This document shows, piece after piece, positions 1-64,000 of a stretch of DNA of 64,000 bases (position 1 is the first letter of the stretch; every line of letters begins with the position of its first letter). The notes below the pieces were generated by a model. It made no database searches. It was not told the origin of the DNA and worked only from the letters and a program-made list of their open reading frames with translations. The stretch spans positions 3,810 to 67,809 of the forward strand of contig NZ_JBIIDX010000001.1 in assembly GCF_044238155.1 (NCBI RefSeq), written 5' to 3'. The stretch is from Aestuariivirga sp. Its GTDB lineage: Bacteria > Pseudomonadota > Alphaproteobacteria > Rhizobiales > Aestuariivirgaceae. A program made the translations under genes and the position numbers.

Positions 1-222
1 GCCGGCGCGGCTGGCCAGGCTGGGCTCGCGAGGCTTGCGGGGCGCACGCGGCTGGGCGGTGCGCTGCGGCTGAGCCCGTCCCGAAAGATTGAGGCGGTGA
101 ACCTTGCCGATTACCGCATTGCGGGTCACGCCGGCACCGAGCCGCCCAGCGATCTGGCTAGCGCTCAGCCCTTCGGTCCAGAGTTTTTTCAGAAGCTCCA
201 CCCGTTCGTCTGTCCAGGACAA
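1..222 (-). CDS. gcrA: cell-cycle regulator GcrA, N-terminal part (3' end runs off the window)
   Basis: Own translation of the minus strand from TTG at 222-220 gives (M)SWTDERVELLKKLWTEGLSASQIAGRLGAGVTRNAVIGKVHRLNLSGR..., the typical GcrA N-terminal domain. It is absent from the ORF track because no stop lies inside the window. Confidence 0.85.
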   Translation of the reverse strand, partial: MSWTDERVELLKKLWTEGLSASQIAGRLGAGVTRNAVIGKVHRLNLSGRAQPQRTAQPRAPRKPREPSLASRAG

Positions 223-261
223 TTTGCCCCTCCAAGATTGCGTTCCGGCCCTTCGGCAACG

Positions 262-526
262 GAATCGATCACGTATTGCCGGGCGGTGCCCGCACCGGCG
301 CTTTGAAACACCAAACTGACTGTTGGACGCTACATCTCGTAGCCTGTCGCGGGCGACCCTACAATACGCAGTGACTCGCCTGCAACCTTCCCTGGCCAGA
401 ATCGCGATTGTTTTCCCCAGTTTCCGGTTCTGGCCGTTGGTTAACCAATCCTTATCAGCGACCTGAATCCCCGGTCCATGCGCTGTTTTGACTCAGTGTG
501 GACAAGCGTGAATCAATCCGTGAATC
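262..526. promoter_or_regulatory. gcrA/argD divergent intergenic region with a cluster of 7 GANTC (CcrM-type) sites and one CtrA-like box
   Basis: GANTC at 262-266, 373-377, 399-403, 465-469, 490-494, 510-514 and 522-526. TTAACCAATCCTTAT at 441-455 matches TTAA-N7-TTAA with one mismatch. Confidence 0.4.
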
Positions 527-641
527 ATCGTGTTGCAGCCCGCGATTGACCCTGTGCGGGCGTGGTTTTATAAAGTGCAGGCTTCGGGGCGCCCTCCACT
601 TCTGGCGGGCGCCCTTTGATTTCGACAGACAGGGTTCTGCC

Positions 642-1826
642 ATGATCTCTCCCGTGCTCCCCACTTACGCCAGGGCCAAAGTCGCATTCGAGCGTGGCGA
701 GGGTGTGCGTGTCTTCACACCGGATGGCGACAGCTATCTGGATTTTGGTGCGGGCGTTGCCGTGACCAGCTGTGGCCATTCCCATCCGCATCTGGTGCAA
801 GCCCTCACCGAACAGGCGCAGAAGATCTGGCACACATCAAATCTCTACCAGATGCCGGGCCAGGAAAAACTGGCGCAGCGGCTGATTGAGCACAGCTTCG
901 CCGATACGGTGTTCTTCACCAATTCCGGCGCTGAGGCCCTGGAATGCTCCATCAAGATGGCCCGCAAATACCAGTCTGCTGTCGGGCATCCCGAGAAATA
1001 TCGCCTGGTCACCTTCGAAGGCGCATTCCACGGGCGCACGCTGGCCACCATCGCGGCAGGTGGCCAGGCAAAATACCTCGAAGGTTTCGGCCCAAAGGTC
1101 GATGGCTTCGACCAGGTGCCGTTCGGTGATCATGAAGCGCTGAAGGCGGCGATCGGGCCAGCCACGGCGGGCATCCTGATCGAGCCGGTGCAGGGTGAGG
1201 GCGGCATCCGCCCGGTGCCGCCGCAATGCCTGCGCGGCCTGCGCGAACTGTGCGATGCCAACGGGCTGCTGCTCATCTATGACGAGGTGCAGTGTGGCAT
1301 CGGCCGAACCGGCAAGCTCTTCGCCTATGAGTGGTCGGGCGCCGCACCCGACATCATGGCAGTGGCCAAGGGCATCGGCGGTGGCTTTCCCATGGGGGCG
1401 TGCCTCGCCACCGAAAAGGCGGCCCAAGGCATGACCGCGGGAACGCATGGCTCGACCTTCGGCGGCAATCCGCTTGCCACGGCGGTGGGCAATGCTGTGC
1501 TTGACGTGATCCTGGCGCCGGGTTTCCTCGAGGCCGTTCAGCAGCGCGCGCTGACGCTCAAGCAGAAGCTTGCCTCGCTCAAGGACAGGCACCCGGCGGT
1601 CATCGAAGAGGTGCGCGGCCAGGGCCTGATGGTGGGCATCAAGTGCCGGCTGCCCAACACGGCGCTGCAGCAGGCGGCGCTTGACCAGCATCTCCTGGTG
1701 ATCGGCGCGGGCGACAATGTGGTGCGGCTCCTGCCGCCGCTGATCGTCACCGACGCAGACGTCGCCGAGGCCGTCGACAAGCTCGATCGCGCCTGCCTGG
1801 TGCTTGAAGCCAAGCCCGCCGCCTGA
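642..1826 (+). CDS. argD: acetylornithine/succinyldiaminopimelate aminotransferase (class III PLP)
   Basis: ORF 498..1826. I prefer the internal ATG at 642 ([21 protein letters not shown]...). Class III aminotransferase motifs are present ([25 protein letters not shown]). It lies directly upstream of argF. Confidence 0.9.
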
Positions 1827-1836
1827 GGAGTCCAGC

Positions 1837-2766
1837 ATGGCCAGCGTGAAGCACTTTCTCGACATTTCCGATTTTGATGCGGCAACCCTCGAGTCGATCC
1901 TGTTGGCGGCGCGCAGCATGAAGGATCGTCGCAAGGGCCAGCCCAGAGGCCTGCGTGAGGCCGGAGAGCCACTCAAGGGGCGCGTACTGGCGCTGATCTT
2001 CGAGCGGCCCTCGACCCGCACGCGTGTGTCCTTCGAAGTCGCCATGCGTCAGCTCGGCGGCGAAACGCTGGTGCTGACCGCCAATGACATGCAGCTCGGT
2101 CGCGGCGAAACCATCGCCGATACGGCGCGCGTGCTGTCGCGCTATGTGGATGCCATCATGATCCGCGCATCGCGCCACTCCCACCTCACCGAGCTTGCGC
2201 AAGCAGCCAGTGTGCCGGTGATCAACGGCCTTACGGATCTCACCCATCCCTGCCAGGTGATGGCCGACGTCATGACGCTCGAGGAACATGCCGGGCCGCT
2301 GAAGAACCTGACGGTGAGCTGGGTGGGCGATGGAAACAATGTTGCAACCTCATGGATTCACGCGGTGGGCCAGCTGGGCGGCCGGCTGCGCATCGGCGCG
2401 CCCGCGCCGCTGGCCCCGCCCGCCGCGGTGATGGACTGGGCAAGAAAGCGTGGCGCAGACGTGAGCCTCATGACCTCGCCTCAGGAGGCGGTGCGCGATG
2501 CCGATTGCATCATCACCGATGCCTGGGTGTCGATGCATGACACCGACGCCGCGAACCGGCACAATCTGCTGAAGCCGTATCAGGTGAACCGGCAGCTGAT
2601 GGAGCATGCCAGGCCAAATGCGAGGTTCATGCACTGCCTGCCCGCCCATCGCGGCGAGGAAGTGACAGACGAGGTGATGGACGGCCCGGCATCGCTGGTC
2701 TTCGACGAGGCGGAGAACCGCCTGCACATACAGAAGAGCATTCTGCTTCATTGTCTGGGCTCGTGA
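1837..2766 (+). CDS. argF: ornithine carbamoyltransferase
   Basis: ORF 1804..2766 with a preferred ATG at 1837 ([13 protein letters not shown]). Hallmark motifs are [17 protein letters not shown] and [10 protein letters not shown]. Confidence 0.9.
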
Positions 2767-3716
2767 TGGCCACTGCAGAAGGCCAGCCCGGCGAAGATCT
2801 CGTCCTGCCTTTCGAGGTGAAGCCGCTGGGCGTGCGGGGCCGGCTGGTGCGGCTTGGCGCTGCCGTTGACGACATCGTGCACCGCCATGCCTATCCGCCG
2901 CCGGTCTCGGCGCTGCTCGCCGAGGCGGTGGCACTCGCTGCGATGCTTGGCGCCATGCTGAAGTTCGATGGCAAGTTCATTCTCCAGACCAAGACCGATG
3001 GCCCGGTTGACATGATCGTTGCCGATTACGTGGCGCCGGGTCGGGTGCGCGGCTATGCCCGGTTTGATGCTGCCCGTGTCGCAGCACTCGAGACGGCCAG
3101 CCAGCAAGCGCTGCTCGGCAATGGCTATCTGGCGATGACGGTTGATCAGGGTCCAGACATGGAGCGCTACCAGGGCATCGTGCCGTTGCAGGCCAGCGAC
3201 CTGACTGCCGCTGCGCATGAGTATTTCGAAAAGTCCGAACAGATTCCCACCAGCATCCGCCTTGCTGCGGGACCGCTCGTGCAGCGTGGCGGGCGTGGCG
3301 AGGCCTGGCGGGCCGGGGCGATCATGGTGCAGCACCTGCCGCGCGAAGGCGGGTCGAGCCCGCTTCCCAGCCATTCCGGTGATGGTCCGGAGGGCAGGGA
3401 GGAGGTGCCGCGCGAGCATGACGACTGGGTGAAGGCTCGCCTGCTGCTTGAAACGGTCGAGGCCCATGAGCTGCTTGACCCGCAACTGACGGCCGAGAGG
3501 CTTCTCTACCGCTTGTTCCACGAGGATGGCGTCACTGCTTATCCGGTTGTTCCGCTGGCTCGGTACTGCAGTTGCTCGGAAGAATCTATCAAGTTGATGT
3601 TAAAGCGTTTTCCTGAAGCTGACCGGGCTGACATGGTCGACAACGGAGAGATTGGGGTTACCTGCGAATTCTGTTCGACCGTGTACCGACTGACGCCCGA
3701 GGACGTTAACCGTTGA
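2766..3716 (+). CDS. hslO: redox-regulated chaperone Hsp33
   Basis: ORF 2751..3716. The ATG at 2766 overlaps the argF stop (TGATG). A C-terminal zinc centre is present (CSCS...CEFC). An upstream TTG at 2751 is also possible. Confidence 0.85.
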   Translation: MATAEGQPGEDLVLPFEVKPLGVRGRLVRLGAAVDDIVHRHAYPPPVSALLAEAVALAAMLGAMLKFDGKFILQTKTDGPVDMIVADYVAPGRVRGYARFDAARVAALETASQQALLGNGYLAMTVDQGPDMERYQGIVPLQASDLTAAAHEYFEKSEQIPTSIRLAAGPLVQRGGRGEAWRAGAIMVQHLPREGGSSPLPSHSGDGPEGREEVPREHDDWVKARLLLETVEAHELLDPQLTAERLLYRLFHEDGVTAYPVVPLARYCSCSEESIKLMLKRFPEADRADMVDNGEIGVTCEFCSTVYRLTPEDVNR

Positions 3717-3985
3717 GGCGTCCGGGCAGTGCGGATGTCGTATTTATGTGCGAATCTGTCCAAATCGTTAGTGGCATTCACCACCCTCGTGTGCGACTGT
3801 CGTTGACGGATCACCATCCCCGTGACAGCCTCACGGACAATACGGTCGAGCAGCCCTCGACGGAAAAGAAAAAAGAGCGGATGCGGCGAAAAAGCTCCGG
3901 ACGGCGGGCCCAGAGGCCCCTCCCATCCTGGCGTCCTTCGTGGTGTTCCGACGGAATTTGAACGGTCAGTGAAGGAGACAGACGT

Positions 3986-5581
3986 ATGACCGAATTTGAA
4001 ATGAAGATGAACGCAGCGCAGAAGGCTGTCGGCCTCGGCAAACTTTCCCGCCGTGACTTCATCCAGTTCGCAATGGCTTCCGGCATGACGCTGGCGGCAG
4101 CGAGCACCCTGTTTGCCAGCGCTGCCCGCGCCCAGCCCAAGGCGGGCGGCGTGTTCAAGGCAGCGGTCGGCCATGGCCAGACGACGGACTCGCTTGATCC
4201 GGCAACCTGGTCCAACGGATTCACCTTCGCCTGGGGCAAGTCGGTCATGGGCGCGCCACTGGTGCAGATCAACCAGAAGAACGAAGTCGTGCCGCATGTG
4301 GCCGAGAGCTTCGAGCCTGCGGATGGCGCCACCAAGTGGATCGTCAAGCTGCGCAAGGGTATCACCTTCCACAATGGCAAGGCGCTGACCGCTGATGACG
4401 TGGTCGCCACCATCAACTATCACATCGGCCCTGACTCCAAGTCGCCGGCCAAGGGCGTTCTGTCGAACGTGACGGCTGTCAAGGCCGATGGCCCAGACAC
4501 CGTGATCTTCGAGCTCAACGGCGGCAATGCCGACTTCCCCTATCTGCTGTCGGACTACCATCTGTCGATGTATCCCTCCGAGGGCGGCAAGATCCAGTGG
4601 GAGAAGGGCATCGGCGCCGGCCCCTATGTGCTCAAGTCGCTCGAGCCGGGCGTCAGGCTCGTTGCCGAGCGCAACCCGAACTACTTCGGAACCACCTGGT
4701 TCGATGGCATCGAGGTTCTCTCGATCATCGACGTTGCCGCGCGCACCAACGCCTATCTCTCGGGCGAGGTGCACTTCATCGACCGCGCCGACCTCAAGAC
4801 AATCGACATGCTGAAGAGCGCGCCGGACACCGAACTCTACAACGTGTCCGGTTTCGCGCATTACACCGCGCCGATCCATTGCGATGCTGCGCCCTTCGAC
4901 AAGGTCGAGGTGCGTCAGGCGCTGAAGTGGGCGATCAACCGCCAGGATCTCGTTGACAAGATCGTGTTTGGCTACGGTTCCCCGGGCAACGACAATCCGC
5001 TGTCACCAGCCCTGAAATATGCGATCCAGCCCGAGCCGGTCTACAGCTATGATCCGGAGAAGGCCAAGTCGCTGCTCAAGAAGGCCGGCATGGAAAACCT
5101 GAAGGTCGATCTCTCGGCCTCTGACGCCGCCTTCCCCGGCGGTGTTGACGCTGCCCTGCTGATGGCGGATCACGCCCGGGCCGCCGGCATCGAGATCAAT
5201 GTCGTGCGTGAGCCCAATGACAGCTATTGGGACAATGTCTGGCTCAAGAAGCCCTGGTCGCTGTGCTACTGGGGCGGCCGTCCGACGGCAGATGCCTTCC
5301 TGTCGATCTCGCTGGCGGCCGACGCCGCCTGGAACGACACGCGCTGGAAGAACCCGCGCTTCAACGAGCTGCTGGTGGCGGCCCGTGCGGAGACGGATGA
5401 GGCCAAGCGTCAGGCGATGTATGCTGAGTGCCAGCAGCTCGTACATGACGACGGCGGTCAGGTCGTGCTGATGTTCAACAACTATGTGGGTGCGCTGTCG
5501 ACCAAGATCGGCCACGACGCCTTCAATTCGGACTTCGACCACGACGGTGGTTTCATGTACGAGCGCTGGTGGATGGCATAA
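3986..5581 (+). CDS. ABC transporter substrate-binding protein, family 5 (Dpp/Opp-like), Tat-type signal
   Basis: 531 aa. AAGGAG lies upstream of the ATG. Twin-arginine leader SRRDFIQFAMASGMTLAAA. Paralogous to the next gene. Confidence 0.85.
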   Translation: MTEFEMKMNAAQKAVGLGKLSRRDFIQFAMASGMTLAAASTLFASAARAQPKAGGVFKAAVGHGQTTDSLDPATWSNGFTFAWGKSVMGAPLVQINQKNEVVPHVAESFEPADGATKWIVKLRKGITFHNGKALTADDVVATINYHIGPDSKSPAKGVLSNVTAVKADGPDTVIFELNGGNADFPYLLSDYHLSMYPSEGGKIQWEKGIGAGPYVLKSLEPGVRLVAERNPNYFGTTWFDGIEVLSIIDVAARTNAYLSGEVHFIDRADLKTIDMLKSAPDTELYNVSGFAHYTAPIHCDAAPFDKVEVRQALKWAINRQDLVDKIVFGYGSPGNDNPLSPALKYAIQPEPVYSYDPEKAKSLLKKAGMENLKVDLSASDAAFPGGVDAALLMADHARAAGIEINVVREPNDSYWDNVWLKKPWSLCYWGGRPTADAFLSISLAADAAWNDTRWKNPRFNELLVAARAETDEAKRQAMYAECQQLVHDDGGQVVLMFNNYVGALSTKIGHDAFNSDFDHDGGFMYERWWMA

Positions 5582-5614
5582 CGACGCCAATCCATTAGGA
5601 AATTTTGTGACAGG

Positions 5615-5648
5615 GGGCTCCGTCAAGCATTGACGGAGCCCTTTTCTC
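5615..5648 (+). terminator. rho-independent terminator/attenuator after the first binding-protein gene
   Basis: Perfect 11-bp stem, gggctccgtca (5615-5625) with tgacggagccc (5631-5641). The loop is 5 nt and is followed by ttttctc. Confidence 0.6.
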
Positions 5649-5793
5649 GTGTGAACCTTGGCGCGGATGGTCAAAACGTCTGCCATCGCCACGAGTTTAT
5701 TTCGAGGGTGGACCAGAGCAGACGACGGCGGGTTCAACCGCTCCAGCCACGGGATGAAAACTGCCGGCCCAGCCGGCATCAGGGAGAGAACCA

Positions 5794-7401
5794 ATGAATG
5801 ACACGCAGGAAAAGCTGACAGCCGCATTGCGCGACGCAGTGCGCGGCCGCATCACCCGCCGCGAGTTCACCCAGCTGGCTCTGGCCTCTGGCGTGAGCCT
5901 CGCCGCCGCCAACAGCATGTTCACCAAGGCCCATGCCGACGAGCCCAAGAAGGGCGGCACGCTGAAGATCGGCGTTGGCCATGGCGCCACGACCGACTCC
6001 ATGGATCCGGGCACCTACCCGGACCAGTTCACCGGCACTGCGCTGTGGGGCACGCTGTCCAACAGCCTGACCGAGATCGACGCAGACGGCAACGTCGTCG
6101 GTGACGTGGCCGAGAGCTTCGAGGCCTCCGACGGCGCCAAGAAGTGGGTGTTCAAGCTGCGCAAGGGCGTGACCTTCCACGATGGCCGCACGGTGACCGC
6201 TGATGACGTGGTGGCCTCCCTCCAGCATCACCGCGGCGAGGATTCGAAGTCGGCTGCCAAGTCGCTTCTGAAGGAAATCGTCACGCTGAAGGCCGATGGT
6301 GCCGATACGGTGGTCTTCGAGTTGTCTGGCGGCAATGCCGACTTCCCCTACACGGTGTCCGACTATCACATGCCTATCATGCCCAAGAAGGATGATGGTT
6401 CAGTGGACTGGGAGTCCGGCAATCGCACCGGCGCCTACAAGCTCGAGAAGTTCGAGCCGGGCGTGAAGGCGAGCTTCACCAAGAACGAGAATTACTACAA
6501 GCCCGGCAAGGGCTGGTTCGACGCGGTCGAGTTCTATTCGATCAAGGACGTGGCGGCGCGTACCAATGCGCTGCTCTCGGGCGAGGTCCACTACATGGAC
6601 CGTTGCGACCTCAAGACCCTCGACATGCTGAAGTCGAATGCGGACATCACCGTCCAGGAGATCACGGGCTACGGCCACTACATCTACGTCATGAACGTGA
6701 CCCAGAAGCCCTTCGACGATGTCAACGTCCGGCTCGCCATCAAGTACTCGATCAACCGTGATGATGTGCTCGAGAAGGTGTTCCTCGGCCATGGCACGGT
6801 GGGCAACGACAATCCGATCGCGCCGACGGTGAAGTTTGCCGTCGATCCGCAGCCGCGCCACAGCTACAACCCGGACAAGGCCAAGGAGCACCTGAAAAAG
6901 GCTGGCCTCGACAGCCTGAAGTTCGATCTCTCGGTAGCTGATGCCGCCTTCTCGGGAGCGGTCGATTCCGCACTTCTCTGGAAGGAGCACGCCAAGGCCT
7001 GCAACATCGACATCAACGTGATCCGCGAGCCGGATGATGGCTACTGGGACAATGTCTGGCTGAAGAAGCCCTTCGTCGCCTCCTACTGGAGCGGCCGCCC
7101 GACCGTGGACTGGATGATGACCACGGCCTACGCGGCTGACGCCGCGTGGAACGACACGTTCTGGAAAAATCCTCGTTTCAACGAGCTTCTCGTGGCCGCG
7201 CGCTCCGAGACGGATGAGGCCAAGCGTGCCGCCATGTATGCCGAGATGCAGCAGATCCTGCATGATGACGGCGGCCTGGTGAACATCCTGTTCAACTCCT
7301 ATGTCGAGGCCCATGCCAAGAATCTGGGCCACAACAAGGTCGCGGCCAACTGGCAGCTCGATGGCATGCGCATTGCCGAGCGCTGGTGGTTCACCTCGTG
7401 A
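5794..7401 (+). CDS. ABC transporter substrate-binding protein, family 5, second paralog, Tat-type signal
   Basis: 535 aa with leader TRREFTQLALASGVSLAAA. Collinear similarity to 3986..5581 along the whole length. Confidence 0.85.
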   Translation: MNDTQEKLTAALRDAVRGRITRREFTQLALASGVSLAAANSMFTKAHADEPKKGGTLKIGVGHGATTDSMDPGTYPDQFTGTALWGTLSNSLTEIDADGNVVGDVAESFEASDGAKKWVFKLRKGVTFHDGRTVTADDVVASLQHHRGEDSKSAAKSLLKEIVTLKADGADTVVFELSGGNADFPYTVSDYHMPIMPKKDDGSVDWESGNRTGAYKLEKFEPGVKASFTKNENYYKPGKGWFDAVEFYSIKDVAARTNALLSGEVHYMDRCDLKTLDMLKSNADITVQEITGYGHYIYVMNVTQKPFDDVNVRLAIKYSINRDDVLEKVFLGHGTVGNDNPIAPTVKFAVDPQPRHSYNPDKAKEHLKKAGLDSLKFDLSVADAAFSGAVDSALLWKEHAKACNIDINVIREPDDGYWDNVWLKKPFVASYWSGRPTVDWMMTTAYAADAAWNDTFWKNPRFNELLVAARSETDEAKRAAMYAEMQQILHDDGGLVNILFNSYVEAHAKNLGHNKVAANWQLDGMRIAERWWFTS

Positions 7402-7421
7402 TCTGACCCGGCACGAAACCG

Positions 7422-7470
7422 CGCCGGGGGCTCTTGTGGCGCGTCAGCGCACCGGCCCCCGGCGTTTTCC
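7422..7470 (+). terminator. GC-rich hairpin plus T-run after the second binding-protein gene
   Basis: cgccggggg (7422-7430) pairs with cccccggcg (7456-7464) and is followed by ttttcc. The 25-nt interior has a further gcgc/gcgc pairing. Confidence 0.45.
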
Positions 7471-7538
7471 TGTAGAAACACGCTGTGGTTTGCCGCCAGG
7501 GACGCGGCAGGCCCGCAAAGAGGCCAACGGGGGGACGC

Positions 7539-8510
7539 ATGCATCCGGTTCTGAGAACCGTCCTGCAGCGCTTGGGGCTGGGGTTGCTGACACTGTTTGC
7601 GGTGTCGGTGGTGATTTTTGCGTCCCTTGAAATGCTTCCCGGCGGCTTTGCCGAGGCGATCCTGGGCCAGGGCGCCACGCCCGAGACGGTTGCCGCCTTC
7701 AACCGTGAGATCGGCCTCGACCGGCCGGCCACCGTGCGTTACGTCGAATGGATCGGAAACATCTTCCGCGGTGATTTCGGCTATTCCTATGCAGGCCTTG
7801 GCGGCTCAATCAAGCGCAGCGTCACCGACCTGATCGCACCAAGGCTCTACAACACCTTTTTCCTCGCCATCATGACGGCGGTCGTCGCCGTGCCGCTGTC
7901 GCTCGTTCTCGGGGTTCTCGCGGCGCTCTACCGCAACAGCTGGTATGACCGGATCGTGAATTCCGTAACGCTCACCACCATCGCCACGCCGGAATTCTTC
8001 ATTGCCTATCTCCTGATGTTCTTCTTCGCCATCAAGAACAAGTGGTTCTATTCGCTCTCCACCGTCTCCGACACCACGGAGTTCGCCGAGCATCTGTTTC
8101 GCGCCGCGCTGCCGGCAGTGACGCTCACCCTTGTCATCGTGGCCCACATGATGCGCATGACCAGGGCCGCGCTCATCAACCTGCTGGCCAGCCCCTACAT
8201 GGAAATGGCGCAGCTGAAGGGCGTGCCGCGCCGCGAGGCGATCGTCAGGCATGCCCTGCCCAACGCCTGGGCGCCAATCGCCACGGTCATCGCTTTCAAT
8301 CTTGCTTATCTGGTGGTGGGTGTGGTCGTGGTCGAGGTCGTCTTCGTCTATCCCGGCATCGGGCAGCTGATGGTCGATTCTGTATCCAGCCGCGACATGC
8401 CGGTGGTGCAGGCCTGTGCGCTGATCTTCGCGGCCACCTATATCCTGCTGAACCTCACCGCTGACATTATCTCGATCATCACCAATCCCCGGCTGCTGCA
8501 CCCGAAATGA
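7539..8510 (+). CDS. ABC transporter permease (DppB/OppB-like)
   Basis: ORF 7485..8510 with a preferred ATG at 7539 (MHPVLRTVLQRLGLGLLTLF). Multi-pass hydrophobic protein located between the binding proteins and the second permease. Confidence 0.85.
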   Translation: MHPVLRTVLQRLGLGLLTLFAVSVVIFASLEMLPGGFAEAILGQGATPETVAAFNREIGLDRPATVRYVEWIGNIFRGDFGYSYAGLGGSIKRSVTDLIAPRLYNTFFLAIMTAVVAVPLSLVLGVLAALYRNSWYDRIVNSVTLTTIATPEFFIAYLLMFFFAIKNKWFYSLSTVSDTTEFAEHLFRAALPAVTLTLVIVAHMMRMTRAALINLLASPYMEMAQLKGVPRREAIVRHALPNAWAPIATVIAFNLAYLVVGVVVVEVVFVYPGIGQLMVDSVSSRDMPVVQACALIFAATYILLNLTADIISIITNPRLLHPK

Positions 8511-9409
8511 CCACGAAAGCCCCAGAACTGCGACAGGTGCGAGCCAGGCGAAGCCTCTGGGAGGATGGACGGCGCACGCTGGCCTCTGCGCCCTTCAGCG
8601 CCTGGTTCGGCATGATCGTCATCCTGATCTACGTGATCGCTGCTGTCTTCGCGCCGTGGATTGCGCCCTATGGCGAGGCGGAAATCGTCGGCAAGGCCTA
8701 TCAACCGGCGGGCGGCGAGTTCTGGCTTGGCACCGACCAGATCGGACGTGACCTGTTTTCCCGCCTGATCTATGGCGCACGCAACACCATCGGCATCGCC
8801 TTCCTCACCACACTCCTGTCTTTCGTGATCGGCGGAACACTGGGCGTGCTCACCGCCCTGAAGCGCGGCTGGCTCGACCAGTCGATATCGCGGGTCGTCG
8901 ATGCCTTCCTGGCCATTCCGGTGCTCATCTTTGCGCTGATGCTGCTGGCCGTCTTCGGAAAGAGCATCCTCAACCTGATCCTCATTCTTGCGTTGCTCGA
9001 CTCGACCCGCGTGTTCCGCCTGGCACGCGCCACCGCGCTCGATGTCGTGGTGATGGATTATGTCGAGGCGGCGAAGCTGCGCGGCGAGCGCATGGGCTGG
9101 ATCATCTTCAGGGAGGTGCTCCCCAACATCCTGCCGCCGATGATCACCGAATTCGGCCTGCGCTTCTGCTTCGTGTTCCTTACCATTTCGGCACTGTCGT
9201 TTCTGGGCGTTGGCATTCAGCCACCCACTGCCGACTGGGGTTCCATGGTGGCCGAGAGCAAGACCCTCATCACCTTTCCGGTGCGCAGCTTTCCGTGGAT
9301 TCCGGCTCCCTTCTATCCGGCCATTGCGATCGCGCTCCTGACGGTCGCCATCAATTTCGTGGTGGACTGGTTCCTCCACAAGACCAGCGGGTTGCGCGAT
9401 GAAGCCTGA
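8507..9409 (+). CDS. ABC transporter permease (DppC/OppC-like)
   Basis: 300 aa. ATGA overlap with the upstream permease. Typical membrane profile. Confidence 0.85.
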   Translation: MTTKAPELRQVRARRSLWEDGRRTLASAPFSAWFGMIVILIYVIAAVFAPWIAPYGEAEIVGKAYQPAGGEFWLGTDQIGRDLFSRLIYGARNTIGIAFLTTLLSFVIGGTLGVLTALKRGWLDQSISRVVDAFLAIPVLIFALMLLAVFGKSILNLILILALLDSTRVFRLARATALDVVVMDYVEAAKLRGERMGWIIFREVLPNILPPMITEFGLRFCFVFLTISALSFLGVGIQPPTADWGSMVAESKTLITFPVRSFPWIPAPFYPAIAIALLTVAINFVVDWFLHKTSGLRDEA

Positions 9410-11039
9410 CAAGCAGCGCGTCAAGGGTGAGACCCTTCTCGAAATCCGCGGCCTCAGGATCGAGGGCAATTCGGATGGGGTGTGGCATCCCATCGTCAGG
9501 GGTGTCGATCTCACGCTGAGGCGTGGCGAGGTTCTGGGGCTGATCGGCGAGTCGGGTGCCGGCAAGTCGACGATCGGACTAGCCGCGATGGGCTTTGCGA
9601 GGCCCGGCTGCCGCATCACGGACGGCAGTATCCTTTTCGACGGCATCGACCTGCGGGCAGCGGGCGAGGAAGACAAGCGCCTCCTGTGGGGCTCGCGCAT
9701 CGCCTATGTGGCCCAGAGTGCCGCTGCGGCCTTCAACCCCGCCCATAAGCTCATCGACCAGACGGTGGAAACCACCGTGCGCCGTGGGGTCATGAGCCGC
9801 GACAAGGCGGTGGCCGATGCCGTGGACCTCTATCGACGCCTGCAACTGCCCGACCCGGCGCACATCGGAGATCGCTACCCGCATCAGGTATCGGGCGGCC
9901 AGCTGCAACGCGCCATGACGGCCATGGCCATGTCCTGTCGGCCTGACCTGATCATCTTCGATGAACCGACCACCGCACTCGACGTGACCACCCAGGTCGA
10001 GGTGCTGGCGGCCATGCGCAACATCGTCGAGCAGTTCCACACGGCAGCCATTTACATCACCCATGATCTTGCCGTTGTCGCACAGATGGCCGACCGCATC
10101 ATGGTGCTGCGCCAGGGCCGCGAGGTCGAAGAGGCCCCAACCCGGGTGATGCTGAAGGAACCGAAGGACGACTATACCAAGACGCTGTGGGCGGTGCGGA
10201 AGCTCGCCAAGCCGGAGCAGGTGAGCGACGACATCGTGCTGAGCGTGCGCAACGTCGATGCCAGCTATTCGGGTGTCGTCAAGGTTCTGGACAATGTCAC
10301 CGTTGGTCTGCCGCGTGGCCGCACCGTGGCGGTGGTGGGCGAGTCAGGCTCCGGCAAGTCGACACTGGCGCGCGTCATCACCGGGCTGCTGCCACCGTCA
10401 AAAGGCGACATCCTGTTCAACGGAAAGCGGTTGTCGCGGGCGCTGAAGGACCGCGACAAGGATACGCTGCGCCGAATCCAGATGATCTACCAGTCGGCAG
10501 ATACCTCGCTCAATCCGCGCCAGACGATCCGCGACATCATTGGCCGGCCGCTGCAGTTCTATCATGGTGTGGAGGGCGCGGCGCGCGACCGGCGTGTCGC
10601 GGAGCTGCTCGACGGCATCGAAATGAACGAGAGCTATATCGACCGCCTGCCAACCGAGCTTTCGGGCGGCCAGAAGCAGCGCATCTCGATTGCACGCGCA
10701 CTCGCCGCGGAACCTGACATCATCATCTGCGACGAGGTCACCTCGGCGCTCGATCAGATCGTGCAGGAGGAAATCCTCAAGCTGCTGATGAAGCTCCAGA
10801 AGGACACCAACGTCTCCTACCTGTTCATCACCCATGACATCGCAACCGTAAGGGCGATCTCGGACGAGGTCGTGGTCATGAACCAGGGCAAGGTGGTGCA
10901 GCAGGGGCCGAAGAGCCGGGTGCTGAACCCGCCGCATCCGGCCTATACCGAACTTCTGCTGTCCTCCGTGCCGCAGATGGACCCCGACTGGCTCACCAAC
11001 CTGCTGGCCCAGCGCGCCGCGGCAAAGGCCAGGACCTGA
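9399..11039 (+). CDS. fused double ATP-binding protein of the ABC importer (DppD/DppF-like)
   Basis: 546 aa. Two Walker A sites ([18 protein letters not shown]) and two signature motifs ([16 protein letters not shown]). Confidence 0.9.
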
Positions 11040-11044
11040 GGAGC

Positions 11045-12415
11045 TTGTCCCCCGTGGCTTCATCTTCCCACGCCCAGTCCGTGGCCGGCGGCACCCGTTT
11101 CCTCGAGGCCGGGTCAGGCGAGGTCATTCTGTTCATTCATGGCAGCGCAGAGACGGCTGAGGTCTGGCTGCCGCAGCTTGCAGCTTTCGCGGCCAGCCAT
11201 CGGCCGCTCGCGCCGGATGTGACGGCGGCCGATGCCGTGGCCCAGCTGCGGCGCCTGCTCGATGATCTGGCGCTTGCCTCGGTCAATGTCGTGGCGCAGG
11301 GCGATGGTGGCGCGATCGCCCTCGCCCTTGCCGCTGCCCATCCGCAGCGGGTGCGGCGCCTCGTAACCATTGGTTTCGAGCCTGGGGCCGCAGTTGCGCC
11401 CCGCCTTCTGTGTCCGGTGCTGTTCATGCCCGCCGCTGATGATGAAAGGTCGGTGACCGCGGCCCTGTCTGCCGTTCTGTCGGAACGGCTCAGCCGTTTC
11501 GACAACCGCGAACTGCGCACGGCCTTTGGCAGCTTCATGACGGGCGTGACGATCGTCACCACGGCGGGCGTTGATGGCCAGCCTCGCGGCTTCACGGCCA
11601 ACAGCTTCACTTCCGTCTCGCTCGAGCCGCCACTGCTGCTGATCTGCATCGGCAAGGCCGCGGCCAGCGTGGATGTGTTCTCGCGGGCGGAGGGCTTTGC
11701 CGTCAACATTCTTTCGGAGGCCCAGAAGGACACATCCGTGCTGTTCGCCTCCAAGCGGCCGGACAAGTTCGAGGCGGCGAACTGGCGGCCTGGGCCCTTT
11801 GGCAATCCGCTGATCGAAGGCTCCGCCGCCTGGTTCGATTGCGCGCGCTATCAGGTGATCGACGCCGGCGACCACATCATCCTGATGGGCCATGTCCAGG
11901 CCTTCTCCTATTCGGATGCCAATCCGCTGGGCTATGCGCGCGGGCATTACATCACGCTGGGTCTCGAGCAGGCGGCGGTGAACGCCGCGTCCTCTGCCAG
12001 CCGCACCGTGGTGGGCGCCATTCTCGAGAGTGACAACCGGTTGATCCTGCTGCCGGACCCGGCCCGCCCCGATGGCCTGGTGCTGCCAGAGGTTGGCCGA
12101 AGCGGTGCCCATGGCAGCGCGTCGCAGCTGCATGATCTGCTGACGCGCGAGGGCATGGATGCAACGCTGGGCTTTCTCTTCGCGGTGTTCGAAAACCCCG
12201 AAAGCCGCGAACAGTGCATCTATTACCGGGGCGAGGCGTTGCTGCATGCCCGCGGCCGCACTGTGCTGGCCGATTTCGAGGACATCCCCTGGGACAGGCT
12301 CCCGGACGAGGCAACACGATCGATGCTCCGCCGCTATGCCGCCGAACGCAAGATCGGCCGATTCAAGATCTATTCCGGCGACCACCGCCAGGGCCTGGTG
12401 AAAGCCGTCGATTGA
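11045..12415 (+). CDS. three-part fusion: short alpha/beta-hydrolase-like N-terminus, flavin reductase-like domain, and a Nudix-fold-like C-terminus without a clear Nudix box
   Basis: 456 aa from TTG at 11045, 6 nt after the ABC ATPase stop. The central segment LRTAFGSFMTGVTIVTT...GFTANSFTSVSLEPPLLLICI is typical of flavin reductases. The N-terminus reads ILFIHGSAE...VVAQGDGGA. The end-domain assignments are tentative. Confidence 0.55.
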   Translation: MSPVASSSHAQSVAGGTRFLEAGSGEVILFIHGSAETAEVWLPQLAAFAASHRPLAPDVTAADAVAQLRRLLDDLALASVNVVAQGDGGAIALALAAAHPQRVRRLVTIGFEPGAAVAPRLLCPVLFMPAADDERSVTAALSAVLSERLSRFDNRELRTAFGSFMTGVTIVTTAGVDGQPRGFTANSFTSVSLEPPLLLICIGKAAASVDVFSRAEGFAVNILSEAQKDTSVLFASKRPDKFEAANWRPGPFGNPLIEGSAAWFDCARYQVIDAGDHIILMGHVQAFSYSDANPLGYARGHYITLGLEQAAVNAASSASRTVVGAILESDNRLILLPDPARPDGLVLPEVGRSGAHGSASQLHDLLTREGMDATLGFLFAVFENPESREQCIYYRGEALLHARGRTVLADFEDIPWDRLPDEATRSMLRRYAAERKIGRFKIYSGDHRQGLVKAVD

Positions 12416-12494
12416 CGGGAAATCGAGACCGGGCTTTGATGCATCCGTTCATGTGCCTGGCATCTGTCGAGGCAGAACACAACGGGGGACGCAC

Positions 12495-13952
12495 ATGTAT
12501 CTCGGACTGGATTTCGGAACCTCATCCGTCAAGGGCGTGCTGATCGACGCCAGCCAGAAAATCCTGGCCAGCGCCAGCGCGCCGCTGAAGGTATCGCGGC
12601 CGCATCCCGGCTGGTCGGAGCAGAACCCGGAAGACTGGTGGAAGGCCTGCAATGCTGTGGTCAAAACCCTGCGCAAGCTGAAGCCAAAGGCGGTGGCCGC
12701 CGTCGAAGGCATCGGGCTTTCTGGCCAGCAGCATGGCGCGACACTCCTTGACAAGGATGGCAAGGTGCTGCGCCCCTGCATCCTGTGGAACGACGCGCGC
12801 TCGTTCCGTGAATGCGACGACATCATGAACCGCGAGCCGCAGGCCGTGCCGCTCGCCGGCAACATTCCGCTCGCCGGTTACACCGCGCCCAAGCTCGTGT
12901 GGGTGAAGAAGCACGAGCCCAAGACCTTCGCCAGGGTCGCCAAGGTGCTGCTGCCCAAAGACTACATCCGCTTTCGCATGACCGGCGACTATGCATCCGA
13001 CATGTCGGACTCGTCCGGTACCTTCTGGCTCGACATCGCCCGCAGGCAATGGTCCAAGCTGCTGCTCGACGCCTCCGATATGTCGGTCGACCAGATGCCG
13101 AAGCTTTACGAAGGCTCCGACGCCACCGGCCGCCTCACCGCGCAGGTGGCCAAGGCCTGGGGCATGCCGAAACGGCCCGTGGTGGCGGGCGGTGGTGGCG
13201 ACAATGCCTCTGCTGCCTGCGGCATCGGCGCGGTCACCGACAATGCGGCGCTCGTCTCGATCGGCACCTCGGGCGTGATGTTCGTGTCGAACGACAAGTT
13301 CCGCCCCAATGCCGGCCGCATGGTGCATGCCTTCTGCCACGCCGTGCCCGGAACCTGGCACCAGATGGGCGTCATCCTCTCGGCGGCGGCAAGCCTCGAA
13401 TGGCTGGCCGGCATTCTCGGCGCACCCGCGCCCAAGCTCACCGCAGCGCTCGGCAAGAACCTGACCGGCCCGTCGCCCGCACTGTTCCTACCCTATCTCT
13501 CGGGTGAGCGCACGCCGGTGGGCGATGCGCAGGTGAGGGGCCTCATCATGGGGCTGGGTCACGAGAGCGATCACAAGACGCTCACCCACGCCGCGCTCGA
13601 TGCCGTGGCTTTCGCTTTCCGCGACTCGCTCGAGGCGCTGAAAGATGCCGGAACCGAGGTGAAGCGTGTGACGGCGGTGGGCGGCGGCTCCAAGTCAGAG
13701 CTCTGGCTGAAGATCATCGCCACGGTGCTGGGCGTGCCGGTGGACCTGCCGGCGGCGGGCGATGTGGGCGGCGCCTTCGGCGCGGCGCGGCTTGGCCTCA
13801 TCGCTGCCACGGGGGCGGATTTCCGCAAGGTGCTGACCGCGCCCAAAACCGCGCGCACCATCAGGCCGGAAGCCCGGGCCCGCGAGGCCTATGAGGAACA
13901 CTACCGGCGCTATACGAAAATCTATCCCGCCATCAAGGAGATCTACCGCTGA
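12495..13952 (+). CDS. xylB: xylulokinase
   Basis: ORF 12453..13952 with a preferred ATG at 12495 ([16 protein letters not shown]). FGGY kinase family. The stop overlaps the xylA start. Confidence 0.85.
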
Positions 13953-15265
13953 TGCCGCAATTCTATTCGCGCCGCGAGCCCGTCAGATACGAAGGCCCCA
14001 ACAGCGCCAGCGATCTGGCCTTCCGCTGGTACAACCCCGATCAGATCGTTCTCGGCAAGCCGATGCGCGAGCAGCTGCGCTTTGCGGTGGCCTACTGGCA
14101 CACGCTGTGCTGGCCGGGCACCGATCCGTTCGGCGGCGATACCTTCCAGCGCCAGTGGCACCACATGGCCGATGGCATGGCCGCCGCCCGCATGAAGGCG
14201 GATCTGATGTTCGAGACGCTCGATCTGCTCGGCGTCGATTTCTTCTGTTTCCACGATCTCGACATCGCGCCCGAAGGCAACTCACTCAAGGAGTTCAACG
14301 CCAATGTGAGTGAGATCGCGCGCATCTTCGAGAAGAAGATGGCGGCCGGCAACAAGAAGCTGCTGTGGGGCACCGCCAACATGTTCTCCAACCGCCGCTT
14401 CATGGCGGGGGCCGCCACCAACCCTGACCCGGATGTGTTTGCCTATTGCGCCGCACAGGTGAAGCACTGCATGGACGTGACCAAGGACCTGGGTGGTGCG
14501 AACTATGTGATGTGGGGCGGCCGCGAAGGCTATGAGACGCTGCTCAACACCAACATCGGGCATGAGCTGGAGCAGGCCAAGCGCTTCCTGTCGCTGGTGG
14601 TGGAGTACAAGCACAAGATCGGCTTCAAGGGCCCGATCCTGATCGAACCCAAGCCGCAGGAGCCCACCAAGCACCAGTATGACTATGACGTCGCCACCGT
14701 CTATGCGACCATCTCGTCTCTGGGCCTGCAGAAGGATGTGAAGGTCAACATCGAGCAGAACCACGCCATTCTGGCAGGGCACAGTTTCGAGCATGAAATC
14801 GCGCTGGCTGCGGCGCTGGGAATTTTCGGTGGCATCGACATCAATCGCGGCGATTATCAGTCCGGCTGGGACACTGACCAGTTTGCCATGAATGTGCCAG
14901 AAATGACGCTCGCCTTCCTCGAAATCCTGAAAGCCGGTGGCTTCACCACCGGCGGCCTCAACTTCGATGCCAAGATCAGGCGCCAGTCGATCGACCCGGA
15001 CGATATTCTCCACGCCCATGTGGGCTCCATGGATGCCTGCGCCCGGGCCCTTCTGGCGGCTGCGAAGATCATCGAGGACGGCAAGCTGGCGGCGATCGTG
15101 GCGGAGCGCTACGGCAAGTGGAATGAGCCCGCGAACCGCGCCATGCTGGAGGGCAAGGAGACGCTCGACCAGATTGCCGCACGCGTTCACGCCAAGGGCC
15201 TTGAGCCTCAGCCGCGCTCTGGCCATCAGGAGCGCATCGAAGGCCTGGTCAACACCTATCTCTGA
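13952..15265 (+). CDS. xylA: xylose isomerase
   Basis: 437 aa. Hallmark segments WGGREGY and [18 protein letters not shown]. Confidence 0.92.
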
Positions 15266-15291
15266 TCAACAGAACAACGGGAGCATAAGTC

Positions 15292-16350
15292 ATGCCAAGA
15301 AACATCAAGGGGCCGGCGATATTCCTGGCGCAATTCGCGGGCGACAAGGCGCCGTTCAATTCCTGGACGGCGATCACCAAGTGGGCCGCATCGCTGGGCT
15401 ACAAGGGCGTTCAGATCCCAAGTTGGGACGGACGCCTGTTCGATCTCAAGAAGGCAGCATCCTCGAAGGCCTACTGTGATGAGGTCAAGGGCATCGCCAA
15501 GGCCAACGGCGTCGAGATCACGGAACTCTCGACCCATCTGCAGGGTCAGCTGGTGGCCGTGCACCCTGCCTATGACGAGGCCTTTGATGCCTTTGCCCCG
15601 GCGGAGTTCCACGGGAAGCCGAAGGAGCGCCAGAAGTGGGCGGTGCAGCAGGTGAAATACGCCGCCAAGGCGTCGCGCAACCTGGGGCTCGACGCGCATG
15701 TGTCGTTCCCCGGCGCGCTGTGCTGGCCGTTCCTCTATGGCTGGCCGCCGCGCCCGCCGGGTCTCATCGAGGAAGGTTTCGACGAGCTGGCGCGGCGCTG
15801 GAAGCCGTTGCTCGATGTGTTCGATGAAAACGGCGTGGATTGCGGCTTCGAGCTGCACCCCGGCGAGGATGTGATGGACGGCGCCACCTTTGAGATGTTC
15901 CTCGAACGGCTCGACAACCATCCGCGCTGCATGATCAACTACGATCCATCACATTTCGTGCTGCAGCAGCTCGATTATCTCGATTTCATCGACATCTATC
16001 ACGAGCGCATCTGCGCCTTCCACGTCAAGGACGCCGAGTTCAACCCTACCGGCAAGCAGGGTGTCTATTCCGGCTTCCAGCCCTGGCTCAAGCGGGCGGG
16101 GCGCTTCCGCTCGCTGGGCGACGGTCAGGTGGATTTCGGCGCGGTCTTCTCCAAGCTCGCAGGCTACAATTACGACAGCTGGGCGGTGCTGGAATGGGAG
16201 TGCTGCATCAAGGACTCGGTGCAGGGTGCCATTGAGGGCGCGCCCTTCATCGAAAGCCACATCATCAAGACCACCGAAAAGAGCTTCGATGATTTCGTTG
16301 CCGGATCCGCCGACAAGGCGAAGATCCGCCGCATCCTCGGCATCAAGTAA
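15292..16350 (+). CDS. sugar phosphate isomerase/epimerase (xylose-isomerase-like TIM barrel)
   Basis: 352 aa with general family resemblance. It is adjacent to a Gfo/Idh/MocA gene, a common pairing. Confidence 0.65.
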   Translation: MPRNIKGPAIFLAQFAGDKAPFNSWTAITKWAASLGYKGVQIPSWDGRLFDLKKAASSKAYCDEVKGIAKANGVEITELSTHLQGQLVAVHPAYDEAFDAFAPAEFHGKPKERQKWAVQQVKYAAKASRNLGLDAHVSFPGALCWPFLYGWPPRPPGLIEEGFDELARRWKPLLDVFDENGVDCGFELHPGEDVMDGATFEMFLERLDNHPRCMINYDPSHFVLQQLDYLDFIDIYHERICAFHVKDAEFNPTGKQGVYSGFQPWLKRAGRFRSLGDGQVDFGAVFSKLAGYNYDSWAVLEWECCIKDSVQGAIEGAPFIESHIIKTTEKSFDDFVAGSADKAKIRRILGIK

Positions 16351-16371
16351 AAGCTCCAGGAGACAAGGCAC

Positions 16372-17541
16372 ATGGTTTCAGGACGGAGCGATGCGAACAC
16401 GGGCCGCGTCAGGCTCGGCATGGTGGGCGGCGGGCAGGGGGCCTTCATCGGCGCCGTGCACCGCCTGGCGGCGCGAATGGACGACCAGTATGAGCTGGTG
16501 GCCGGTGCGCTTTCGGCGGACGCGGCAAGGGCCCGGGCGTCCGGCGCCGAGCTTGGGTTTGCGCCAGACCGCGTCTACACGGATTTCCGCGACATGGCCC
16601 GTGTCGAAGCCAAGCGCGCCGATGGCATCGAGGCGGTGTCGATCGTGACACCCAATTACATGCATGTGCCGGCTGCCATGGCCTTCATCGAGGCCGGCAT
16701 CCATGTGATCTGCGACAAGCCGCTGGCCCTGAACCTGAAGGAGGCGAAGGCGCTGGAGAAGCTTTTGGCCAAACGCAAGGATGTGATCTTCGCACTCACT
16801 CACAATTATTCCGGCTATCCGATGATCCGTCAGGCCAAGGCGATGATTGCCGCTGGAGAGCTTGGCGAGATCCGCGTGCTGCAAGGCGAGTATCCGCAGG
16901 ACTGGCTCACCACCGCGCTGGAAAAGACCGGCCAGAAACAAGCCGCCTGGCGCACCGACCCGAAGCGCTCGGGCGCTGGCGGCTGCGTGGGCGACATCGG
17001 CACTCACACCTACCAGCTGCTGTGCAATGTCTCGGGCCTGACCTGTGACGAGCTGTCAGCTGATCTCACCAGCTTCGTGAAGGGCCGCGTCCTCGATGAC
17101 AATGCGCATGTGATGCTGCGCTTCAAGGGTGGCGCCAAGGGCATGATCTGGGCCAGCCAGGTGGCGCCGGGCAATGAGAACGGCCTCAAGATCCGTATCT
17201 ACGGCACCAAGGGCGGGCTGGAATGGAAGCAGGAAGACCCGAATTACCTCTGGTTCACGCCCTTCGGCGAGCCGAAGCGGCTGATCACCCGCGGCGGGGC
17301 CGGTTCCAATGCCGCGGCGGGCCGCATGACGCGGGTGCCGCCGGGCCACCCTGAGGGCTATCTGGAAGGCTTCGCCAACATCTATTCCGAGGTGGCGCGC
17401 GCCATCAAGGCGAAGCGTGCAGGCAGGAAGCCAGACAAGGATGTGACCTTCCCGGGCATCGCGGATGGTGTTGCCGGCATGGCCTTCATCGAGGCCTGTG
17501 TGACGTCGTCGGAGAAGAATGGCAGGTGGACGCGGGTGTAG
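16372..17541 (+). CDS. Gfo/Idh/MocA family oxidoreductase
   Basis: 389 aa with an N-terminal Rossmann segment (RLGMVGGGQGAFIGAVH) and typical family length. Confidence 0.8.
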   Translation: MVSGRSDANTGRVRLGMVGGGQGAFIGAVHRLAARMDDQYELVAGALSADAARARASGAELGFAPDRVYTDFRDMARVEAKRADGIEAVSIVTPNYMHVPAAMAFIEAGIHVICDKPLALNLKEAKALEKLLAKRKDVIFALTHNYSGYPMIRQAKAMIAAGELGEIRVLQGEYPQDWLTTALEKTGQKQAAWRTDPKRSGAGGCVGDIGTHTYQLLCNVSGLTCDELSADLTSFVKGRVLDDNAHVMLRFKGGAKGMIWASQVAPGNENGLKIRIYGTKGGLEWKQEDPNYLWFTPFGEPKRLITRGGAGSNAAAGRMTRVPPGHPEGYLEGFANIYSEVARAIKAKRAGRKPDKDVTFPGIADGVAGMAFIEACVTSSEKNGRWTRV

Positions 17542-17616
17542 AGTGCATAGGGCCGTTCCGGGGCCTGATCGCCCCGGAGCCGGTCCGGGCGCCTCTTTCG
17601 TTATCCGCGGCGCAGC

Positions 17617-18882
17617 TTACTCTCTCTCCGGGCTCATGATCTTCTTGCGCAGGCGGCGCACGGCATACCAGACCACGATCACCACCACCGGAATGCTCAG
17701 CAGGCTGATGGCTTTTGTGTCCGTCCGCAGATGTTCGCCCAGCCCATCGATGAGCTTGTCGATGATGCCGATCAGATAATAGCTGATCGCCACGACCGAG
17801 AGACTTTCGACAGTCTCCTGCAGCCGGAGCTGCTGCCGGCCGCGCATTTCCATCGATTTCAAGACCTGCTGATTCTGCGCCTCGAGCGCAATGTCGACGC
17901 GCGTGCGCAGCAGGTTCGAGGCCCGCTCGCTGCGCTCGGCCAGGCTCCTGATGCGGTCGGCGGCAGCCTGGCAGGTGGCCATCGCAGGTGAAAACCGGCG
18001 GTCGAGGAACACCCCGATGCGCTGGAAGCTCTCGAGCTTTTCCTCGCCCAGCTCGGCAATGCGCTTGTCAACCAGTGCGGCGTAGGCGCGCGCGGCAGCA
18101 AAGCGGTAGCTGGTGCGACTCGAGATTTCCTCCACATCGCGGGCAATCCGGCTCAACTCGGCAAGCAGTTCGGCATCCTCGTGGCTCTCGCGCGAGGACA
18201 GCATGTCGGCCGTGACCTTGGAGACGGACCGTTCCAGTCCGGCCAGCTCGCCCATGACCGTGCGCGCCAGCGGCAGCGCCAGCAGCGCCATCATGCGATA
18301 GGTTTCGATCTCGTGGATGCGGCGGATGACCCGGCCCAGACGCATCGGCGAGAGGCCGTGGTCCTGGACCAGCATGCGGGTATAGCCATCCGGCCCGATG
18401 CGGAAATCCGTCCATACCGTGGCAAGGCCCGAACTCACGCGCGAACCGGCGATATCCTCATGGCCGAAGAGCGCCACGAGGTTTGCCATGCTGGGCTTGG
18501 GCTCATCCTTGGCCATGACCCGCGTATGGATGCCAACAAGCCTTGCACCGGGAAGCCCATCGACCCAGCCTACGGGCAGAAGCGACAGTGCCTCGCCACG
18601 TTCGATGGCCCCCTCCGCCACAACGCTAACGCGATAGAATTCGCCATGCCGCTCGTATTTGATCTGGCCGCCGGCAATGTCGGCGCTGTGGTGCGCAGCG
18701 CCCTCGGCCGGCGGCTTGACGCCCAGGGCGTCACACAGCAGGCGGACCTGGGCCAGGGGGTCTGCGTCGCCATCCTTCAGGGTGAACGCCAGGTGGGTAA
18801 TGCGGGCAGGGGCTGTCAGCGGCAGGCCCGGCCGGCCGTGCAACTCGTCATTGAGGAGATTGCGGAGTTCGTGATCGTGCAT
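17617..18882 (-). CDS. DUF3422-type membrane-anchored protein
   Basis: 421 aa. The N-terminus HELRNLLNDELHGRP and the C-terminal hydrophobic anchor resemble DUF3422 proteins. This is a recollection and is unverified. Confidence 0.55.
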   Translation of the reverse strand: MHDHELRNLLNDELHGRPGLPLTAPARITHLAFTLKDGDADPLAQVRLLCDALGVKPPAEGAAHHSADIAGGQIKYERHGEFYRVSVVAEGAIERGEALSLLPVGWVDGLPGARLVGIHTRVMAKDEPKPSMANLVALFGHEDIAGSRVSSGLATVWTDFRIGPDGYTRMLVQDHGLSPMRLGRVIRRIHEIETYRMMALLALPLARTVMGELAGLERSVSKVTADMLSSRESHEDAELLAELSRIARDVEEISSRTSYRFAAARAYAALVDKRIAELGEEKLESFQRIGVFLDRRFSPAMATCQAAADRIRSLAERSERASNLLRTRVDIALEAQNQQVLKSMEMRGRQQLRLQETVESLSVVAISYYLIGIIDKLIDGLGEHLRTDTKAISLLSIPVVVIVVWYAVRRLRKKIMSPERE

Positions 18883-19023
18883 GGTGTCGCCTTCGGAATA
18901 CAGTCGTGAGCCATATCACCGGGGTCGAGCAATTGCCATGTGCCACTTTTCGGCCTCCCGGCCATTCAGTATGGTGCTGCGCAGACGGCGGGAGGCAATC
19001 GGCGCGTGACAGCTTTGACCGAC

Positions 19024-19710
19024 ATGGGCGCAGGCCGGCCTGCGCTGCGCAAGGCCGAGCCCGGGGTGCGCCGCCATCAGCTTATCGAGGCCACCATCGC
19101 GGTGTTGGCCCGCAGGGGTTATGCCGCCCTGACCGTGGCTGATGTGGCCAGGCAGGCCGGCCTCTCCTCGGGCATCGTCATCTTTCATTTCAGCAGCAAG
19201 GACAGGCTGCTGGCCGAGGTCCTGGCGGCGCTTGCCGCCGACTATCGCCGTCATTGGCAGGACGCTGTGCAGCGTGCCGGCATCGCCCCGGCCGATCGCC
19301 TGAAGGCGCTGCTGCTTGCTGATTTCGACATGGACGTTTTTACCCCGGACCGGCTGGCTGCCTGGATCGCCTTTTGGGGCGAGGCCCAGGGCAGGCCCGT
19401 CTATGACCAGATCTGCTCCAGCCACGACGGGGAGCGCCGCGCCAGCCTGGAGGCTCTGTGCGGCGCACTGTGCGAAGAGGGGGGCTACGGCCATGCCCCC
19501 CGCCTCGTCATGCGCGGACTGGATTCGATGAGTGATGGCTTGTGGCTGGCGCTGGCAGCACATGCCTCCGGCCATCGCGCCCGGCTCAGTGCTGCGGATG
19601 CCCAAAAAACCATCATGTCGGCGCTTGCTGCGTTTTTCCCCAGACACTTCGAGCCACCGGGCCAAGCCCCGGCGGCCCCCCCCTTCCGCCCTGTCGCGAA
19701 ACCACTATAA
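19024..19710 (+). CDS. TetR family transcriptional regulator
   Basis: ORF 18940..19710 (GTG start). I prefer the ATG at 19024. HTH segment TVADVARQAGLSSGIVIFHFSSKDRLL. Confidence 0.75.
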   Translation: MGAGRPALRKAEPGVRRHQLIEATIAVLARRGYAALTVADVARQAGLSSGIVIFHFSSKDRLLAEVLAALAADYRRHWQDAVQRAGIAPADRLKALLLADFDMDVFTPDRLAAWIAFWGEAQGRPVYDQICSSHDGERRASLEALCGALCEEGGYGHAPRLVMRGLDSMSDGLWLALAAHASGHRARLSAADAQKTIMSALAAFFPRHFEPPGQAPAAPPFRPVAKPL

Positions 19711-19755
19711 GAGCGGCAGTTCGGTTATCGCCACCTCGTTCCGGAGACCTCATCC

Positions 19756-20769
19756 ATGACCAAGATCCGTGTTGCAATCAATGGCTTCGGCCGCATCGGC
19801 CGCAACATCGTCCGCGCCATCTATGAATCGGGCCGCAAGGACATCGACATTGTGGCCGTCAATGATCTGGGCCCGGTCGAAACCAACGCCCATCTGCTGC
19901 AGTTCGACTCGGTGCATGGCCGTTTTCCGCGCGAAGTGTCTGTCAAGGGTGACTCGATCTCGATCGGCAGCGACCAGTTCAAGGTCACCGCCATCAAGGA
20001 TCCCGCCCAGTTGCCGTGGAAGGACCTGGGCGTCGACATCGCCATGGAATGCACCGGCATCTTCACCGCGCGCGACAAGGCGGCAGCCCATCTCACCGCG
20101 GGGGCAAAGCGCGTGATCGTCTCTGCGCCCTCCGATGGCGCCGATTTCACCGTCGTCTACGGCGTCAATCATGACAAGCTCTCGAAGGATCACATGGTGA
20201 TCTCCAACGCCTCCTGCACCACCAACTGCCTTGCGCCCGTGGCAAAGGTGCTGAATGACACGATCGGCATCGAGAAGGGCATGATGACGACGATCCATTC
20301 CTATACCAACGATCAGCCCTCGCTCGACCAGATGCACAAGGATCTCTACCGGGCGCGCGCCGCGGCGCTCTCGATGATCCCCACCTCGACGGGTGCGGCG
20401 AAGGCCGTTGGCCTTGTCCTGCCGGAACTCAAGGGCAGGCTGGATGGCTATGCCATGCGGGTTCCCACACCCAACGTGTCGGTCGTCGACCTCAAGTTCA
20501 TCGCCAAGCGCAAGACCACGAAGGAAGAGGTGAACGAGGCGATCATCAAGGCGGCCAATGGGCCTCTCAAGGGCATTCTTGGCGTGACGGCGAAGCCAAA
20601 CGTGTCGATCGACTTCAATCACGATCCGCATTCCTCGGTCTTCCATCTCGACCAGACCAAGGTGATGGACGACAGTTTCGTGCAGATTCTCAGCTGGTAT
20701 GACAATGAGTGGGGCTTCTCGAACCGCATGAGCGACACCGCCGTGCATTTCGGCAAGCTGATCGGCTGA
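19756..20769 (+). CDS. gap: glyceraldehyde-3-phosphate dehydrogenase
   Basis: 337 aa. INGFGRIGR and the active-site segment [12 protein letters not shown]. Confidence 0.93.
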
Positions 20770-20775
20770 GCAGGC

Positions 20776-21444
20776 GTGTCGCGCCCGCTTTTGATTGCAC
20801 CCTCGATTCTGGCCGCCGATTTCGCGCGGCTGGGCGAGGAGGTGCGCGCCATCGACGCGGCGGGTGCGGACTGGATCCACATCGACGTGATGGACGGGCA
20901 CTTCGTGCCCAACATCTCCTTCGGCCTGCCGGTGATCGACTCGATCCGCCAGGCGACGAAGAAAACCTTCGACGTACATCTGATGATCGCGCCGGCAGAC
21001 CGCTATCTCGAGGCCTTTGCGCGCGCAGGCGCGGACGTGCTGACCGTGCACGCCGAGGCGGGCATGCATCTTGACCGCTCGCTGCAGGCAATCCGTGCGA
21101 TGGGCAAGAAGGCCGGTGTGGCGCTCAACCCGGCAACACCGGTTTCTGTGCTGCAGCATGTGCTCGACCGGCTCGACCTGATCCTTGTCATGACGGTGAA
21201 TCCGGGCTTTGGAGGCCAGGCCTTCATTCCGGCGATGCTGGAAAAGATCGCCGAAGTGCGGGACATGGTTCGTGGACGGAACATCGACATCGAGGTGGAT
21301 GGCGGCATAACGGCTGCCAATGCGGCAGATGTGGCGCGGGCCGGCGCCAATGTCCTTGTGGCGGGCTCGGCAGTGTTCCGGGCGCCGGATTATGCCGCGG
21401 AAATCCGCGCCATCCGCACGGCGGCGTCAAGCCTCGCCATCTGA
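20776..21444 (+). CDS. rpe: ribulose-phosphate 3-epimerase
   Basis: 222 aa from GTG. Motifs [12 protein letters not shown] and VNPGFGGQ. Confidence 0.9.
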
Positions 21445-21468
21445 CGCCGGGTTGTTGATCTTCCCGCT

Positions 21469-22017
21469 TCAGGGGCGCTTCTCGACCCACTCGATGAAGG
21501 CCTCGAGCCATTTCGCCACATAGCGCCACGTCTCCTCATCGGTGAGCGTTCCATCGGCGTTGAATTTCACTTCATTGTTGGTGATGAACACCTCCGGCCG
21601 CGGCATAACGATTGCCTGCAGCGCCTGCAGGTTCTGGCGGAGGTGATACTGGGCGCGCGCTGTTCCTGCGACCTGTCCGCCGCCTGCGCCCACCACTCCC
21701 ACCCGCTTCCAGCGGAACGGCGAGCCGCCGCGTGACAGCCAGTCATTGGCGTTCTTGAGAACGCCCGGCATCGAGAAGTTATACTCCGGGCAGGCAAAGA
21801 TGATGCCGTCAGCTGAGCGTATTCTTGCATCGAGGGCGGCGACCGCGGCGGGCTTTCCGGTGGCGGCTTCGTCATCCTCGTCGAACAGCGGGATGCCATG
21901 CAGGCTTGCCACCTCCATCTGCACATGAGCAGGCGCCATGTCGCGGATGGAGCGCAGGAGGCCCGTGTTGGTGGACGCCTTGCGGAGTGACCCGCTGATG
22001 CCGAGAAGCCTGGTCAT
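21469..22017 (-). CDS. NADPH-dependent FMN reductase family protein
   Basis: ORF 21469..22149 with a preferred ATG at 22017 (MTRLLGISGSLRKASTNTG). ATGA overlap with the photolyase stop. Confidence 0.75.
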   Translation of the reverse strand: MTRLLGISGSLRKASTNTGLLRSIRDMAPAHVQMEVASLHGIPLFDEDDEAATGKPAAVAALDARIRSADGIIFACPEYNFSMPGVLKNANDWLSRGGSPFRWKRVGVVGAGGGQVAGTARAQYHLRQNLQALQAIVMPRPEVFITNNEVKFNADGTLTDEETWRYVAKWLEAFIEWVEKRP

Positions 22018-23441
22018 GCTGCACCTTTCAGCTGCTGGAACGCCGCGAGCGCGGCATCGCGGGCCTTGCCGTGGTCTACCATCGGATGCGGATAGTTGCG
22101 TCCCGGCGCGACGCCAGCCTCTGCCAGAACGAGTTGCGGCGCCTCCCACGGGCGATGGATGAATTCATTGGGCAGGCGGGCCAGTTCCGGCACCCATTTG
22201 CGCACATAGCTGCCGTCGGGGTCGAACTTCTCGCCCTGAAGTACTGGGTTGAAGATGCGGAAATAGGGCGCGGCATCGGCTCCACATCCGGCCACCCACT
22301 GCCAGCTGGCGGAGTTGCTGCCGATGTCGGCATCGACCAGCGTGTCCCAGAACCAGCGTTCGCCTGCCTGCCACGGAATGAGCAGGTCCTTGATGAGGAA
22401 GGAGGCTGCGATCATGCGCACCCGGTTGTGCATGATGCCGGTGGCCCATAATTCGCGCATGCCGGCATCGACGATCGGGTAACCTGTCTGCCCGCGCTGC
22501 CAGGTTCTGAGGGCCGCCTCGTCACTGCGCCAGGGGAAGCCGTTGAACTCTGGCCGGAAGGGTTCGACAGGCAACTGCGGCCAGTGGTGCAGCAGATGAT
22601 AGGAGAACTCGCGCCACAGTACTTCCTTGAGGAATTTCTCGGCCGGTTTGTCGAGTTTGCCGGAGGCCGCAAGCTGCGCCCGCCGCACCGCGTGCCAGCA
22701 CTGGGCAGGGCTGATCTCGCCGAAATGCAGATGCGGCGAGAGTCCGGAGGTCACTTCGCGGTCTGGCCGGTCGCGCGCCTCGGCGTAATCGGCAAGCCCG
22801 CTGCGGATGAACCGCTTGAGGCGTGCTGCCGCGCCTGCCTCACCCGGCGTCCAGACCGCAGCAAAGCCGCTGGCCCAGTCGGGGCGGGATGGATAAAGCT
22901 CCCAGTCTTCCAGACGGTCGGTCTTGATGTTGCCCGTCCAGGCGGTGAGACGTGGGGCAGGCTTCAACGGCTTCGGCTCGCCCGTGGCAAAGCAGGCCTT
23001 GGAGAACGGGGTGTAGACGCGATAGGGCTCGCCGGATCCGTTGCGGATCGACTCCGGCTCATGCAGCAGGAAGCCGCCATAGCGGTGGCAGGCCGCACCT
23101 GCGGCCTCGGCGGCTGCCTTCACGCGGCGCTCCAGCGGACCCGCCCACGGCGCATAATCGCGCGTGAAATGGACCGACGACGCGCCGGTCTCGGCCAGCA
23201 CCTCGGCGATCACCTTGTCAGCCGGGCCACGCCGCAGCACCAGCGGCACCTCGGCGGCCAGGCGCATCAGGCTGTGATGCAGCCACCAGCGCGATGCGCC
23301 TCCAGCCTGCCAGTCCCCGGGCGTCGTGTCATCCAGCACATAGAGCAGCACCACGGGCCCCGCCGCTGCGGCAGCGGTGAGCGCGGCGTTGTCGGTGAGG
23401 CGCAGGTCCTGGCGCAGCCAGCAAAGGGCGGGTGAAGTCAT
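22014..23441 (-). CDS. phrB: deoxyribodipyrimidine photolyase
   Basis: ORF 22014..23462 with a preferred ATG at 23441 (MTSPALCWLRQDLRLTDN). C-terminal FAD-binding segment DADIGSNSASWQWVAGCGADAAPYFRIFNP. Confidence 0.9.
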   Translation of the reverse strand: MTSPALCWLRQDLRLTDNAALTAAAAAGPVVLLYVLDDTTPGDWQAGGASRWWLHHSLMRLAAEVPLVLRRGPADKVIAEVLAETGASSVHFTRDYAPWAGPLERRVKAAAEAAGAACHRYGGFLLHEPESIRNGSGEPYRVYTPFSKACFATGEPKPLKPAPRLTAWTGNIKTDRLEDWELYPSRPDWASGFAAVWTPGEAGAAARLKRFIRSGLADYAEARDRPDREVTSGLSPHLHFGEISPAQCWHAVRRAQLAASGKLDKPAEKFLKEVLWREFSYHLLHHWPQLPVEPFRPEFNGFPWRSDEAALRTWQRGQTGYPIVDAGMRELWATGIMHNRVRMIAASFLIKDLLIPWQAGERWFWDTLVDADIGSNSASWQWVAGCGADAAPYFRIFNPVLQGEKFDPDGSYVRKWVPELARLPNEFIHRPWEAPQLVLAEAGVAPGRNYPHPMVDHGKARDAALAAFQQLKGAA

Positions 23442-23493
23442 GTGCTGGTTACGTGCGGGCAAGGTGGCGGATCAATTCCTGATCCGGCCCGGC

Positions 23494-24000
23494 TCAACTG
23501 CCTGATCCAGCCTGACGCACCCGCTTGCGCCACTCCCACGGCATCTCGAAGCTGCCGGCCCAGATGCCGCGGCGGTTTGTCTTTGCCTCTGCCTCTGCTC
23601 CCGCATAGGCCAGGCTGTAGCGCCGGTAGGCAACGGCCCAGCCCTGGCTGACCATCCAGCGGTTGATGTCTTCGGCGCCCTTGAAGCAAACGGCCAGAAG
23701 GCGGCCATAGCGGTCGCGCCCGTCGCTGCGGCAAAGGATCGGGGCGGTGCCAATGTGCCCGGCCAGCGCAAACGCAGACTGCCTGCCACAGGCCCAGATG
23801 CCCCCGCCAAGCATGCAGCGCTGCTGGCTCTCGATCGCGTCTATGCCGGTCAGGCGGATGCGTTGCCCGTGGATCTCGATGGTATCGCCGTCCATCACGC
23901 TGGCACGGCCCGTGATGTGTCCGGTCTCGGCGGCGGCGCTGCCCGCCGGCACCGCCATCACCAGCATCAGGGCCGGAAACATCCATCGGAGCAGGGGCAT
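23494..24000 (-). CDS. secreted thermonuclease (staphylococcal nuclease-like)
   Basis: ORF 23494..24033 with a preferred ATG at 24000, which gives the signal peptide MPLLRWMFPALMLVMAVPAGSAAA. SNase-like segments DGDTIEI...IRLTGIDAIE...RYGRLLA. Confidence 0.75.
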   Translation of the reverse strand: MPLLRWMFPALMLVMAVPAGSAAAETGHITGRASVMDGDTIEIHGQRIRLTGIDAIESQQRCMLGGGIWACGRQSAFALAGHIGTAPILCRSDGRDRYGRLLAVCFKGAEDINRWMVSQGWAVAYRRYSLAYAGAEAEAKTNRRGIWAGSFEMPWEWRKRVRQAGSGS

Positions 24001-24140
24001 GGCCGGTCGTCCCGTTTGTCGTGTCACGATCAACGGTCCGGTCTTGCCCGCGGCCCGTTAACAGGGCGTTAACGGCTCGTGCCAGCAGGAGACGCAGCTT
24101 GACTTGCACCGGAGCGCGGCCCTATATGCGCGCCAACTCC

Positions 24141-24217
24141 GGCGGGGTAGCTCAGTTGGTTAGAGCACGGGAATCATAATCCTGGGGTCGGGGGTTCAAC
24201 TCCCTCCCCCGCTACCA
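24141..24217 (+). tRNA. tRNA with CAU anticodon (elongator tRNA-Met type; tRNA-Ile2/lysidine not excluded)
   Basis: GGCGGGGTAGCTCAGTTGGTTAGAGCACGGGAATCATAATCCTGGGGTCGGGGGTTCAACTCCCTCCCCCGCTACCA. The cloverleaf folds by hand. The anticodon stem is CGGGA/UCCUG with loop AUCAUAA, and CCA is encoded. Confidence 0.9.
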
Positions 24218-24815
24218 CCTCAAGTAATCAGTCTCTTCGTTGCCGGCCCGGGTTCCTGACCCGCGTGCCGACGTGGCCGTGCCACTTGCCGGAGCCGTCA
24301 GTTTGACTGAGGGTATGCGTCTGTGAGGCTGGGAAATTTTTCCAAGCTCACGGCGAGCGACCAGATCCTGATGTCCTGGCCGATGGTGACGTTGGGCGGA
24401 GTGGGGCGCGCCCAATTGATTTTGCCCGTCGTCTCATTCGAGGCGGCCACATCCTTGAGCTGGGCGCAGTTGATCTCATTATCGGAACAGACAGCTGTTC
24501 CTTAGACGAGGCGCTCCGACTGCAGTTGCCTTATCGTCCGTGCGCCGGAAATTGGAAAGACCGCGTTGTGTCTGAGAGCGGAGACGATGTCGATGCGATG
24601 AGCCCTGATGGACCAGGGGTTTCTTTGGCCTGCCCTGGCCATGTCTCGACCAGTCAATGGTCTCGATGTTCAATCATTGATGGAATAATGACATCGTCTT
24701 GCCGTTTCAGCTGCCAGTCTGGCGGATGTTGGAAGAACTTTAGGCTGATACGCTCTGGTTTCCACATACGTCCCGGTACAAGACTGATCTCGGGACCGCT
24801 AATGTGTTGTAACGA

Positions 24816-24968
24816 TCAGTCGATTCCCGTAACAGTTCCCAAGTCAAATACAGGAGAGCCTAAGATGAACAGTGAATTGCCGTTTGGACCGCCGCCACCA
24901 CCATCAGGTTTACCTTCAATACTCTGAGCTAAATACTCAGGTTGCATCTCTGCAGCTGATCGCTCCAT
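24816..24968 (-). CDS. candidate 50-aa small ORF immediately downstream of the ATP-grasp-like gene
   Basis: Own translation: MERSAAEMQPEYLAQSIEGKPDGGGGGPNGNSLFILGSPVFDLGTVTGID. The ATG lies 6 nt after the upstream TGA. No Shine-Dalgarno is visible. At under 60 aa it is not in the track. Confidence 0.2.
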   Translation of the reverse strand: MERSAAEMQPEYLAQSIEGKPDGGGGGPNGNSLFILGSPVFDLGTVTGID

Positions 24969-24974
24969 GAATCA

Positions 24975-25940
24975 TCAGACGCGTGGAGCGATCATGCTGC
25001 CCGGTTCGGTGCTCCGGCAATAGTCGATGAAGGTGTCACTGGGAATATCGACCAAACCGCGAGTTCCGGTGTCTATCTTGAACAAGGCTGCGGCCAGGCG
25101 TTCGCGCGCCATGGTCTGGCTCTCTCGGCGCAGCAGATGCGGATCGGGTTTTAGATCGTGAACATAGGGGTTGGTGTTTATTTCAAACATCACTGGCTTG
25201 TGGCCGGATCTTGAAAAATCGGCCCTTCCAAATTCGATTTCCGCAATCTTGAAGGTCTCTGCGACAAAGTCTGCGTGCCAGTTTTCACGGACCGCCACGT
25301 TTTCGAGTTCCACAATGCCAGGCGTCAGCTGCTCCCAGCGGCCCCATTTGACCAGCCAGTTGTCATCCACGGCAATGTGATCAAGCATCACCTCCTCCGC
25401 CACCGCAAAGGCGCCCCACTTGAACCAGCGCCCTTCGATCTGATCCGTTGGACAGCACTCGACGGCGAGCATGCCGGTTGCCGAATGACCTGCCTGCCTG
25501 AACGTCTCGATTGCCGTGTCGAGCGCCGCCTGATCCGGAATGAGCTCCGGATACATTGCATGGCCGCTCTCGAAACGCAGGAACACCGGGAAGCGATCGG
25601 GGCGGGGCCGGTCATCGCAGCGATAGACAGAGAACGGATTGAGGCCACGCAGGGCCAGTTCGCGCAACAGTTCATAGCGCAGCTTCACGCGCGCGGGGTT
25701 ATTGAGCGTCCTCATGCCGGTTCCGGCGATTGCGCGTTGCAGCGATCCCGCAATGCGCAGCTCGAACGCAGACAGCCGCTCAAGGTCGCAGAATACATAG
25801 GTGGCCTCAGGAAGCCGGGTCTGCCGCAGCACGGCCTCGTAACTCTCTACCCTGATCTCCGGCAGGCTCGCGCCAAATCCCGGCCCGGTAAAGCTGCCGA
25901 GCGGTTTCATGCAAGCTGCAGTCGTGAGAAAGACGATCAT
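24975..25940 (-). CDS. ATP-grasp-like protein, function unknown
   Basis: 321 aa. The C-terminal FEINTNP fits the ATP-grasp E-x-N Mg-binding motif. NNPARVKLRYELLRELALRGLNPFSVY followed by PVFLRFESGH fits the central-domain layout. Confidence 0.5.
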   Translation of the reverse strand: MIVFLTTAACMKPLGSFTGPGFGASLPEIRVESYEAVLRQTRLPEATYVFCDLERLSAFELRIAGSLQRAIAGTGMRTLNNPARVKLRYELLRELALRGLNPFSVYRCDDRPRPDRFPVFLRFESGHAMYPELIPDQAALDTAIETFRQAGHSATGMLAVECCPTDQIEGRWFKWGAFAVAEEVMLDHIAVDDNWLVKWGRWEQLTPGIVELENVAVRENWHADFVAETFKIAEIEFGRADFSRSGHKPVMFEINTNPYVHDLKPDPHLLRRESQTMARERLAAALFKIDTGTRGLVDIPSDTFIDYCRSTEPGSMIAPRV

Positions 25941-26033
25941 GAAGGAAAAAGGCCCTCAGAAATTCTGATACGGCAACAATCAGACTTGTTCTATGATGCA
26001 GCCAAATAGGCAAGTAAAGCGAGAAACCGCGGT

Positions 26034-26762
26034 ATGATTTTCTATCGAATTCACGACAGGTGCGTGAAAGTCAGGCCGGGTGCTACGGCACGCGACTGGA
26101 TGGATTCAACCAACCAGTCATTTGCCTATCGCTGCCTGCCTCTGCTTATTGCCAATGCATGCGGCTGGGAGTTGCTGCTGCCCTGCGACGTGGAGGCCGA
26201 ATGGAACGGCGGCCCTGCGCTGTCCGACATCACGGTGACTGTGAACAACGATGATTTTGGCAATGGTCGCATGGCCTCGTCGCATTTCGGCCATGGCATC
26301 CTCACATTCAATACGGGTTTCGTCATTCGCACGGATGTGGGGGTAGCAACCCTCGTGCGTGGAGCGCCCAACCTGCCGAAGGCAGGCATTGCCCCACTCG
26401 AAGGCATCGTCGAAACCGATTGGCTGAATTTCAGCTTCACAATGAACTGGATTTTCACCGCGCCCGGGAAAGTCAGCTTTCGCGCTGGAGAGCCTTTCTG
26501 CTTTCTGATGCCTGTCAGCATCGCTGCGGTGGAAGCAGTTGAACCACAGATACGACCGATCGACGAGGCGCCGGAGATTGCGGCGGGGTACCGCGAATGG
26601 GCAGAGCTGCGCAACGACTTCAACAAGCGTCTGGCCGCCAATGATCCGGATGCTGTGAAGAACCGCTGGCAGAAGTGGTATACGCGGGGAGTGCAGCCAA
26701 ATGGTGAGGCAGCACCCACCAGGCATCGAAGCAAACTCAACGTCCGGCCCCCTCGGGTCTAA
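26034..26762 (+). CDS. conserved hypothetical protein (possibly DUF6065-type)
   Basis: 242 aa. The segment FAYRCLPLLIANACGWELL resembles what I recall of DUF6065 proteins (unverified). It is transcribed divergently from the ATP-grasp-like gene. Confidence 0.5.
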   Translation: MIFYRIHDRCVKVRPGATARDWMDSTNQSFAYRCLPLLIANACGWELLLPCDVEAEWNGGPALSDITVTVNNDDFGNGRMASSHFGHGILTFNTGFVIRTDVGVATLVRGAPNLPKAGIAPLEGIVETDWLNFSFTMNWIFTAPGKVSFRAGEPFCFLMPVSIAAVEAVEPQIRPIDEAPEIAAGYREWAELRNDFNKRLAANDPDAVKNRWQKWYTRGVQPNGEAAPTRHRSKLNVRPPRV

Positions 26763-26999
26763 AGGCGCGCGGGCGTCGGCTAAATCAATCTGTGAAGGAA
26801 ATGGCAATTTGCCCGGGCGATTGATAGCAATGGATCCACGACAGCGGTCGTGCGTTTCACGCCCGCTTCATCCTCTGTGCGCACTTTCTGACTGCGGCAT
26901 GTTTCTCGACATGGGATCAAGTGCTATGAATCCGGGCGCATGAACACCCAAACCCGAGCGCCCAGCGCGGACCGATCATAATTGTATGAGCTCCGAGCC

Positions 27000-27776
27000 A
27001 TGAGACACATCAGTTTTTGTCAGACCTGCCGGAACAGGCTCTGGCAGCTAGAGCAAACACTCAGTGTCAATATCGACGCTCTGGGTGATGATTGTGAGCT
27101 TGTCCTGGTGGATTATGGTTCAACCGATGGGCTGGCGGGCTGGATCTGGAAGAATTTTGCCAAATTCATTGCAAACGGCCAGATGCTGTTTTTCGAGGTT
27201 GCCGGCGATGTTGGGTGGAGCGCACCACGGGCCAAGAATCTTGCCCATCGTCTCAGCCGCGGCGACTACGTCTTCAATTTGGATGCAGACAATTTCGTCA
27301 CGCAAGCGGACATTCAGTCCATAGGCGAGGCGCGTCGCCTGCAGCAGGCGGCTCATCAGTGGACCGGTAGCTGGAAAGATGGCTCCTACGGCCGGATTGG
27401 CATGCCTCGTGATCTCTTCTTTCGGCTCGGTGGATATGACGAGACCATGCTGCCAATGGGGGCTCAGGACATGGATATCCTCAAGCGTGTTGTCGCGCTG
27501 GGTCAAGACTTACGGAGGCTGCCCACCCCAGGCCGCAATGCCTTGCTGAACTCGTTCATGGACAAGGTTGCAAATGTCTTCGCAGCAACGGAGGATGAGG
27601 CCACAGCCGAAGAGAGGTGGAACACCATGGAGACGATCAACCAGCATCTCTCGGAAATGCGCATGTTCATCGAGGGACCCTGCCGCCGCGGCGGATATCA
27701 GACCTTCAAGGGGCGGCTCAATGGCGCAGACGTCATCATTGATGGCTTGAACGGGCGTCATCACATCCGGGCGTAA
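27000..27776 (+). CDS. GT-A fold, glycosyltransferase family 2-like protein
   Basis: ORF 26982..27776 (TTG start). I prefer the ATG at 27000. Motifs ELVLVDYGSTDGL and a DxD-type NLDADNF. Confidence 0.55.
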   Translation: MRHISFCQTCRNRLWQLEQTLSVNIDALGDDCELVLVDYGSTDGLAGWIWKNFAKFIANGQMLFFEVAGDVGWSAPRAKNLAHRLSRGDYVFNLDADNFVTQADIQSIGEARRLQQAAHQWTGSWKDGSYGRIGMPRDLFFRLGGYDETMLPMGAQDMDILKRVVALGQDLRRLPTPGRNALLNSFMDKVANVFAATEDEATAEERWNTMETINQHLSEMRMFIEGPCRRGGYQTFKGRLNGADVIIDGLNGRHHIRA

Positions 27777-27992
27777 GTCCTGAGGCAGCACTGCCTGGCC
27801 TGTGGTCAGGGGCTTTCACAAGGTCATTGCGTTCAGTCCTCCACCCGTCCGGACACGAGCTGCGTCTTGCCGTGTGCTTGAACGTCCGGCACTGACAAGC
27901 TAGATCAAAACATTACAGGAAGAACTTCAGGCCAGCACTTTCCGCATCCGAGTGATCCCGAAGACGGTTCTAGTGCTTACCGACAATGGAGC

Positions 27993-28871
27993 GTGATAGT
28001 GGACACTCAAGTTATTCAGTGGAACGAGCCAAACCGGGCCAATACGCCGCCTTTGCACATCGCATCACGCGGCGATCGTTATTCCACCGTGACGGGCGTG
28101 TGGTGGCTTGACGAGTTTCGTTTCGTTGCCAACCATCGCAGCGGTCTCAGGCTGGCGCTCTTCGACATGCGGGAGGGGCTTGCGCCCGTCACCACCGTTG
28201 CGGTTCCTCATCTATCGGATGACGTTGCTGCCAGGCCACTTGGTGGTGACAGCTGGGAGCTTGCCGTATCTGGTTGCTGGGATGCGTCACATTCGGTCTA
28301 TCGCCTCGACTGCGAGGGCGGATCGAGGTTTTCATTGATTGCCAGTCATCCTGCGCCAAACCGGAGCTTTTGTCATGGCGTCGCCTATGATCAAACCGGT
28401 CGCCTCTGCCTTACCTACCATACCGGTGAAGATCCGCGCATTCTGATCGGCGACCAGCTGACCAGGCTTCCGCCGCCGTGGGGCGCCAGAGATATCTGCC
28501 ACGATCAGGACCAGGACAAATACCATGCCGTCGCCGTGTCCAACAATCCGCAGCGGACTGCCTACCAGAGTACCAGCATGTCTGTCTGGTCGCTCCTGCC
28601 TTCCTCGGGAACCTGGGATCAGACCCTGAACATTGACAATGTCCATTCCGATGCCTGCCAGATGTTCAGGGGACGACTTTGGGTCCCTGACCAGGCTGGT
28701 GACAGGGTCCTTGGACTAGACCTGTCGCAAGACAAGCCGCCAATCGTCATTCAGGGAGACTGCCTCGATTTTCCGCATGGCCTGTCAATCTCCCGGCGCG
28801 GAATGCTGGCCGTCACGAGCTATGGCAGCAGTTCCATCGTCTTGCTCGATGTGAGTTCTGCATCGAACTGA
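27993..28871 (+). CDS. hypothetical protein, beta-rich (possibly propeller-like)
   Basis: 292 aa from GTG. No motif could be assigned. The repetitive beta-strand-like composition and an FPHGLSIS segment are reminiscent of SGL/NHL-type propellers. Confidence 0.4.
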   Translation: MIVDTQVIQWNEPNRANTPPLHIASRGDRYSTVTGVWWLDEFRFVANHRSGLRLALFDMREGLAPVTTVAVPHLSDDVAARPLGGDSWELAVSGCWDASHSVYRLDCEGGSRFSLIASHPAPNRSFCHGVAYDQTGRLCLTYHTGEDPRILIGDQLTRLPPPWGARDICHDQDQDKYHAVAVSNNPQRTAYQSTSMSVWSLLPSSGTWDQTLNIDNVHSDACQMFRGRLWVPDQAGDRVLGLDLSQDKPPIVIQGDCLDFPHGLSISRRGMLAVTSYGSSSIVLLDVSSASN

Positions 28872-29158
28872 GCGTCAGCATTGCGGGCGAGCTTCCGTAA
28901 GGCCTGTGCATCAAAGGCTGCAGATGGCGCCCATTCCGGGTTTTCTGTTGCAGACTGTCGCCTGATGAAACCAATTATTGTCCCTCTAGCTTGCATGAAG
29001 GCGCCAAGCATGGGGTCGGGTAAGGACGGGCGTATGTCAGCCTCAACTTATCTTGCCTTACGTTGAACTGCCAATTGACAAGCAAGCCGAATTGGAGCGG
29101 ATGTGACTGACCGGGCGCGTGAAGGCTTCCGGAGCAGATCAGATGGAGGCAAGTCAGC

Positions 29159-29608
29159 ATGTTTGACAGGCGCAATATGGTTCTCGGCCTGGTGACGGGC
29201 ATGGCGGGTGTCGCGGCAGCAGTTGGTCCGGCGCTGCCGGCGGAGGCTGTTGTTGACGACGATGGGCAGGCGATCCTTGATGCCTGGATCGACGCCCTGT
29301 TCACCGGCGAGGTCGAGCGGGTGGCGCCTCTGCTGGCGCCGGAGCTGCAGGTGCTGCGTGGCGATGGCAAGAGCCATGACAAGGCGTCCTATCTTGCGGC
29401 CCTGCCCAAGTACAAGTCACGGCCGCAGACCAGCGACCTGAAGGCAACGAGCGAGGTGAACAGCCTTGTGATCAGCTACACAATCTCATCCGACCAGACG
29501 ATCGAGGGCCAACCCGTTGCAGCCGTGGCGCCGCGCCTGACGGTGTTCCGTCGCAAGGGCAGTCAGTGGCTGGTGGTCGCGCACTCCAACTTTGCCAAGG
29601 TCGGCTGA
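29159..29608 (+). CDS. exported NTF2-like (DUF4440/SnoaL-like) protein
   Basis: 149 aa. The signal MFDRRNMVLGLVTGMAGVAAAVGPALPAEA has a twin arginine. The body is NTF2-like and ends in WLVVAHSNFA. Confidence 0.55.
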   Translation: MFDRRNMVLGLVTGMAGVAAAVGPALPAEAVVDDDGQAILDAWIDALFTGEVERVAPLLAPELQVLRGDGKSHDKASYLAALPKYKSRPQTSDLKATSEVNSLVISYTISSDQTIEGQPVAAVAPRLTVFRRKGSQWLVVAHSNFAKVG

Positions 29609-29729
29609 CGGAAGCGGCGCGAGGGCGCAAGCAAACTGCGGGACAGGTAGGGAGGGCGGGCTGCCGCCCATCAGGCGGCAGCAACACCTTCAATGCCATC
29701 GCGCGATGTACGGCAGCAGCTCGACGCCG

Positions 29730-31523
29730 TCAGCCAAACTTCTTCTCACCCTTCACCCAGGTCTCGCTCACCTTGATGGCGGCAATCTTGTCAGGCGAAA
29801 CAGTGAAGGGGTTGTCCTCCAGGATCGTCATGTCGGCTTCCTTGCCGGCTTCAAGCGAGCCAACGCGGTCAGCCATGCCGATCTGCCGGGCAGCGTCGAT
29901 GGTGATGGCCTCGAGCGCGCGCTGCACACTCACGGCCTGGTCGGGGCCGATCACCGTGTTGTCGAATTCGCAGCGCCGCGTCACGGCCGTGCCGACGAGC
30001 CGGAGCGGGCCGATCGGCGAGCAGGGCGAATCGGTGTGCAGGGTGAAGCGGATGTCCTCCTTCACGCAGGCACCGGCGGGGTCCATGAAGGCGGCACGCT
30101 CGGGCCCGAACAGCAGGTCGCGATAGGCCGAGCCGTAGAGGCCCACGTGGTTCATGAGAAAGCTTGGTTCCACATTGAGGCTCTTCATGCGCTTGATCTG
30201 GTCTGGCCGCGCCATGGTCGCGTGTTCGATGCGGTTGATGCCAAACTCCAGTGATGTTCCATAAGCTGCCTCGATCGCGTCGAGCGAGATGTCGATGGTG
30301 CGGTCACCATTGCAGTGGATGAGCACCGGCATGCCGGCTGCCTTCACGGTTGCCACCATCGCGGTCAGGTCGCTGGTCGAGAAGTTTGGCGTGCCGGCAT
30401 CAGAGCTTCCGAGATAGGGCTGCGTCTGGGCGCCGGTGCGGGTCTGGTTCGAGCCATCGCCGACGATCTTGACGCCATAGAGCGTGAACAGCGAGTCCGG
30501 CAATTGCGCAGCCCGCGGGCCCAGCCCCAGCGATTTGTAGGCGTCAAAGCCCTTCATGTCCTCGTACATCAGGCTCGCACTGGTGCGCACTGGCGCGTGC
30601 AGCGACAGCTTGGTGAAGGACTCGATCCATTCCGAGCGCAGCGTGCCTGGCTCGTGCACCAGTGTGTTTCCGGCAGCGGCGACCGATTGGAGATAGGTGT
30701 TGACTGCCTTGTAGGCCAGCTGCGGCGTGATCTTCGGAAGACCAGGTGTCACCACCTTCAGCATGGCGCTTTCTTCATAGACGAGGCCGTTCAGCCGGCC
30801 ATTCGCATCGCGGCCGAAATGCCCGCCGCCGGGAAGCGTGCCGATGTCCTCGGCGACGTTGGCCATCTTCAGGGCAAGGCTGTTGACGCAGGCATCATGG
30901 CCGTTGGTGTACCACACGAACAGCGGATGCGTTGTTGTGATGCTGTCAAGTTCATCGCGTGACAGGTCTCCGCCCTGCAGGAGATTGTCGAAGTTGGAAA
31001 CCAGAATCCACTGGCCTGCCGGCGTGCGTGCGGCGAGCTGGCGGAGGAAATCCGTGAGCAGGGCGCGGGTCCGGTATTTCTCGTAACCCACGTCGATCAG
31101 GAGTTCGAAGAAGAGTGATGCAAAAATGGTGTGGTGGTGCGGATCGATGAGGCCGGGCAGCATTGTGCGCCCAGCAAGATCGACGATCGTTGTATTGATG
31201 GAGGCGAGCGCCATCACATCTGCCTCGGCTCCGAGCCTGACGATCTTGCCACCGCTCACCGCCAATGCTTCGGCTGCTGGCTGTCCAACGACAGGCAGAA
31301 TGGTTCCGCCCTTGAAGATGGTATCTGCTGCGTTGGATGACGTGCTGTCGGCAAGGGCGGGGCGGGCAGTCAACACAGGCAGGCTGCTGCCGATCATTGC
31401 TGCTGCCGACAGCGCCAGGAACCCGCGCCGCGTCTGAGCGAATTGCCCTATCCCGGCAAGACCTTCGGGTTGTTCATAGAGGGATGGATGAGACAAGAGC
31501 GGGTTGACGCAGGCGAGGCACAT
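29730..31523 (-). CDS. exported metal-dependent amidohydrolase (amidohydrolase 3-like)
   Basis: 597 aa. Tat motif TRRGFLALSAAA. PGLIDPHHH metal-binding motif. Confidence 0.8.
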   Translation of the reverse strand: MCLACVNPLLSHPSLYEQPEGLAGIGQFAQTRRGFLALSAAAMIGSSLPVLTARPALADSTSSNAADTIFKGGTILPVVGQPAAEALAVSGGKIVRLGAEADVMALASINTTIVDLAGRTMLPGLIDPHHHTIFASLFFELLIDVGYEKYRTRALLTDFLRQLAARTPAGQWILVSNFDNLLQGGDLSRDELDSITTTHPLFVWYTNGHDACVNSLALKMANVAEDIGTLPGGGHFGRDANGRLNGLVYEESAMLKVVTPGLPKITPQLAYKAVNTYLQSVAAAGNTLVHEPGTLRSEWIESFTKLSLHAPVRTSASLMYEDMKGFDAYKSLGLGPRAAQLPDSLFTLYGVKIVGDGSNQTRTGAQTQPYLGSSDAGTPNFSTSDLTAMVATVKAAGMPVLIHCNGDRTIDISLDAIEAAYGTSLEFGINRIEHATMARPDQIKRMKSLNVEPSFLMNHVGLYGSAYRDLLFGPERAAFMDPAGACVKEDIRFTLHTDSPCSPIGPLRLVGTAVTRRCEFDNTVIGPDQAVSVQRALEAITIDAARQIGMADRVGSLEAGKEADMTILEDNPFTVSPDKIAAIKVSETWVKGEKKFG

Positions 31524-31644
31524 GGCTGTAAGCTCCTTGGTGAGGGATATCCACCCGTTCAGGCACCCGCCCTCTGCCTGGCGCCGGGGTGGATGAGGAA
31601 GGCCAGGCGCAGGGCTGGCCTTCGGGTTCCGCGTTCAGGGTGTC

Positions 31645-31905
31645 TCAATTGGCCGAGATGGTGTGGACCGAGAAATCCTGGTTGAGCCGGATGTCATAGA
31701 TCTTGCCGTCGGCACACTTGGCATCGTCCATCTCGTAAAGCCCGCTGCCTTCGCTTTCCACCTCGGCCGCCGTTGCCGAACAGCCCCAGGCCTTGAGCGT
31801 GGCCTCGATCTTTGCCATCTCTTCAGCAGAGGGTGCCGGACCGGCGCTGGCCAAGGCACTGGTCAGGACGAGCAGCGTGGTGGCCATCAGGGATGTTTTA
31901 AGCAT
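31645..31905 (-). CDS. small secreted PepSY-like protein
   Basis: ORF 31645..32001 with a preferred ATG at 31905, which gives the signal peptide MLKTSLMATTLLVLTSALASA. The rest is of PepSY-like size and pattern. Confidence 0.45.
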   Translation of the reverse strand: MLKTSLMATTLLVLTSALASAGPAPSAEEMAKIEATLKAWGCSATAAEVESEGSGLYEMDDAKCADGKIYDIRLNQDFSVHTISAN

Positions 31906-32128
31906 GATCAATTCCTTTGTATTTGACCCGGGTGTTTCTAGAACCGCCGCATCGCCAAGGCAACCCCTGGATGGGTCGAGCGTCAAACAATAAGCCATCA
32001 AGGCCGGTTGCTGATCCGAGCACTCATCCCTTTGCCTGCCGGGTGATTCTTGAACTTCGGATCAGTTTGCGCTTATGGGTGTTGCCGGTGATGACCTGCG
32101 CCTTGCACCGGGAAGGAAACGACCTGCC

Positions 32129-34570
32129 ATGACTCTCCCCGCCCACGCCCAGATCATTGTCATCGGCGGTGGCATCATCGGGTGCTCGACGGCCTATCAT
32201 CTGGCGCGGGATCACAAGGCCGATGTGCTGCTGCTCGAACAGGGCCAGCTCACCTCGGGGTCCACCTGGCACGCAGCCGGGCTGGTGGGCCAGCTGCGTG
32301 CCTCTGCATCGATCACCCGCGTGCTCAAGTATTCCGTCGAGCTCTACAAGGGGCTTGCCGCCGAAACCGGGCTCGAGACCGGCTGGAAGATGACAGGCTG
32401 CCTCAGGCTGGCCACCAACCAGGACCGCTGGATCGAATACCGCCGCCTTGCCACCACCGCCAAGAGCTTTGGCATGGAGATGCATCTCGTCTCGCCCGAT
32501 GAGGTCAGGCGCATGTGGCCCCTGATGGATGTGTCAGATCTCGTCGGTGCCAGCTGGCTTCCGACTGATGGTCAGGCCAGTCCGTCTGACATTACCCAGT
32601 CGCTCGCCAGGGGTGCCCGCATGCATGGTGCGCGCATCATGGAGAATGTGCGCGTCACCGGACTGCGCATGGCCGGCAACCGCATCACCCATGTCGAAAC
32701 GGATCAGGGCGTGATCGCCTGTGAAAAAGTGGTCAACTGCGCGGGTCAGTGGGCAAGGCAGGTGGGCACGCTGGCCGGCATCAACGTGCCGCTGCAGCCG
32801 GTGAAGCACCAGTACATCATCACTGAACGCATCGAGGGTCTGGCCTCCGATGCGCCAACCCTGCGCGACCCGGACCGGCGCACCTACTTCAAGGAGGAAG
32901 TGGGCGGCCTTGTCATGGGCGGCTATGAGCCCAATCCACAGCCGTGGACCACGGGAGACGTGCCTGCCGACTGGCAGTTCCGTTTGTTCGACGATGATTA
33001 TGATCATTTCGAGCAGCACATGGAGCAGGCCATCGCGCGCGTTCCCGCCCTCGCCCATGTGGGCGTCAAACGCATGATCAACGGGCCGGAGAGCTTCACG
33101 CCCGATGGCAATTTCATTCTCGGCCCGGCGCCCGAATGCGCCAACATGTTCGTGGGTGCGGGTTTCAATGCCTTTGGTATCGCCTCAGGCGGCGGCGCGG
33201 GGTGGGTTCTGGCGCAATGGGTGGTGTCCGGCGAGGCGCCGCTCGATCTCTGGGCCGTCGACATCCGGCGTTTCTCGGGTCTGCACCGTGACCGTGACTG
33301 GGTGATGGCGCGCACCCTCGAGGCCTATGGCAAGCATTACACCATCGGCTTCCCGCATGAAGAGTATGAGAGCGGAAGGCCGCGCATCGTTTCGCCCCTC
33401 TATGACCGGCTCAAGGCGCAGGGCGCGGTTTTCGGCTCCAAGCTTGGCTGGGAGCGGCCAAACTGGTTCGCGCCTGCCGGAGTGGAACCACGCGATATCT
33501 ATTCCATGGGCCGGCAGAACTGGTTCGCCCATGTTGGCGCCGAGCACGCCCTGGTCCGCAGTGCCGTCGCTGTCTTCGACCAGTCGAGTTTTGCCAAGTA
33601 CGAGCTCTCCGGTCCCGGTGCGCTGGCGGCGCTTGAGTGGATCTGTGCAGGCAGCGTCAGCAAGCCGGCAGGACGGCTCACCTATACCCAGCTTCTCAAC
33701 AGTCGTGGTGGCATCGAGGCTGACCTGACGGTTGCGAGGCTGAGGGATGATCTGTTCTACATCGTGACGGGAACCGGCTTTCGCAGCCATGACCTGGCGT
33801 GGATCCGCGACCACCTTCCCGATCAAGGGTCCGTCTCCCTGGTGGACGTGACCGAGCAATGGGGAACGCTTTCGCTGATGGGACCGAAGGCGCGTGCCGT
33901 GCTTGAGGCGGTGACGCGCGATGATGTGTCGACTGCCGCTTTCCCCTTCGGTCATGTGCGCGAGATCGAGGTGGCTGGCGTCAGGCTCCGTGCGCTGCGC
34001 ATCACCTATGTGGGCGAGCTTGGCTGGGAATTGCACATACCGCTGCCTGAAACCGGGCGCGTCTATGATGCGCTGATGACGGCGGGGGCCGCCCACGGCA
34101 TCAGGCCGGTTGGCTATCGCGCGCTCGAATCGCTGCGCCTCGAAAAGGGCTATCGCGCCTGGTCCTCGGACATTACGCCCAATGACACGCCGGTTGAGGC
34201 AGGCCTTGGCTGGGCAGTGAAGATGCGGGCCAACACGCCGTTTCTGGGCCGCTCGGCGCTTGAGGCGGCCAGCGCAAGGCCGCTTGCCAAACGTCTTGCG
34301 GGATTCCTGATTGCCGATCCCGCTGCGGTGCTGGTCGGTCGTGAGACGATCCTGCGCGACGGCGAGCCGGTGGGCTATCTTACGTCGGGTGGCTATGGCT
34401 ACACGCTGCAGCGCGGCATCGGCTATGGCTATGTGCGGCATGCGGCAGGTGTGAGCGATGAATTCCTCCTGTCCGGGCACTATGAACTGGTTGTTGCCAA
34501 TGAGCGGTTCCCGGCGGAGATCGGCCTCAAAGCCTTCTACGATCCCGGCAATGAACGCGTGAAAGCCTGA
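32129..34570 (+). CDS. FAD-dependent oxidoreductase with a GcvT-like C-terminal domain (dimethylglycine/sarcosine dehydrogenase family)
   Basis: ORF 32075..34570 with a preferred ATG at 32129 (MTLPAHAQIIVIGGGIIGCSTAYHLA). About 810 aa with a DAO plus aminomethyltransferase-fold architecture. Confidence 0.85.
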   Translation: MTLPAHAQIIVIGGGIIGCSTAYHLARDHKADVLLLEQGQLTSGSTWHAAGLVGQLRASASITRVLKYSVELYKGLAAETGLETGWKMTGCLRLATNQDRWIEYRRLATTAKSFGMEMHLVSPDEVRRMWPLMDVSDLVGASWLPTDGQASPSDITQSLARGARMHGARIMENVRVTGLRMAGNRITHVETDQGVIACEKVVNCAGQWARQVGTLAGINVPLQPVKHQYIITERIEGLASDAPTLRDPDRRTYFKEEVGGLVMGGYEPNPQPWTTGDVPADWQFRLFDDDYDHFEQHMEQAIARVPALAHVGVKRMINGPESFTPDGNFILGPAPECANMFVGAGFNAFGIASGGGAGWVLAQWVVSGEAPLDLWAVDIRRFSGLHRDRDWVMARTLEAYGKHYTIGFPHEEYESGRPRIVSPLYDRLKAQGAVFGSKLGWERPNWFAPAGVEPRDIYSMGRQNWFAHVGAEHALVRSAVAVFDQSSFAKYELSGPGALAALEWICAGSVSKPAGRLTYTQLLNSRGGIEADLTVARLRDDLFYIVTGTGFRSHDLAWIRDHLPDQGSVSLVDVTEQWGTLSLMGPKARAVLEAVTRDDVSTAAFPFGHVREIEVAGVRLRALRITYVGELGWELHIPLPETGRVYDALMTAGAAHGIRPVGYRALESLRLEKGYRAWSSDITPNDTPVEAGLGWAVKMRANTPFLGRSALEAASARPLAKRLAGFLIADPAAVLVGRETILRDGEPVGYLTSGGYGYTLQRGIGYGYVRHAAGVSDEFLLSGHYELVVANERFPAEIGLKAFYDPGNERVKA

Positions 34571-34582
34571 CCACCAGGTCAT

Positions 34583-35596
34583 TCATCGTGACATCACCTG
34601 CCGCACATGCCGGACGGCAGTGTCAAGATCGTCATGGGCAGCGCCCGGCCGGCCTCGCGCGGCGCCAGCACCAAACCAGCCGACACGTCCGTCAGCGACG
34701 AGGCGTTCAATCAGTGACCGGCGGTCTGCGGCGGTCTCGATCATGCCGGTCTCGAACAGCCAGCGCACAGGCGTCAGGCCTGTCCGCCGTTCCAACACGG
34801 CCTTGCGGTAGAGCCAGTTGCCCAGCCGCAGCTCGACGCCGCGACGCTGAGGCAGCGGATAGACCGAGACCCGCGGTGAAGCCTGCAGCGCATCGGCCAG
34901 CATGGATATCGAATCACTGGTCACCACGATTTCGGAGGCAGCGGACAGGGCCGCCCGGTAGTGGTTGTCGGGCTGCCCGAAGACGGTGAGCCGGTTGGGC
35001 GGCGTGATGGCCTGCCGCAGCATGGCGATTGCCACCTCGGGCGTGCGCGGGCTGGTGTGCACATCGAGCAGGCGGCCCTTGGCACTGGCATGCGCGAGGG
35101 CCTCGCGTGCAAGGTCCTGGGCCACCTGGCCGTCGAGCTGGTCGGGAAAGGCGGGTCCGCCCACCAGCAGAACCACCGGGCCGGTGCCTTCGTCGTTCGC
35201 CCGGGCTGGCGGCCGCGCAGCCAGCGGCATCTGCAGCTCAACCACATTGGCGGCTGCTGGCAGGCGATACTGCGCGGTGGTCAGCACCGCATCGAAGTGT
35301 TGGCTGGCGGCGGCCGGACGTCCGAGGCAGATGATTCGTGTATGGCCGCCAGACTTTTTCTTGATGTCGCGGGCGATCACGCTGGTCATGGCTTCCGCGC
35401 ACAGCACAAGATCGGGCCAGGGCGCCGCCGGCGGCTTGTCGACGCGCTGGCTGGCAAACAGTGGATGCGATGGTCCGCGAAAACGCAGCGTCTTGATTTC
35501 ATGCGGCCAGCCGAGTGCCTGGGCCAGCGCCAGCATTTGGTCAAGGTCGCCCTTGCGCCCGCCGGAGAGAAGCCAGACAATCGGCTCATCCGCCAT
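34583..35596 (-). CDS. ELM1 / DUF1022 family protein, copy 1
   Basis: ORF 34583..35725 with a preferred ATG at 35596 (MADEPIVWLLSGGRKGDLDQMLALAQALGWPHEIKTL...PWPDLVLC...RIICLG). 11-nt overlap with the upstream GT4 gene. Confidence 0.7.
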   Translation of the reverse strand: MADEPIVWLLSGGRKGDLDQMLALAQALGWPHEIKTLRFRGPSHPLFASQRVDKPPAAPWPDLVLCAEAMTSVIARDIKKKSGGHTRIICLGRPAAASQHFDAVLTTAQYRLPAAANVVELQMPLAARPPARANDEGTGPVVLLVGGPAFPDQLDGQVAQDLAREALAHASAKGRLLDVHTSPRTPEVAIAMLRQAITPPNRLTVFGQPDNHYRAALSAASEIVVTSDSISMLADALQASPRVSVYPLPQRRGVELRLGNWLYRKAVLERRTGLTPVRWLFETGMIETAADRRSLIERLVADGRVGWFGAGAARGRPGAAHDDLDTAVRHVRQVMSR

Positions 35597-36767
35597 GGGC
35601 CGTACTCTTCGCCTCGTGCAGCACGCGCTCGTAACTGGCCAGCAGGCCGGACAATATGGAATCCCAGCTATAGTCGAGCGCGCGCTGCCGGGCCGCCTTG
35701 CCCATACGCTGGCGCAGGCCGGCATCGCTCACCAGTGCGGCAAGTGCTGCAGCGAGGCCCGCCTCGTCGCCTGCGCTGACCAGCCGGCCGGTGGCTCCCT
35801 CCTGCACTAGTGAATTGCTGCCGCTCGACAGGGCGTTGACGGCAGGAAGCCCGCTGGCCATCGCCTCGAGGGTTACGTTGCCGAACGTTTCGCTCTCGCT
35901 TGGAAAGAAGAAGATGTCGGAAGAGGCATAGGCCGTTGCCAGCTCCTCGCCATGCAGAAAGCCTGCAAACACGCCGTTCATGAGGCCTTCCTTCATGCTG
36001 ACCAGTTCCGGCCCGTCGCCGATCACCAGTGGCCGTACCGCGCGCCCCTCTGCCGTGAGCCGGTTCATCACCCGCATGAACACGGCGGTATTCTTCTCCT
36101 TCACCAGCCGTCCGGCATAGGAGATCACCACCTCGCCATCGGCCATGCCAAGCCTCCGCCGCCAGTCCATGCTGCGCCTGTCCGGTGCGAACAGGCTGCT
36201 GTCGACGCCGCGCGCCCAGATCTCCACCGCCTGCGACTGGCCGTCGCGGCGGATGATCTCGGCCATCGATTCGGAGGGTGGATAGACGCGGCGTACCCGA
36301 TTGTAGAAATGGCGCAGGTAGCGCCGGCCCAATGGCTCGAGAAAGCCGAGGCCGTAGAAGCGGAGGTAGGTGTCATAGCGGGTGTGATAGGAGGCAACCA
36401 CGGGCACCCCCCAGCGCTCTGCGAGCTTCAGTGCCTGATAGCCCAGTATGTCCGGCACCGCGATGTGAAACAGTGTTGGCCGGAACGCCGCGAGCCGCTG
36501 CCTTGCGGTCTCGGGCAGTCCCCGTGCGATGCGGTATTCGGGGCGGCCCGGAATGGCGAAGGATGGCACCGGCACGAGCTCTCCGGCCGAGGCGAAGGCA
36601 GGGCTTTCTGCCACTGGCGCAAACACCAGAACCGGCACGCCGCGGCTTTCCAGAAATGCCACGAGACGGTTCAGCGTCAGTGCCACGCCGTCCTTGATGT
36701 AGTTGTAGTTGCCGGTGAACAGGGCCACCCGCAGCTCAGGGCCGGGCTGGCCTGTGCCGTCTGCCAC
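35586..36767 (-). CDS. glycosyltransferase family 4 (GT-B, retaining type)
   Basis: 393 aa. N-terminal FTGNYNYIKDGVA motif and a C-terminal E-x7-E-like region (FFFPSESETFGNVTLEAMASGLP). Confidence 0.85.
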   Translation of the reverse strand: MADGTGQPGPELRVALFTGNYNYIKDGVALTLNRLVAFLESRGVPVLVFAPVAESPAFASAGELVPVPSFAIPGRPEYRIARGLPETARQRLAAFRPTLFHIAVPDILGYQALKLAERWGVPVVASYHTRYDTYLRFYGLGFLEPLGRRYLRHFYNRVRRVYPPSESMAEIIRRDGQSQAVEIWARGVDSSLFAPDRRSMDWRRRLGMADGEVVISYAGRLVKEKNTAVFMRVMNRLTAEGRAVRPLVIGDGPELVSMKEGLMNGVFAGFLHGEELATAYASSDIFFFPSESETFGNVTLEAMASGLPAVNALSSGSNSLVQEGATGRLVSAGDEAGLAAALAALVSDAGLRQRMGKAARQRALDYSWDSILSGLLASYERVLHEAKSTAHGG

Positions 36768-36775
36768 GATGGGGC

Positions 36776-37702
36776 TCAGGCCGCGGCCTTCAGCGGCGCC
36801 AGCGGAGGCACGCTCTTCATGACGTCATAGGAATCATGCCGGATGAAGTTGTTGCTCATCGCCTCCTTGATCTGGGCGTCGGTCACCAGGCCCTTCTCAT
36901 AAGCCTCCTTCAGAAGGCCGAAGAAGAATGCCTCCTGATTGCGGTCGGGGTGGCGGGCATAGCGGCCGAGCAAGGCGTGATCGCCAAACAGCTTGCGCCG
37001 CATGCGCATGATCCAGCCGATAACGGGCACGAATTCGGTGGGCGTATAGTCAACCTTGAGGCCGGTCTTCCATGGCTGCGTGCGGCGCCTGGTGTTGTGG
37101 ATCATCTTGGTCGCCGGGGTGAGCTTGTCGAAGTCGTTCCACTCGTCCTCGAAGGTGCCAATGCTGTTGCGGTCCTCCATCAGCAGCGAGATCCAGTTGT
37201 GATAGTCGCGCTTGCCCTCGAACAGTTCGTTGAAGCTCTTTTCCACGTCCCAGTGCTTCAGCCGGGCGCAATCGAGCAGCATGACGCTCGAGGCGAAGGC
37301 GCCGTTCTTGAACTTCGAGCCGCGGCACATGATGGCCTTGCCCTTCATGTCGCGGCTGAGCAGCTCCCATACATCCTGAACCGCGAAGACATCCGGATCC
37401 ACCACCAGGGCGCGGCCCTGATAGCCCATCAGCTGCGGCGGCAGGAAGCGGGTCAGTGTGAAGGACTGCAGGTCATTCTCGTGCCAGACGCGCTTCACGC
37501 CATGGCGCATGTAGGTCTGCCCCTCGCGCTTGGCGAAGAAGGGGTAGTCTTCCTGCTGCATGACGGTGACGTCGAACTGGTCGGCATGCGCCGAATTGCG
37601 CTTCATCGAATAGGCCGAGACGATGGCGCCGATCGACTGCTTGTTGTTGGTCTGGATGAAGATATGGGGCCGAGTGGCGCCCGCATGTCCGGTCGCAGCC
37701 AT
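36776..37702 (-). CDS. GT8-like GT-A nucleotide-sugar transferase, copy 1
   Basis: 308 aa. TRFLPPQL...ALVVDPDVF (DxD-like)...SSVMLLD follows the order of GT8 motifs. It is a paralog of 52364..53278. Confidence 0.5.
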   Translation of the reverse strand: MAATGHAGATRPHIFIQTNNKQSIGAIVSAYSMKRNSAHADQFDVTVMQQEDYPFFAKREGQTYMRHGVKRVWHENDLQSFTLTRFLPPQLMGYQGRALVVDPDVFAVQDVWELLSRDMKGKAIMCRGSKFKNGAFASSVMLLDCARLKHWDVEKSFNELFEGKRDYHNWISLLMEDRNSIGTFEDEWNDFDKLTPATKMIHNTRRRTQPWKTGLKVDYTPTEFVPVIGWIMRMRRKLFGDHALLGRYARHPDRNQEAFFFGLLKEAYEKGLVTDAQIKEAMSNNFIRHDSYDVMKSVPPLAPLKAAA

Positions 37703-37807
37703 GACAGATCTCCGAAACTATTGCTTACTCGACGCCCGTGTATCATGTACTGACCGGCGGTTCAAACGCTGCCATCGGGCGGCTATCGGTCACAAGGGCA
37801 CAAGCTT

Positions 37808-38914
37808 TTGCAATCAAACGGGAATCCCGGTCAACAGGTGAGCCCGCCACGGGTCTGGGTGGTGCAGAGCCCGCATTCCGGCGACAACACCCAGCTCCGG
37901 GCCCTGGCAGCGGGCCTCGGCTGGCCCTCCGAGGTCAAGCAGCTCGTCTACCGCAATTGGGAACCGCTGGCCCGGCTGCTGAGCCTTGCCAGTCTCGCTG
38001 GCGTCGACCGTGCCCGTTCGAGCCCGTTGGCCCCGCCCTGGCCCGATCTGATCATCTGCTCCGGCCGCGCCGCCGAGGCGGTGGCCTTCTGGATCCGCAG
38101 GCAGAAGCCCTCTTGCCGCATTGTCTTCCTCGGAACTCCCTGGGCCGCCCATCGTCACTTCGACCTGATCATCACCACGCCGCAGTACCGGCTGCCGCAG
38201 GCCCGGAACATTCTGCACAATCTCTTGCCGCTGCATGATGCAACGCCAAACCTGCTGGCAGATGCGGCGGCGCGCTGGCAAGGGCGGCTGGCGCATCTGC
38301 CACTGCCGCTCACGGCTGTTCTGGTCGGTGGGCGCAGCGGCCCCTATCTGATGACGCCGGAGGCAGCCGCCCGGCTCGGGCGTGCCGCAAGCGACATCGC
38401 TGCAGCCGAGGGTGGCGCTCTCCTTGTCACCACCAGCGCCCGCACCAGCGAGGCGGCGGCAGCCGCACTCTTGGCGGCGATCGGGGTGCCCTGCCACCTG
38501 CACCGCTGGACCAAGGCGGCGGACGAAAACCCGTTTCATGCCTTCCTGGGGCTTGCCAGCCGCATCATCGTTACGGCCGATTCAGTATCGATGATGGCCG
38601 AGGCCGTCAGCACCGGGAAGCCGGTGCTGCTGTTTGACATTGAACATGGGCGTTATGCCATGCGCGCCGAAGATAGCGCCCCGCAGCCCGCGCCAATTGG
38701 CTGGCGTGGCCGCAGCCTTGATACCACGCTGTTCCGGCTGCTCATCAACCATGCGCCGGCGCGTTTCTCGCGCGACCTGCGCATCGTGCACCGGCAGCTG
38801 GTGGCCGCCGGCCATGCCCAGTGGATTGGCGCGCCGCAGCAGGCCCCGGTGCCCCCGCCCGGCGATGAGCTGGCCCGCGCGGTGGCTCGCATCCGCAGCC
38901 TTTTTGGCCTATGA
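37808..38914 (+). CDS. ELM1 / DUF1022 family protein, copy 2
   Basis: 368 aa from TTG at 37808 (GTG at 37838 is also possible). VWVVQSPHSGDNTQLRALAAGLGWPSEVKQL...PWPDLIICSG...RIVFLG aligns with copies 1 and 3. Confidence 0.7.
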   Translation: MQSNGNPGQQVSPPRVWVVQSPHSGDNTQLRALAAGLGWPSEVKQLVYRNWEPLARLLSLASLAGVDRARSSPLAPPWPDLIICSGRAAEAVAFWIRRQKPSCRIVFLGTPWAAHRHFDLIITTPQYRLPQARNILHNLLPLHDATPNLLADAAARWQGRLAHLPLPLTAVLVGGRSGPYLMTPEAAARLGRAASDIAAAEGGALLVTTSARTSEAAAAALLAAIGVPCHLHRWTKAADENPFHAFLGLASRIIVTADSVSMMAEAVSTGKPVLLFDIEHGRYAMRAEDSAPQPAPIGWRGRSLDTTLFRLLINHAPARFSRDLRIVHRQLVAAGHAQWIGAPQQAPVPPPGDELARAVARIRSLFGL

Positions 38915-38929
38915 GGCGCCATCCAGCCG

Positions 38930-40312
38930 TTGCCCGGGAATGCTGACCTGATGCCTGCCCATAGCCACAAGAGCCTTGCCGACCGGTGGGTCAGCCTCAG
39001 GGGGGCGGCCTGGAAGGCGCTGCTGCGCCAGGCAGAGGCCTTGGCCTATCTGGTCGCGGGCCTGCCGGTGGCGCTCAGGCACGCGTTCGCGCCACGGCCC
39101 ACGGCTGATCTTCCGTCTGCTGACTATCTTCACCGCTACTATGCCTGGAATTACTGGCGGTTGCCGTGGGGACCGGTCAAGGCCGTGCTGGCAGCGCTCG
39201 TCTGGCCGCTGGCGCTGGTCGTCACGCTGTGGCTGTTTACCAGGCGCAATGGCGCGGCGATTGCCGCACGCACTGGCATCGGCGTTCCAGCCCAGCTGCT
39301 GGGTCAGGTGGCGATGGCGCTGCGCTTCGGCATTGCGCCCTTCTGGTATTACATGTTCGAGCTCTATCTGCCCGAGCGCAGGCAGCGGGCCGGGCTTTAC
39401 CTCACCGCTCACGAGACGATTGGCCCGGCTTACGGGGCGCTGCAGCCGCCCCCGGGGGCCGATCACCTGGATGACAAGATCTGGTTTGCCGAACACTGCC
39501 ACCGGCAGGGCGTGCGGGCGGTGCCTGTGCTGATGCATTTCAGCCGTGGGCTGCCGCAGCAGCTTGCCGGCGGTGTTGATGAGCTGCCGCCCAGCGACCT
39601 GTTCGTGAAGCCGCGCTCAGGTTCCGGCGGCCACCGCATGGAACGCTGGGACTGCATCGGTGACGGGCGCTACCGCAACGCCCATGGCGAGGTACTCGAC
39701 CGTGCGGCCTTGATGGATAAGCTCAAGCTCCAGTCACTCAAGGATGACTTTCTGGTGCAGCCGCGGCTGGCCAACGATCCCGTGCTTGATGACATCGCCA
39801 ATGGCGCGCTGGCCACCGTGCGCCTGCTTACGTGCCGCAACGAGCAGGGCCAGCCGGAGGCCGTCAAGGCCGCCTTCCGCATGGCGATCGGCAATCAGGT
39901 GGTCGACAATTTCCACCAGGGCGGGCTGGCCACTGCGGTGGATCTTGGCACCGGCCAGATCGGCATCGCTTCCGATCTCGGCATCAGTCCAGGCGTTGGC
40001 TGGCGTGACACCCACCCGGTCAGCGGTGCGCGGTTTGCGGGCCGCACGCTGCCGCACTGGCGGCAAGTGGTGGCGCTGGGCATCCGGGCGCATCAGGCCT
40101 TCCCTGATCGCGTGGTCGTGGGCTGGGATATTGCCATGCTCGCCGACGGCGCAATGGTCATCGAAGGCAACGGCAGGCCCGACCTCGACATCCACCAGCG
40201 CGCTGAGCAAGGGCCTGCCGGTGAAAGCCGGATTGCGGACCTGTTGCGCTTCAATGTGGCAGGGGTGGGGCGCGGTTCCCATACTGAATGTCCGACTACA
40301 GCAATGCGTTGA
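38930..40312 (+). CDS. sugar-transfer-associated ATP-grasp family ligase with an N-terminal membrane segment
   Basis: 460 aa. Hydrophobic segments VKAVLAALVWPLALVVTLWLF and LLGQVAMALRFGIAPFWYYMF. ATP-grasp body LFVKPRSGSGG...FLVQPRL...NFHQGGLA...GWDIAMLADGAMVIEGN. Confidence 0.7.
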   Translation: MPGNADLMPAHSHKSLADRWVSLRGAAWKALLRQAEALAYLVAGLPVALRHAFAPRPTADLPSADYLHRYYAWNYWRLPWGPVKAVLAALVWPLALVVTLWLFTRRNGAAIAARTGIGVPAQLLGQVAMALRFGIAPFWYYMFELYLPERRQRAGLYLTAHETIGPAYGALQPPPGADHLDDKIWFAEHCHRQGVRAVPVLMHFSRGLPQQLAGGVDELPPSDLFVKPRSGSGGHRMERWDCIGDGRYRNAHGEVLDRAALMDKLKLQSLKDDFLVQPRLANDPVLDDIANGALATVRLLTCRNEQGQPEAVKAAFRMAIGNQVVDNFHQGGLATAVDLGTGQIGIASDLGISPGVGWRDTHPVSGARFAGRTLPHWRQVVALGIRAHQAFPDRVVVGWDIAMLADGAMVIEGNGRPDLDIHQRAEQGPAGESRIADLLRFNVAGVGRGSHTECPTTAMR

Positions 40313-40372
40313 AGCTGACGGCCCGATTTGCTATTGCCCACCGGCACGTAACTCAGAGTAGCAATCCGCAAT

Positions 40373-41284
40373 ATGCAGCTCCCCAACATTTATGACCTCC
40401 GCACCGGTGTGCGCCGTCTCATTTCTGCCAGTTCCGCAGTGCTTCCCCGCGAGACTGGCATCCGGGCGGAGCGGTGGTTTCGCGGTTATGAGGATTCCAA
40501 GAAACTCGCTAGTGCCGATGGAGTTGTTGTGTCGTTTGGCAAGAGCGGACGGACTTGGCTGAGGGTTTTGATCTGGCGTTACTTCGCGAAACGCAATGGT
40601 TACGCAGGCGAAGGCATCAGCGAGTTTGATGAGTTCCGCCACCGTAACCCCAGTGTACCTGTCCTGTTTTTTACGCATGATAACTATCTCAAGGACTATG
40701 CCGGACATGACCACAAGTCCCGGCTCTACGGGAAGGCCCCGGTTGTCCTGCTCGTGCGCGACCCGCGAGATACCGCGGTGTCACAATATTTCCAGTGGAA
40801 GCATCGCATCGCGCCGCGCAAGAAAGTGATCAACAATTATCCCCTCAATGATGACGGGCTTTACAGTTTTGTGTCTGGTGATCAATCCGGCATTCCCAAG
40901 ATTATCGATTTTATGAACGCCTGGGCGAAGGAGATTGGCGACATGCCGCACCTTCTCGTTGTTAAGTACGAGGATTTGCGGGCAGATACCCAGGGTGAAC
41001 TGCGCCGGGTACTGGAGTTTTTCGGCCAGCATCCAACCAGCGAGGAACTGAAAGACGCTGTCACCTTTGCATCGGTTGATAACATGCGCCGGATGGAGCT
41101 CGAAAACGCCCGAAATGCTAGCGCCCATCGCAGCCTCAGGCCCGCCGACGCGAACGATCCCTCCAGTTTCAAGGTCCGCCGCGCCAAGGTCGGCGGGTGG
41201 CGTGACTATGTGAGTGCGGATGAGGCAGCAACTCTTGATGCCATGGTCAGAGGACGGCTCTCGGCAGTATTCGGTTATCAGTGA
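40373..41284 (+). CDS. PAPS-dependent sulfotransferase domain protein
   Basis: 303 aa. 5'-PSB-like FGKSGRTWL and 3'-PB-like LVRDPRDTAVSQY. It is the first gene of the lower-GC block. Confidence 0.7.
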   Translation: MQLPNIYDLRTGVRRLISASSAVLPRETGIRAERWFRGYEDSKKLASADGVVVSFGKSGRTWLRVLIWRYFAKRNGYAGEGISEFDEFRHRNPSVPVLFFTHDNYLKDYAGHDHKSRLYGKAPVVLLVRDPRDTAVSQYFQWKHRIAPRKKVINNYPLNDDGLYSFVSGDQSGIPKIIDFMNAWAKEIGDMPHLLVVKYEDLRADTQGELRRVLEFFGQHPTSEELKDAVTFASVDNMRRMELENARNASAHRSLRPADANDPSSFKVRRAKVGGWRDYVSADEAATLDAMVRGRLSAVFGYQ

Positions 41285-41329
41285 GTTTCTTTTGGCTTCA
41301 AAAAGCTTGGTATTGCTTTCCTCACCTAC

Positions 41330-42385
41330 CTAACGCTTGGCTATCTTGTCCCAGCCAACTGGTGTGTTTGCGGCTGTTGCACAGGTCATGACTGATCCGA
41401 TCACCTCGTCAATGTGCTTCGGCGCCAGTCCATAACCAGGACGCACGCTCCGTACCGCGGATCTTGTTACGGTTTCGCCGGCTTTCATATCTTTCACGAA
41501 ATACAGGGAGCGGCGGAACATGACATTGCCGACCTCGCTCGATTTCCGCCCATAGTCAATTTGGCCTAAAGCATTCCAGGCAGTGCGCGAACCCCTGCAG
41601 AGTTGCGCGAATTCCGCCGGTTCCAGTGAAAAGCTGTCATCTGGGCCTCCACCAGTTCGATCCAGCGTCATGTGCTTCTCGATTATGGTGGCGCCCAGCG
41701 CCACACTGGCTATGGCTGTCGTATTGTCGATCGTATGATCGGAAAGTCCGATCGGCACGCCAAAACGCCTTGCCATGTCGGGAATGGTGGCAAGATTATA
41801 GTCCTCTGGCGGTGCCGGATAGCCTGAAACGCAGTGCAGCAGGGCCAGTTCTTCACACCCGCCTTCCCGCGCCGCAGCCACGGCTTCTTTGATCTCTTCG
41901 AGATCAGCCATTCCAGTTGAGATAATCATCGGCTTGCGTTTCGAGGCGACATAGCGGATGAGGTCAAGGTCGACCGCCTCGAACGACGCAATCTTATAAG
42001 CAGGTGCGCGAAGCTCTTCCAAGAAGTCTACCGCCGTATGGTCAAACGGCGTGGAGAACAACGTAATGCCGCGTTTTCTCGCATGTGCGAATAGTGCCTC
42101 GTGCCATTCCCAGGGCGTATGGGCCCACTCATAGAGCTCGTAGAGTGTGCGCCCCGCCCATAGGCCATCCTGGATCTGGAAATCCGGTAGGTTGGAACGC
42201 AGGGTTATCGTATCGGGCCGGTAGGTTTGGATCTTCACAGCATCGGCCCCGGCCGCCTGGGCGGCGTCGATAATACTGAGGGCTGCTTCGAGGCGTCCGT
42301 TGTGATTGGCGGAGAGTTCGCTGATCACATAAGGAGGGGCCTCGGCCGAGATCTCTCTTCCGTTGATGATGATTTTTGGTGTCAT
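41330..42385 (-). CDS. pseI: pseudaminic acid synthase (NeuB family)
   Basis: 351 aa. PYVISELSANHNGRLEAALSIIDAAQAAGADAVKIQTY and a C-terminal SAF/antifreeze-like domain. Confidence 0.85.
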   Translation of the reverse strand: MTPKIIINGREISAEAPPYVISELSANHNGRLEAALSIIDAAQAAGADAVKIQTYRPDTITLRSNLPDFQIQDGLWAGRTLYELYEWAHTPWEWHEALFAHARKRGITLFSTPFDHTAVDFLEELRAPAYKIASFEAVDLDLIRYVASKRKPMIISTGMADLEEIKEAVAAAREGGCEELALLHCVSGYPAPPEDYNLATIPDMARRFGVPIGLSDHTIDNTTAIASVALGATIIEKHMTLDRTGGGPDDSFSLEPAEFAQLCRGSRTAWNALGQIDYGRKSSEVGNVMFRRSLYFVKDMKAGETVTRSAVRSVRPGYGLAPKHIDEVIGSVMTCATAANTPVGWDKIAKR

Positions 42386-42452
42386 GTCGTTCTGGGTCTC
42401 GCAACCGCGTTTAAGGTGATGGACTTGAGCAATGGACTGGACAGCAACGGTT

Positions 42453-43094
42453 TCATTTCAATTTCTTGAGGCGGATTTCGTAGACGTGCCCGTGCAAGTG
42501 GAAGAACGCGGGATAGCGCTCTGGGTCGCAAACGCGTAGTATGTCGAACTGTTCGGCAATCGATTTGCCCGGATCGATCTCGCTGTCTGCAGGTATGCGC
42601 CTTCGGTAATAACTTGCTGTGACCTCAGGTTGCGGCACTGGAATTCTTCCCTGCCGAATCATGCCTATCACCTCATCCATCAACTTCAGTTCGTTGGCGA
42701 AGAGAGCGGCGTTGATCTCTTCGTGGAGTGCATGTGGGGCTACCTCGAAAGTTCTCTTTGACCAAACATCACCACTGTCGACTTTCTCTGCCGCGTCGAT
42801 TGCGGAAACGGTCAGGGTGTGAGCGCCTTCGATGATAGCCCAGACGTGTGGGCTCCACCCTCGGCCTCTCGGCAGGTCACTTGCGTGCAGGACGATGACA
42901 TGCCCGTAGAGGGCCCTCCGTTCGGCCGGGATTATCTCGGAGCAGGAAATGAGGAACAGCACATCGCCACCGCCAAGCTTCTCCACCTCATGCAGTAGGG
43001 TTGTTTCATCGCCGGGTGTCTGCTGGTCACGCCAGGTCTCGAGCCAGGGAATGACCGGGTGATGGCGGCTCGAACAGAGAAGGTCGATCTTCAT
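42453..43094 (-). CDS. formyltransferase-domain protein occupying the slot where the acetyltransferase PseH would be expected
   Basis: 213 aa. IVLHASDLPRGRGWSP corresponds to the N-x-H-x-SLLPxxRG formyltransferase motif, but the Asn position is Val. VDSGDVW corresponds to the catalytic Asp region. Confidence 0.65.
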   Translation of the reverse strand: MKIDLLCSSRHHPVIPWLETWRDQQTPGDETTLLHEVEKLGGGDVLFLISCSEIIPAERRALYGHVIVLHASDLPRGRGWSPHVWAIIEGAHTLTVSAIDAAEKVDSGDVWSKRTFEVAPHALHEEINAALFANELKLMDEVIGMIRQGRIPVPQPEVTASYYRRRIPADSEIDPGKSIAEQFDILRVCDPERYPAFFHLHGHVYEIRLKKLK

Positions 43095-44188
43095 GGTGCC
43101 GTTCCAGCGTTCATGACTGCGACAACGCGCTCCGTTCCGCCACCGTCGCAGATCCTAGCCGAGTGCGCAGAAAGCGCGGCAAGGCAGTCGGGTAACATGG
43201 CCTGTTCCAGTACTCGACGTAGGCGGTGGGGAAAATCATCGGCCAGCAAGGAACCAGGGTATAGGGCGGCGCCCGCGGCGATCATGTTGCGGGCAATACC
43301 CGCCTGGTTGGCGGCAGTTTCCGTGATGATGGTGGGCAGTCCAAGGCAACAGCGCTCCCAGGTTGTCGTACCGGCAGCCCCAATCGCTAGGTCCGCCTCA
43401 GCCATGAGGCTAGGCATGTCATTGACATTGACGGCGACCTCGGCCGACCATGGCAGTTCGGCCGCCAGCTTCCTGACGCGGGGGAGGGCAGGTGAATTAT
43501 TTCCCATGATGATGATCAGGCTAGCGTCCGGCGGCAAGTTTGCGGTTTTCATGGCTAGCAGTATGCGCGAGGTGGCATCGGCAACGTCAACCCCCCCCAT
43601 GGAAATGAGCAGGCGCCGGGGTTTCCGCTCCCCACGGCCTGCAAGAGACGCCTCGCGCAGAGCCGCAAAACCCGGCCTCAACAGCGCATAGTGCGGACCG
43701 ACAATCCGCCGGGCCGTGGAGGGAAGCAGAGGGTCGTAATCGGACGCTCTCCGGCCCAGATTTTGGTCCAGCAGCAAGTCAGCAAGATGCGGCCTGTCGG
43801 CAAGATCGTCAATCACCAGCAGTTTCGTACCTCTGGGGCGGGCTACATCTTCCCAGCGCTCATCGAAGGCATAATGGTCCAATACTAGCCAATCTGGTGG
43901 CTCGGCCGAGAGTGCAGCGCGGGTGCTCGCAGAATCCCTCTGCCAGTTCTCTCCTGCCCAGGCGGCATGGGCAGGCGGTGCTTCAGGTGTGGGTCCCTGA
44001 GGTGCCGGCAGGAGGGTTACTGAAAAGCCTTTCGATCTGATGTGCGCTGCCAGGTTGCCAGGAAGTTCGCGCGTGATGAAATGGCAAATTGTACCCGCTT
44101 TGCGCAGTGCGCTTGCAAGCGTCAGGCACCGCATGACGTGCCCTGTGCCCATCTCGATTGAGGCATCCACACGAAAAGCTACTCGCAT
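43091..44188 (-). CDS. pseG: UDP-2,4-diacetamido-2,4,6-trideoxy-beta-L-altropyranose hydrolase
   Basis: ORF 43091..44266 with a preferred ATG at 44188 (MRVAFRVDASIEMGTGHVMRCLTLASALRKAG), the typical PseG N-terminus. ATGA overlap with the downstream gene. Confidence 0.8.
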   Translation of the reverse strand: MRVAFRVDASIEMGTGHVMRCLTLASALRKAGTICHFITRELPGNLAAHIRSKGFSVTLLPAPQGPTPEAPPAHAAWAGENWQRDSASTRAALSAEPPDWLVLDHYAFDERWEDVARPRGTKLLVIDDLADRPHLADLLLDQNLGRRASDYDPLLPSTARRIVGPHYALLRPGFAALREASLAGRGERKPRRLLISMGGVDVADATSRILLAMKTANLPPDASLIIIMGNNSPALPRVRKLAAELPWSAEVAVNVNDMPSLMAEADLAIGAAGTTTWERCCLGLPTIITETAANQAGIARNMIAAGAALYPGSLLADDFPHRLRRVLEQAMLPDCLAALSAHSARICDGGGTERVVAVMNAGTAP

Positions 44189-44190
44189 GG

Positions 44191-46230
44191 CTAGTTGATC
44201 CGCTTGAAACCGGCGTGGCACACTGGCCCTTTGAGAAGCGATGTTACGTCGAGCCCGTCTTCGCACTTGGCAATGAGGGCAAACACCTTGTCAATCGCCT
44301 CCGCATATCGCTCAATCACCTCGGGGGTATGTGCAAGACAGGCATAGGTGCCGGTTGCGGCCAGGAAGCCAAGGGCCAGCATTTCTTGAGTGATAAGAGT
44401 CTTGTACGCCAGCGCATTCGCGCCGGGAAAGCTGAAAGTGGCGAGGGCGGGAAGGCCACTGTGATCAATGGCGAGCTTGTGACGGTCTGCGACCTGCTGC
44501 CAACACCCACGGATGGTTCGGCCAATTTCCGTGATGCGCTCCCACGAACGCTCGCGCGCCATGACGTCAAGCGTCTTGAGAGCTGCGGCGGGCCCGATGC
44601 GTTCAGTCCAGAAGGTCGAGGAGATGAAGGTAGTCTGTGCGGCCTCCATGACTTCGCGGCGACCGACCACGGCATTTATGGCATAGCCATTGCCGAGTGT
44701 CTTGCCAAACACAACTATGTCAGGCTCGATGCCATATTTCAGATACAGTCCACCAAATGTCTCACGAAAACCTGAGGTACATTCATCGAAGATCAGCACG
44801 ACGCCATGGCGCGTTGCCAGTTCGCGTACCTTCTGCAGAAAGTTAGCGTGAGGTTCGGCATTGCGCACGACTTCCATCTTGATCACGCCGATACCACCGC
44901 CGGACAGAAGGCCTTCCAGCGCAGCAATATCGTTGTAGTTGAAGGGGTGTACCACGCCGCGAAGCGCCTTGGGTACGCCTGCTGGGTTCAGTCCGGGCAG
45001 CAGGTGTCCTGCGAGGCTGTCGTCGCTGCCGAGATTGGCCGATAGGTACCAGTCATGCCAACCGTGGTAACCACACACCGCCACGCCATCCCGGCCCGAG
45101 GCAGCACGCGCAATGCGTATCGCAACGGCATTTGCCTCACCGCCAGAACGGGTAAACCTCACCATCCCCGCGAAGGGCGCGATCTCGATCAATCTTTCGG
45201 CAAGCCATACTTCCTCTGGACAATTGAGGGTCGTCATGTTGCCGCTGTCGATCACCGAGTGCACTGCGGCATCAACCTCCGGATGCCCGTAACCCAGTGT
45301 GTTGGTGCCAATCCCCATCAGGCTCATGTCGATGAGAGCATGTCCGTCCATGTCCCAGACGGTACATCCCTTGGCGCGGCTGAAATAGGCAGGCCATTGT
45401 TCTGGCGCGAACATTTCTGCTCTCTTGGACAGCAACATGCTTCCACCAGGAATAATCTGTTTGGCTCGTTTCCATAACTTTTGCCCGCTGCCCATGCTGG
45501 CTCCCTCATTACGGGAAATGCCCCGATTCAACAGAAACTCCTCAGGCTTGGCCTGCCAAGCGAAAAGAGCTTGCTGCCAGGTGAAATCGTCACGTCCGCC
45601 AAGGTTGCAGACAAGAGCGTCCACAGCATTCAGATCGGCTGCCTCATCCACAGTCCAACGAATATAGGATAGATCTTCCAGATTGCTTAGGCAGGCGCGG
45701 CGGAACGATCCCCTGCGGAGATAGGGCGTGACGTGCTCTCGATCAAAAGCGGAAGAGGCCTCGTTTGCTGCGCGCATCAGTGCGGCAGCCGTGAATACCT
45801 CAATATCCAATCCGTCAGGATAGCTCGCGGGATCGATGTTGCTGGCATAATCAACGTCTTCTTGTTGACGCAGCGCGATCACCGCATCGATCAGTGCTGG
45901 ATCAGTCAGTGGGCAATCCGCTGTGATCCGCACTACAAAGTCGGCTGCGTGGGAAGCGGCAGCGCGTGCGAAACGATCCAGTACGTCTCGCTCACTTCCG
46001 CGCACGACAGCAATCTTGCGTGCTGCCAAATGTGCAGCTAGCACGTCGTCCGATGGCTGGTCGGTGGTAGCGACGACCACCTTGTCCAGCATTCGCGCCC
46101 GCAGTGTCCGGTTGATTACCCAGTCGATGACTGGTCTTCCTGCGAGAAGCCGCATTACTTTTCCTGGAAGACGGCTGGATCCCATGCGGGCTTGGATGAT
46201 GGCGATAGTAGTCATGACTTTGGCCAGCAT
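44191..46230 (-). CDS. fusion of an SpsF/COG1861-type cytidylyltransferase with a class III (GSA-aminomutase-like) aminotransferase
   Basis: 679 aa. N-terminus IAIIQARMGSSRLPGKVM. The C-terminal half has GYGHPEV...RFTRSGGEANAVAIRIAR...and the PLP-lysine region VVFGKTLGNG. Confidence 0.75.
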   Translation of the reverse strand: MLAKVMTTIAIIQARMGSSRLPGKVMRLLAGRPVIDWVINRTLRARMLDKVVVATTDQPSDDVLAAHLAARKIAVVRGSERDVLDRFARAAASHAADFVVRITADCPLTDPALIDAVIALRQQEDVDYASNIDPASYPDGLDIEVFTAAALMRAANEASSAFDREHVTPYLRRGSFRRACLSNLEDLSYIRWTVDEAADLNAVDALVCNLGGRDDFTWQQALFAWQAKPEEFLLNRGISRNEGASMGSGQKLWKRAKQIIPGGSMLLSKRAEMFAPEQWPAYFSRAKGCTVWDMDGHALIDMSLMGIGTNTLGYGHPEVDAAVHSVIDSGNMTTLNCPEEVWLAERLIEIAPFAGMVRFTRSGGEANAVAIRIARAASGRDGVAVCGYHGWHDWYLSANLGSDDSLAGHLLPGLNPAGVPKALRGVVHPFNYNDIAALEGLLSGGGIGVIKMEVVRNAEPHANFLQKVRELATRHGVVLIFDECTSGFRETFGGLYLKYGIEPDIVVFGKTLGNGYAINAVVGRREVMEAAQTTFISSTFWTERIGPAAALKTLDVMARERSWERITEIGRTIRGCWQQVADRHKLAIDHSGLPALATFSFPGANALAYKTLITQEMLALGFLAATGTYACLAHTPEVIERYAEAIDKVFALIAKCEDGLDVTSLLKGPVCHAGFKRIN

Positions 46231-47039
46231 CTCGGGTCAAGAAGTCGCGTATCGGTCGTGGTGAGATGATTTGGCAGTGGCGGAAGTTTAGGGACATCTA
46301 GAATTTCGGCAAGCTGCACGGCGTTATCGACACCAATCACAACCCGCTCGACAGGTCGGGCCATCGCGAGCGCGAGTGCGGCTTGCGCGAGTGTTGTCTC
46401 CTGAGCAGCCACCCAAGCACGCCAGTCAGACAGTAGGCCACCCCAGCGGCTGGCCCACCGCGGTGTTTCGTTAAGTGTGAGTAATCCCTGCAGATATACC
46501 GAGCGTGCATGCACCCGCACGCCGTCGGAGGCCAGTTGGAGAAGCATGTCATTCCAGCGGGCGTCGAGCGCGGAGAGTGGTATCTGCACAATGTCTGGCG
46601 TCATGCGCCCCAACAGCGCCCGGAGCTCATCCGGTTCATAAACCGAAAAACCGATAGCCCGCGTGAGACCATTCCCTTTGATGCTGGCCAGCGCTGAGGC
46701 AAGACGAGGTTCTTCATGAATTTGTGCCGGAGCATGGAGGAGGATTGCCTCAAAACATTCGATGCCAAGGCGCGCAGCGCTCGCATTTATGCGACATGAC
46801 AGTTCCTCAATGTGTTCAAGTCTTCCGACTTTGCCCACCACGTTGAAACCTGAAATGCCAACCTGTCCCAACACGGACTCAGCAGAGCCATAGGCCTCCG
46901 CGGTATCAATCGTATTGATACTTGCGGCTCTGGCTAGCGACAATATACGCGCAACTTCCGAACGGGGCACTTGGCCGGAGCCAGCAACTCCATAATCCAT
47001 GCCGAACTGCACCGTGCCTAAGGCCAGTCGCTCAGTCAT
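46212..47039 (-). CDS. aldo/keto reductase
   Basis: ORF 46212..47141 with a preferred ATG at 47039 (MTERLALGTVQFGMDYG...INTIDTAEAYGSAESVLG). It overlaps both neighbouring genes. Confidence 0.75.
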   Translation of the reverse strand: MTERLALGTVQFGMDYGVAGSGQVPRSEVARILSLARAASINTIDTAEAYGSAESVLGQVGISGFNVVGKVGRLEHIEELSCRINASAARLGIECFEAILLHAPAQIHEEPRLASALASIKGNGLTRAIGFSVYEPDELRALLGRMTPDIVQIPLSALDARWNDMLLQLASDGVRVHARSVYLQGLLTLNETPRWASRWGGLLSDWRAWVAAQETTLAQAALALAMARPVERVVIGVDNAVQLAEILDVPKLPPLPNHLTTTDTRLLDPRCWPKS

Positions 47040-47673
47040 GACCCGACAGCTTGCGCAAAAGGGATACAGACACCCACTCGTGGGCGTCATCGGTCGGCTT
47101 GTCCGACAAATGATGATAGACTTCATGCGATAGGCAAACATAGCTGGGATGCCAGTCGAACAGTCGACGATAGTCCATTTTGAACGACCAAAGGCCTTCC
47201 TTGTGGTGGTAGGGCCTGGTCACTGGACTGATTGAGAAAAAATCGTGGATCACCAGCCAGCCCGGAGTAGCTAAGACGCGGTCAGCTTCTGCGGCGATAC
47301 GGAACAGATCGTCTCGGTCGCACAGGTAGAGACAGAAACCAAATATGACCACATCAAATTCACCAGCTGCAAACGGGAGGGCGTCGGCTGTGCCCACTTG
47401 GGCATCGACCCCCAACTTCCGTGCATGTGATACTGCGGCAACAGACGGATCAATGCCGCTCACCTTTGCAGTACTAGCAGCAGCGATTGCAGCGCTGCGT
47501 TGTCCGGCGCCGCACCCAACCTCCAGGACTCGCCTAATCTCCGAGATGGTTGAAATATGGCGCAGAGTGGCCACGATGCGATCGTCATCTGAAACACCTC
47601 GCGAAACAGCTGCGCTGTTTCGAAGAAACCACGCATCGCCTTCGCCACGAAGAAAAGCGTCTCGCTGGCGCAT
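47032..47673 (-). CDS. class I SAM-dependent methyltransferase, resembling pseudaminic-acid-biosynthesis-associated methylases
   Basis: 213 aa. SAM motif VLEVGCGAGQRS. The N-terminus FLRGEGDAWFLRN is typical of the Pse-associated methylase family as I recall it. Confidence 0.7.
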   Translation of the reverse strand: MRQRDAFLRGEGDAWFLRNSAAVSRGVSDDDRIVATLRHISTISEIRRVLEVGCGAGQRSAAIAAASTAKVSGIDPSVAAVSHARKLGVDAQVGTADALPFAAGEFDVVIFGFCLYLCDRDDLFRIAAEADRVLATPGWLVIHDFFSISPVTRPYHHKEGLWSFKMDYRRLFDWHPSYVCLSHEVYHHLSDKPTDDAHEWVSVSLLRKLSGHD

Positions 47674-47676
47674 GTG

Positions 47677-48819
47677 TCAGCCTGTCTCGCGGGCCAGAAC
47701 GGCAAGCACTCGTTCCCGCTGGTTTTCGGTGAGTGTAGCAAATATCGGAAGGCTTATAGCGCGACCATAGTAGCTCTCAGCAGATTGGAAGTTATCCGAA
47801 TTAAATCCCATGCGCTGATACCATGGGTGCCGATAGACGGGTATGTAGTGGAGATTGACCCCAATACCATGTTTGCGCAGTCCCTGAAAAATCGTGCGGT
47901 GTTGATCAGGATCAACCTGGATCACATAAAGATGCCAACTTGACAGAGTGTCTGGATGCTGATGCGGTCGTATAACATTCAGATCGACCAGCGCTGCATC
48001 ATAGGCTGCCGCATGGGCGCGGCGCGCTGATAGATAATGATCGAGCTGCATCATCTGGCTGGTGCCTAATGCAGCAGCAATGTCGGTAAGCCTATAATTC
48101 CATCCCAATTCAATTTGTTCATAATACCAAGAGCCATCATAGCGTGACATTTTATCGCGATCGCGGGTAATGCCATGACTCCTCAACATGCGCATGCGCT
48201 CGGCGAGAGCAGCATCTTGGGTGGTCGCAATTCCTCCTTCGCCTGTGGTTACGATCTTTACAGGATGAAAGCTGAATATGCAGATATCTGACCATCTGCA
48301 GTCGCCAACCGGTTTGCCGTGATAGCTGGCGCCAATCGCATGACTGGCATCCTCTATCACGCAAATTCCATATTTCTTCGCCAAGACACCGATGCGACTC
48401 ATTTCACAAGATTGGCCGGCGAAATGAACTGGAACGATGATTTTTGGCAGCCGGCCTTCACGTGCAGCCACCAAAAGTTTTTCCTCTAGGGCATCAGGAC
48501 TCATGCAGTAGGTTAATGGGTCAATGTCGACGAAATCGACTGATGCGCCACAATAAACCGCACAATTGGCAGAGGCAACAAAAGTGATAGGCGAAGTCCA
48601 TAGCTGATCGCCCGGGCCAAGCCCCAGTGCAAGGCACGCGATGTGCAGTGCCGAAGTTGCCGAATTCACAGCGATGGCATGGGCAGCCCCAACCCGGTCC
48701 GCAACAGCCTGCTCGAATGCTGGCACCGCAGGTCCCTGGGTGAGGAAGTCCGAACGCAAGACCTTGACCACCGCATCGATGTCCGCTTCTGTGATAGTTT
48801 GGCGTCCATAGGGAATCAT
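47677..48819 (-). CDS. pseC: UDP-4-amino-4,6-dideoxy-N-acetyl-beta-L-altrosamine transaminase
   Basis: 380 aa. MIPYGRQTITEADIDAVVKVLRSDFLTQGP, a DegT/DnrJ/EryC1 family member. Confidence 0.85.
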   Translation of the reverse strand: MIPYGRQTITEADIDAVVKVLRSDFLTQGPAVPAFEQAVADRVGAAHAIAVNSATSALHIACLALGLGPGDQLWTSPITFVASANCAVYCGASVDFVDIDPLTYCMSPDALEEKLLVAAREGRLPKIIVPVHFAGQSCEMSRIGVLAKKYGICVIEDASHAIGASYHGKPVGDCRWSDICIFSFHPVKIVTTGEGGIATTQDAALAERMRMLRSHGITRDRDKMSRYDGSWYYEQIELGWNYRLTDIAAALGTSQMMQLDHYLSARRAHAAAYDAALVDLNVIRPHQHPDTLSSWHLYVIQVDPDQHRTIFQGLRKHGIGVNLHYIPVYRHPWYQRMGFNSDNFQSAESYYGRAISLPIFATLTENQRERVLAVLARETG

Positions 48820-49817
48820 TATATGGCCCCGATTTTGGACCGGTTCTGATCAATCCACCTCGCAAGAGAGTCCGGGGTCATCCAGTCCGGGTTGCCATCA
48901 CTCGTGTAGCTGAAAGCCTCAGCAACTGCCTTTCCATTCTTGATCCGCTTGCTGTCTGCAGACCAATTATTGATTGCTGGCAATACTTTATAATAGGAAT
49001 CATATTCATATGTATGTGACGCGTCTTCGGCTCCGATCATCTGCTCGTGAAGCTTCTCTCCTGGGCGAATTCCCACGATCTCGTGCTTGGCATCGGGTGC
49101 TATGACCCGCGCGATGTCTGTTACTTTCATTGATGGTATCTTCTTCACATAGACTTCGCCGCCAACCATGTCTTCGAAAGCGTGCCAGACAAGCTCAACG
49201 CCTTGTTCGAGGCTGATCATGAAACGGGTCATGCGTGGGTCTGTAATGGGAAGTATACCCTTGTCTCTGACTGACATAAAGAAAGGAATGACCGAGCCGC
49301 GCGAGCCCATCACATTACCGTATCGGACGACGCTGAACCGGGTCTTGTGCTCGCCAGAATAGGAGTTACCAGCTACAAACAGCTTGTCGGAAGCCAGCTT
49401 GGATGCGCCGTAAAGATTGATCGGTGCAGAAGCCTTGTCGGTTGACAAGGCTACCACCGCCCTCACTCCTTTGTCGATTGCAGCGTCAATCACATTCATG
49501 GCGCCAGTTACATTGGTCTTGATGCACTCAAACGGATTATACTCAGCTGTTGGCACGATCTTGGTAGCGGCAGCATGAACCACATAGTCCACTCCATCGA
49601 AGGCGCGATAAAGCCGTTCACGATCCCGAACATCACCAATGAAGAAGCGCACTCTTGGATCCGAGCCATATGTTTTGGCCATTTCCCACTGCTTCATTTC
49701 ATCTCTCGAAAAGACAATGATCTTTTTGGGATTGAAACGCATCAGGGTCATCGGCAAGAAAGCATTGCCGAAAGAGCCTGTACCGCCGGTTATCAATATG
49801 ATGGAGTTGGATAGCAT
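48819..49817 (-). CDS. pseB: UDP-N-acetylglucosamine 4,6-dehydratase (inverting)
   Basis: 332 aa. ILITGGTGSFGNAF...FSRDEMKQ...GDVRD. Its size and motifs match PseB/FlaA1. Confidence 0.9.
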   Translation of the reverse strand: MLSNSIILITGGTGSFGNAFLPMTLMRFNPKKIIVFSRDEMKQWEMAKTYGSDPRVRFFIGDVRDRERLYRAFDGVDYVVHAAATKIVPTAEYNPFECIKTNVTGAMNVIDAAIDKGVRAVVALSTDKASAPINLYGASKLASDKLFVAGNSYSGEHKTRFSVVRYGNVMGSRGSVIPFFMSVRDKGILPITDPRMTRFMISLEQGVELVWHAFEDMVGGEVYVKKIPSMKVTDIARVIAPDAKHEIVGIRPGEKLHEQMIGAEDASHTYEYDSYYKVLPAINNWSADSKRIKNGKAVAEAFSYTSDGNPDWMTPDSLARWIDQNRSKIGAI

Positions 49818-50083
49818 AGGTCCACTCTTGTATGTTTTCCAGTTGCTCCGGCAATCCGAAGCACGTGCCAGTACCAGCGGTAGCGGCAGAAGACCAAAAC
49901 GCGATACCCCTATAGTTCCTTACCGCTGGAGGCAAGCCATAGAACCAGCCTAGTCCTCAGCCTGGTTGATACGAAGAGTGTAAAAATATGAATAATCTCA
50001 CATTATCAACATCTTAAGAGCACTTCACCACCAAAGTCCAAAGTGGGGCTCGTGCAAATGGCACCAGACGCACCATTTCTCGG

Positions 50084-50818
50084 TCAATTCCCATCTCGTC
50101 GGTTTTTGCAATAAATCAGCAGGTGAGGCGTAGTCTTGCTCTTGGCAAGAAAAGGAAAGAGCAAATATAATTTGGACAGTAGATTTGCGATGGTTCTGTG
50201 CCGTTTTTCCGACGCCCTGCCGTATTCCCGTATTTCAACTTCCACAAAACTGTCTGAAGCGATCTTCTCTATAGCGCCAAAATAATCCCTTGCTCTTGGC
50301 CCCACATTTACAAGAAGAGATCCTCCGCGGTTTGTAGCATGAACGCACTTTTCATAGGCAATCACCGCATTTCCTTCATCAAATCGAGTGTTTATCCCGA
50401 TTGTCTCAAGACAGACCACAAAGTCGCCTTTTATGTCTGGTGGAATGTCTTCGATCTTGCAGACGATGCCTCTTCCCCCAGTCGTGGCTTGGCCCGTCTC
50501 AATCCGTTCTTCATCAGCATCAAGGCCAAAATAGTTCTCTGTCTTGAACATCGGCTTGTTTTTCATGTAACCACAAGCAATATCCAGCCCAGATTTGAAT
50601 CCCTGTGATTCCCTCATCAATTCTTCGACCCACATCCAAAGAAGCTGTTTGCTTGCTCGCCTGCTTTGTCTCATCATGATGCTATCAAAGGCAAAAGCCC
50701 GCCCTCTATTGGAATCAAAAAATTCATGGTTACGAATAGGATGATTACCGGGCTCATAATCTGTGGTCAACAGCAGCACGAAGGTATAGCGATGCGGAAC
50801 AGCATAAAGGTCTTGCAA
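50084..50818 (-). CDS. probable class I SAM methyltransferase-like protein
   Basis: 244 aa from TTG at 50818 (an internal ATG at MMRQSRR is possible). LDIACGY and GLDADEE resemble motifs I and post-I. It is the lowest-GC gene in the window. Confidence 0.45.
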   Translation of the reverse strand: MQDLYAVPHRYTFVLLLTTDYEPGNHPIRNHEFFDSNRGRAFAFDSIMMRQSRRASKQLLWMWVEELMRESQGFKSGLDIACGYMKNKPMFKTENYFGLDADEERIETGQATTGGRGIVCKIEDIPPDIKGDFVVCLETIGINTRFDEGNAVIAYEKCVHATNRGGSLLVNVGPRARDYFGAIEKIASDSFVEVEIREYGRASEKRHRTIANLLSKLYLLFPFLAKSKTTPHLLIYCKNRRDGN

Positions 50819-50972
50819 ATGTTGAATTGAGGCAGATCAAGGGTTGCTAGAAAAATGTTGAACCGCCCTCATGCGTAAGATACAGAGCGACTCGAGGTTG
50901 CGCGGTAGCTCTCGTCAGTTTGTCCAATCGTAGTCAAGGCTGAGCAAGCCCGACAGCTCATGAGGTGCTGAA

Positions 50973-52328
50973 TTGGCGCGCATTTACATCAACATAGAAA
51001 TACAGAAGCGTGAGTTCGACGGAAGATTTTTGCTGGCCCTGATAGCAGCAGAACGTGGACATACCGTGCTGTTGGGTAACTTGAAGCCATTACTCCGCAA
51101 AGGTCTTCTGGCTCCCGGCATAATACTTGATAAGAGCCTGACCCCGCGGCCGGAAAAGCTTCTCATGATGAAGAATTCAAAAGAGCGCGGTTTTCTCGTA
51201 ACGAGTATTGACGAGGAAAGCGGTATTCTGCAGGGCGATTATTCGGCTTTTGCCAAAAAGCGCTACTCGGAGGAGTCCTTGCGGCTTGCGGATGCCGTAT
51301 TCTTCTGGGGACCCCATGACTTCGGTCACATGAACGAAGCCTTTCCAGCATTCCGTGACCGCTTTCATGTCACTGGCAATCCAAGAGTTGACATTTGGCG
51401 CTCTGAACTCACCCAATATTTTAGCAAGGCGAATCCCAATCCCCGGCCCTATGTGTTGCTGCCGTCTAACTTCAGCAGCATTTTCAGCCGCGATGATCTT
51501 GCAGTATCAATCAAGCGGCTCTGCCGAATGGGTTACATTGAGGAAAATGCGGTAGGGGATGCTTGGGAGGCGCGCACCTACCGCTACTGGCAGGAGGGCG
51601 TTGAGCTTGGTTGGGAGTTCATAACCGCGTTCAGACGTCTGGCTCGTCAATTTCCTGCGCTGGACTTCATCGTACGTCCTCATCCGACGGAATCTCCCGA
51701 TCTATGGAGGCAGCTTCTGCGCCCGCGGGAAAATCTCTCTATAAAGTCGGAGGGAAGCATTTCGCCGTGGATCCGACATGCGCGCGTTGTTGTAAATCAC
51801 GGATGTACAAGTGCTCTGGAAACCGCTCTTTCCGGTGTACCTCTGGTCAGTTACGAGCCTGCTATCAACCATAATTCTGATCTAGTTTTCCCGAAGAGAC
51901 TGGGGCTTTGTGCGCGCACCTACGATGAGCTTGAAACAGCCGTCAGTGAAGTCGTTTGTTCGAAACACAGGAATACAACGTCGTCTGACCTGGCTGTATT
52001 GAGTACAAGGCTGGCTGCGATCACGGGAAGGTTTGCGGCTGAGAGAATTGTAGATATCTGGGATGCGCTCGACAATCCGTTGCTCCGGAAAGGCGATCTT
52101 TGGTCTGATGAGCCAGGGTCGCGTCTTAGGGTAATGCCCTACCGTGTCGATGCTTACAAACTCTTGTCGATGGCTGGCTTCGGTCCCCAGAACTGGACTT
52201 CCTGGAAGTTCCCGCCATTTGATCAACGTGAAGTGCTTGAAGCAAAGTCCCTATTTGTCCAGACGCTTCGGCGTTTCGAAAAAGTGCCTGTCAGCCTGCT
52301 TGGGCCGCGTATAATCAGGGTCGGATGA
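50973..52328 (+). CDS. 'surface carbohydrate biosynthesis protein'-type protein (uncharacterised; possible GT-B-like transferase)
   Basis: 451 aa. The N-terminus IYINIEIQKREFDGRFLLALIAAERGHTVLLG matches my recollection of that family. The function is not established. Confidence 0.5.
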   Translation: MARIYINIEIQKREFDGRFLLALIAAERGHTVLLGNLKPLLRKGLLAPGIILDKSLTPRPEKLLMMKNSKERGFLVTSIDEESGILQGDYSAFAKKRYSEESLRLADAVFFWGPHDFGHMNEAFPAFRDRFHVTGNPRVDIWRSELTQYFSKANPNPRPYVLLPSNFSSIFSRDDLAVSIKRLCRMGYIEENAVGDAWEARTYRYWQEGVELGWEFITAFRRLARQFPALDFIVRPHPTESPDLWRQLLRPRENLSIKSEGSISPWIRHARVVVNHGCTSALETALSGVPLVSYEPAINHNSDLVFPKRLGLCARTYDELETAVSEVVCSKHRNTTSSDLAVLSTRLAAITGRFAAERIVDIWDALDNPLLRKGDLWSDEPGSRLRVMPYRVDAYKLLSMAGFGPQNWTSWKFPPFDQREVLEAKSLFVQTLRRFEKVPVSLLGPRIIRVG

Positions 52329-52363
52329 CGTCTTGTGTCTTGAGTTGGTTAAGTGAATTGCTG

Positions 52364-53278
52364 TTACACTGCAAAAAGTGGCTGTTCGTCCAGGGTTGGT
52401 GTCCGAAGCATCAAATCCAATGCATCGTGTCGAACATGGTTGAGTTTCATTTCGTGCCGGATCAAGCCATCGGTTACGATGCCCTTATCGTAACACTCTC
52501 GCAGCAATCCGAAGAATAGTCGCTCTTGTTTAGGGTCAGGATGCGGTTTGTAGCTTCCCATCAAACCGTATTCGCCGAAAAATTTACGACGCAGGCGATG
52601 ATAAACATTCTTGGGTGTAAATGCGCCCTTGGTTTCGGGTGGTCGGAAGTCTACCGGCAGTCCTGACTTCCACGGCTGGGTCAGGCGCTTGGTGTTGTGA
52701 AGCATTCGTGTTTGCTGGGAAAGCTGATCAAAGTCGTTCCAGACCGTTTCGAGCAGCCCAATCGTCTCTTGTGGCTCGAGTTGCAGCGTGATCCACTTCA
52801 TATAGTCGCGTCGAAATTCAAACATTTCCTCGAAATTTGTACGCACATTCCAGTGTGCAAGCTTGGTGTTATCGAGCAGCATAACGCTTGATGCCCAGAC
52901 ATCCTGTTTGCTGCCGGCACGGTGGCGTGCCATGATTGCAACTCCCCTCATGTCACGCGCTATGAGTTCGTTGACGTCGGAAATACAGAAGACATCTGGG
53001 TCAACGACAAGTGAGCGTCCCTGATAATTCATGAGCTCAGGTGGCGCGAAGCGCAGCACAGTAAAGGACTGAAGGTCTTCATTCAGCCACTCTCGCTTTA
53101 GCCCGTCGCGCAGATAAGCTTGGCCTTCGCGGTTCTTCATCCAGGCATAGTTGGTGGTCTCGATCAGGCGTACGTCAAAAGCAGACGGATCAGCAGAAAA
53201 TCTTTCAAATGAGTATTTTGAGACGAGCGCGCCGATGCTTTGCTTCTCATTGGTGTGAATGAAGATGGTGGGCTTCAT
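52364..53278 (-). CDS. GT8-like GT-A nucleotide-sugar transferase, copy 2
   Basis: 304 aa. It aligns along its full length with 36776..37702 (for example KQSIGALVS, REGQAYLR, DLQSFT, YQGRSLVVDPDVF, SSVMLLD). Confidence 0.5.
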   Translation of the reverse strand: MKPTIFIHTNEKQSIGALVSKYSFERFSADPSAFDVRLIETTNYAWMKNREGQAYLRDGLKREWLNEDLQSFTVLRFAPPELMNYQGRSLVVDPDVFCISDVNELIARDMRGVAIMARHRAGSKQDVWASSVMLLDNTKLAHWNVRTNFEEMFEFRRDYMKWITLQLEPQETIGLLETVWNDFDQLSQQTRMLHNTKRLTQPWKSGLPVDFRPPETKGAFTPKNVYHRLRRKFFGEYGLMGSYKPHPDPKQERLFFGLLRECYDKGIVTDGLIRHEMKLNHVRHDALDLMLRTPTLDEQPLFAV

Positions 53279-53352
53279 GGCGTTAATCCTTCCAAATGTC
53301 TTGCGGATGACGTCCAGAGGTCATACACTTCGCGATAGCAAAACTTATCCAG

Positions 53353-54360
53353 TTACTCAACCTTTCCCAGAACAAGCTGACGGAGTCGTTCTGCAACGCG
53401 AGCGGTATCGTCCGGCAACGGTTCTGCTGGACGGGAGAACACCTTCCCGAGAACTGCTGCGTGCCCGCTTTCGTAAAGCGGCACGATTGCCCTTCTGAGG
53501 TCACGTGCGCGGAACGCCACAGCCAGCCTGTCCCACCAGCCGGTCAAACCAGTGCGAATGGATGGTTCCGCTATCATCATTGGTTTTCCGAGTCTTGCCA
53601 CCTCAATGATCATTGAGAGGCTGTCTGCCGTCACAACGAAGTTGTCTCCATGGGCGAGAAGGCCGAGATAGGGGTTTTCGATGTCAGGTGTTCCCCAGCG
53701 GAAGAGCCGATCTTGTGGTCGGAGATGGGCTTCAAGTGCAACTGCCACCTTGTTTGGCGTACGGCGCGAAGCCGACACGTAAATGCTGCCGCTAGACGCA
53801 AAGCTTTGCTGCATGGTGCCCAGCACGGAAATGGCAAAGTTCGGATCAAGTTTCCGTAACCCCATGTCGCCTCCCAGGAGAAGAACGCTGAGTGGCCGCT
53901 GAAGCACATCGAACTGTGCCGCAAAGGCTGCATGCGCCGCTTCGACCTGACTTGGGTCAATACCGATCAGAGGCATGCGAATTTGCAGTTCGTTGGAATG
54001 CCCCGATGCCCGATAATAGGGCGGCAGAACAATCAGGTCGAAGGCAGATGCCCTTCCCTTGGCTGCATTGAAAAGTGCTACACGTGTGCGACCTCCGGAT
54101 TGCTGTTTGATCCAGAGCGCTACGAGCGAGAGATCACGGCCGATGGTCAGGACCGCGTCTGGCCAAGGCGGACCCAGTGGATCCGAAGCGACGACGTCAA
54201 GGTGACGGATCGTCGGGCGGACACGGGGTTTCAACCCCTGCTGTCCCTTCCGTATGACAATTGTCTTGATCTCATAAGGCAGGCGGGAAGCCTCGGCTGC
54301 GCGCAGGATCTGCGAATTGTCACCGGCCTTTGGCCCGGTCAGAACCCATAGGCTTGGCAG
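53353..54360 (-). CDS. ELM1 / DUF1022 family protein, copy 3 (apparent CTG start)
   Basis: The track gives 53353..54234 (TTG). The in-frame upstream 42 codons encode (L)PSLWVLTGPKAGDNSQILRAAEASRLPYEIKTIVI, homologous to the N-termini of copies 1 and 2. The only in-frame start candidate after the TAA is CTG at 54360, 6 nt after AAGAGGAGG. Confidence 0.55.
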   Translation of the reverse strand: MPSLWVLTGPKAGDNSQILRAAEASRLPYEIKTIVIRKGQQGLKPRVRPTIRHLDVVASDPLGPPWPDAVLTIGRDLSLVALWIKQQSGGRTRVALFNAAKGRASAFDLIVLPPYYRASGHSNELQIRMPLIGIDPSQVEAAHAAFAAQFDVLQRPLSVLLLGGDMGLRKLDPNFAISVLGTMQQSFASSGSIYVSASRRTPNKVAVALEAHLRPQDRLFRWGTPDIENPYLGLLAHGDNFVVTADSLSMIIEVARLGKPMMIAEPSIRTGLTGWWDRLAVAFRARDLRRAIVPLYESGHAAVLGKVFSRPAEPLPDDTARVAERLRQLVLGKVE

Positions 54361-54466
54361 TGTTTACCTCCTCTTGATCCGCTAACTCATTAGAACGGTT
54401 TGAAGTGATTTTCGACAGGAAATCAGAGAATGACGCATCTTGCGGAAGGATCGCTGGAAGCTCGTC

Positions 54467-55138
54467 CTAGAAGTCGTAACCTAGCAGCTGGATTGTCCGG
54501 TCCCAGCGAGCCGCCACCAAGTCTCTGCTTGAGGCCGTATAGTAGCTACGATAGTCTCGTGCTTCGCGATAGTTCCGCTTATCTTCAGGCAAGATGCCAA
54601 GGGCAAGGCCTGTTTGCGCTGCGATTTCGTTGACCGCGCTACTCAGCTCCTCGAAGCGGTATACCTTGTCTACTGCCACCAGCCCGTTCTCGGTGTACAG
54701 GTCCCAATTACTGATGATAGGGTATTCGTGGAGGAAACGGTCAAAATCCCAGTGAGAGGCTCTCTCCTTGCGCCGATAGAAAAACCAGTAACTTACAATG
54801 AAGTCCCAGGGGTTTCGATCGAAAGCATATTTTCGGTATTGCCCGAATGCGTCGGCTGACAGCCAGCGCCTAATCTGGCTGATCGGCATGTGGTCGTAGG
54901 CGAAGCGATGATGAAGCCAATGGTCGCGACCGATCCACTCGCGTGCACGAAACCATTTTGCCGACAATATGTCTGCAGGCCAAAGGCTGTAATAGTTCCT
55001 GCCGGCGACGGCTGGCAAAGAAATCGGCGTCCACGTATCACGAGGGTCCAGGTGTGGAATAATGGCGCGCTCAAGACTGGTAGAAGCAGTCTTTCGCGTC
55101 TTTACCAGGATGAAGCGGCGTGAGTGCGACAGGATCAT
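54467..55138 (-). CDS. sulfotransferase family protein (Sulfotransfer_2-like)
   Basis: 223 aa. N-terminal FILVKTRKTASTSL (5'-PSB-like) and DRNPWDFIVSYW (3'-PB-like). 4-nt overlap with the ABC exporter gene. Confidence 0.6.
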   Translation of the reverse strand: MILSHSRRFILVKTRKTASTSLERAIIPHLDPRDTWTPISLPAVAGRNYYSLWPADILSAKWFRAREWIGRDHWLHHRFAYDHMPISQIRRWLSADAFGQYRKYAFDRNPWDFIVSYWFFYRRKERASHWDFDRFLHEYPIISNWDLYTENGLVAVDKVYRFEELSSAVNEIAAQTGLALGILPEDKRNYREARDYRSYYTASSRDLVAARWDRTIQLLGYDF

Positions 55139-56862
55139 CTGCTGACCTGAAGATGGCTTTCCACACTCAGAACTCTCCCATCGTCGATCTCGTAAAGGCG
55201 ATCAGCGATTGTTGTCCATGCTGGTCGGTGAGTGATCGCCACTATCGTGTATTTTCCACGAAGCAATGCTATGTTATTGACGATTTCTTGTTCTGTGGCT
55301 GGGTCAAGCGCACTGGTCACCTCATCAAGGATCAGGAGTTCAGGTGATCCTACCAGTGCCCGGGCGAGAGATATACGCTGCCGCTGACCACCAGACATCT
55401 TGCCCCCCATCTCACCCACGTCGGTATCCAGCCCCTGCGGAAAATTTCTCACAAAGTCCTCTGCCTTTGCCTGCCGAAGTGCCGACCATACCATGTCATC
55501 GGTGAAGTGTGGATCATCGAACGTGATGTTCTCCCGTACTTTGGCGTGGAGCAAGCTTAGCTCCTGCGGAACATAACCAATTTTTCTGCGCCACTTGTAA
55601 AGATCAATGTCATTGAGCGAGACGCCATCAACAGTGATGCTGCCACGATCAGGTTCGTAGAGGCCGATGAGCAAGTCGATGATGGTTGTTTTTCCCGCAC
55701 CAGATGGCCCTCTCAAAACAGTGATTTGACCCGCGGGGATTTCAAGGTCGATACCACGAATGATCTCGGCCTCAGCATGAGAGAACGACACATTTTCAAA
55801 ACGGCACAGCTTGGTGATGGCTGCATCGAGCCTGCCCGGATTCCTCTCCTGATGTGACAGAGCCAAGGTGGTCAGTTCAGAAATGCGGGTGTAGAAGCGC
55901 TCAAACTTCACGGCTTGCTGTACAGCCTTCTGAACCTTAGAGAACATACTGTTGATCTTGAAGAAGATCACGGTGAAGACCAGTAATTCAGGAAGAGAAA
56001 CCTTCCATGACGTATAAGCAAAGTAAGCCGTGATTGTGATAAGCAACGTCACAACGACGTCATTACCAAGGTTCAAAGCCTGTTTTGACATCTCGACAGT
56101 GATCAGCGCCCGCCGCAGCTTAATGAGCTTCTGGCTAATCGGCCTGAGCATCGGTTCGAAGCGGTGCATTGCCTTCAGAGGTTTCATGTTGGCTATGAGG
56201 TCCACGACGCGGACAGTGAGTGCTCCTGTCATGTTTGCTTCACGGCTACCTGCCGCGCGGCTCAGTTTGACCAACCGGTTCATGGCTGTGGTAATGGCAA
56301 GACCTATCACGATACTGACGAGTGCTAGCTTCCAGCTATACACGAGCGCCACGGCTGCGAGCAGCACCGACTGCAGTCCCGCCGCAATCGCTTGAGCACC
56401 GAACAGATAGGCTTGACTGGCACGTGAGGCGTCATTGGCCACTGCAGCGGCGAAGTTGCCAGCATGCTGGTCAGCATAGAAGCGCCAGCTTGCGCCTATC
56501 GCCGCATTGATTAGTCGGTCCTGGAAGTCCACTGCAAGTTCTGCTGCGACTACAGCTGCATAGGATAGCGCAAGAAACGAGATCAGGGCCTTGAGTATGG
56601 CGGCCGCTGCAATTAGCAAGACGAGAGTCTCGAAACTCGGCGTCATTCCAGACCAAGCGATGATCTCTTGGACAAAGGCGCTCCCCTGAGATGCCTTGCC
56701 GTCCTGGGCATAAAGTGCCGCAGCGGCCGGTAGCAGGGCACCCACCCCGATGGCTTCAACCGCAGCAGCAACGACGAGGCTCAGCAGAACCAGAACGGAA
56801 CGTAGGCGATCACCTTGCAAGAATATCTTAAGGATCATATTCATTTGGAAACTTGCCAGCAA
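55135..56862 (-). CDS. fused ABC exporter (N-terminal transmembrane domain plus C-terminal ATPase, MsbA-like half transporter)
   Basis: 575 aa. Six-helix-like N-terminal half. Walker A GPSGAGKTT, signature MSGGQRQRISLAR, Walker [13 protein letters not shown]. Confidence 0.85.
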   Translation of the reverse strand: MLASFQMNMILKIFLQGDRLRSVLVLLSLVVAAAVEAIGVGALLPAAAALYAQDGKASQGSAFVQEIIAWSGMTPSFETLVLLIAAAAILKALISFLALSYAAVVAAELAVDFQDRLINAAIGASWRFYADQHAGNFAAAVANDASRASQAYLFGAQAIAAGLQSVLLAAVALVYSWKLALVSIVIGLAITTAMNRLVKLSRAAGSREANMTGALTVRVVDLIANMKPLKAMHRFEPMLRPISQKLIKLRRALITVEMSKQALNLGNDVVVTLLITITAYFAYTSWKVSLPELLVFTVIFFKINSMFSKVQKAVQQAVKFERFYTRISELTTLALSHQERNPGRLDAAITKLCRFENVSFSHAEAEIIRGIDLEIPAGQITVLRGPSGAGKTTIIDLLIGLYEPDRGSITVDGVSLNDIDLYKWRRKIGYVPQELSLLHAKVRENITFDDPHFTDDMVWSALRQAKAEDFVRNFPQGLDTDVGEMGGKMSGGQRQRISLARALVGSPELLILDEVTSALDPATEQEIVNNIALLRGKYTIVAITHRPAWTTIADRLYEIDDGRVLSVESHLQVSR

Positions 56863-57040
56863 CTCACTTGGTGCTTTGAAAGATTAAAGGTTCTGCCCTG
56901 TCTCTACAATAACCATGGCCGCGTAATCGCTAGTGTCATGCGGTAGCGGTTATTTGGCGCAAGTGTCAAGAAATCAAGTATCTCGTTGGGTGAGCCCCTC
57001 TCGAAGCCTGAATGTCGGGAACTGCGCCTTGCGTAATGTG

Positions 57041-58129
57041 TCAGCGCCTCCTGAACCGCCATCCCGGCCGCACGCTGTTCACCAGCATCATCTCGGCGAT
57101 GTTGCCGCTGCTCAGCACGCCCACGACCTGGCCATTGCCGTCCACCACCACCTCGGCGTTGGCTCCGCGGCTTCGCATGCTGTTGAAGGCTTCGGCGAGC
57201 GGCTGGGCGAGGAGGAGGGGCTGGGCTGGCCGCATGGCGCTGCTGATTGGCGTGGCCTCACCGTGCTCGCGCAGGGCAAGGATCATCGCATCCCGGTCGA
57301 GCAGTCCCCTGGCGCGGCCATTGGTTCCCAGCACGGGAAACTCCGTCTGCGGCGAAGCCAGAAGGGCGTCAATCGCTGCTGAGAGCGGCTGACTCTCATC
57401 GAGAATGATGGCCGCCGGCTCCATCGCATCGCGCACCGTCAGCTTGGCTGCAAAGCCCGTGAAGGCCGCCGACTGCGCCTCGGCCGCGGCCGCGAAATAG
57501 ATGAACACGCCAATCAGCACCAGGATGGGACTGAAGAACAGCCCCAGCAGCACAAACAGCGCTGCAAAGCCCTGGCCGATTTTTGCGGCGAGAGACGTTG
57601 CCCTCTGTGCCCCGAGCTTCATCGCCAGCAGTGCCCGCAGCACGCGCCCGCCATCCATTGGAAAGGCCGGAATCAGGTTGAATGCCACCAGCGTGACGTT
57701 CACCAGCAGCAACCGCTCGGCAAGGCTCGCCTGCTCCAGGTCAACCGTCAGGACGCCGGACAATGATAGTCCGAAGCCTGCCATCAGCAGCAGCGCGATC
57801 ACCACATTCACCAGCGGGCCGGCAATGGCCACCAGCAGTTCTTGCCCGGGCCTGTCCGGCATGCGCTCCAGGCTTGCAATGCCGCCGATCGGCGTCAGCA
57901 CCACAGTGGGCGTCTTGATGCCGAAGCGCCGCGCCATGGCGATGTGGCCGAACTCATGCAGCGTCACGCACAGGAACACCAGCATGATGAACACCACCGC
58001 GTCGACCGCCGCCGCGGTCCCACCCACCAGGTAGTCCGCAAGGCCAATCCAGGCCAGAAACAGCAGAAAGGTGATGTGCAGGCCGATATCGGTTCCGGCG
58101 ATGCGTCCAATGCGGAGAGACCAACCCAT
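57041..58129 (-). CDS. site-2 (M50) metalloprotease with C-terminal CBS pair
   Basis: 362 aa. HEFGHIAMARRFG (HExxH) and NLIPAFPMDGGRVL. Host-like high GC resumes at this gene. Confidence 0.85.
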   Translation of the reverse strand: MGWSLRIGRIAGTDIGLHITFLLFLAWIGLADYLVGGTAAAVDAVVFIMLVFLCVTLHEFGHIAMARRFGIKTPTVVLTPIGGIASLERMPDRPGQELLVAIAGPLVNVVIALLLMAGFGLSLSGVLTVDLEQASLAERLLLVNVTLVAFNLIPAFPMDGGRVLRALLAMKLGAQRATSLAAKIGQGFAALFVLLGLFFSPILVLIGVFIYFAAAAEAQSAAFTGFAAKLTVRDAMEPAAIILDESQPLSAAIDALLASPQTEFPVLGTNGRARGLLDRDAMILALREHGEATPISSAMRPAQPLLLAQPLAEAFNSMRSRGANAEVVVDGNGQVVGVLSSGNIAEMMLVNSVRPGWRFRRR

Positions 58130-58252
58130 GCGACCATCCTTTCAACATCTCGCGGTGATCTTTAGAACATGTCGCGAGAGGATGGAAACAGACTCATCGG
58201 CCGGCTTTTGAAACTCACGCCTGCCGGGGCATTGCTCCGGCGGCGGATGAAA

Positions 58253-58666
58253 TCACGATGCCTTTCCTTCATCGTCGGGCTGCGTGGCATGGCGCGGCAG
58301 TCCGTCCTCCATGTGCAGCCAGGGCAGCCTGTCCGCCTCATACCAGTGGGCTGATGGCAGGAGTGCATTGGCCTGGTCGAGAATGCCCGCCACCACATAG
58401 ATCGACTGCGGCTCGCCGTCATAGAGAAAGCTCACCGGGCTGCCGCATGTTCCGCAATGCGTACGCCGCGCGCCAGGCGATGAGCGGTAAACCACTGGCG
58501 GCGGCCCGGAAAACGTGACCGCCCGCATATCGAACTTGGCATAGGTCAGCACCGCCGCTCCCGAATGGCGGCGGCACATGCTGCAATGGCAATGGGTCAC
58601 GGCAATTGGCGCCGCCTCGATCTTGAGTCTCACCTCGCCACACAGGCAGTGGCCGGTCATCGGCAT
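58253..58666 (-). CDS. GFA (glutathione-dependent formaldehyde-activating-like) family protein
   Basis: ORF 58253..58828 with a preferred ATG at 58666 (MPMTGHCLCGEVRLKIE...CHCSMCRRHSG). Confidence 0.75.
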   Translation of the reverse strand: MPMTGHCLCGEVRLKIEAAPIAVTHCHCSMCRRHSGAAVLTYAKFDMRAVTFSGPPPVVYRSSPGARRTHCGTCGSPVSFLYDGEPQSIYVVAGILDQANALLPSAHWYEADRLPWLHMEDGLPRHATQPDDEGKAS

Positions 58667-58688
58667 CGAACAACTCCGCTTGCAGCTC

Positions 58689-60131
58689 TCACAGCGCTGG
58701 CCGCTTGCGCTTGTCTGAATACCAGCCGCCGAGCGCCTTCTCATAGGCGAGTGCGGCCTTGAACACGCGCGCGTCGTCAAACGTGCGGCCAACGATCTGA
58801 ATGCCGGTTGGCACCCGCGTCGCGGCATGGCCTGAGGGCACCGAGATCACCGGGCAATTGTGCAGCATGTTGAACTGGTGCGTCATCACCCAGCCATATT
58901 CGGCGTCAACCTTCCTTCCGGCTACGGTGAAGTTCGGGTCGAAGGGGTCGTGGTCGGCGCGCACGCCCGGTGCATTGTTGGTGGGGCAGATGAACACGTC
59001 GTGTGTCTCCAGCACTGGCCCCAGCGTCTGGTACATGCGGTGGGTCTGTTCCCAGGGCTTGTGCACGTCTTCCGCGCCACTGGCAGTCTTGGCGAGCTTG
59101 GCAAACCTGATGGCGTAATCGGTCATCAGGTCGGAATTCTCCTTCAGGTTCCAGATGGTCTGGCGCCCGAAATGCATCAGATTGTACCAATGCAGGCCAT
59201 TCTGCTCCACCGCATCGGTCCAGCCGAGGTCAACCTCCTCCACCCGTGCGCCGAGCGAGCGGAATACCTCGATCGCCGCCACCATGTTGGCGCGCACCTC
59301 ATCCTCGACGGGCACATAGCCGAGGTCCACCGAATAGGCGATCTTCATGCCCTTGATGCTGCCTGCCGTGAGCGGCAGTCTGACCGTCTGGCGCAGTGAA
59401 TCATGATCGAGGGGGTGTGGCCCCGCGGTAACCGCCTGCATCAGCGCCGCATCCGCCACGCTGCGCGTCATCGGTCCGCAGTGGTTGAAGCGGTCGAAAT
59501 TGGCGGGCGGGCCGTCCGGGTTTCGGCCATGCGGCGGCTTGAAGCCCACCACGCCACAGGCCGCGGCCGGAATGCGGATCGAGCCGCCGATGTCGGTGCC
59601 GGTGGCCAGGGGTACCAGGCCCGCGGCAAGCGCTGCACCTGATCCGCCCGAGGAGCCGCCTGGCCCCCAGTCCGTGTTCCACGGGTTGCGCGTCACGCCC
59701 CAGATGCGCGAGGAGGTGACACCCGAGAGGCAGAACTCCGGCGTCGTGGTGCGCGCCAGGATGATGGCGCCTGCCGCCTGCAGGCGCTCGATCATCGGAT
59801 CGGAGTGATCATCCACGCTGTCCTTGAAGATCAGTGAGCCGTGGGTGGTGCGCCTGCCTGCCACGCGCTGGGCGTCTTTCACGGCAAGCGGAATGCCATC
59901 CAGCGCCAGGGTGGAGCCGCCACGTTTCATGTGGCGCGCTTCTGCCTCCCGTGCCTGGTCGAGGGCCTCCTCGAAGTAGCGGTCGGCGAGGCAGTTGATC
60001 GCGGGGTTGACCCGCCCAGCCCGGTCGATCAGCGCCTTCACCATTTCGACGGGTGACAATTTGCGGCGGCGGAACAGCTCCAGGGCTGCCGTGGCGGTCA
60101 GGTAGCAGATCTCTTCATTGCGCATGGACAA
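58689..60131 (-). CDS. amidase (amidase-signature family)
   Basis: 480 aa. GGSSGGSGAALAAG signature and the Ser-cisSer-Lys family layout. Confidence 0.85.
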   Translation of the reverse strand: MSMRNEEICYLTATAALELFRRRKLSPVEMVKALIDRAGRVNPAINCLADRYFEEALDQAREAEARHMKRGGSTLALDGIPLAVKDAQRVAGRRTTHGSLIFKDSVDDHSDPMIERLQAAGAIILARTTTPEFCLSGVTSSRIWGVTRNPWNTDWGPGGSSGGSGAALAAGLVPLATGTDIGGSIRIPAAACGVVGFKPPHGRNPDGPPANFDRFNHCGPMTRSVADAALMQAVTAGPHPLDHDSLRQTVRLPLTAGSIKGMKIAYSVDLGYVPVEDEVRANMVAAIEVFRSLGARVEEVDLGWTDAVEQNGLHWYNLMHFGRQTIWNLKENSDLMTDYAIRFAKLAKTASGAEDVHKPWEQTHRMYQTLGPVLETHDVFICPTNNAPGVRADHDPFDPNFTVAGRKVDAEYGWVMTHQFNMLHNCPVISVPSGHAATRVPTGIQIVGRTFDDARVFKAALAYEKALGGWYSDKRKRPAL

Positions 60132-60183
60132 GCCTCATGGCTAAGCGTTAGGAGAGCGTCAGTAGAACAGGATCAGGGGAGAT

Positions 60184-60933
60184 ATGTCCATGGCTGGCAG
60201 GCTTCAGGGCAAGACGGCGATCGTCACTTCGGCGGGGCAGGGCATTGGCCGGGCTGCCGCCATCTGCATGGCGCGCGAGGGCGCCAGGGTCTGGGCCACC
60301 GACATCAATGCCAATGCACTGGACAGCCTGAGCCGAGAGCAGGCGGGCATCGACGCCTTCACGCTGGATGTTCTCAAACAGGACCAGGTCGATGCTGCTG
60401 CCCAACGCGTCGGCACGCCCGATATCCTGTTCAACTGTTCGGGCTTTGTCCATGCCGGCACCATCATGGAGACCGATGACAAGGCCTGGGACTTCTCCTT
60501 CGACCTGAACGTCAAGGCGCATTTCCGCATGATGAAGGCCTTCATGCCGGGCTGGCTGGCGCGGGGCTCAGGCGTCATCATCAACATGGCCTCCGCCGCT
60601 TCCTCGATCAAGGGTGTGCCCAACCGCTTCGTCTATGGCGCCACCAAGGCTGCCGTCATCGGCATGACCAAGTCGCTCGCCGCGGATTACACCGGCAAGG
60701 GCATCCGGGTGAACGCCATCTGCCCCGGAACGGTGGACAGCCCCTCCCTCATGGAGCGGCTCAAGGCCACGGGTGATTTCGAGGCCGCAAAGTCGGCCTT
60801 TATTGCGCGTCAGCCCATGGGCCGCATGGCCCGCGCCGAGGAAATTGGCATGCTGGTCGTCTATCTGGCCAGCGACGAGGCGGCCTTTGTCACCGGCCAG
60901 ACCTTCGTGATCGACGGCGGCTGGTCGATCTGA
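60184..60933 (+). CDS. SDR family oxidoreductase
   Basis: 249 aa. TSAGQGIGRA cofactor motif and catalytic YGATKAAV (YxxxK). Confidence 0.85.
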   Translation: MSMAGRLQGKTAIVTSAGQGIGRAAAICMAREGARVWATDINANALDSLSREQAGIDAFTLDVLKQDQVDAAAQRVGTPDILFNCSGFVHAGTIMETDDKAWDFSFDLNVKAHFRMMKAFMPGWLARGSGVIINMASAASSIKGVPNRFVYGATKAAVIGMTKSLAADYTGKGIRVNAICPGTVDSPSLMERLKATGDFEAAKSAFIARQPMGRMARAEEIGMLVVYLASDEAAFVTGQTFVIDGGWSI

Positions 60934-61012
60934 CCCCATTGGCAAGCCTGCCTGTCCCGGCATAGGATGACCGGAAACCGCCGGTAAACAGGCGGAGGGG
61001 AGGAGACCGATT

Positions 61013-62110
61013 TTGGCATCTGGCCAGGCCGCCATCGAGGCGAAGGGCGTCAGCAAGCTGTTCCAGGGCGCGGGGCAGGATACTGTCGTGGCGCTGGACG
61101 ATGTCTCTGTTCCCATTCGTGAAAACGAGTTTTTCACGCTGCTGGGTCCCTCCGGCTGCGGCAAGACAACGCTGTTGCGGCTGATCGCGGGGTTCGATTT
61201 TCCCACCAGGGGCGAAATCCTGCTCCATGGCCAGGATATTGCGCCTCTTCCGCCCTACAGGCGCCCGGTCAACACCGTGTTCCAGAGCTATGCGCTGTTC
61301 CCGCACATGACGGTGGCCGAGAATATCTCCTTTGGCCTTGAGATGCTGGGCAAGCCGCGCACCGAGATTGATGCGCGGGTCAGTGCCATGCTGAAACTGG
61401 TGCGCATGGAGGAGCTGCGCAACCGCCGCACCAGCCAGATTTCGGGCGGCCAGCAGCAGCGCGTGGCACTGGCACGCGCGCTGGCGCCGGCGCCCAAGGT
61501 TCTGCTCCTCGATGAGCCGCTCTCGGCTCTCGACTACAAGCTCCGCAAGGACATGCAGATCGAGCTGAAACGCCTTCAGCATGAAACCGGCATCACCTTC
61601 ATTTTCGTCACCCATGACCAGGAGGAAGCCCTCACCATGTCAGACCGCATCGCGGTCATGAACAAGGGGCGCATCCTGCAGGTTGGCACCCCGCGCGACA
61701 TCTATGACAGGCCATCGGAGCGGTTCGTGGCCAATTTCATTGGCGAGACCAATTTCCTCGAGGGCAATGTCGTAAGTGTCAGCGCCCGCGAGGCCGCGAT
61801 ACGGCTGGCGGATGGCGCGGAGATTGTGGCCGGCCTGCCGGATGGCGTTGCGCCCGCTGGCCGGGTGAGTGTCGTCGTCCGGCCGGAGCATGCCCAGCTG
61901 GTCCGGCCCGGCGGCAGGGCCGATCTCACCGGAACCCTTGAAACCGCGGTCTATTTTGGCACTGACACGCATTACCATGTCCGCCTTGTTGGTGGCGCCT
62001 CCTTCATCGTCCGCCGCCAGAATTCCCGCGCCGGGGCTGCCCAGTTCGCCGATGGTGAGGCGGTGGGCATCGTGCTTGAGCCTCATGCCGCGCAAGTGCT
62101 GAGGGATTAG
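61013..62110 (+). CDS. potA: spermidine/putrescine-type ABC transporter ATP-binding protein
   Basis: 365 aa from TTG at 61013, preceded by [34 protein letters not shown], and a C-terminal TOBE-like domain. Confidence 0.8.
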
Positions 62111-62113
62111 GCC

Positions 62114-63037
62114 ATGGCCAGTGCTGCCGAGATCGCCGCAGCCGCCGCCCGCCGCGACATACGCGGGCGCTGGCTTCTGTCGGCGCCGGCCCTGCTGATC
62201 ATCTTCTTTGCCGCCGTCGGGCCGCTGTTCGTCGTCCTGCTCTACTCGTTCATGGTCAAGGGCGACTATGGCGACGTCAAGTATTGGCAGTTCTCGGCTG
62301 AGGGCTGGTTCAACGTGTTCTTCTCGCGTGACATGTTCGACGACACGCTGGGTTTCAACGACGCGCATCTGGCCATTTTCTGGCGTTCGCTGAAGCTGTC
62401 CCTGATCACCACCCTGATCACGCTGTGTCTGGGCTTTCCCACGGCCTATTTCATCGCCACGCGGTCCGAGCGCTCGCGTGATGTTTGGCTGTTCCTCATC
62501 ACCATCCCGTTCTGGACCAATCTGCTGATCCGTACATTCGCGATGCAGGAGGTGATCCGCAACGAAGGCGTCATCAACACAGCGCTGATGTGGGTCGGTG
62601 TGATCTCGCAGCCCATCCAGATGATGTATACCGACATGGGCATCCTGTTCGGCATGGCTTACGTGTATTTTCCGCTGATGGTGCTGCCGCTCTATGCCTC
62701 GATGGAACGGCTGGATTTCAGGCTGGTCGAGGCGGGCTACGATCTTTATGCGACCAGGGCCCGGGTGCTGTGGCGCATCATCATTCCGCTGGTCAAGCCC
62801 GGCATCGTGGCAGGCTCCATCCTCGTGTTCATTCCCTCGCTCGGCGCCTATGTGACGCCACGCGTGCTGGGCGGCGGCAAGAACATGATGCTCGGCAACC
62901 TGATCGAGCTGCAGTTTGGTCAGGGGCGCAACTGGCCGCTCGGCTCGGCGATCTCGATCACGCTGATGGCCATCGTCATGCTGGCGCTGCTCGTCTATGT
63001 GCGCAACGCCTCGAAGTCCGGGGTGCGCCATGGCTAG
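62114..63037 (+). CDS. potB: polyamine-type ABC transporter permease
   Basis: 307 aa membrane protein directly after potA. Confidence 0.75.
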   Translation: MASAAEIAAAAARRDIRGRWLLSAPALLIIFFAAVGPLFVVLLYSFMVKGDYGDVKYWQFSAEGWFNVFFSRDMFDDTLGFNDAHLAIFWRSLKLSLITTLITLCLGFPTAYFIATRSERSRDVWLFLITIPFWTNLLIRTFAMQEVIRNEGVINTALMWVGVISQPIQMMYTDMGILFGMAYVYFPLMVLPLYASMERLDFRLVEAGYDLYATRARVLWRIIIPLVKPGIVAGSILVFIPSLGAYVTPRVLGGGKNMMLGNLIELQFGQGRNWPLGSAISITLMAIVMLALLVYVRNASKSGVRHG

Positions 63038-63830
63038 CAGCTTTGACGTCAGGCGGCAGTCCGGTTTCACGGCGGTGGCGCTGTTCTGTTTCTTCCTGCT
63101 CTACCTGCCGATCGTCACCCTGGTGGTCTTTGCATTCAACGCCGGATCGTCGCTGGCGGTGTGGGAGGGCTTCTCGTTCAAATGGTTTGCCGCGGCCTGG
63201 CACAATTCCGCGGTGCAGGAGGCGGCCCTGCGCTCGCTGATCATCGCGCTTGCCGCGGCAACCATTGCCACTGCCGCCGCCACCATGGCGGCCCTTGCCA
63301 CCACCCGCACCGAACCCTACCGCGGCCTCACCTTCAAATACGCCTTCATCAACCAGCCGCTGATGGTGCCCGAGATCGTCACGGCAGTGGCGCTGCTCAT
63401 CATCTTCTCGCGCATCAAGGTCTGGACGGGCTACTCGGGGCTTGGCTATCTCATCATCGCGCATACCGCCTTCTGCATTCCCTTCGCCTATCTGCCGATC
63501 AGGGCCCGTCTCGAGAACATGGACCTGACGCTGGAGCGTGCCGCGGCCGATCTTTACGCCACGCCGTGGCACACCTTCCGCCGGATCACCCTGCCGCTTC
63601 TGTGGCCGGGCATTCTGGCGGGCTACATGCTGGCCTTCGTGATTTCGCTGGATGATGTGGTGATCACGGAATTCGTCAAGTCAGGCGGGCAGGATACGCT
63701 GCCCACCTACATGCTGGGCCAGCTCCGGCGCATCATCACGCCGGAAATGAACGCCATATCGACAGCATTCCTGGCGATATCGGTGCTGATCGTCACGTTG
63801 TTTTTCTTCATCAGCCGGAAGAAGTCGTGA
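63030..63830 (+). CDS. potC: polyamine-type ABC transporter permease
   Basis: ORF 62997..63830 with a preferred ATG at 63030 (MASSFDVRRQ), overlapping the potB stop by 8 nt. Confidence 0.75.
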   Translation: MASSFDVRRQSGFTAVALFCFFLLYLPIVTLVVFAFNAGSSLAVWEGFSFKWFAAAWHNSAVQEAALRSLIIALAAATIATAAATMAALATTRTEPYRGLTFKYAFINQPLMVPEIVTAVALLIIFSRIKVWTGYSGLGYLIIAHTAFCIPFAYLPIRARLENMDLTLERAAADLYATPWHTFRRITLPLLWPGILAGYMLAFVISLDDVVITEFVKSGGQDTLPTYMLGQLRRIITPEMNAISTAFLAISVLIVTLFFFISRKKS

Positions 63831-63860
63831 TATGAAATCAATGTCAAAAGGGAGACTGCC

Positions 63861-64000
63861 ATGAAACGAACTCTGACTGCCGCCCTGGCGGGGCTTGCGC
63901 TGCTTGCGGGCGCTGCCACAGCCCATGCCGAGGGCGAACTCAACATCTTCAACTGGGGCAACTACACCTCGCCCGAGATGATCAAGAAGTTCGAGGAAAA
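63861..64000 (+). CDS. potD: polyamine-type periplasmic binding protein, N-terminal fragment (runs off the window)
   Basis: Own translation: MKRTLTAALAGLALLAGAATAHAEGELNIFNWGNYTSPEMIKKFEE. This is a signal peptide followed by the typical PotD/PotF start. Confidence 0.7.
   Translation, partial: MKRTLTAALAGLALLAGAATAHAEGELNIFNWGNYTSPEMIKKFEE

Follow-up and report, generated by a model that had tools for sequence, protein, structure and literature searches.

A second, probable GT8-like/ELM1 glycosyltransferase pair in a low-GC, strain-variable segment of an Aestuariivirga glycoconjugate locus

The window analyzed here, a stretch of 64,000 nucleotides from the lake bacterium Aestuariivirga sp., carries two pairs of a GT8-like gene and an ELM1 gene, one in host-like DNA and the other in AT-richer DNA. 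Is the second pair a spare copy of the first or a distinct part of the same locus, and how did it come to differ in composition from its surroundings? The first-pass annotation of this DNA had suggested that an incoming island brought its own version of a module already resident in the host. Comparison with relatives speaks against this suggestion: the two types of GT8-like gene (A and B) and the three ELM1 genes (a, b, and c) are old orthogroups that are syntenic in relatives at host GC. We consider it likely that the second pair is the second-tier pair of one conserved two-tier locus, the low-GC allele of which arrived by recombination from a congener, through the mechanism proposed below. 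The features of the locus are collected in Table 1.

Table 1. Features of the glycoconjugate locus, in window positions.
Feature	Position	Strand	Properties
ELM1_a	34583..35725	-	PF06258, E 8.4e-35; downstream of GT4; own orthogroup, support 100
GT4 glycosyltransferase, left (type-A) operon	35586..36767	-	PF00534 + PF13439
GT8L_1, type-A paralog	36776..37702	-	308 aa; host-like GC; type-A clade, support 100
ELM1_b	37808..38914	+	PF06258, E 1.6e-56; divergent from GT8L_1; own orthogroup, support 100
Sugar-transfer-associated ATP-grasp	38930..40312	+	PF14397; contains left branch point (~39.8 kb)
Strain-variable segment carrying the low-GC block, ~18 kb, Sulfo1 to ABC exporter	39793..57946	.	Unitig breaks and depth
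Sulfo1, sulfotransferase	40373..41284	+	PF00685; first low-GC gene; framework gene in relatives
Pseudaminic-acid-type nonulosonate cassette	41330..49817	-	Pfam matches
TIGR04396 "surface carbohydrate biosynthesis protein," candidate cassette-specific transferase	50973..52328	+	246.7 bits
GT8L_2, type-B copy, putative unclassified GT8-like GT-A glycosyltransferase	52364..53278	-	304 aa; type-B clade, support 100
ELM1_c, putative GT-B glycosyltransferase	53353..54360	-	PF06258; 335 aa from CTG 54360; 293 aa from TTG 54234
Sulfo2	54467..55138	-	223 aa; no Pfam match; 4-nt overlap with ABC gene
Fused TMD-NBD ABC exporter (HepA/MsbA/PglK-like)	55135..56862	-	PF00664 + PF00005; last low-GC gene

The two gene pairs and their enzyme families

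GT8L_1 and GT8L_2 are the only GT8-like copies in the genome. As had been proposed, they are full-length paralogs; BLASTP aligns them with 159 identities in 298 positions (53%), 69% positives, and an E value of 9e-115. About 68 identities had been counted by hand in the first ~115 aligned residues, and the computed alignment has exactly 68. The five motifs cited in support of this count, including YQGR.LVVDPDVF and SSVMLLD, are all found in both proteins. Pairwise alignment at the protein and DNA levels (a global codon alignment) yields 54% amino-acid and 59.5% nucleotide identity, and 40% identity at third codon positions, that is, these positions are saturated. The tree has separate type-A and type-B clades with members of the same genus in both. 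Judged from the sequences, GT8L_1 and GT8L_2 are ancient paralogs whose split would be older than the genus. The copies also differ in composition, with GC3 values of 0.867 for GT8L_1 and 0.574 for GT8L_2, and the closest ortholog of GT8L_1 is 93-94% identical to it.

The PF06258 gene that had been noted beside GT8L_2, ELM1_c, sits 74 nt upstream of it and is indeed the third copy: the genome holds exactly three PF06258 genes, all within this locus. Translation of ELM1_c probably starts at the CTG at 54360, which is the end coordinate given in the first-pass annotation. An in-frame TAA lies upstream of this codon (54366-54364), AGGAGG precedes it by 6 nt, and the CTG is kept in the relatives L019, G002, and L040. 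From the first TTG, the protein matches PF06258 (Mito_fiss_Elm1) with 142.8 bits (E 1.6e-41), and from the CTG with 153.3 bits (E 1.1e-44) over profile positions 1-302, the cut-off being 27. Residues 1-42 form beta1-alpha1-beta2 in the AF2 model (pLDDT 88.4). The ORF of ELM1_a overlaps the GT4 gene by 140 nt, so its true start probably lies further downstream; the ELM1_a ortholog in L019 is called at 337 aa.

The view that the same two-gene module occurs twice is right insofar as both families are paired twice, once in host-like and once in AT-richer DNA. It does not extend to the arrangement or to the ELM1 partner. GT8L_1 and ELM1_b are head-to-head and diverge, while ELM1_c and GT8L_2 are co-directional, in this order. 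ELM1_c shares only 29-31% identity with ELM1_a and ELM1_b, and in the tree the three genes fall into three separate old orthogroups. Their GC3 values are 0.76 (ELM1_a), 0.79 (ELM1_b), and 0.578 (ELM1_c).

To our knowledge, KdoT is the only characterized bacterial member of PF06258, and it is distant from the ELM1 genes discussed here. An S-x-R-T motif is invariant in 96 of 96 ELM1 relatives and reads SRRT in ELM1_c, SART in ELM1_b, and SPRT in ELM1_a; going by the pattern rather than by an alignment with KdoT, it would correspond to the SRRT of that enzyme. A Foldseek search with the ELM1_c model returned MGD1, MurG, WecB-type epimerases, WaaG, and MshA (E 1e-7 to 1e-5), which indicates a GT-B fold. 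ELM1_c is thus a probable glycosyltransferase of the KdoT-family GT-B type, as far as the model can tell.

Searches with GT8L_2 yielded no Pfam or NCBIfam match above cut-off, and NCBIfam gave no match for GT8L_1 or any ELM1 gene either. The score of GT8L_2 against PF01501 (14.2 bits, E 0.033) does not reach the gathering score of 24.3, and sub-threshold matches of 14-17 bits (best E 7e-4) to the DxD region of this profile recur in 17 of 25 family members. Searching the PDB with the sequence and a profile returned a spurious amine-oxidase match only, and the longer family members, where domain fusions were sought, gave nothing informative beyond weak GT8 matches. With the AF2 model of GT8L_2 (pLDDT 84.6, pTM 0.84), the best 28 Foldseek matches in the PDB are all GT8 (E 6e-9 to 2e-6, probability 1.0), including GlyE, 3tzt, XXYLT1, LgtC, LARGE1, WbbM, and glycogenin; GT6 and GT24 chains rank after them, and the TM-scores are only 0.43-0.48. 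D93-P-D95, a DxD motif within VVDPDVF, is invariant in all 25 family sequences, both window copies included. The same holds across the family alignment for T200-Q-P-W-K204 and for H194, a candidate third metal ligand. The model and these motifs suggest that GT8L_2 is probably a glycosyltransferase of the GT-A type, related to GT8 but without a Pfam family. Species-representative genomes, mainly of Alpha- and Gammaproteobacteria, contain at least 590 matches to its family, which falls into about 1,200 clusters at 50% identity and is spread over hundreds of proteobacterial species. All sources label it "hypothetical protein" only. A sizeable glycosyltransferase family lacking a Pfam or NCBIfam model, and a name, is hereby flagged.

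Composition, synteny, and history of the locus

The best NCBIfam matches of the GT4 protein are membrane-glycolipid synthases and those of the ABC exporter are HepA and MsbA, all below cut-off. The cassette between Sulfo1 and the TIGR04396 gene encodes NeuB, Fmt-like and PseG-like proteins, a CTP-transferase/aminotransferase fusion, an AKR, a methyltransferase, PseC, and PseB. L019 and G002 carry a different cassette (GFO/IDH, NeuB-cupin, HAD, and CTP_transf_3), and the identity of the TIGR04396 protein tracks the cassette type: the window protein is 61% identical to that of the Pse-type L022 and 26-27% identical to those of L019 and G002, and the latter two share 77% identity. Sulfo1 follows the ATP-grasp gene in G002, L019, and G108 as it does here. 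Sulfo2 has orthologs in L019 and G002 (65-66% identity) and weakly matches a PF03567 gene of L019. A promoter and terminator scan of 52.0-57.2 kb found sites no more numerous than in shuffled sequence.

The AT-richer setting of the second pair, as first noted, is borne out. Every gene between 40373 and 56862 has a GC3 of 0.46-0.65, against 0.75-0.87 in the neighboring left module. The GC content of the block is 0.47-0.58 compared with a genome mean of 0.601 (sd 0.039), and its 5-kb windows (GC 0.507-0.529) lie at roughly the 2nd-5th percentile of the genome.

The block also varies between co-occurring strains. The X1 unitigs covering it, 39793-50169 and 50157-57946, have depths of 12.5 and 12.1 between flanks of 18.9 and 21, and the range over the left module and the flanks is 18.2-21; the block thus stands at ~65% of flank depth in lake metagenomes, these values being assembler k-mer depths of Logan unitigs, not mapped reads. 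The unitigs break at 39793-39822 on the left and at about 57.93 kb on the right, that is, inside or beside conserved genes (ATP-grasp and peptidase-M50). The dominant X3 contig shares the left module (7 SNPs), departs from the window sequence at 40268, and continues into an alternative right half. The proposal of a diversifying surface glycan fits these data, given that the locus exists in two or more arrangements that differ in their sugar cassettes. Since the contig belongs to a MAG, unitig overlaps are the basis for deducing that its left and right halves are linked over long range within one cell.

Presence of the second pair was compared among 46 same-genus genomes that bear the locus. 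Type B occurs in 14, 13 of which also have type A, and in nine congeners the two types lie 4.4-8 kb apart on one contig. The other 32 have type A only, which makes the second tier accessory at the genus scale. G002, G003, G009, L019/G125, L042, and L043 have types A and B as neighbors in this locus, both at host GC. Taken together, the occurrence of both types within the genus, at host GC and some 4.5 kb apart, and the 14 genomes with type B argue for a second pair that is ancestral but accessory and not a redundant import. More widely, the GT8-like gene has an ELM1 gene no more than 5 kb away in 70% of 66 species loci (adjacent in 33%), and a Sulfo1-type PF00685 gene adjoins the GT8-like gene in 56%.

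The two halves of the locus have conflicting histories. A concatenate of the left half groups the window with L019 (100/100) and rejects L019+G002 (p-AU 2e-5). The right-half concatenate groups L019 with G002 (95/97), leaving the window outside, and rejects window+L019 (p-AU 0.007). Moreover, the window-L019 path is ~4 times larger in type B than in type A, and the L019-G002 path is equal in both. The right-half proteins of the window are enriched in amino acids with AT-rich codons (FYMINK 0.226 vs 0.173 in L019), so under LG+G4 the window could be drawn to the base of the right-half tree, inflating the conflict. As to the question, raised in the first-pass annotation, of whether the two copies have different donor lineages, both lie in the same genus-level clade; the AU test sets the right-half history apart from the left.

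Origin of the low-GC allele

Insertion of a foreign genomic island, adding a functionally redundant second GT8-like/ELM1 module, would account for the low GC and GC3 of the block, the divergence of the two GT8-like paralogs, and the many congeners with type A only. Such an insertion nevertheless appears unlikely. In relatives, the type-B pair, Sulfo1, Sulfo2, and the ABC exporter occupy the same position at host GC, and the window type-B gene nests within the genus clade. The two pairs differ in arrangement and in ELM1 orthogroup, as discussed above. No integrase or transposase was found in the Pfam annotation of all ORFs of at least 150 aa in 40-58 kb, and no tRNA at the segment borders, the only tRNA in the window being at 24141-24217. 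No empty site was seen in the relatives examined, where homologous genes fill the same site, and even in A-only genomes, e.g., G108, Sulfo1 and an ABC exporter are still present there. Relatives with Sulfo1 and the ABC exporter in place, borders at conserved genes, and the lack of mobility genes and tRNAs argue for replacement of a homologous segment and not addition.

A low-GC donor was sought in contigs L022, L019, and L023-L025, in 80 species genomes, and in 18 further family genomes, and none was found. The type-B genes in this search all have a total GC of at least 0.54, with 0.585-0.624 in the same-genus sample vs 0.506 here; the closest relative with type B and the Pse genes, L022 (83-89% identical), is high-GC. 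A low-GC congener does exist (G015, about 0.51 GC). This outcome of the search, together with the place of the window type-B gene in the expected genus clade and a tree conflict that could be a composition artefact, would suit vertical descent with a right half that was always present and became AT-richer in situ, under relaxed selection or AT-biased mutation in a hypervariable region. We regard this as rather improbable, since the drop in GC3 of ~0.3 affects 18 kb only and sets in and ends abruptly at gene boundaries, and the left module, 60 nt away, retains 0.76-0.87. In addition, co-occurring strains with a near-identical left module have other right halves, and local drift leaves the long window-L019 path in type B unexplained when the L019-G002 path is equal in both types.

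It is very improbable that the left module was joined in assembly or binning to the right block of a lower-GC organism via a shared conserved stretch, even though the genome is a 246-contig MAG and the unitigs branch at both borders with depth differing across them. Single X1 unitigs cross both GC breaks and reach ~520 nt and ~1000 nt into the high-GC flanks, and the ORFs for ATP-grasp and peptidase-M50 run uninterrupted over the branch points. Gene order over the left break is the same as in relatives, the block is the majority path (12.5 of about 19), and the junction stretch is present in 20 lake and freshwater metagenome runs (29-100% of sampled words). The spanning unitigs and the 20 runs largely rule out a random chimera. 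The co-occurrence of both families twice within 17 kb might also recall a recent in-genome duplication of the two-gene module, the chance of which is negligible given the saturated third positions and the low identity of ELM1_c to its paralogs; the GT8-like and ELM1 trees, with their separate old clades, and the codon alignment rule it out.

Low GC, the tree conflict, and the depth difference with its alternative right half suggest that a serotype-like cassette was replaced by an allele from a lower-GC congener that has yet to be sampled. At most, the source of the right half would be another such member of the same genus-level clade. Similar gene pairs at unlike GC can thus mimic an island with a spare copy, where relatives reveal two fixed, non-equivalent tiers, one of them swapped whole.

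Proposed mechanism and comparison with known systems

In the mechanism that we propose, ELM1_c and then GT8L_2 form the type-B glycosyltransferase pair of a conserved two-tier glycoconjugate locus. Its framework consists of the type-A set (GT8L_1, GT4, and ELM1_a, with the divergent ELM1_b), followed by the ATP-grasp gene and Sulfo1. The second tier, present in ~30% of locus-bearing congeners, comprises ELM1_c-GT8L_2, a CMP-nonulosonate cassette that varies and is accompanied by its TIGR04396 gene, a second sulfotransferase-like gene, and the ABC exporter. Here, the whole of it (Sulfo1 to ABC, ~18 kb) appears to be a low-GC allele, most likely installed by homologous recombination from the unsampled congener, the crossovers falling within the ATP-grasp and peptidase-M50 genes on either side. 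The allele would now segregate with others among co-occurring lake strains, as O-antigen and capsule cassettes do.

ELM1_c is suggested to act as an inverting KdoT-family GT-B enzyme with CMP-ulosonic acid or another nucleotide-sugar as the probable donor; a CMP-sugar is made plausible by the neighboring CMP-nonulosonate cassette. GT8L_2 would be a retaining, metal-dependent GT-A enzyme using its DxD motif, with UDP-hexose as the probable donor. Together, they may transfer two sugars in succession onto a lipid-linked glycan at the cytoplasmic face; sulfation of this glycan, capping with the sugar of the cassette, and export through the ABC transporter would follow. Because the pair is conserved across cassette types and the TIGR04396 protein co-varies with them, ELM1_c and GT8L_2 probably build an invariant part of the glycan.

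In species-representative genomes, mainly of Alpha- and Gammaproteobacteria, the same set of genes recurs around GT8-like genes: the Pfam-less transferase itself, a sulfotransferase (PF00685), one or more GT-B enzymes of the ELM1/KdoT family, and an ABC exporter resembling MsbA or HepA. Tentatively, this set may encode an undescribed class of sulfated, ulosonic-acid-bearing glycolipids or short glycans in which the tier count sets the length: if each GT8-like/ELM1 pair adds one disaccharide tier, then glycan length would depend on whether one, two, or three pairs are present. A search of the literature on DUF1022 and on loci combining a sulfotransferase, GT8, and an ABC gene found nothing relevant. 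The GT8-like family is tightly linked to sulfotransferases and to ELM1/KdoT-type enzymes, the first bacterial function of which was established only in 2025. If the proposal is true, swapping the second tier and its nonulosonate cassette would change the cell-surface type in freshwater populations, e.g., under pressure from phages or grazers. The lake metagenomes provide a natural example of cassette variation at such a locus, and cultured carriers, e.g., Algihabitans albus, make the glycan chemistry testable. Strain ac2 of this species carries two GT8-like genes, two ELM1 genes, and Sulfo1 (locus L092).

How does this locus compare with known systems? As in the O-antigen and capsule loci (A. 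baumannii OCL and KL types, PMC10327509), a conserved framework holds variable sugar cassettes with a co-varying transferase, GC is below that of the genome, breakpoints fall in flanking conserved genes, and a population carries several alleles. Unlike in those loci, no Wzx/Wzy/Wzz, Wzm/Wzt, or recognizable initiating phosphoglycosyltransferase is present in this locus, and the swapped segment includes the framework genes Sulfo1, GT8L_2, ELM1_c, Sulfo2, and ABC besides the cassette. Among enzymes, the retaining GT-A members of CAZy GT8/PF01501 (LgtC, GlyE, XXYLT1, glycogenin, and the xylosyltransferase domain of LARGE1) share the predicted fold and the DxD motif with GT8L_2, and their H-x-x-G-x-x-K-P-W segment is resembled by its C-terminal H...QPWK. 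The C-terminal ~90 residues of GT8L_2 (helices 222-292), however, are specific to its family.

KdoT (A1S_2903) of Acinetobacter baumannii is an ELM1-like PF06258 protein, a CMP-Kdo:Kdo2-lipid A KdoIII transferase (PMC12856342, PMC10936431), and its activity requires R180 in the SRRT motif (PMC12856342). The GtrOC1/14/19/22 proteins from the OC loci of A. baumannii (PMC10327509) are grouped with it here among the closest known systems. ELM1_c resembles these proteins in Pfam family, GT-B fold, S-x-R-T motif, and location in a glycan locus beside other glycosyltransferases. It differs in being paired with a GT8-like enzyme and not with a GT4 GnaT-like one, a pairing that fits ELM1_a instead, and in belonging to a locus with three ELM1 paralogs that also contains sulfotransferases, an ATP-grasp gene, and its own dedicated ABC exporter.

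Paralogy and fold of the GT8-like proteins

The two GT8-like proteins are full-length paralogs, as the first-pass annotation had proposed. BLASTP aligns copy 2 (GT8L_2) with copy 1 (GT8L_1) end to end with 159/298 identities (53%), 69% positives, and an E-value of 9e-115. In a global codon alignment the amino-acid identity is 54% and the nucleotide identity 59.5% (65%, 73%, and 40% at codon positions 1, 2, and 3), and the hand count of about 68 identities in the first ~115 residues is reproduced as exactly 68 in 115. The whole MAG (3.3 Mb, 246 contigs) holds these two GT8-like genes and no others, together with exactly three PF06258 genes, every one within this locus. One of these is the upstream neighbor of copy 2, whose match to PF06258 (Mito_fiss_Elm1) bears out its reading as an ELM1 gene.

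Positions of the genes discussed (window coordinates)
Feature	Position	Strand	Description
GT8-like copy 2	52364..53278	-	ORF, 304 aa
GT8-like copy 1	36776..37702	-	ORF, 308 aa
ELM1_a	34583..35725	-	PF06258 gene, longest ORF
GT4	35586..36767	-	
ELM1_b	37808..38914	+	PF06258 gene
Sulfo1	40373..41284	+	PF00685 sulfotransferase
Low-GC ORF	50084..50818	-	ORF, 244 aa
TIGR04396	50973..52328	+	
ELM1_c	53353..54360	-	PF06258 gene
Sulfo2	54467..55138	-	
ABC exporter	55135..56862	-	
tRNA-Met	24141..24217		tRNA gene

Neither copy matches a Pfam or NCBIfam model above cut-off, and their relatives, which number in the thousands, are all annotated "hypothetical protein". The first structural matches of the copy 2 AF2 model (pLDDT 84.6, pTM 0.84) are GT8 enzymes (E 6e-9 to 1e-6; TM-scores 0.43-0.48), among them GlyE, the 3tzt GT8 protein, XXYLT1, LgtC, LARGE1, WbbM, and glycogenin. 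Moreover, PF01501 matches below threshold across the DxD region in 17/25 family members, and D93-P-D95 and H194...T-Q-P-W-K are invariant in the family. These data make "GT8-like" a fair label for fold and motifs, the protein lying outside formal PF01501 membership. Searching 1.84 billion representatives with a profile yielded 1,214 clusters (50% identity) at E ≤1e-3 and 216 at ≤1e-30.

Two tiers of one locus

The first-pass annotation described the same two-gene module as occurring twice. This description does not hold, since the arrangements differ: GT8L_1 is divergent from ELM1_b and is the first gene of a GT8L_1-GT4-ELM1_a operon, while ELM1_c lies upstream of GT8L_2 on the same strand and is only 29-31% identical to ELM1_a and ELM1_b. 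The longest ELM1_a ORF overlaps GT4 by 140 nt and the ortholog in the relative L019 is called at 337 aa with an overlap of 11 nt, so the true start of ELM1_a is probably near 35.6 kb.

Both GT8-like types, type A (the clade of copy 1) and type B (that of copy 2), lie within a few kb of each other in the same-genus genomes G002, G003, and G009. The order in G002 is ELM1_a, GT4, GT8L_1 / ELM1_b, ATP-grasp, Sulfo1 / GT8L_2, ELM1_c / TIGR04396-like ... Sulfo2, ABC, and this locus is at host GC (GC3 0.81-0.94 overall; type A 0.938, type B 0.911). A closer relative, L019 (genome G125), has a copy-1 ortholog that is 93% identical and the same framework as the window, flanked by the same DMGDH and peptidase M50 genes. 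In a survey of 201 genomes of the taxonomic family, 46 same-genus genomes carry the GT8-like family, 32/46 with type A alone and 14/46 with type B, whose identity to copy 2 is 67-81%. Type A accompanies type B in 13 of the 14, nine having both on one contig, 4.4-8 kb apart. G108, a complete genome with type A only, retains Sulfo1 and has a different ABC exporter.

Phylogenies of both families, which had been proposed as a check, place copy 1 in the type-A and copy 2 in the type-B clade (support 100 each), and ELM1_a, ELM1_b, and ELM1_c in three separate orthogroups. Both GT8-like clades contain the same genus members; therefore, the duplication is older than the genus, and the second pair represents an ancestral but accessory tier.

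Among species-representative genomes, the GT8-like family has at least 590 matches, mainly in Alpha- and Gammaproteobacteria. Of 66 loci of at least 9 kb, 70% have an ELM1 gene no more than 5 kb from the GT8-like gene (directly next to it in 33%), 56% have a PF00685 sulfotransferase as its direct neighbor, and 27% have at least two GT8-like genes. Several Gammaproteobacteria MAGs (e.g., L081, L094, L096) have three within ~3 kb. One locus on the Algihabitans albus ac2 chromosome (L092, 1717742-1734626) combines two GT8-like genes, two ELM1 genes, and a Sulfo1-type sulfotransferase; this organism is cultured, has a complete genome, and is practical for genetics.

History of the low-GC right half

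The AT-richer DNA seen around copy 2 is confirmed by GC3, which is 0.867 in copy 1 and 0.574 in copy 2, 0.46-0.65 in every gene from 40373 to 56862, and 0.75-0.87 in the genes leftward. The 5-kb windows of the block have a GC of 0.507-0.529 (~2nd-5th percentile genome-wide). Its limits are Sulfo1 and the ABC exporter, both framework genes in relatives. The 244-aa ORF has the lowest GC in the block (0.456; GC3 0.457) and matches no Pfam or NCBIfam model; its LDIACG...DADEERI resembles SAM-methyltransferase motif I, and the gene is missing from the related Pse-type contig L022. Elsewhere, the tRNA-Met gene immediately precedes a second lower-GC stretch (24141-29300 region, GC 0.56-0.58), which in lake metagenome run X1 forms a separate unitig (24177-30071) at depth 15.6 versus 18-19 adjoining and may represent a further island that varies between strains.

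The right half occurs in at least two arrangements. Class I (L019/G125, G002) reads Sulfo1 / GT8L_2<-ELM1_c / TIGR04396-like -> GFO/IDH, NeuB-cupin, HAD, CTP-transferase / Sulfo2<-ABC. Class II, in the window, reads ABC->Sulfo2->ELM1_c->GT8L_2->TIGR04396->PseB->PseC..., and here a cassette of the pseudaminic-acid type lies between Sulfo1 and GT8L_2; the class is also represented by L022, a 7.5-kb contig covering the ELM1_c-to-cassette part. TIGR04396 in the window is inverted relative to its neighbors and to L022:1426-2775; in L022, the closest relative of Pse type, the gene and its neighbors share one direction (ELM1_c->GT8L_2->TIGR04396->PseB). TIGR04396 tracks the cassette (window 61% identical to L022 and 26-27% to L019/G002; L019-G002 77%), while the identities of GT8L_2 (78-83%) and ELM1_c (58-67%) show no such pattern. 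GT8L_2 and ELM1_c probably build a glycan part common to the cassette types. At 45043-45075, in the class-III aminotransferase part of a fusion gene, very short unitigs reach a depth of ~65 in all four runs, probably from k-mers that other organisms have in common with this stretch.

The first-pass annotation suggested that an incoming island brought the second module. This does not agree with the relatives that carry both tiers at host GC, or with the variable segment itself, where Pfam annotation of the ORFs of at least 150 aa (40-58 kb) and a tRNA scan revealed no integrase, transposase, or tRNA. The trees of the two halves conflict. The left-half concatenate (1,789 columns) groups the window with L019 (100/100) and rejects L019+G002 (p-AU 2e-5), whereas the right-half concatenate (1,376 columns) groups L019 with G002 (95/97), leaves the window outside, and rejects window+L019 (p-AU 0.007). 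The right-half proteins of the window are enriched in AT-codon amino acids, which could exaggerate its basal placement. No low-GC donor was found: all sampled same-genus type-B genes have a GC of 0.585-0.624 versus 0.506 here, and L022, the closest Pse-type allele, has a GC3 of 0.80-0.90. Yet a congener, G015, is at ~0.51 GC across 20 kb (L123, G015:C16:40001-60000), and its type-A locus genes have GC3 values of 0.46-0.55. GC in the genus thus ranges at least from 0.51 to 0.66, which makes a lower-GC donor within the genus plausible.

We detected the junction sequence in 20 metagenome runs from lakes or fresh water. In X1, single unitigs (39793-50169 and 50157-57946) span both GC breaks, so the joins are physical; depth is 12.1-12.5 for the block unitigs, 18.2-19.3 for the left module, and 21 for the right flank. 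The dominant strain in run X3 has nearly the same left module (depth 12.4; 7 SNPs in 3 kb) but departs from the window sequence at 40268, with the block at depth 0-6. Near-identical left modules with alternative right halves therefore occur in nature. The graph branches within the ATP-grasp (~39.8 kb) and peptidase-M50 (~57.93 kb) genes. Collectively, the tree conflict, composition, population data, and lack of mobility genes suggest that a serotype-like segment was replaced by a homologous one, and not that an island inserted.

ELM1_c and a putative glycan pathway

The conserved N-terminus of ELM1_c (LWVLTGPKAGDNSQ...) lies upstream of TTG 54234, and no ATG, GTG, or TTG precedes it within 54234-54366(-). 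This region has an in-frame TAA (54366-54364), then ACA, then CTG 54360, with AGGAGG 6 nt upstream of the CTG; CTG-CCN-NNN-CTR-TGG is conserved here in L019, G002, and L040. Translation probably starts at this CTG, earlier than the first ATG/GTG/TTG. The resulting 335-aa protein covers PF06258 positions 1-302, and its model is a complete GT-B fold (pLDDT 88.4) in which residues 1-42 form beta1-alpha1-beta2; Foldseek matches are MGD1, MurG, WecB-type epimerases, WaaG, and MshA. For the L019 ortholog, the gene caller placed the start after the conserved GDNAQ motif, probably a mis-call.

The sole biochemically characterized bacterial PF06258 protein is Acinetobacter baumannii KdoT, a CMP-Kdo transferase (PMC12856342; PMC10936431), which needs its SRRT motif, R180 above all, for activity (PMC12856342). 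GtrOC1/14/19/22 of A. baumannii LOS outer-core loci are further members (PMC10327509). ELM1_c has an SRRT too, and all 96 ELM1 sequences collected share the S-x-R-T core.

We propose that ELM1_c, a putative inverting KdoT-family GT-B, and GT8L_2, a putative retaining DxD GT-A, most likely work in succession at the cytoplasmic face, with a lipid-linked glycan as their substrate. The first tier would be built by the type-A enzymes, GT4, and ATP-grasp; the best NCBIfam matches of GT4, below cut-off, are membrane-glycolipid synthases. Modification of the glycan would be the task of two sulfotransferase-type proteins, TIGR04396 is a candidate transferase for adding CMP-nonulosonate, and flipping of the product would fall to the HepA/MsbA/PglK-like ABC exporter. 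That the product is a widespread, undescribed sulfated glycolipid, assembled in tiers by GT8-like/ELM1 pairs, is a tentative idea that we regard as rather doubtful.

Less usual are the Pfam-less GT8-like family, the conserved CTG start of ELM1_c, and the strong linkage across Proteobacteria between GT8-like genes and those for ELM1/KdoT-type enzymes and sulfotransferases. By fold, the enzymes fall into known classes, and the evolutionary pattern of the locus is already familiar: as in O-antigen, capsule, and OCL loci, a conserved framework holds a swapped low-GC cassette, with several alleles per population.
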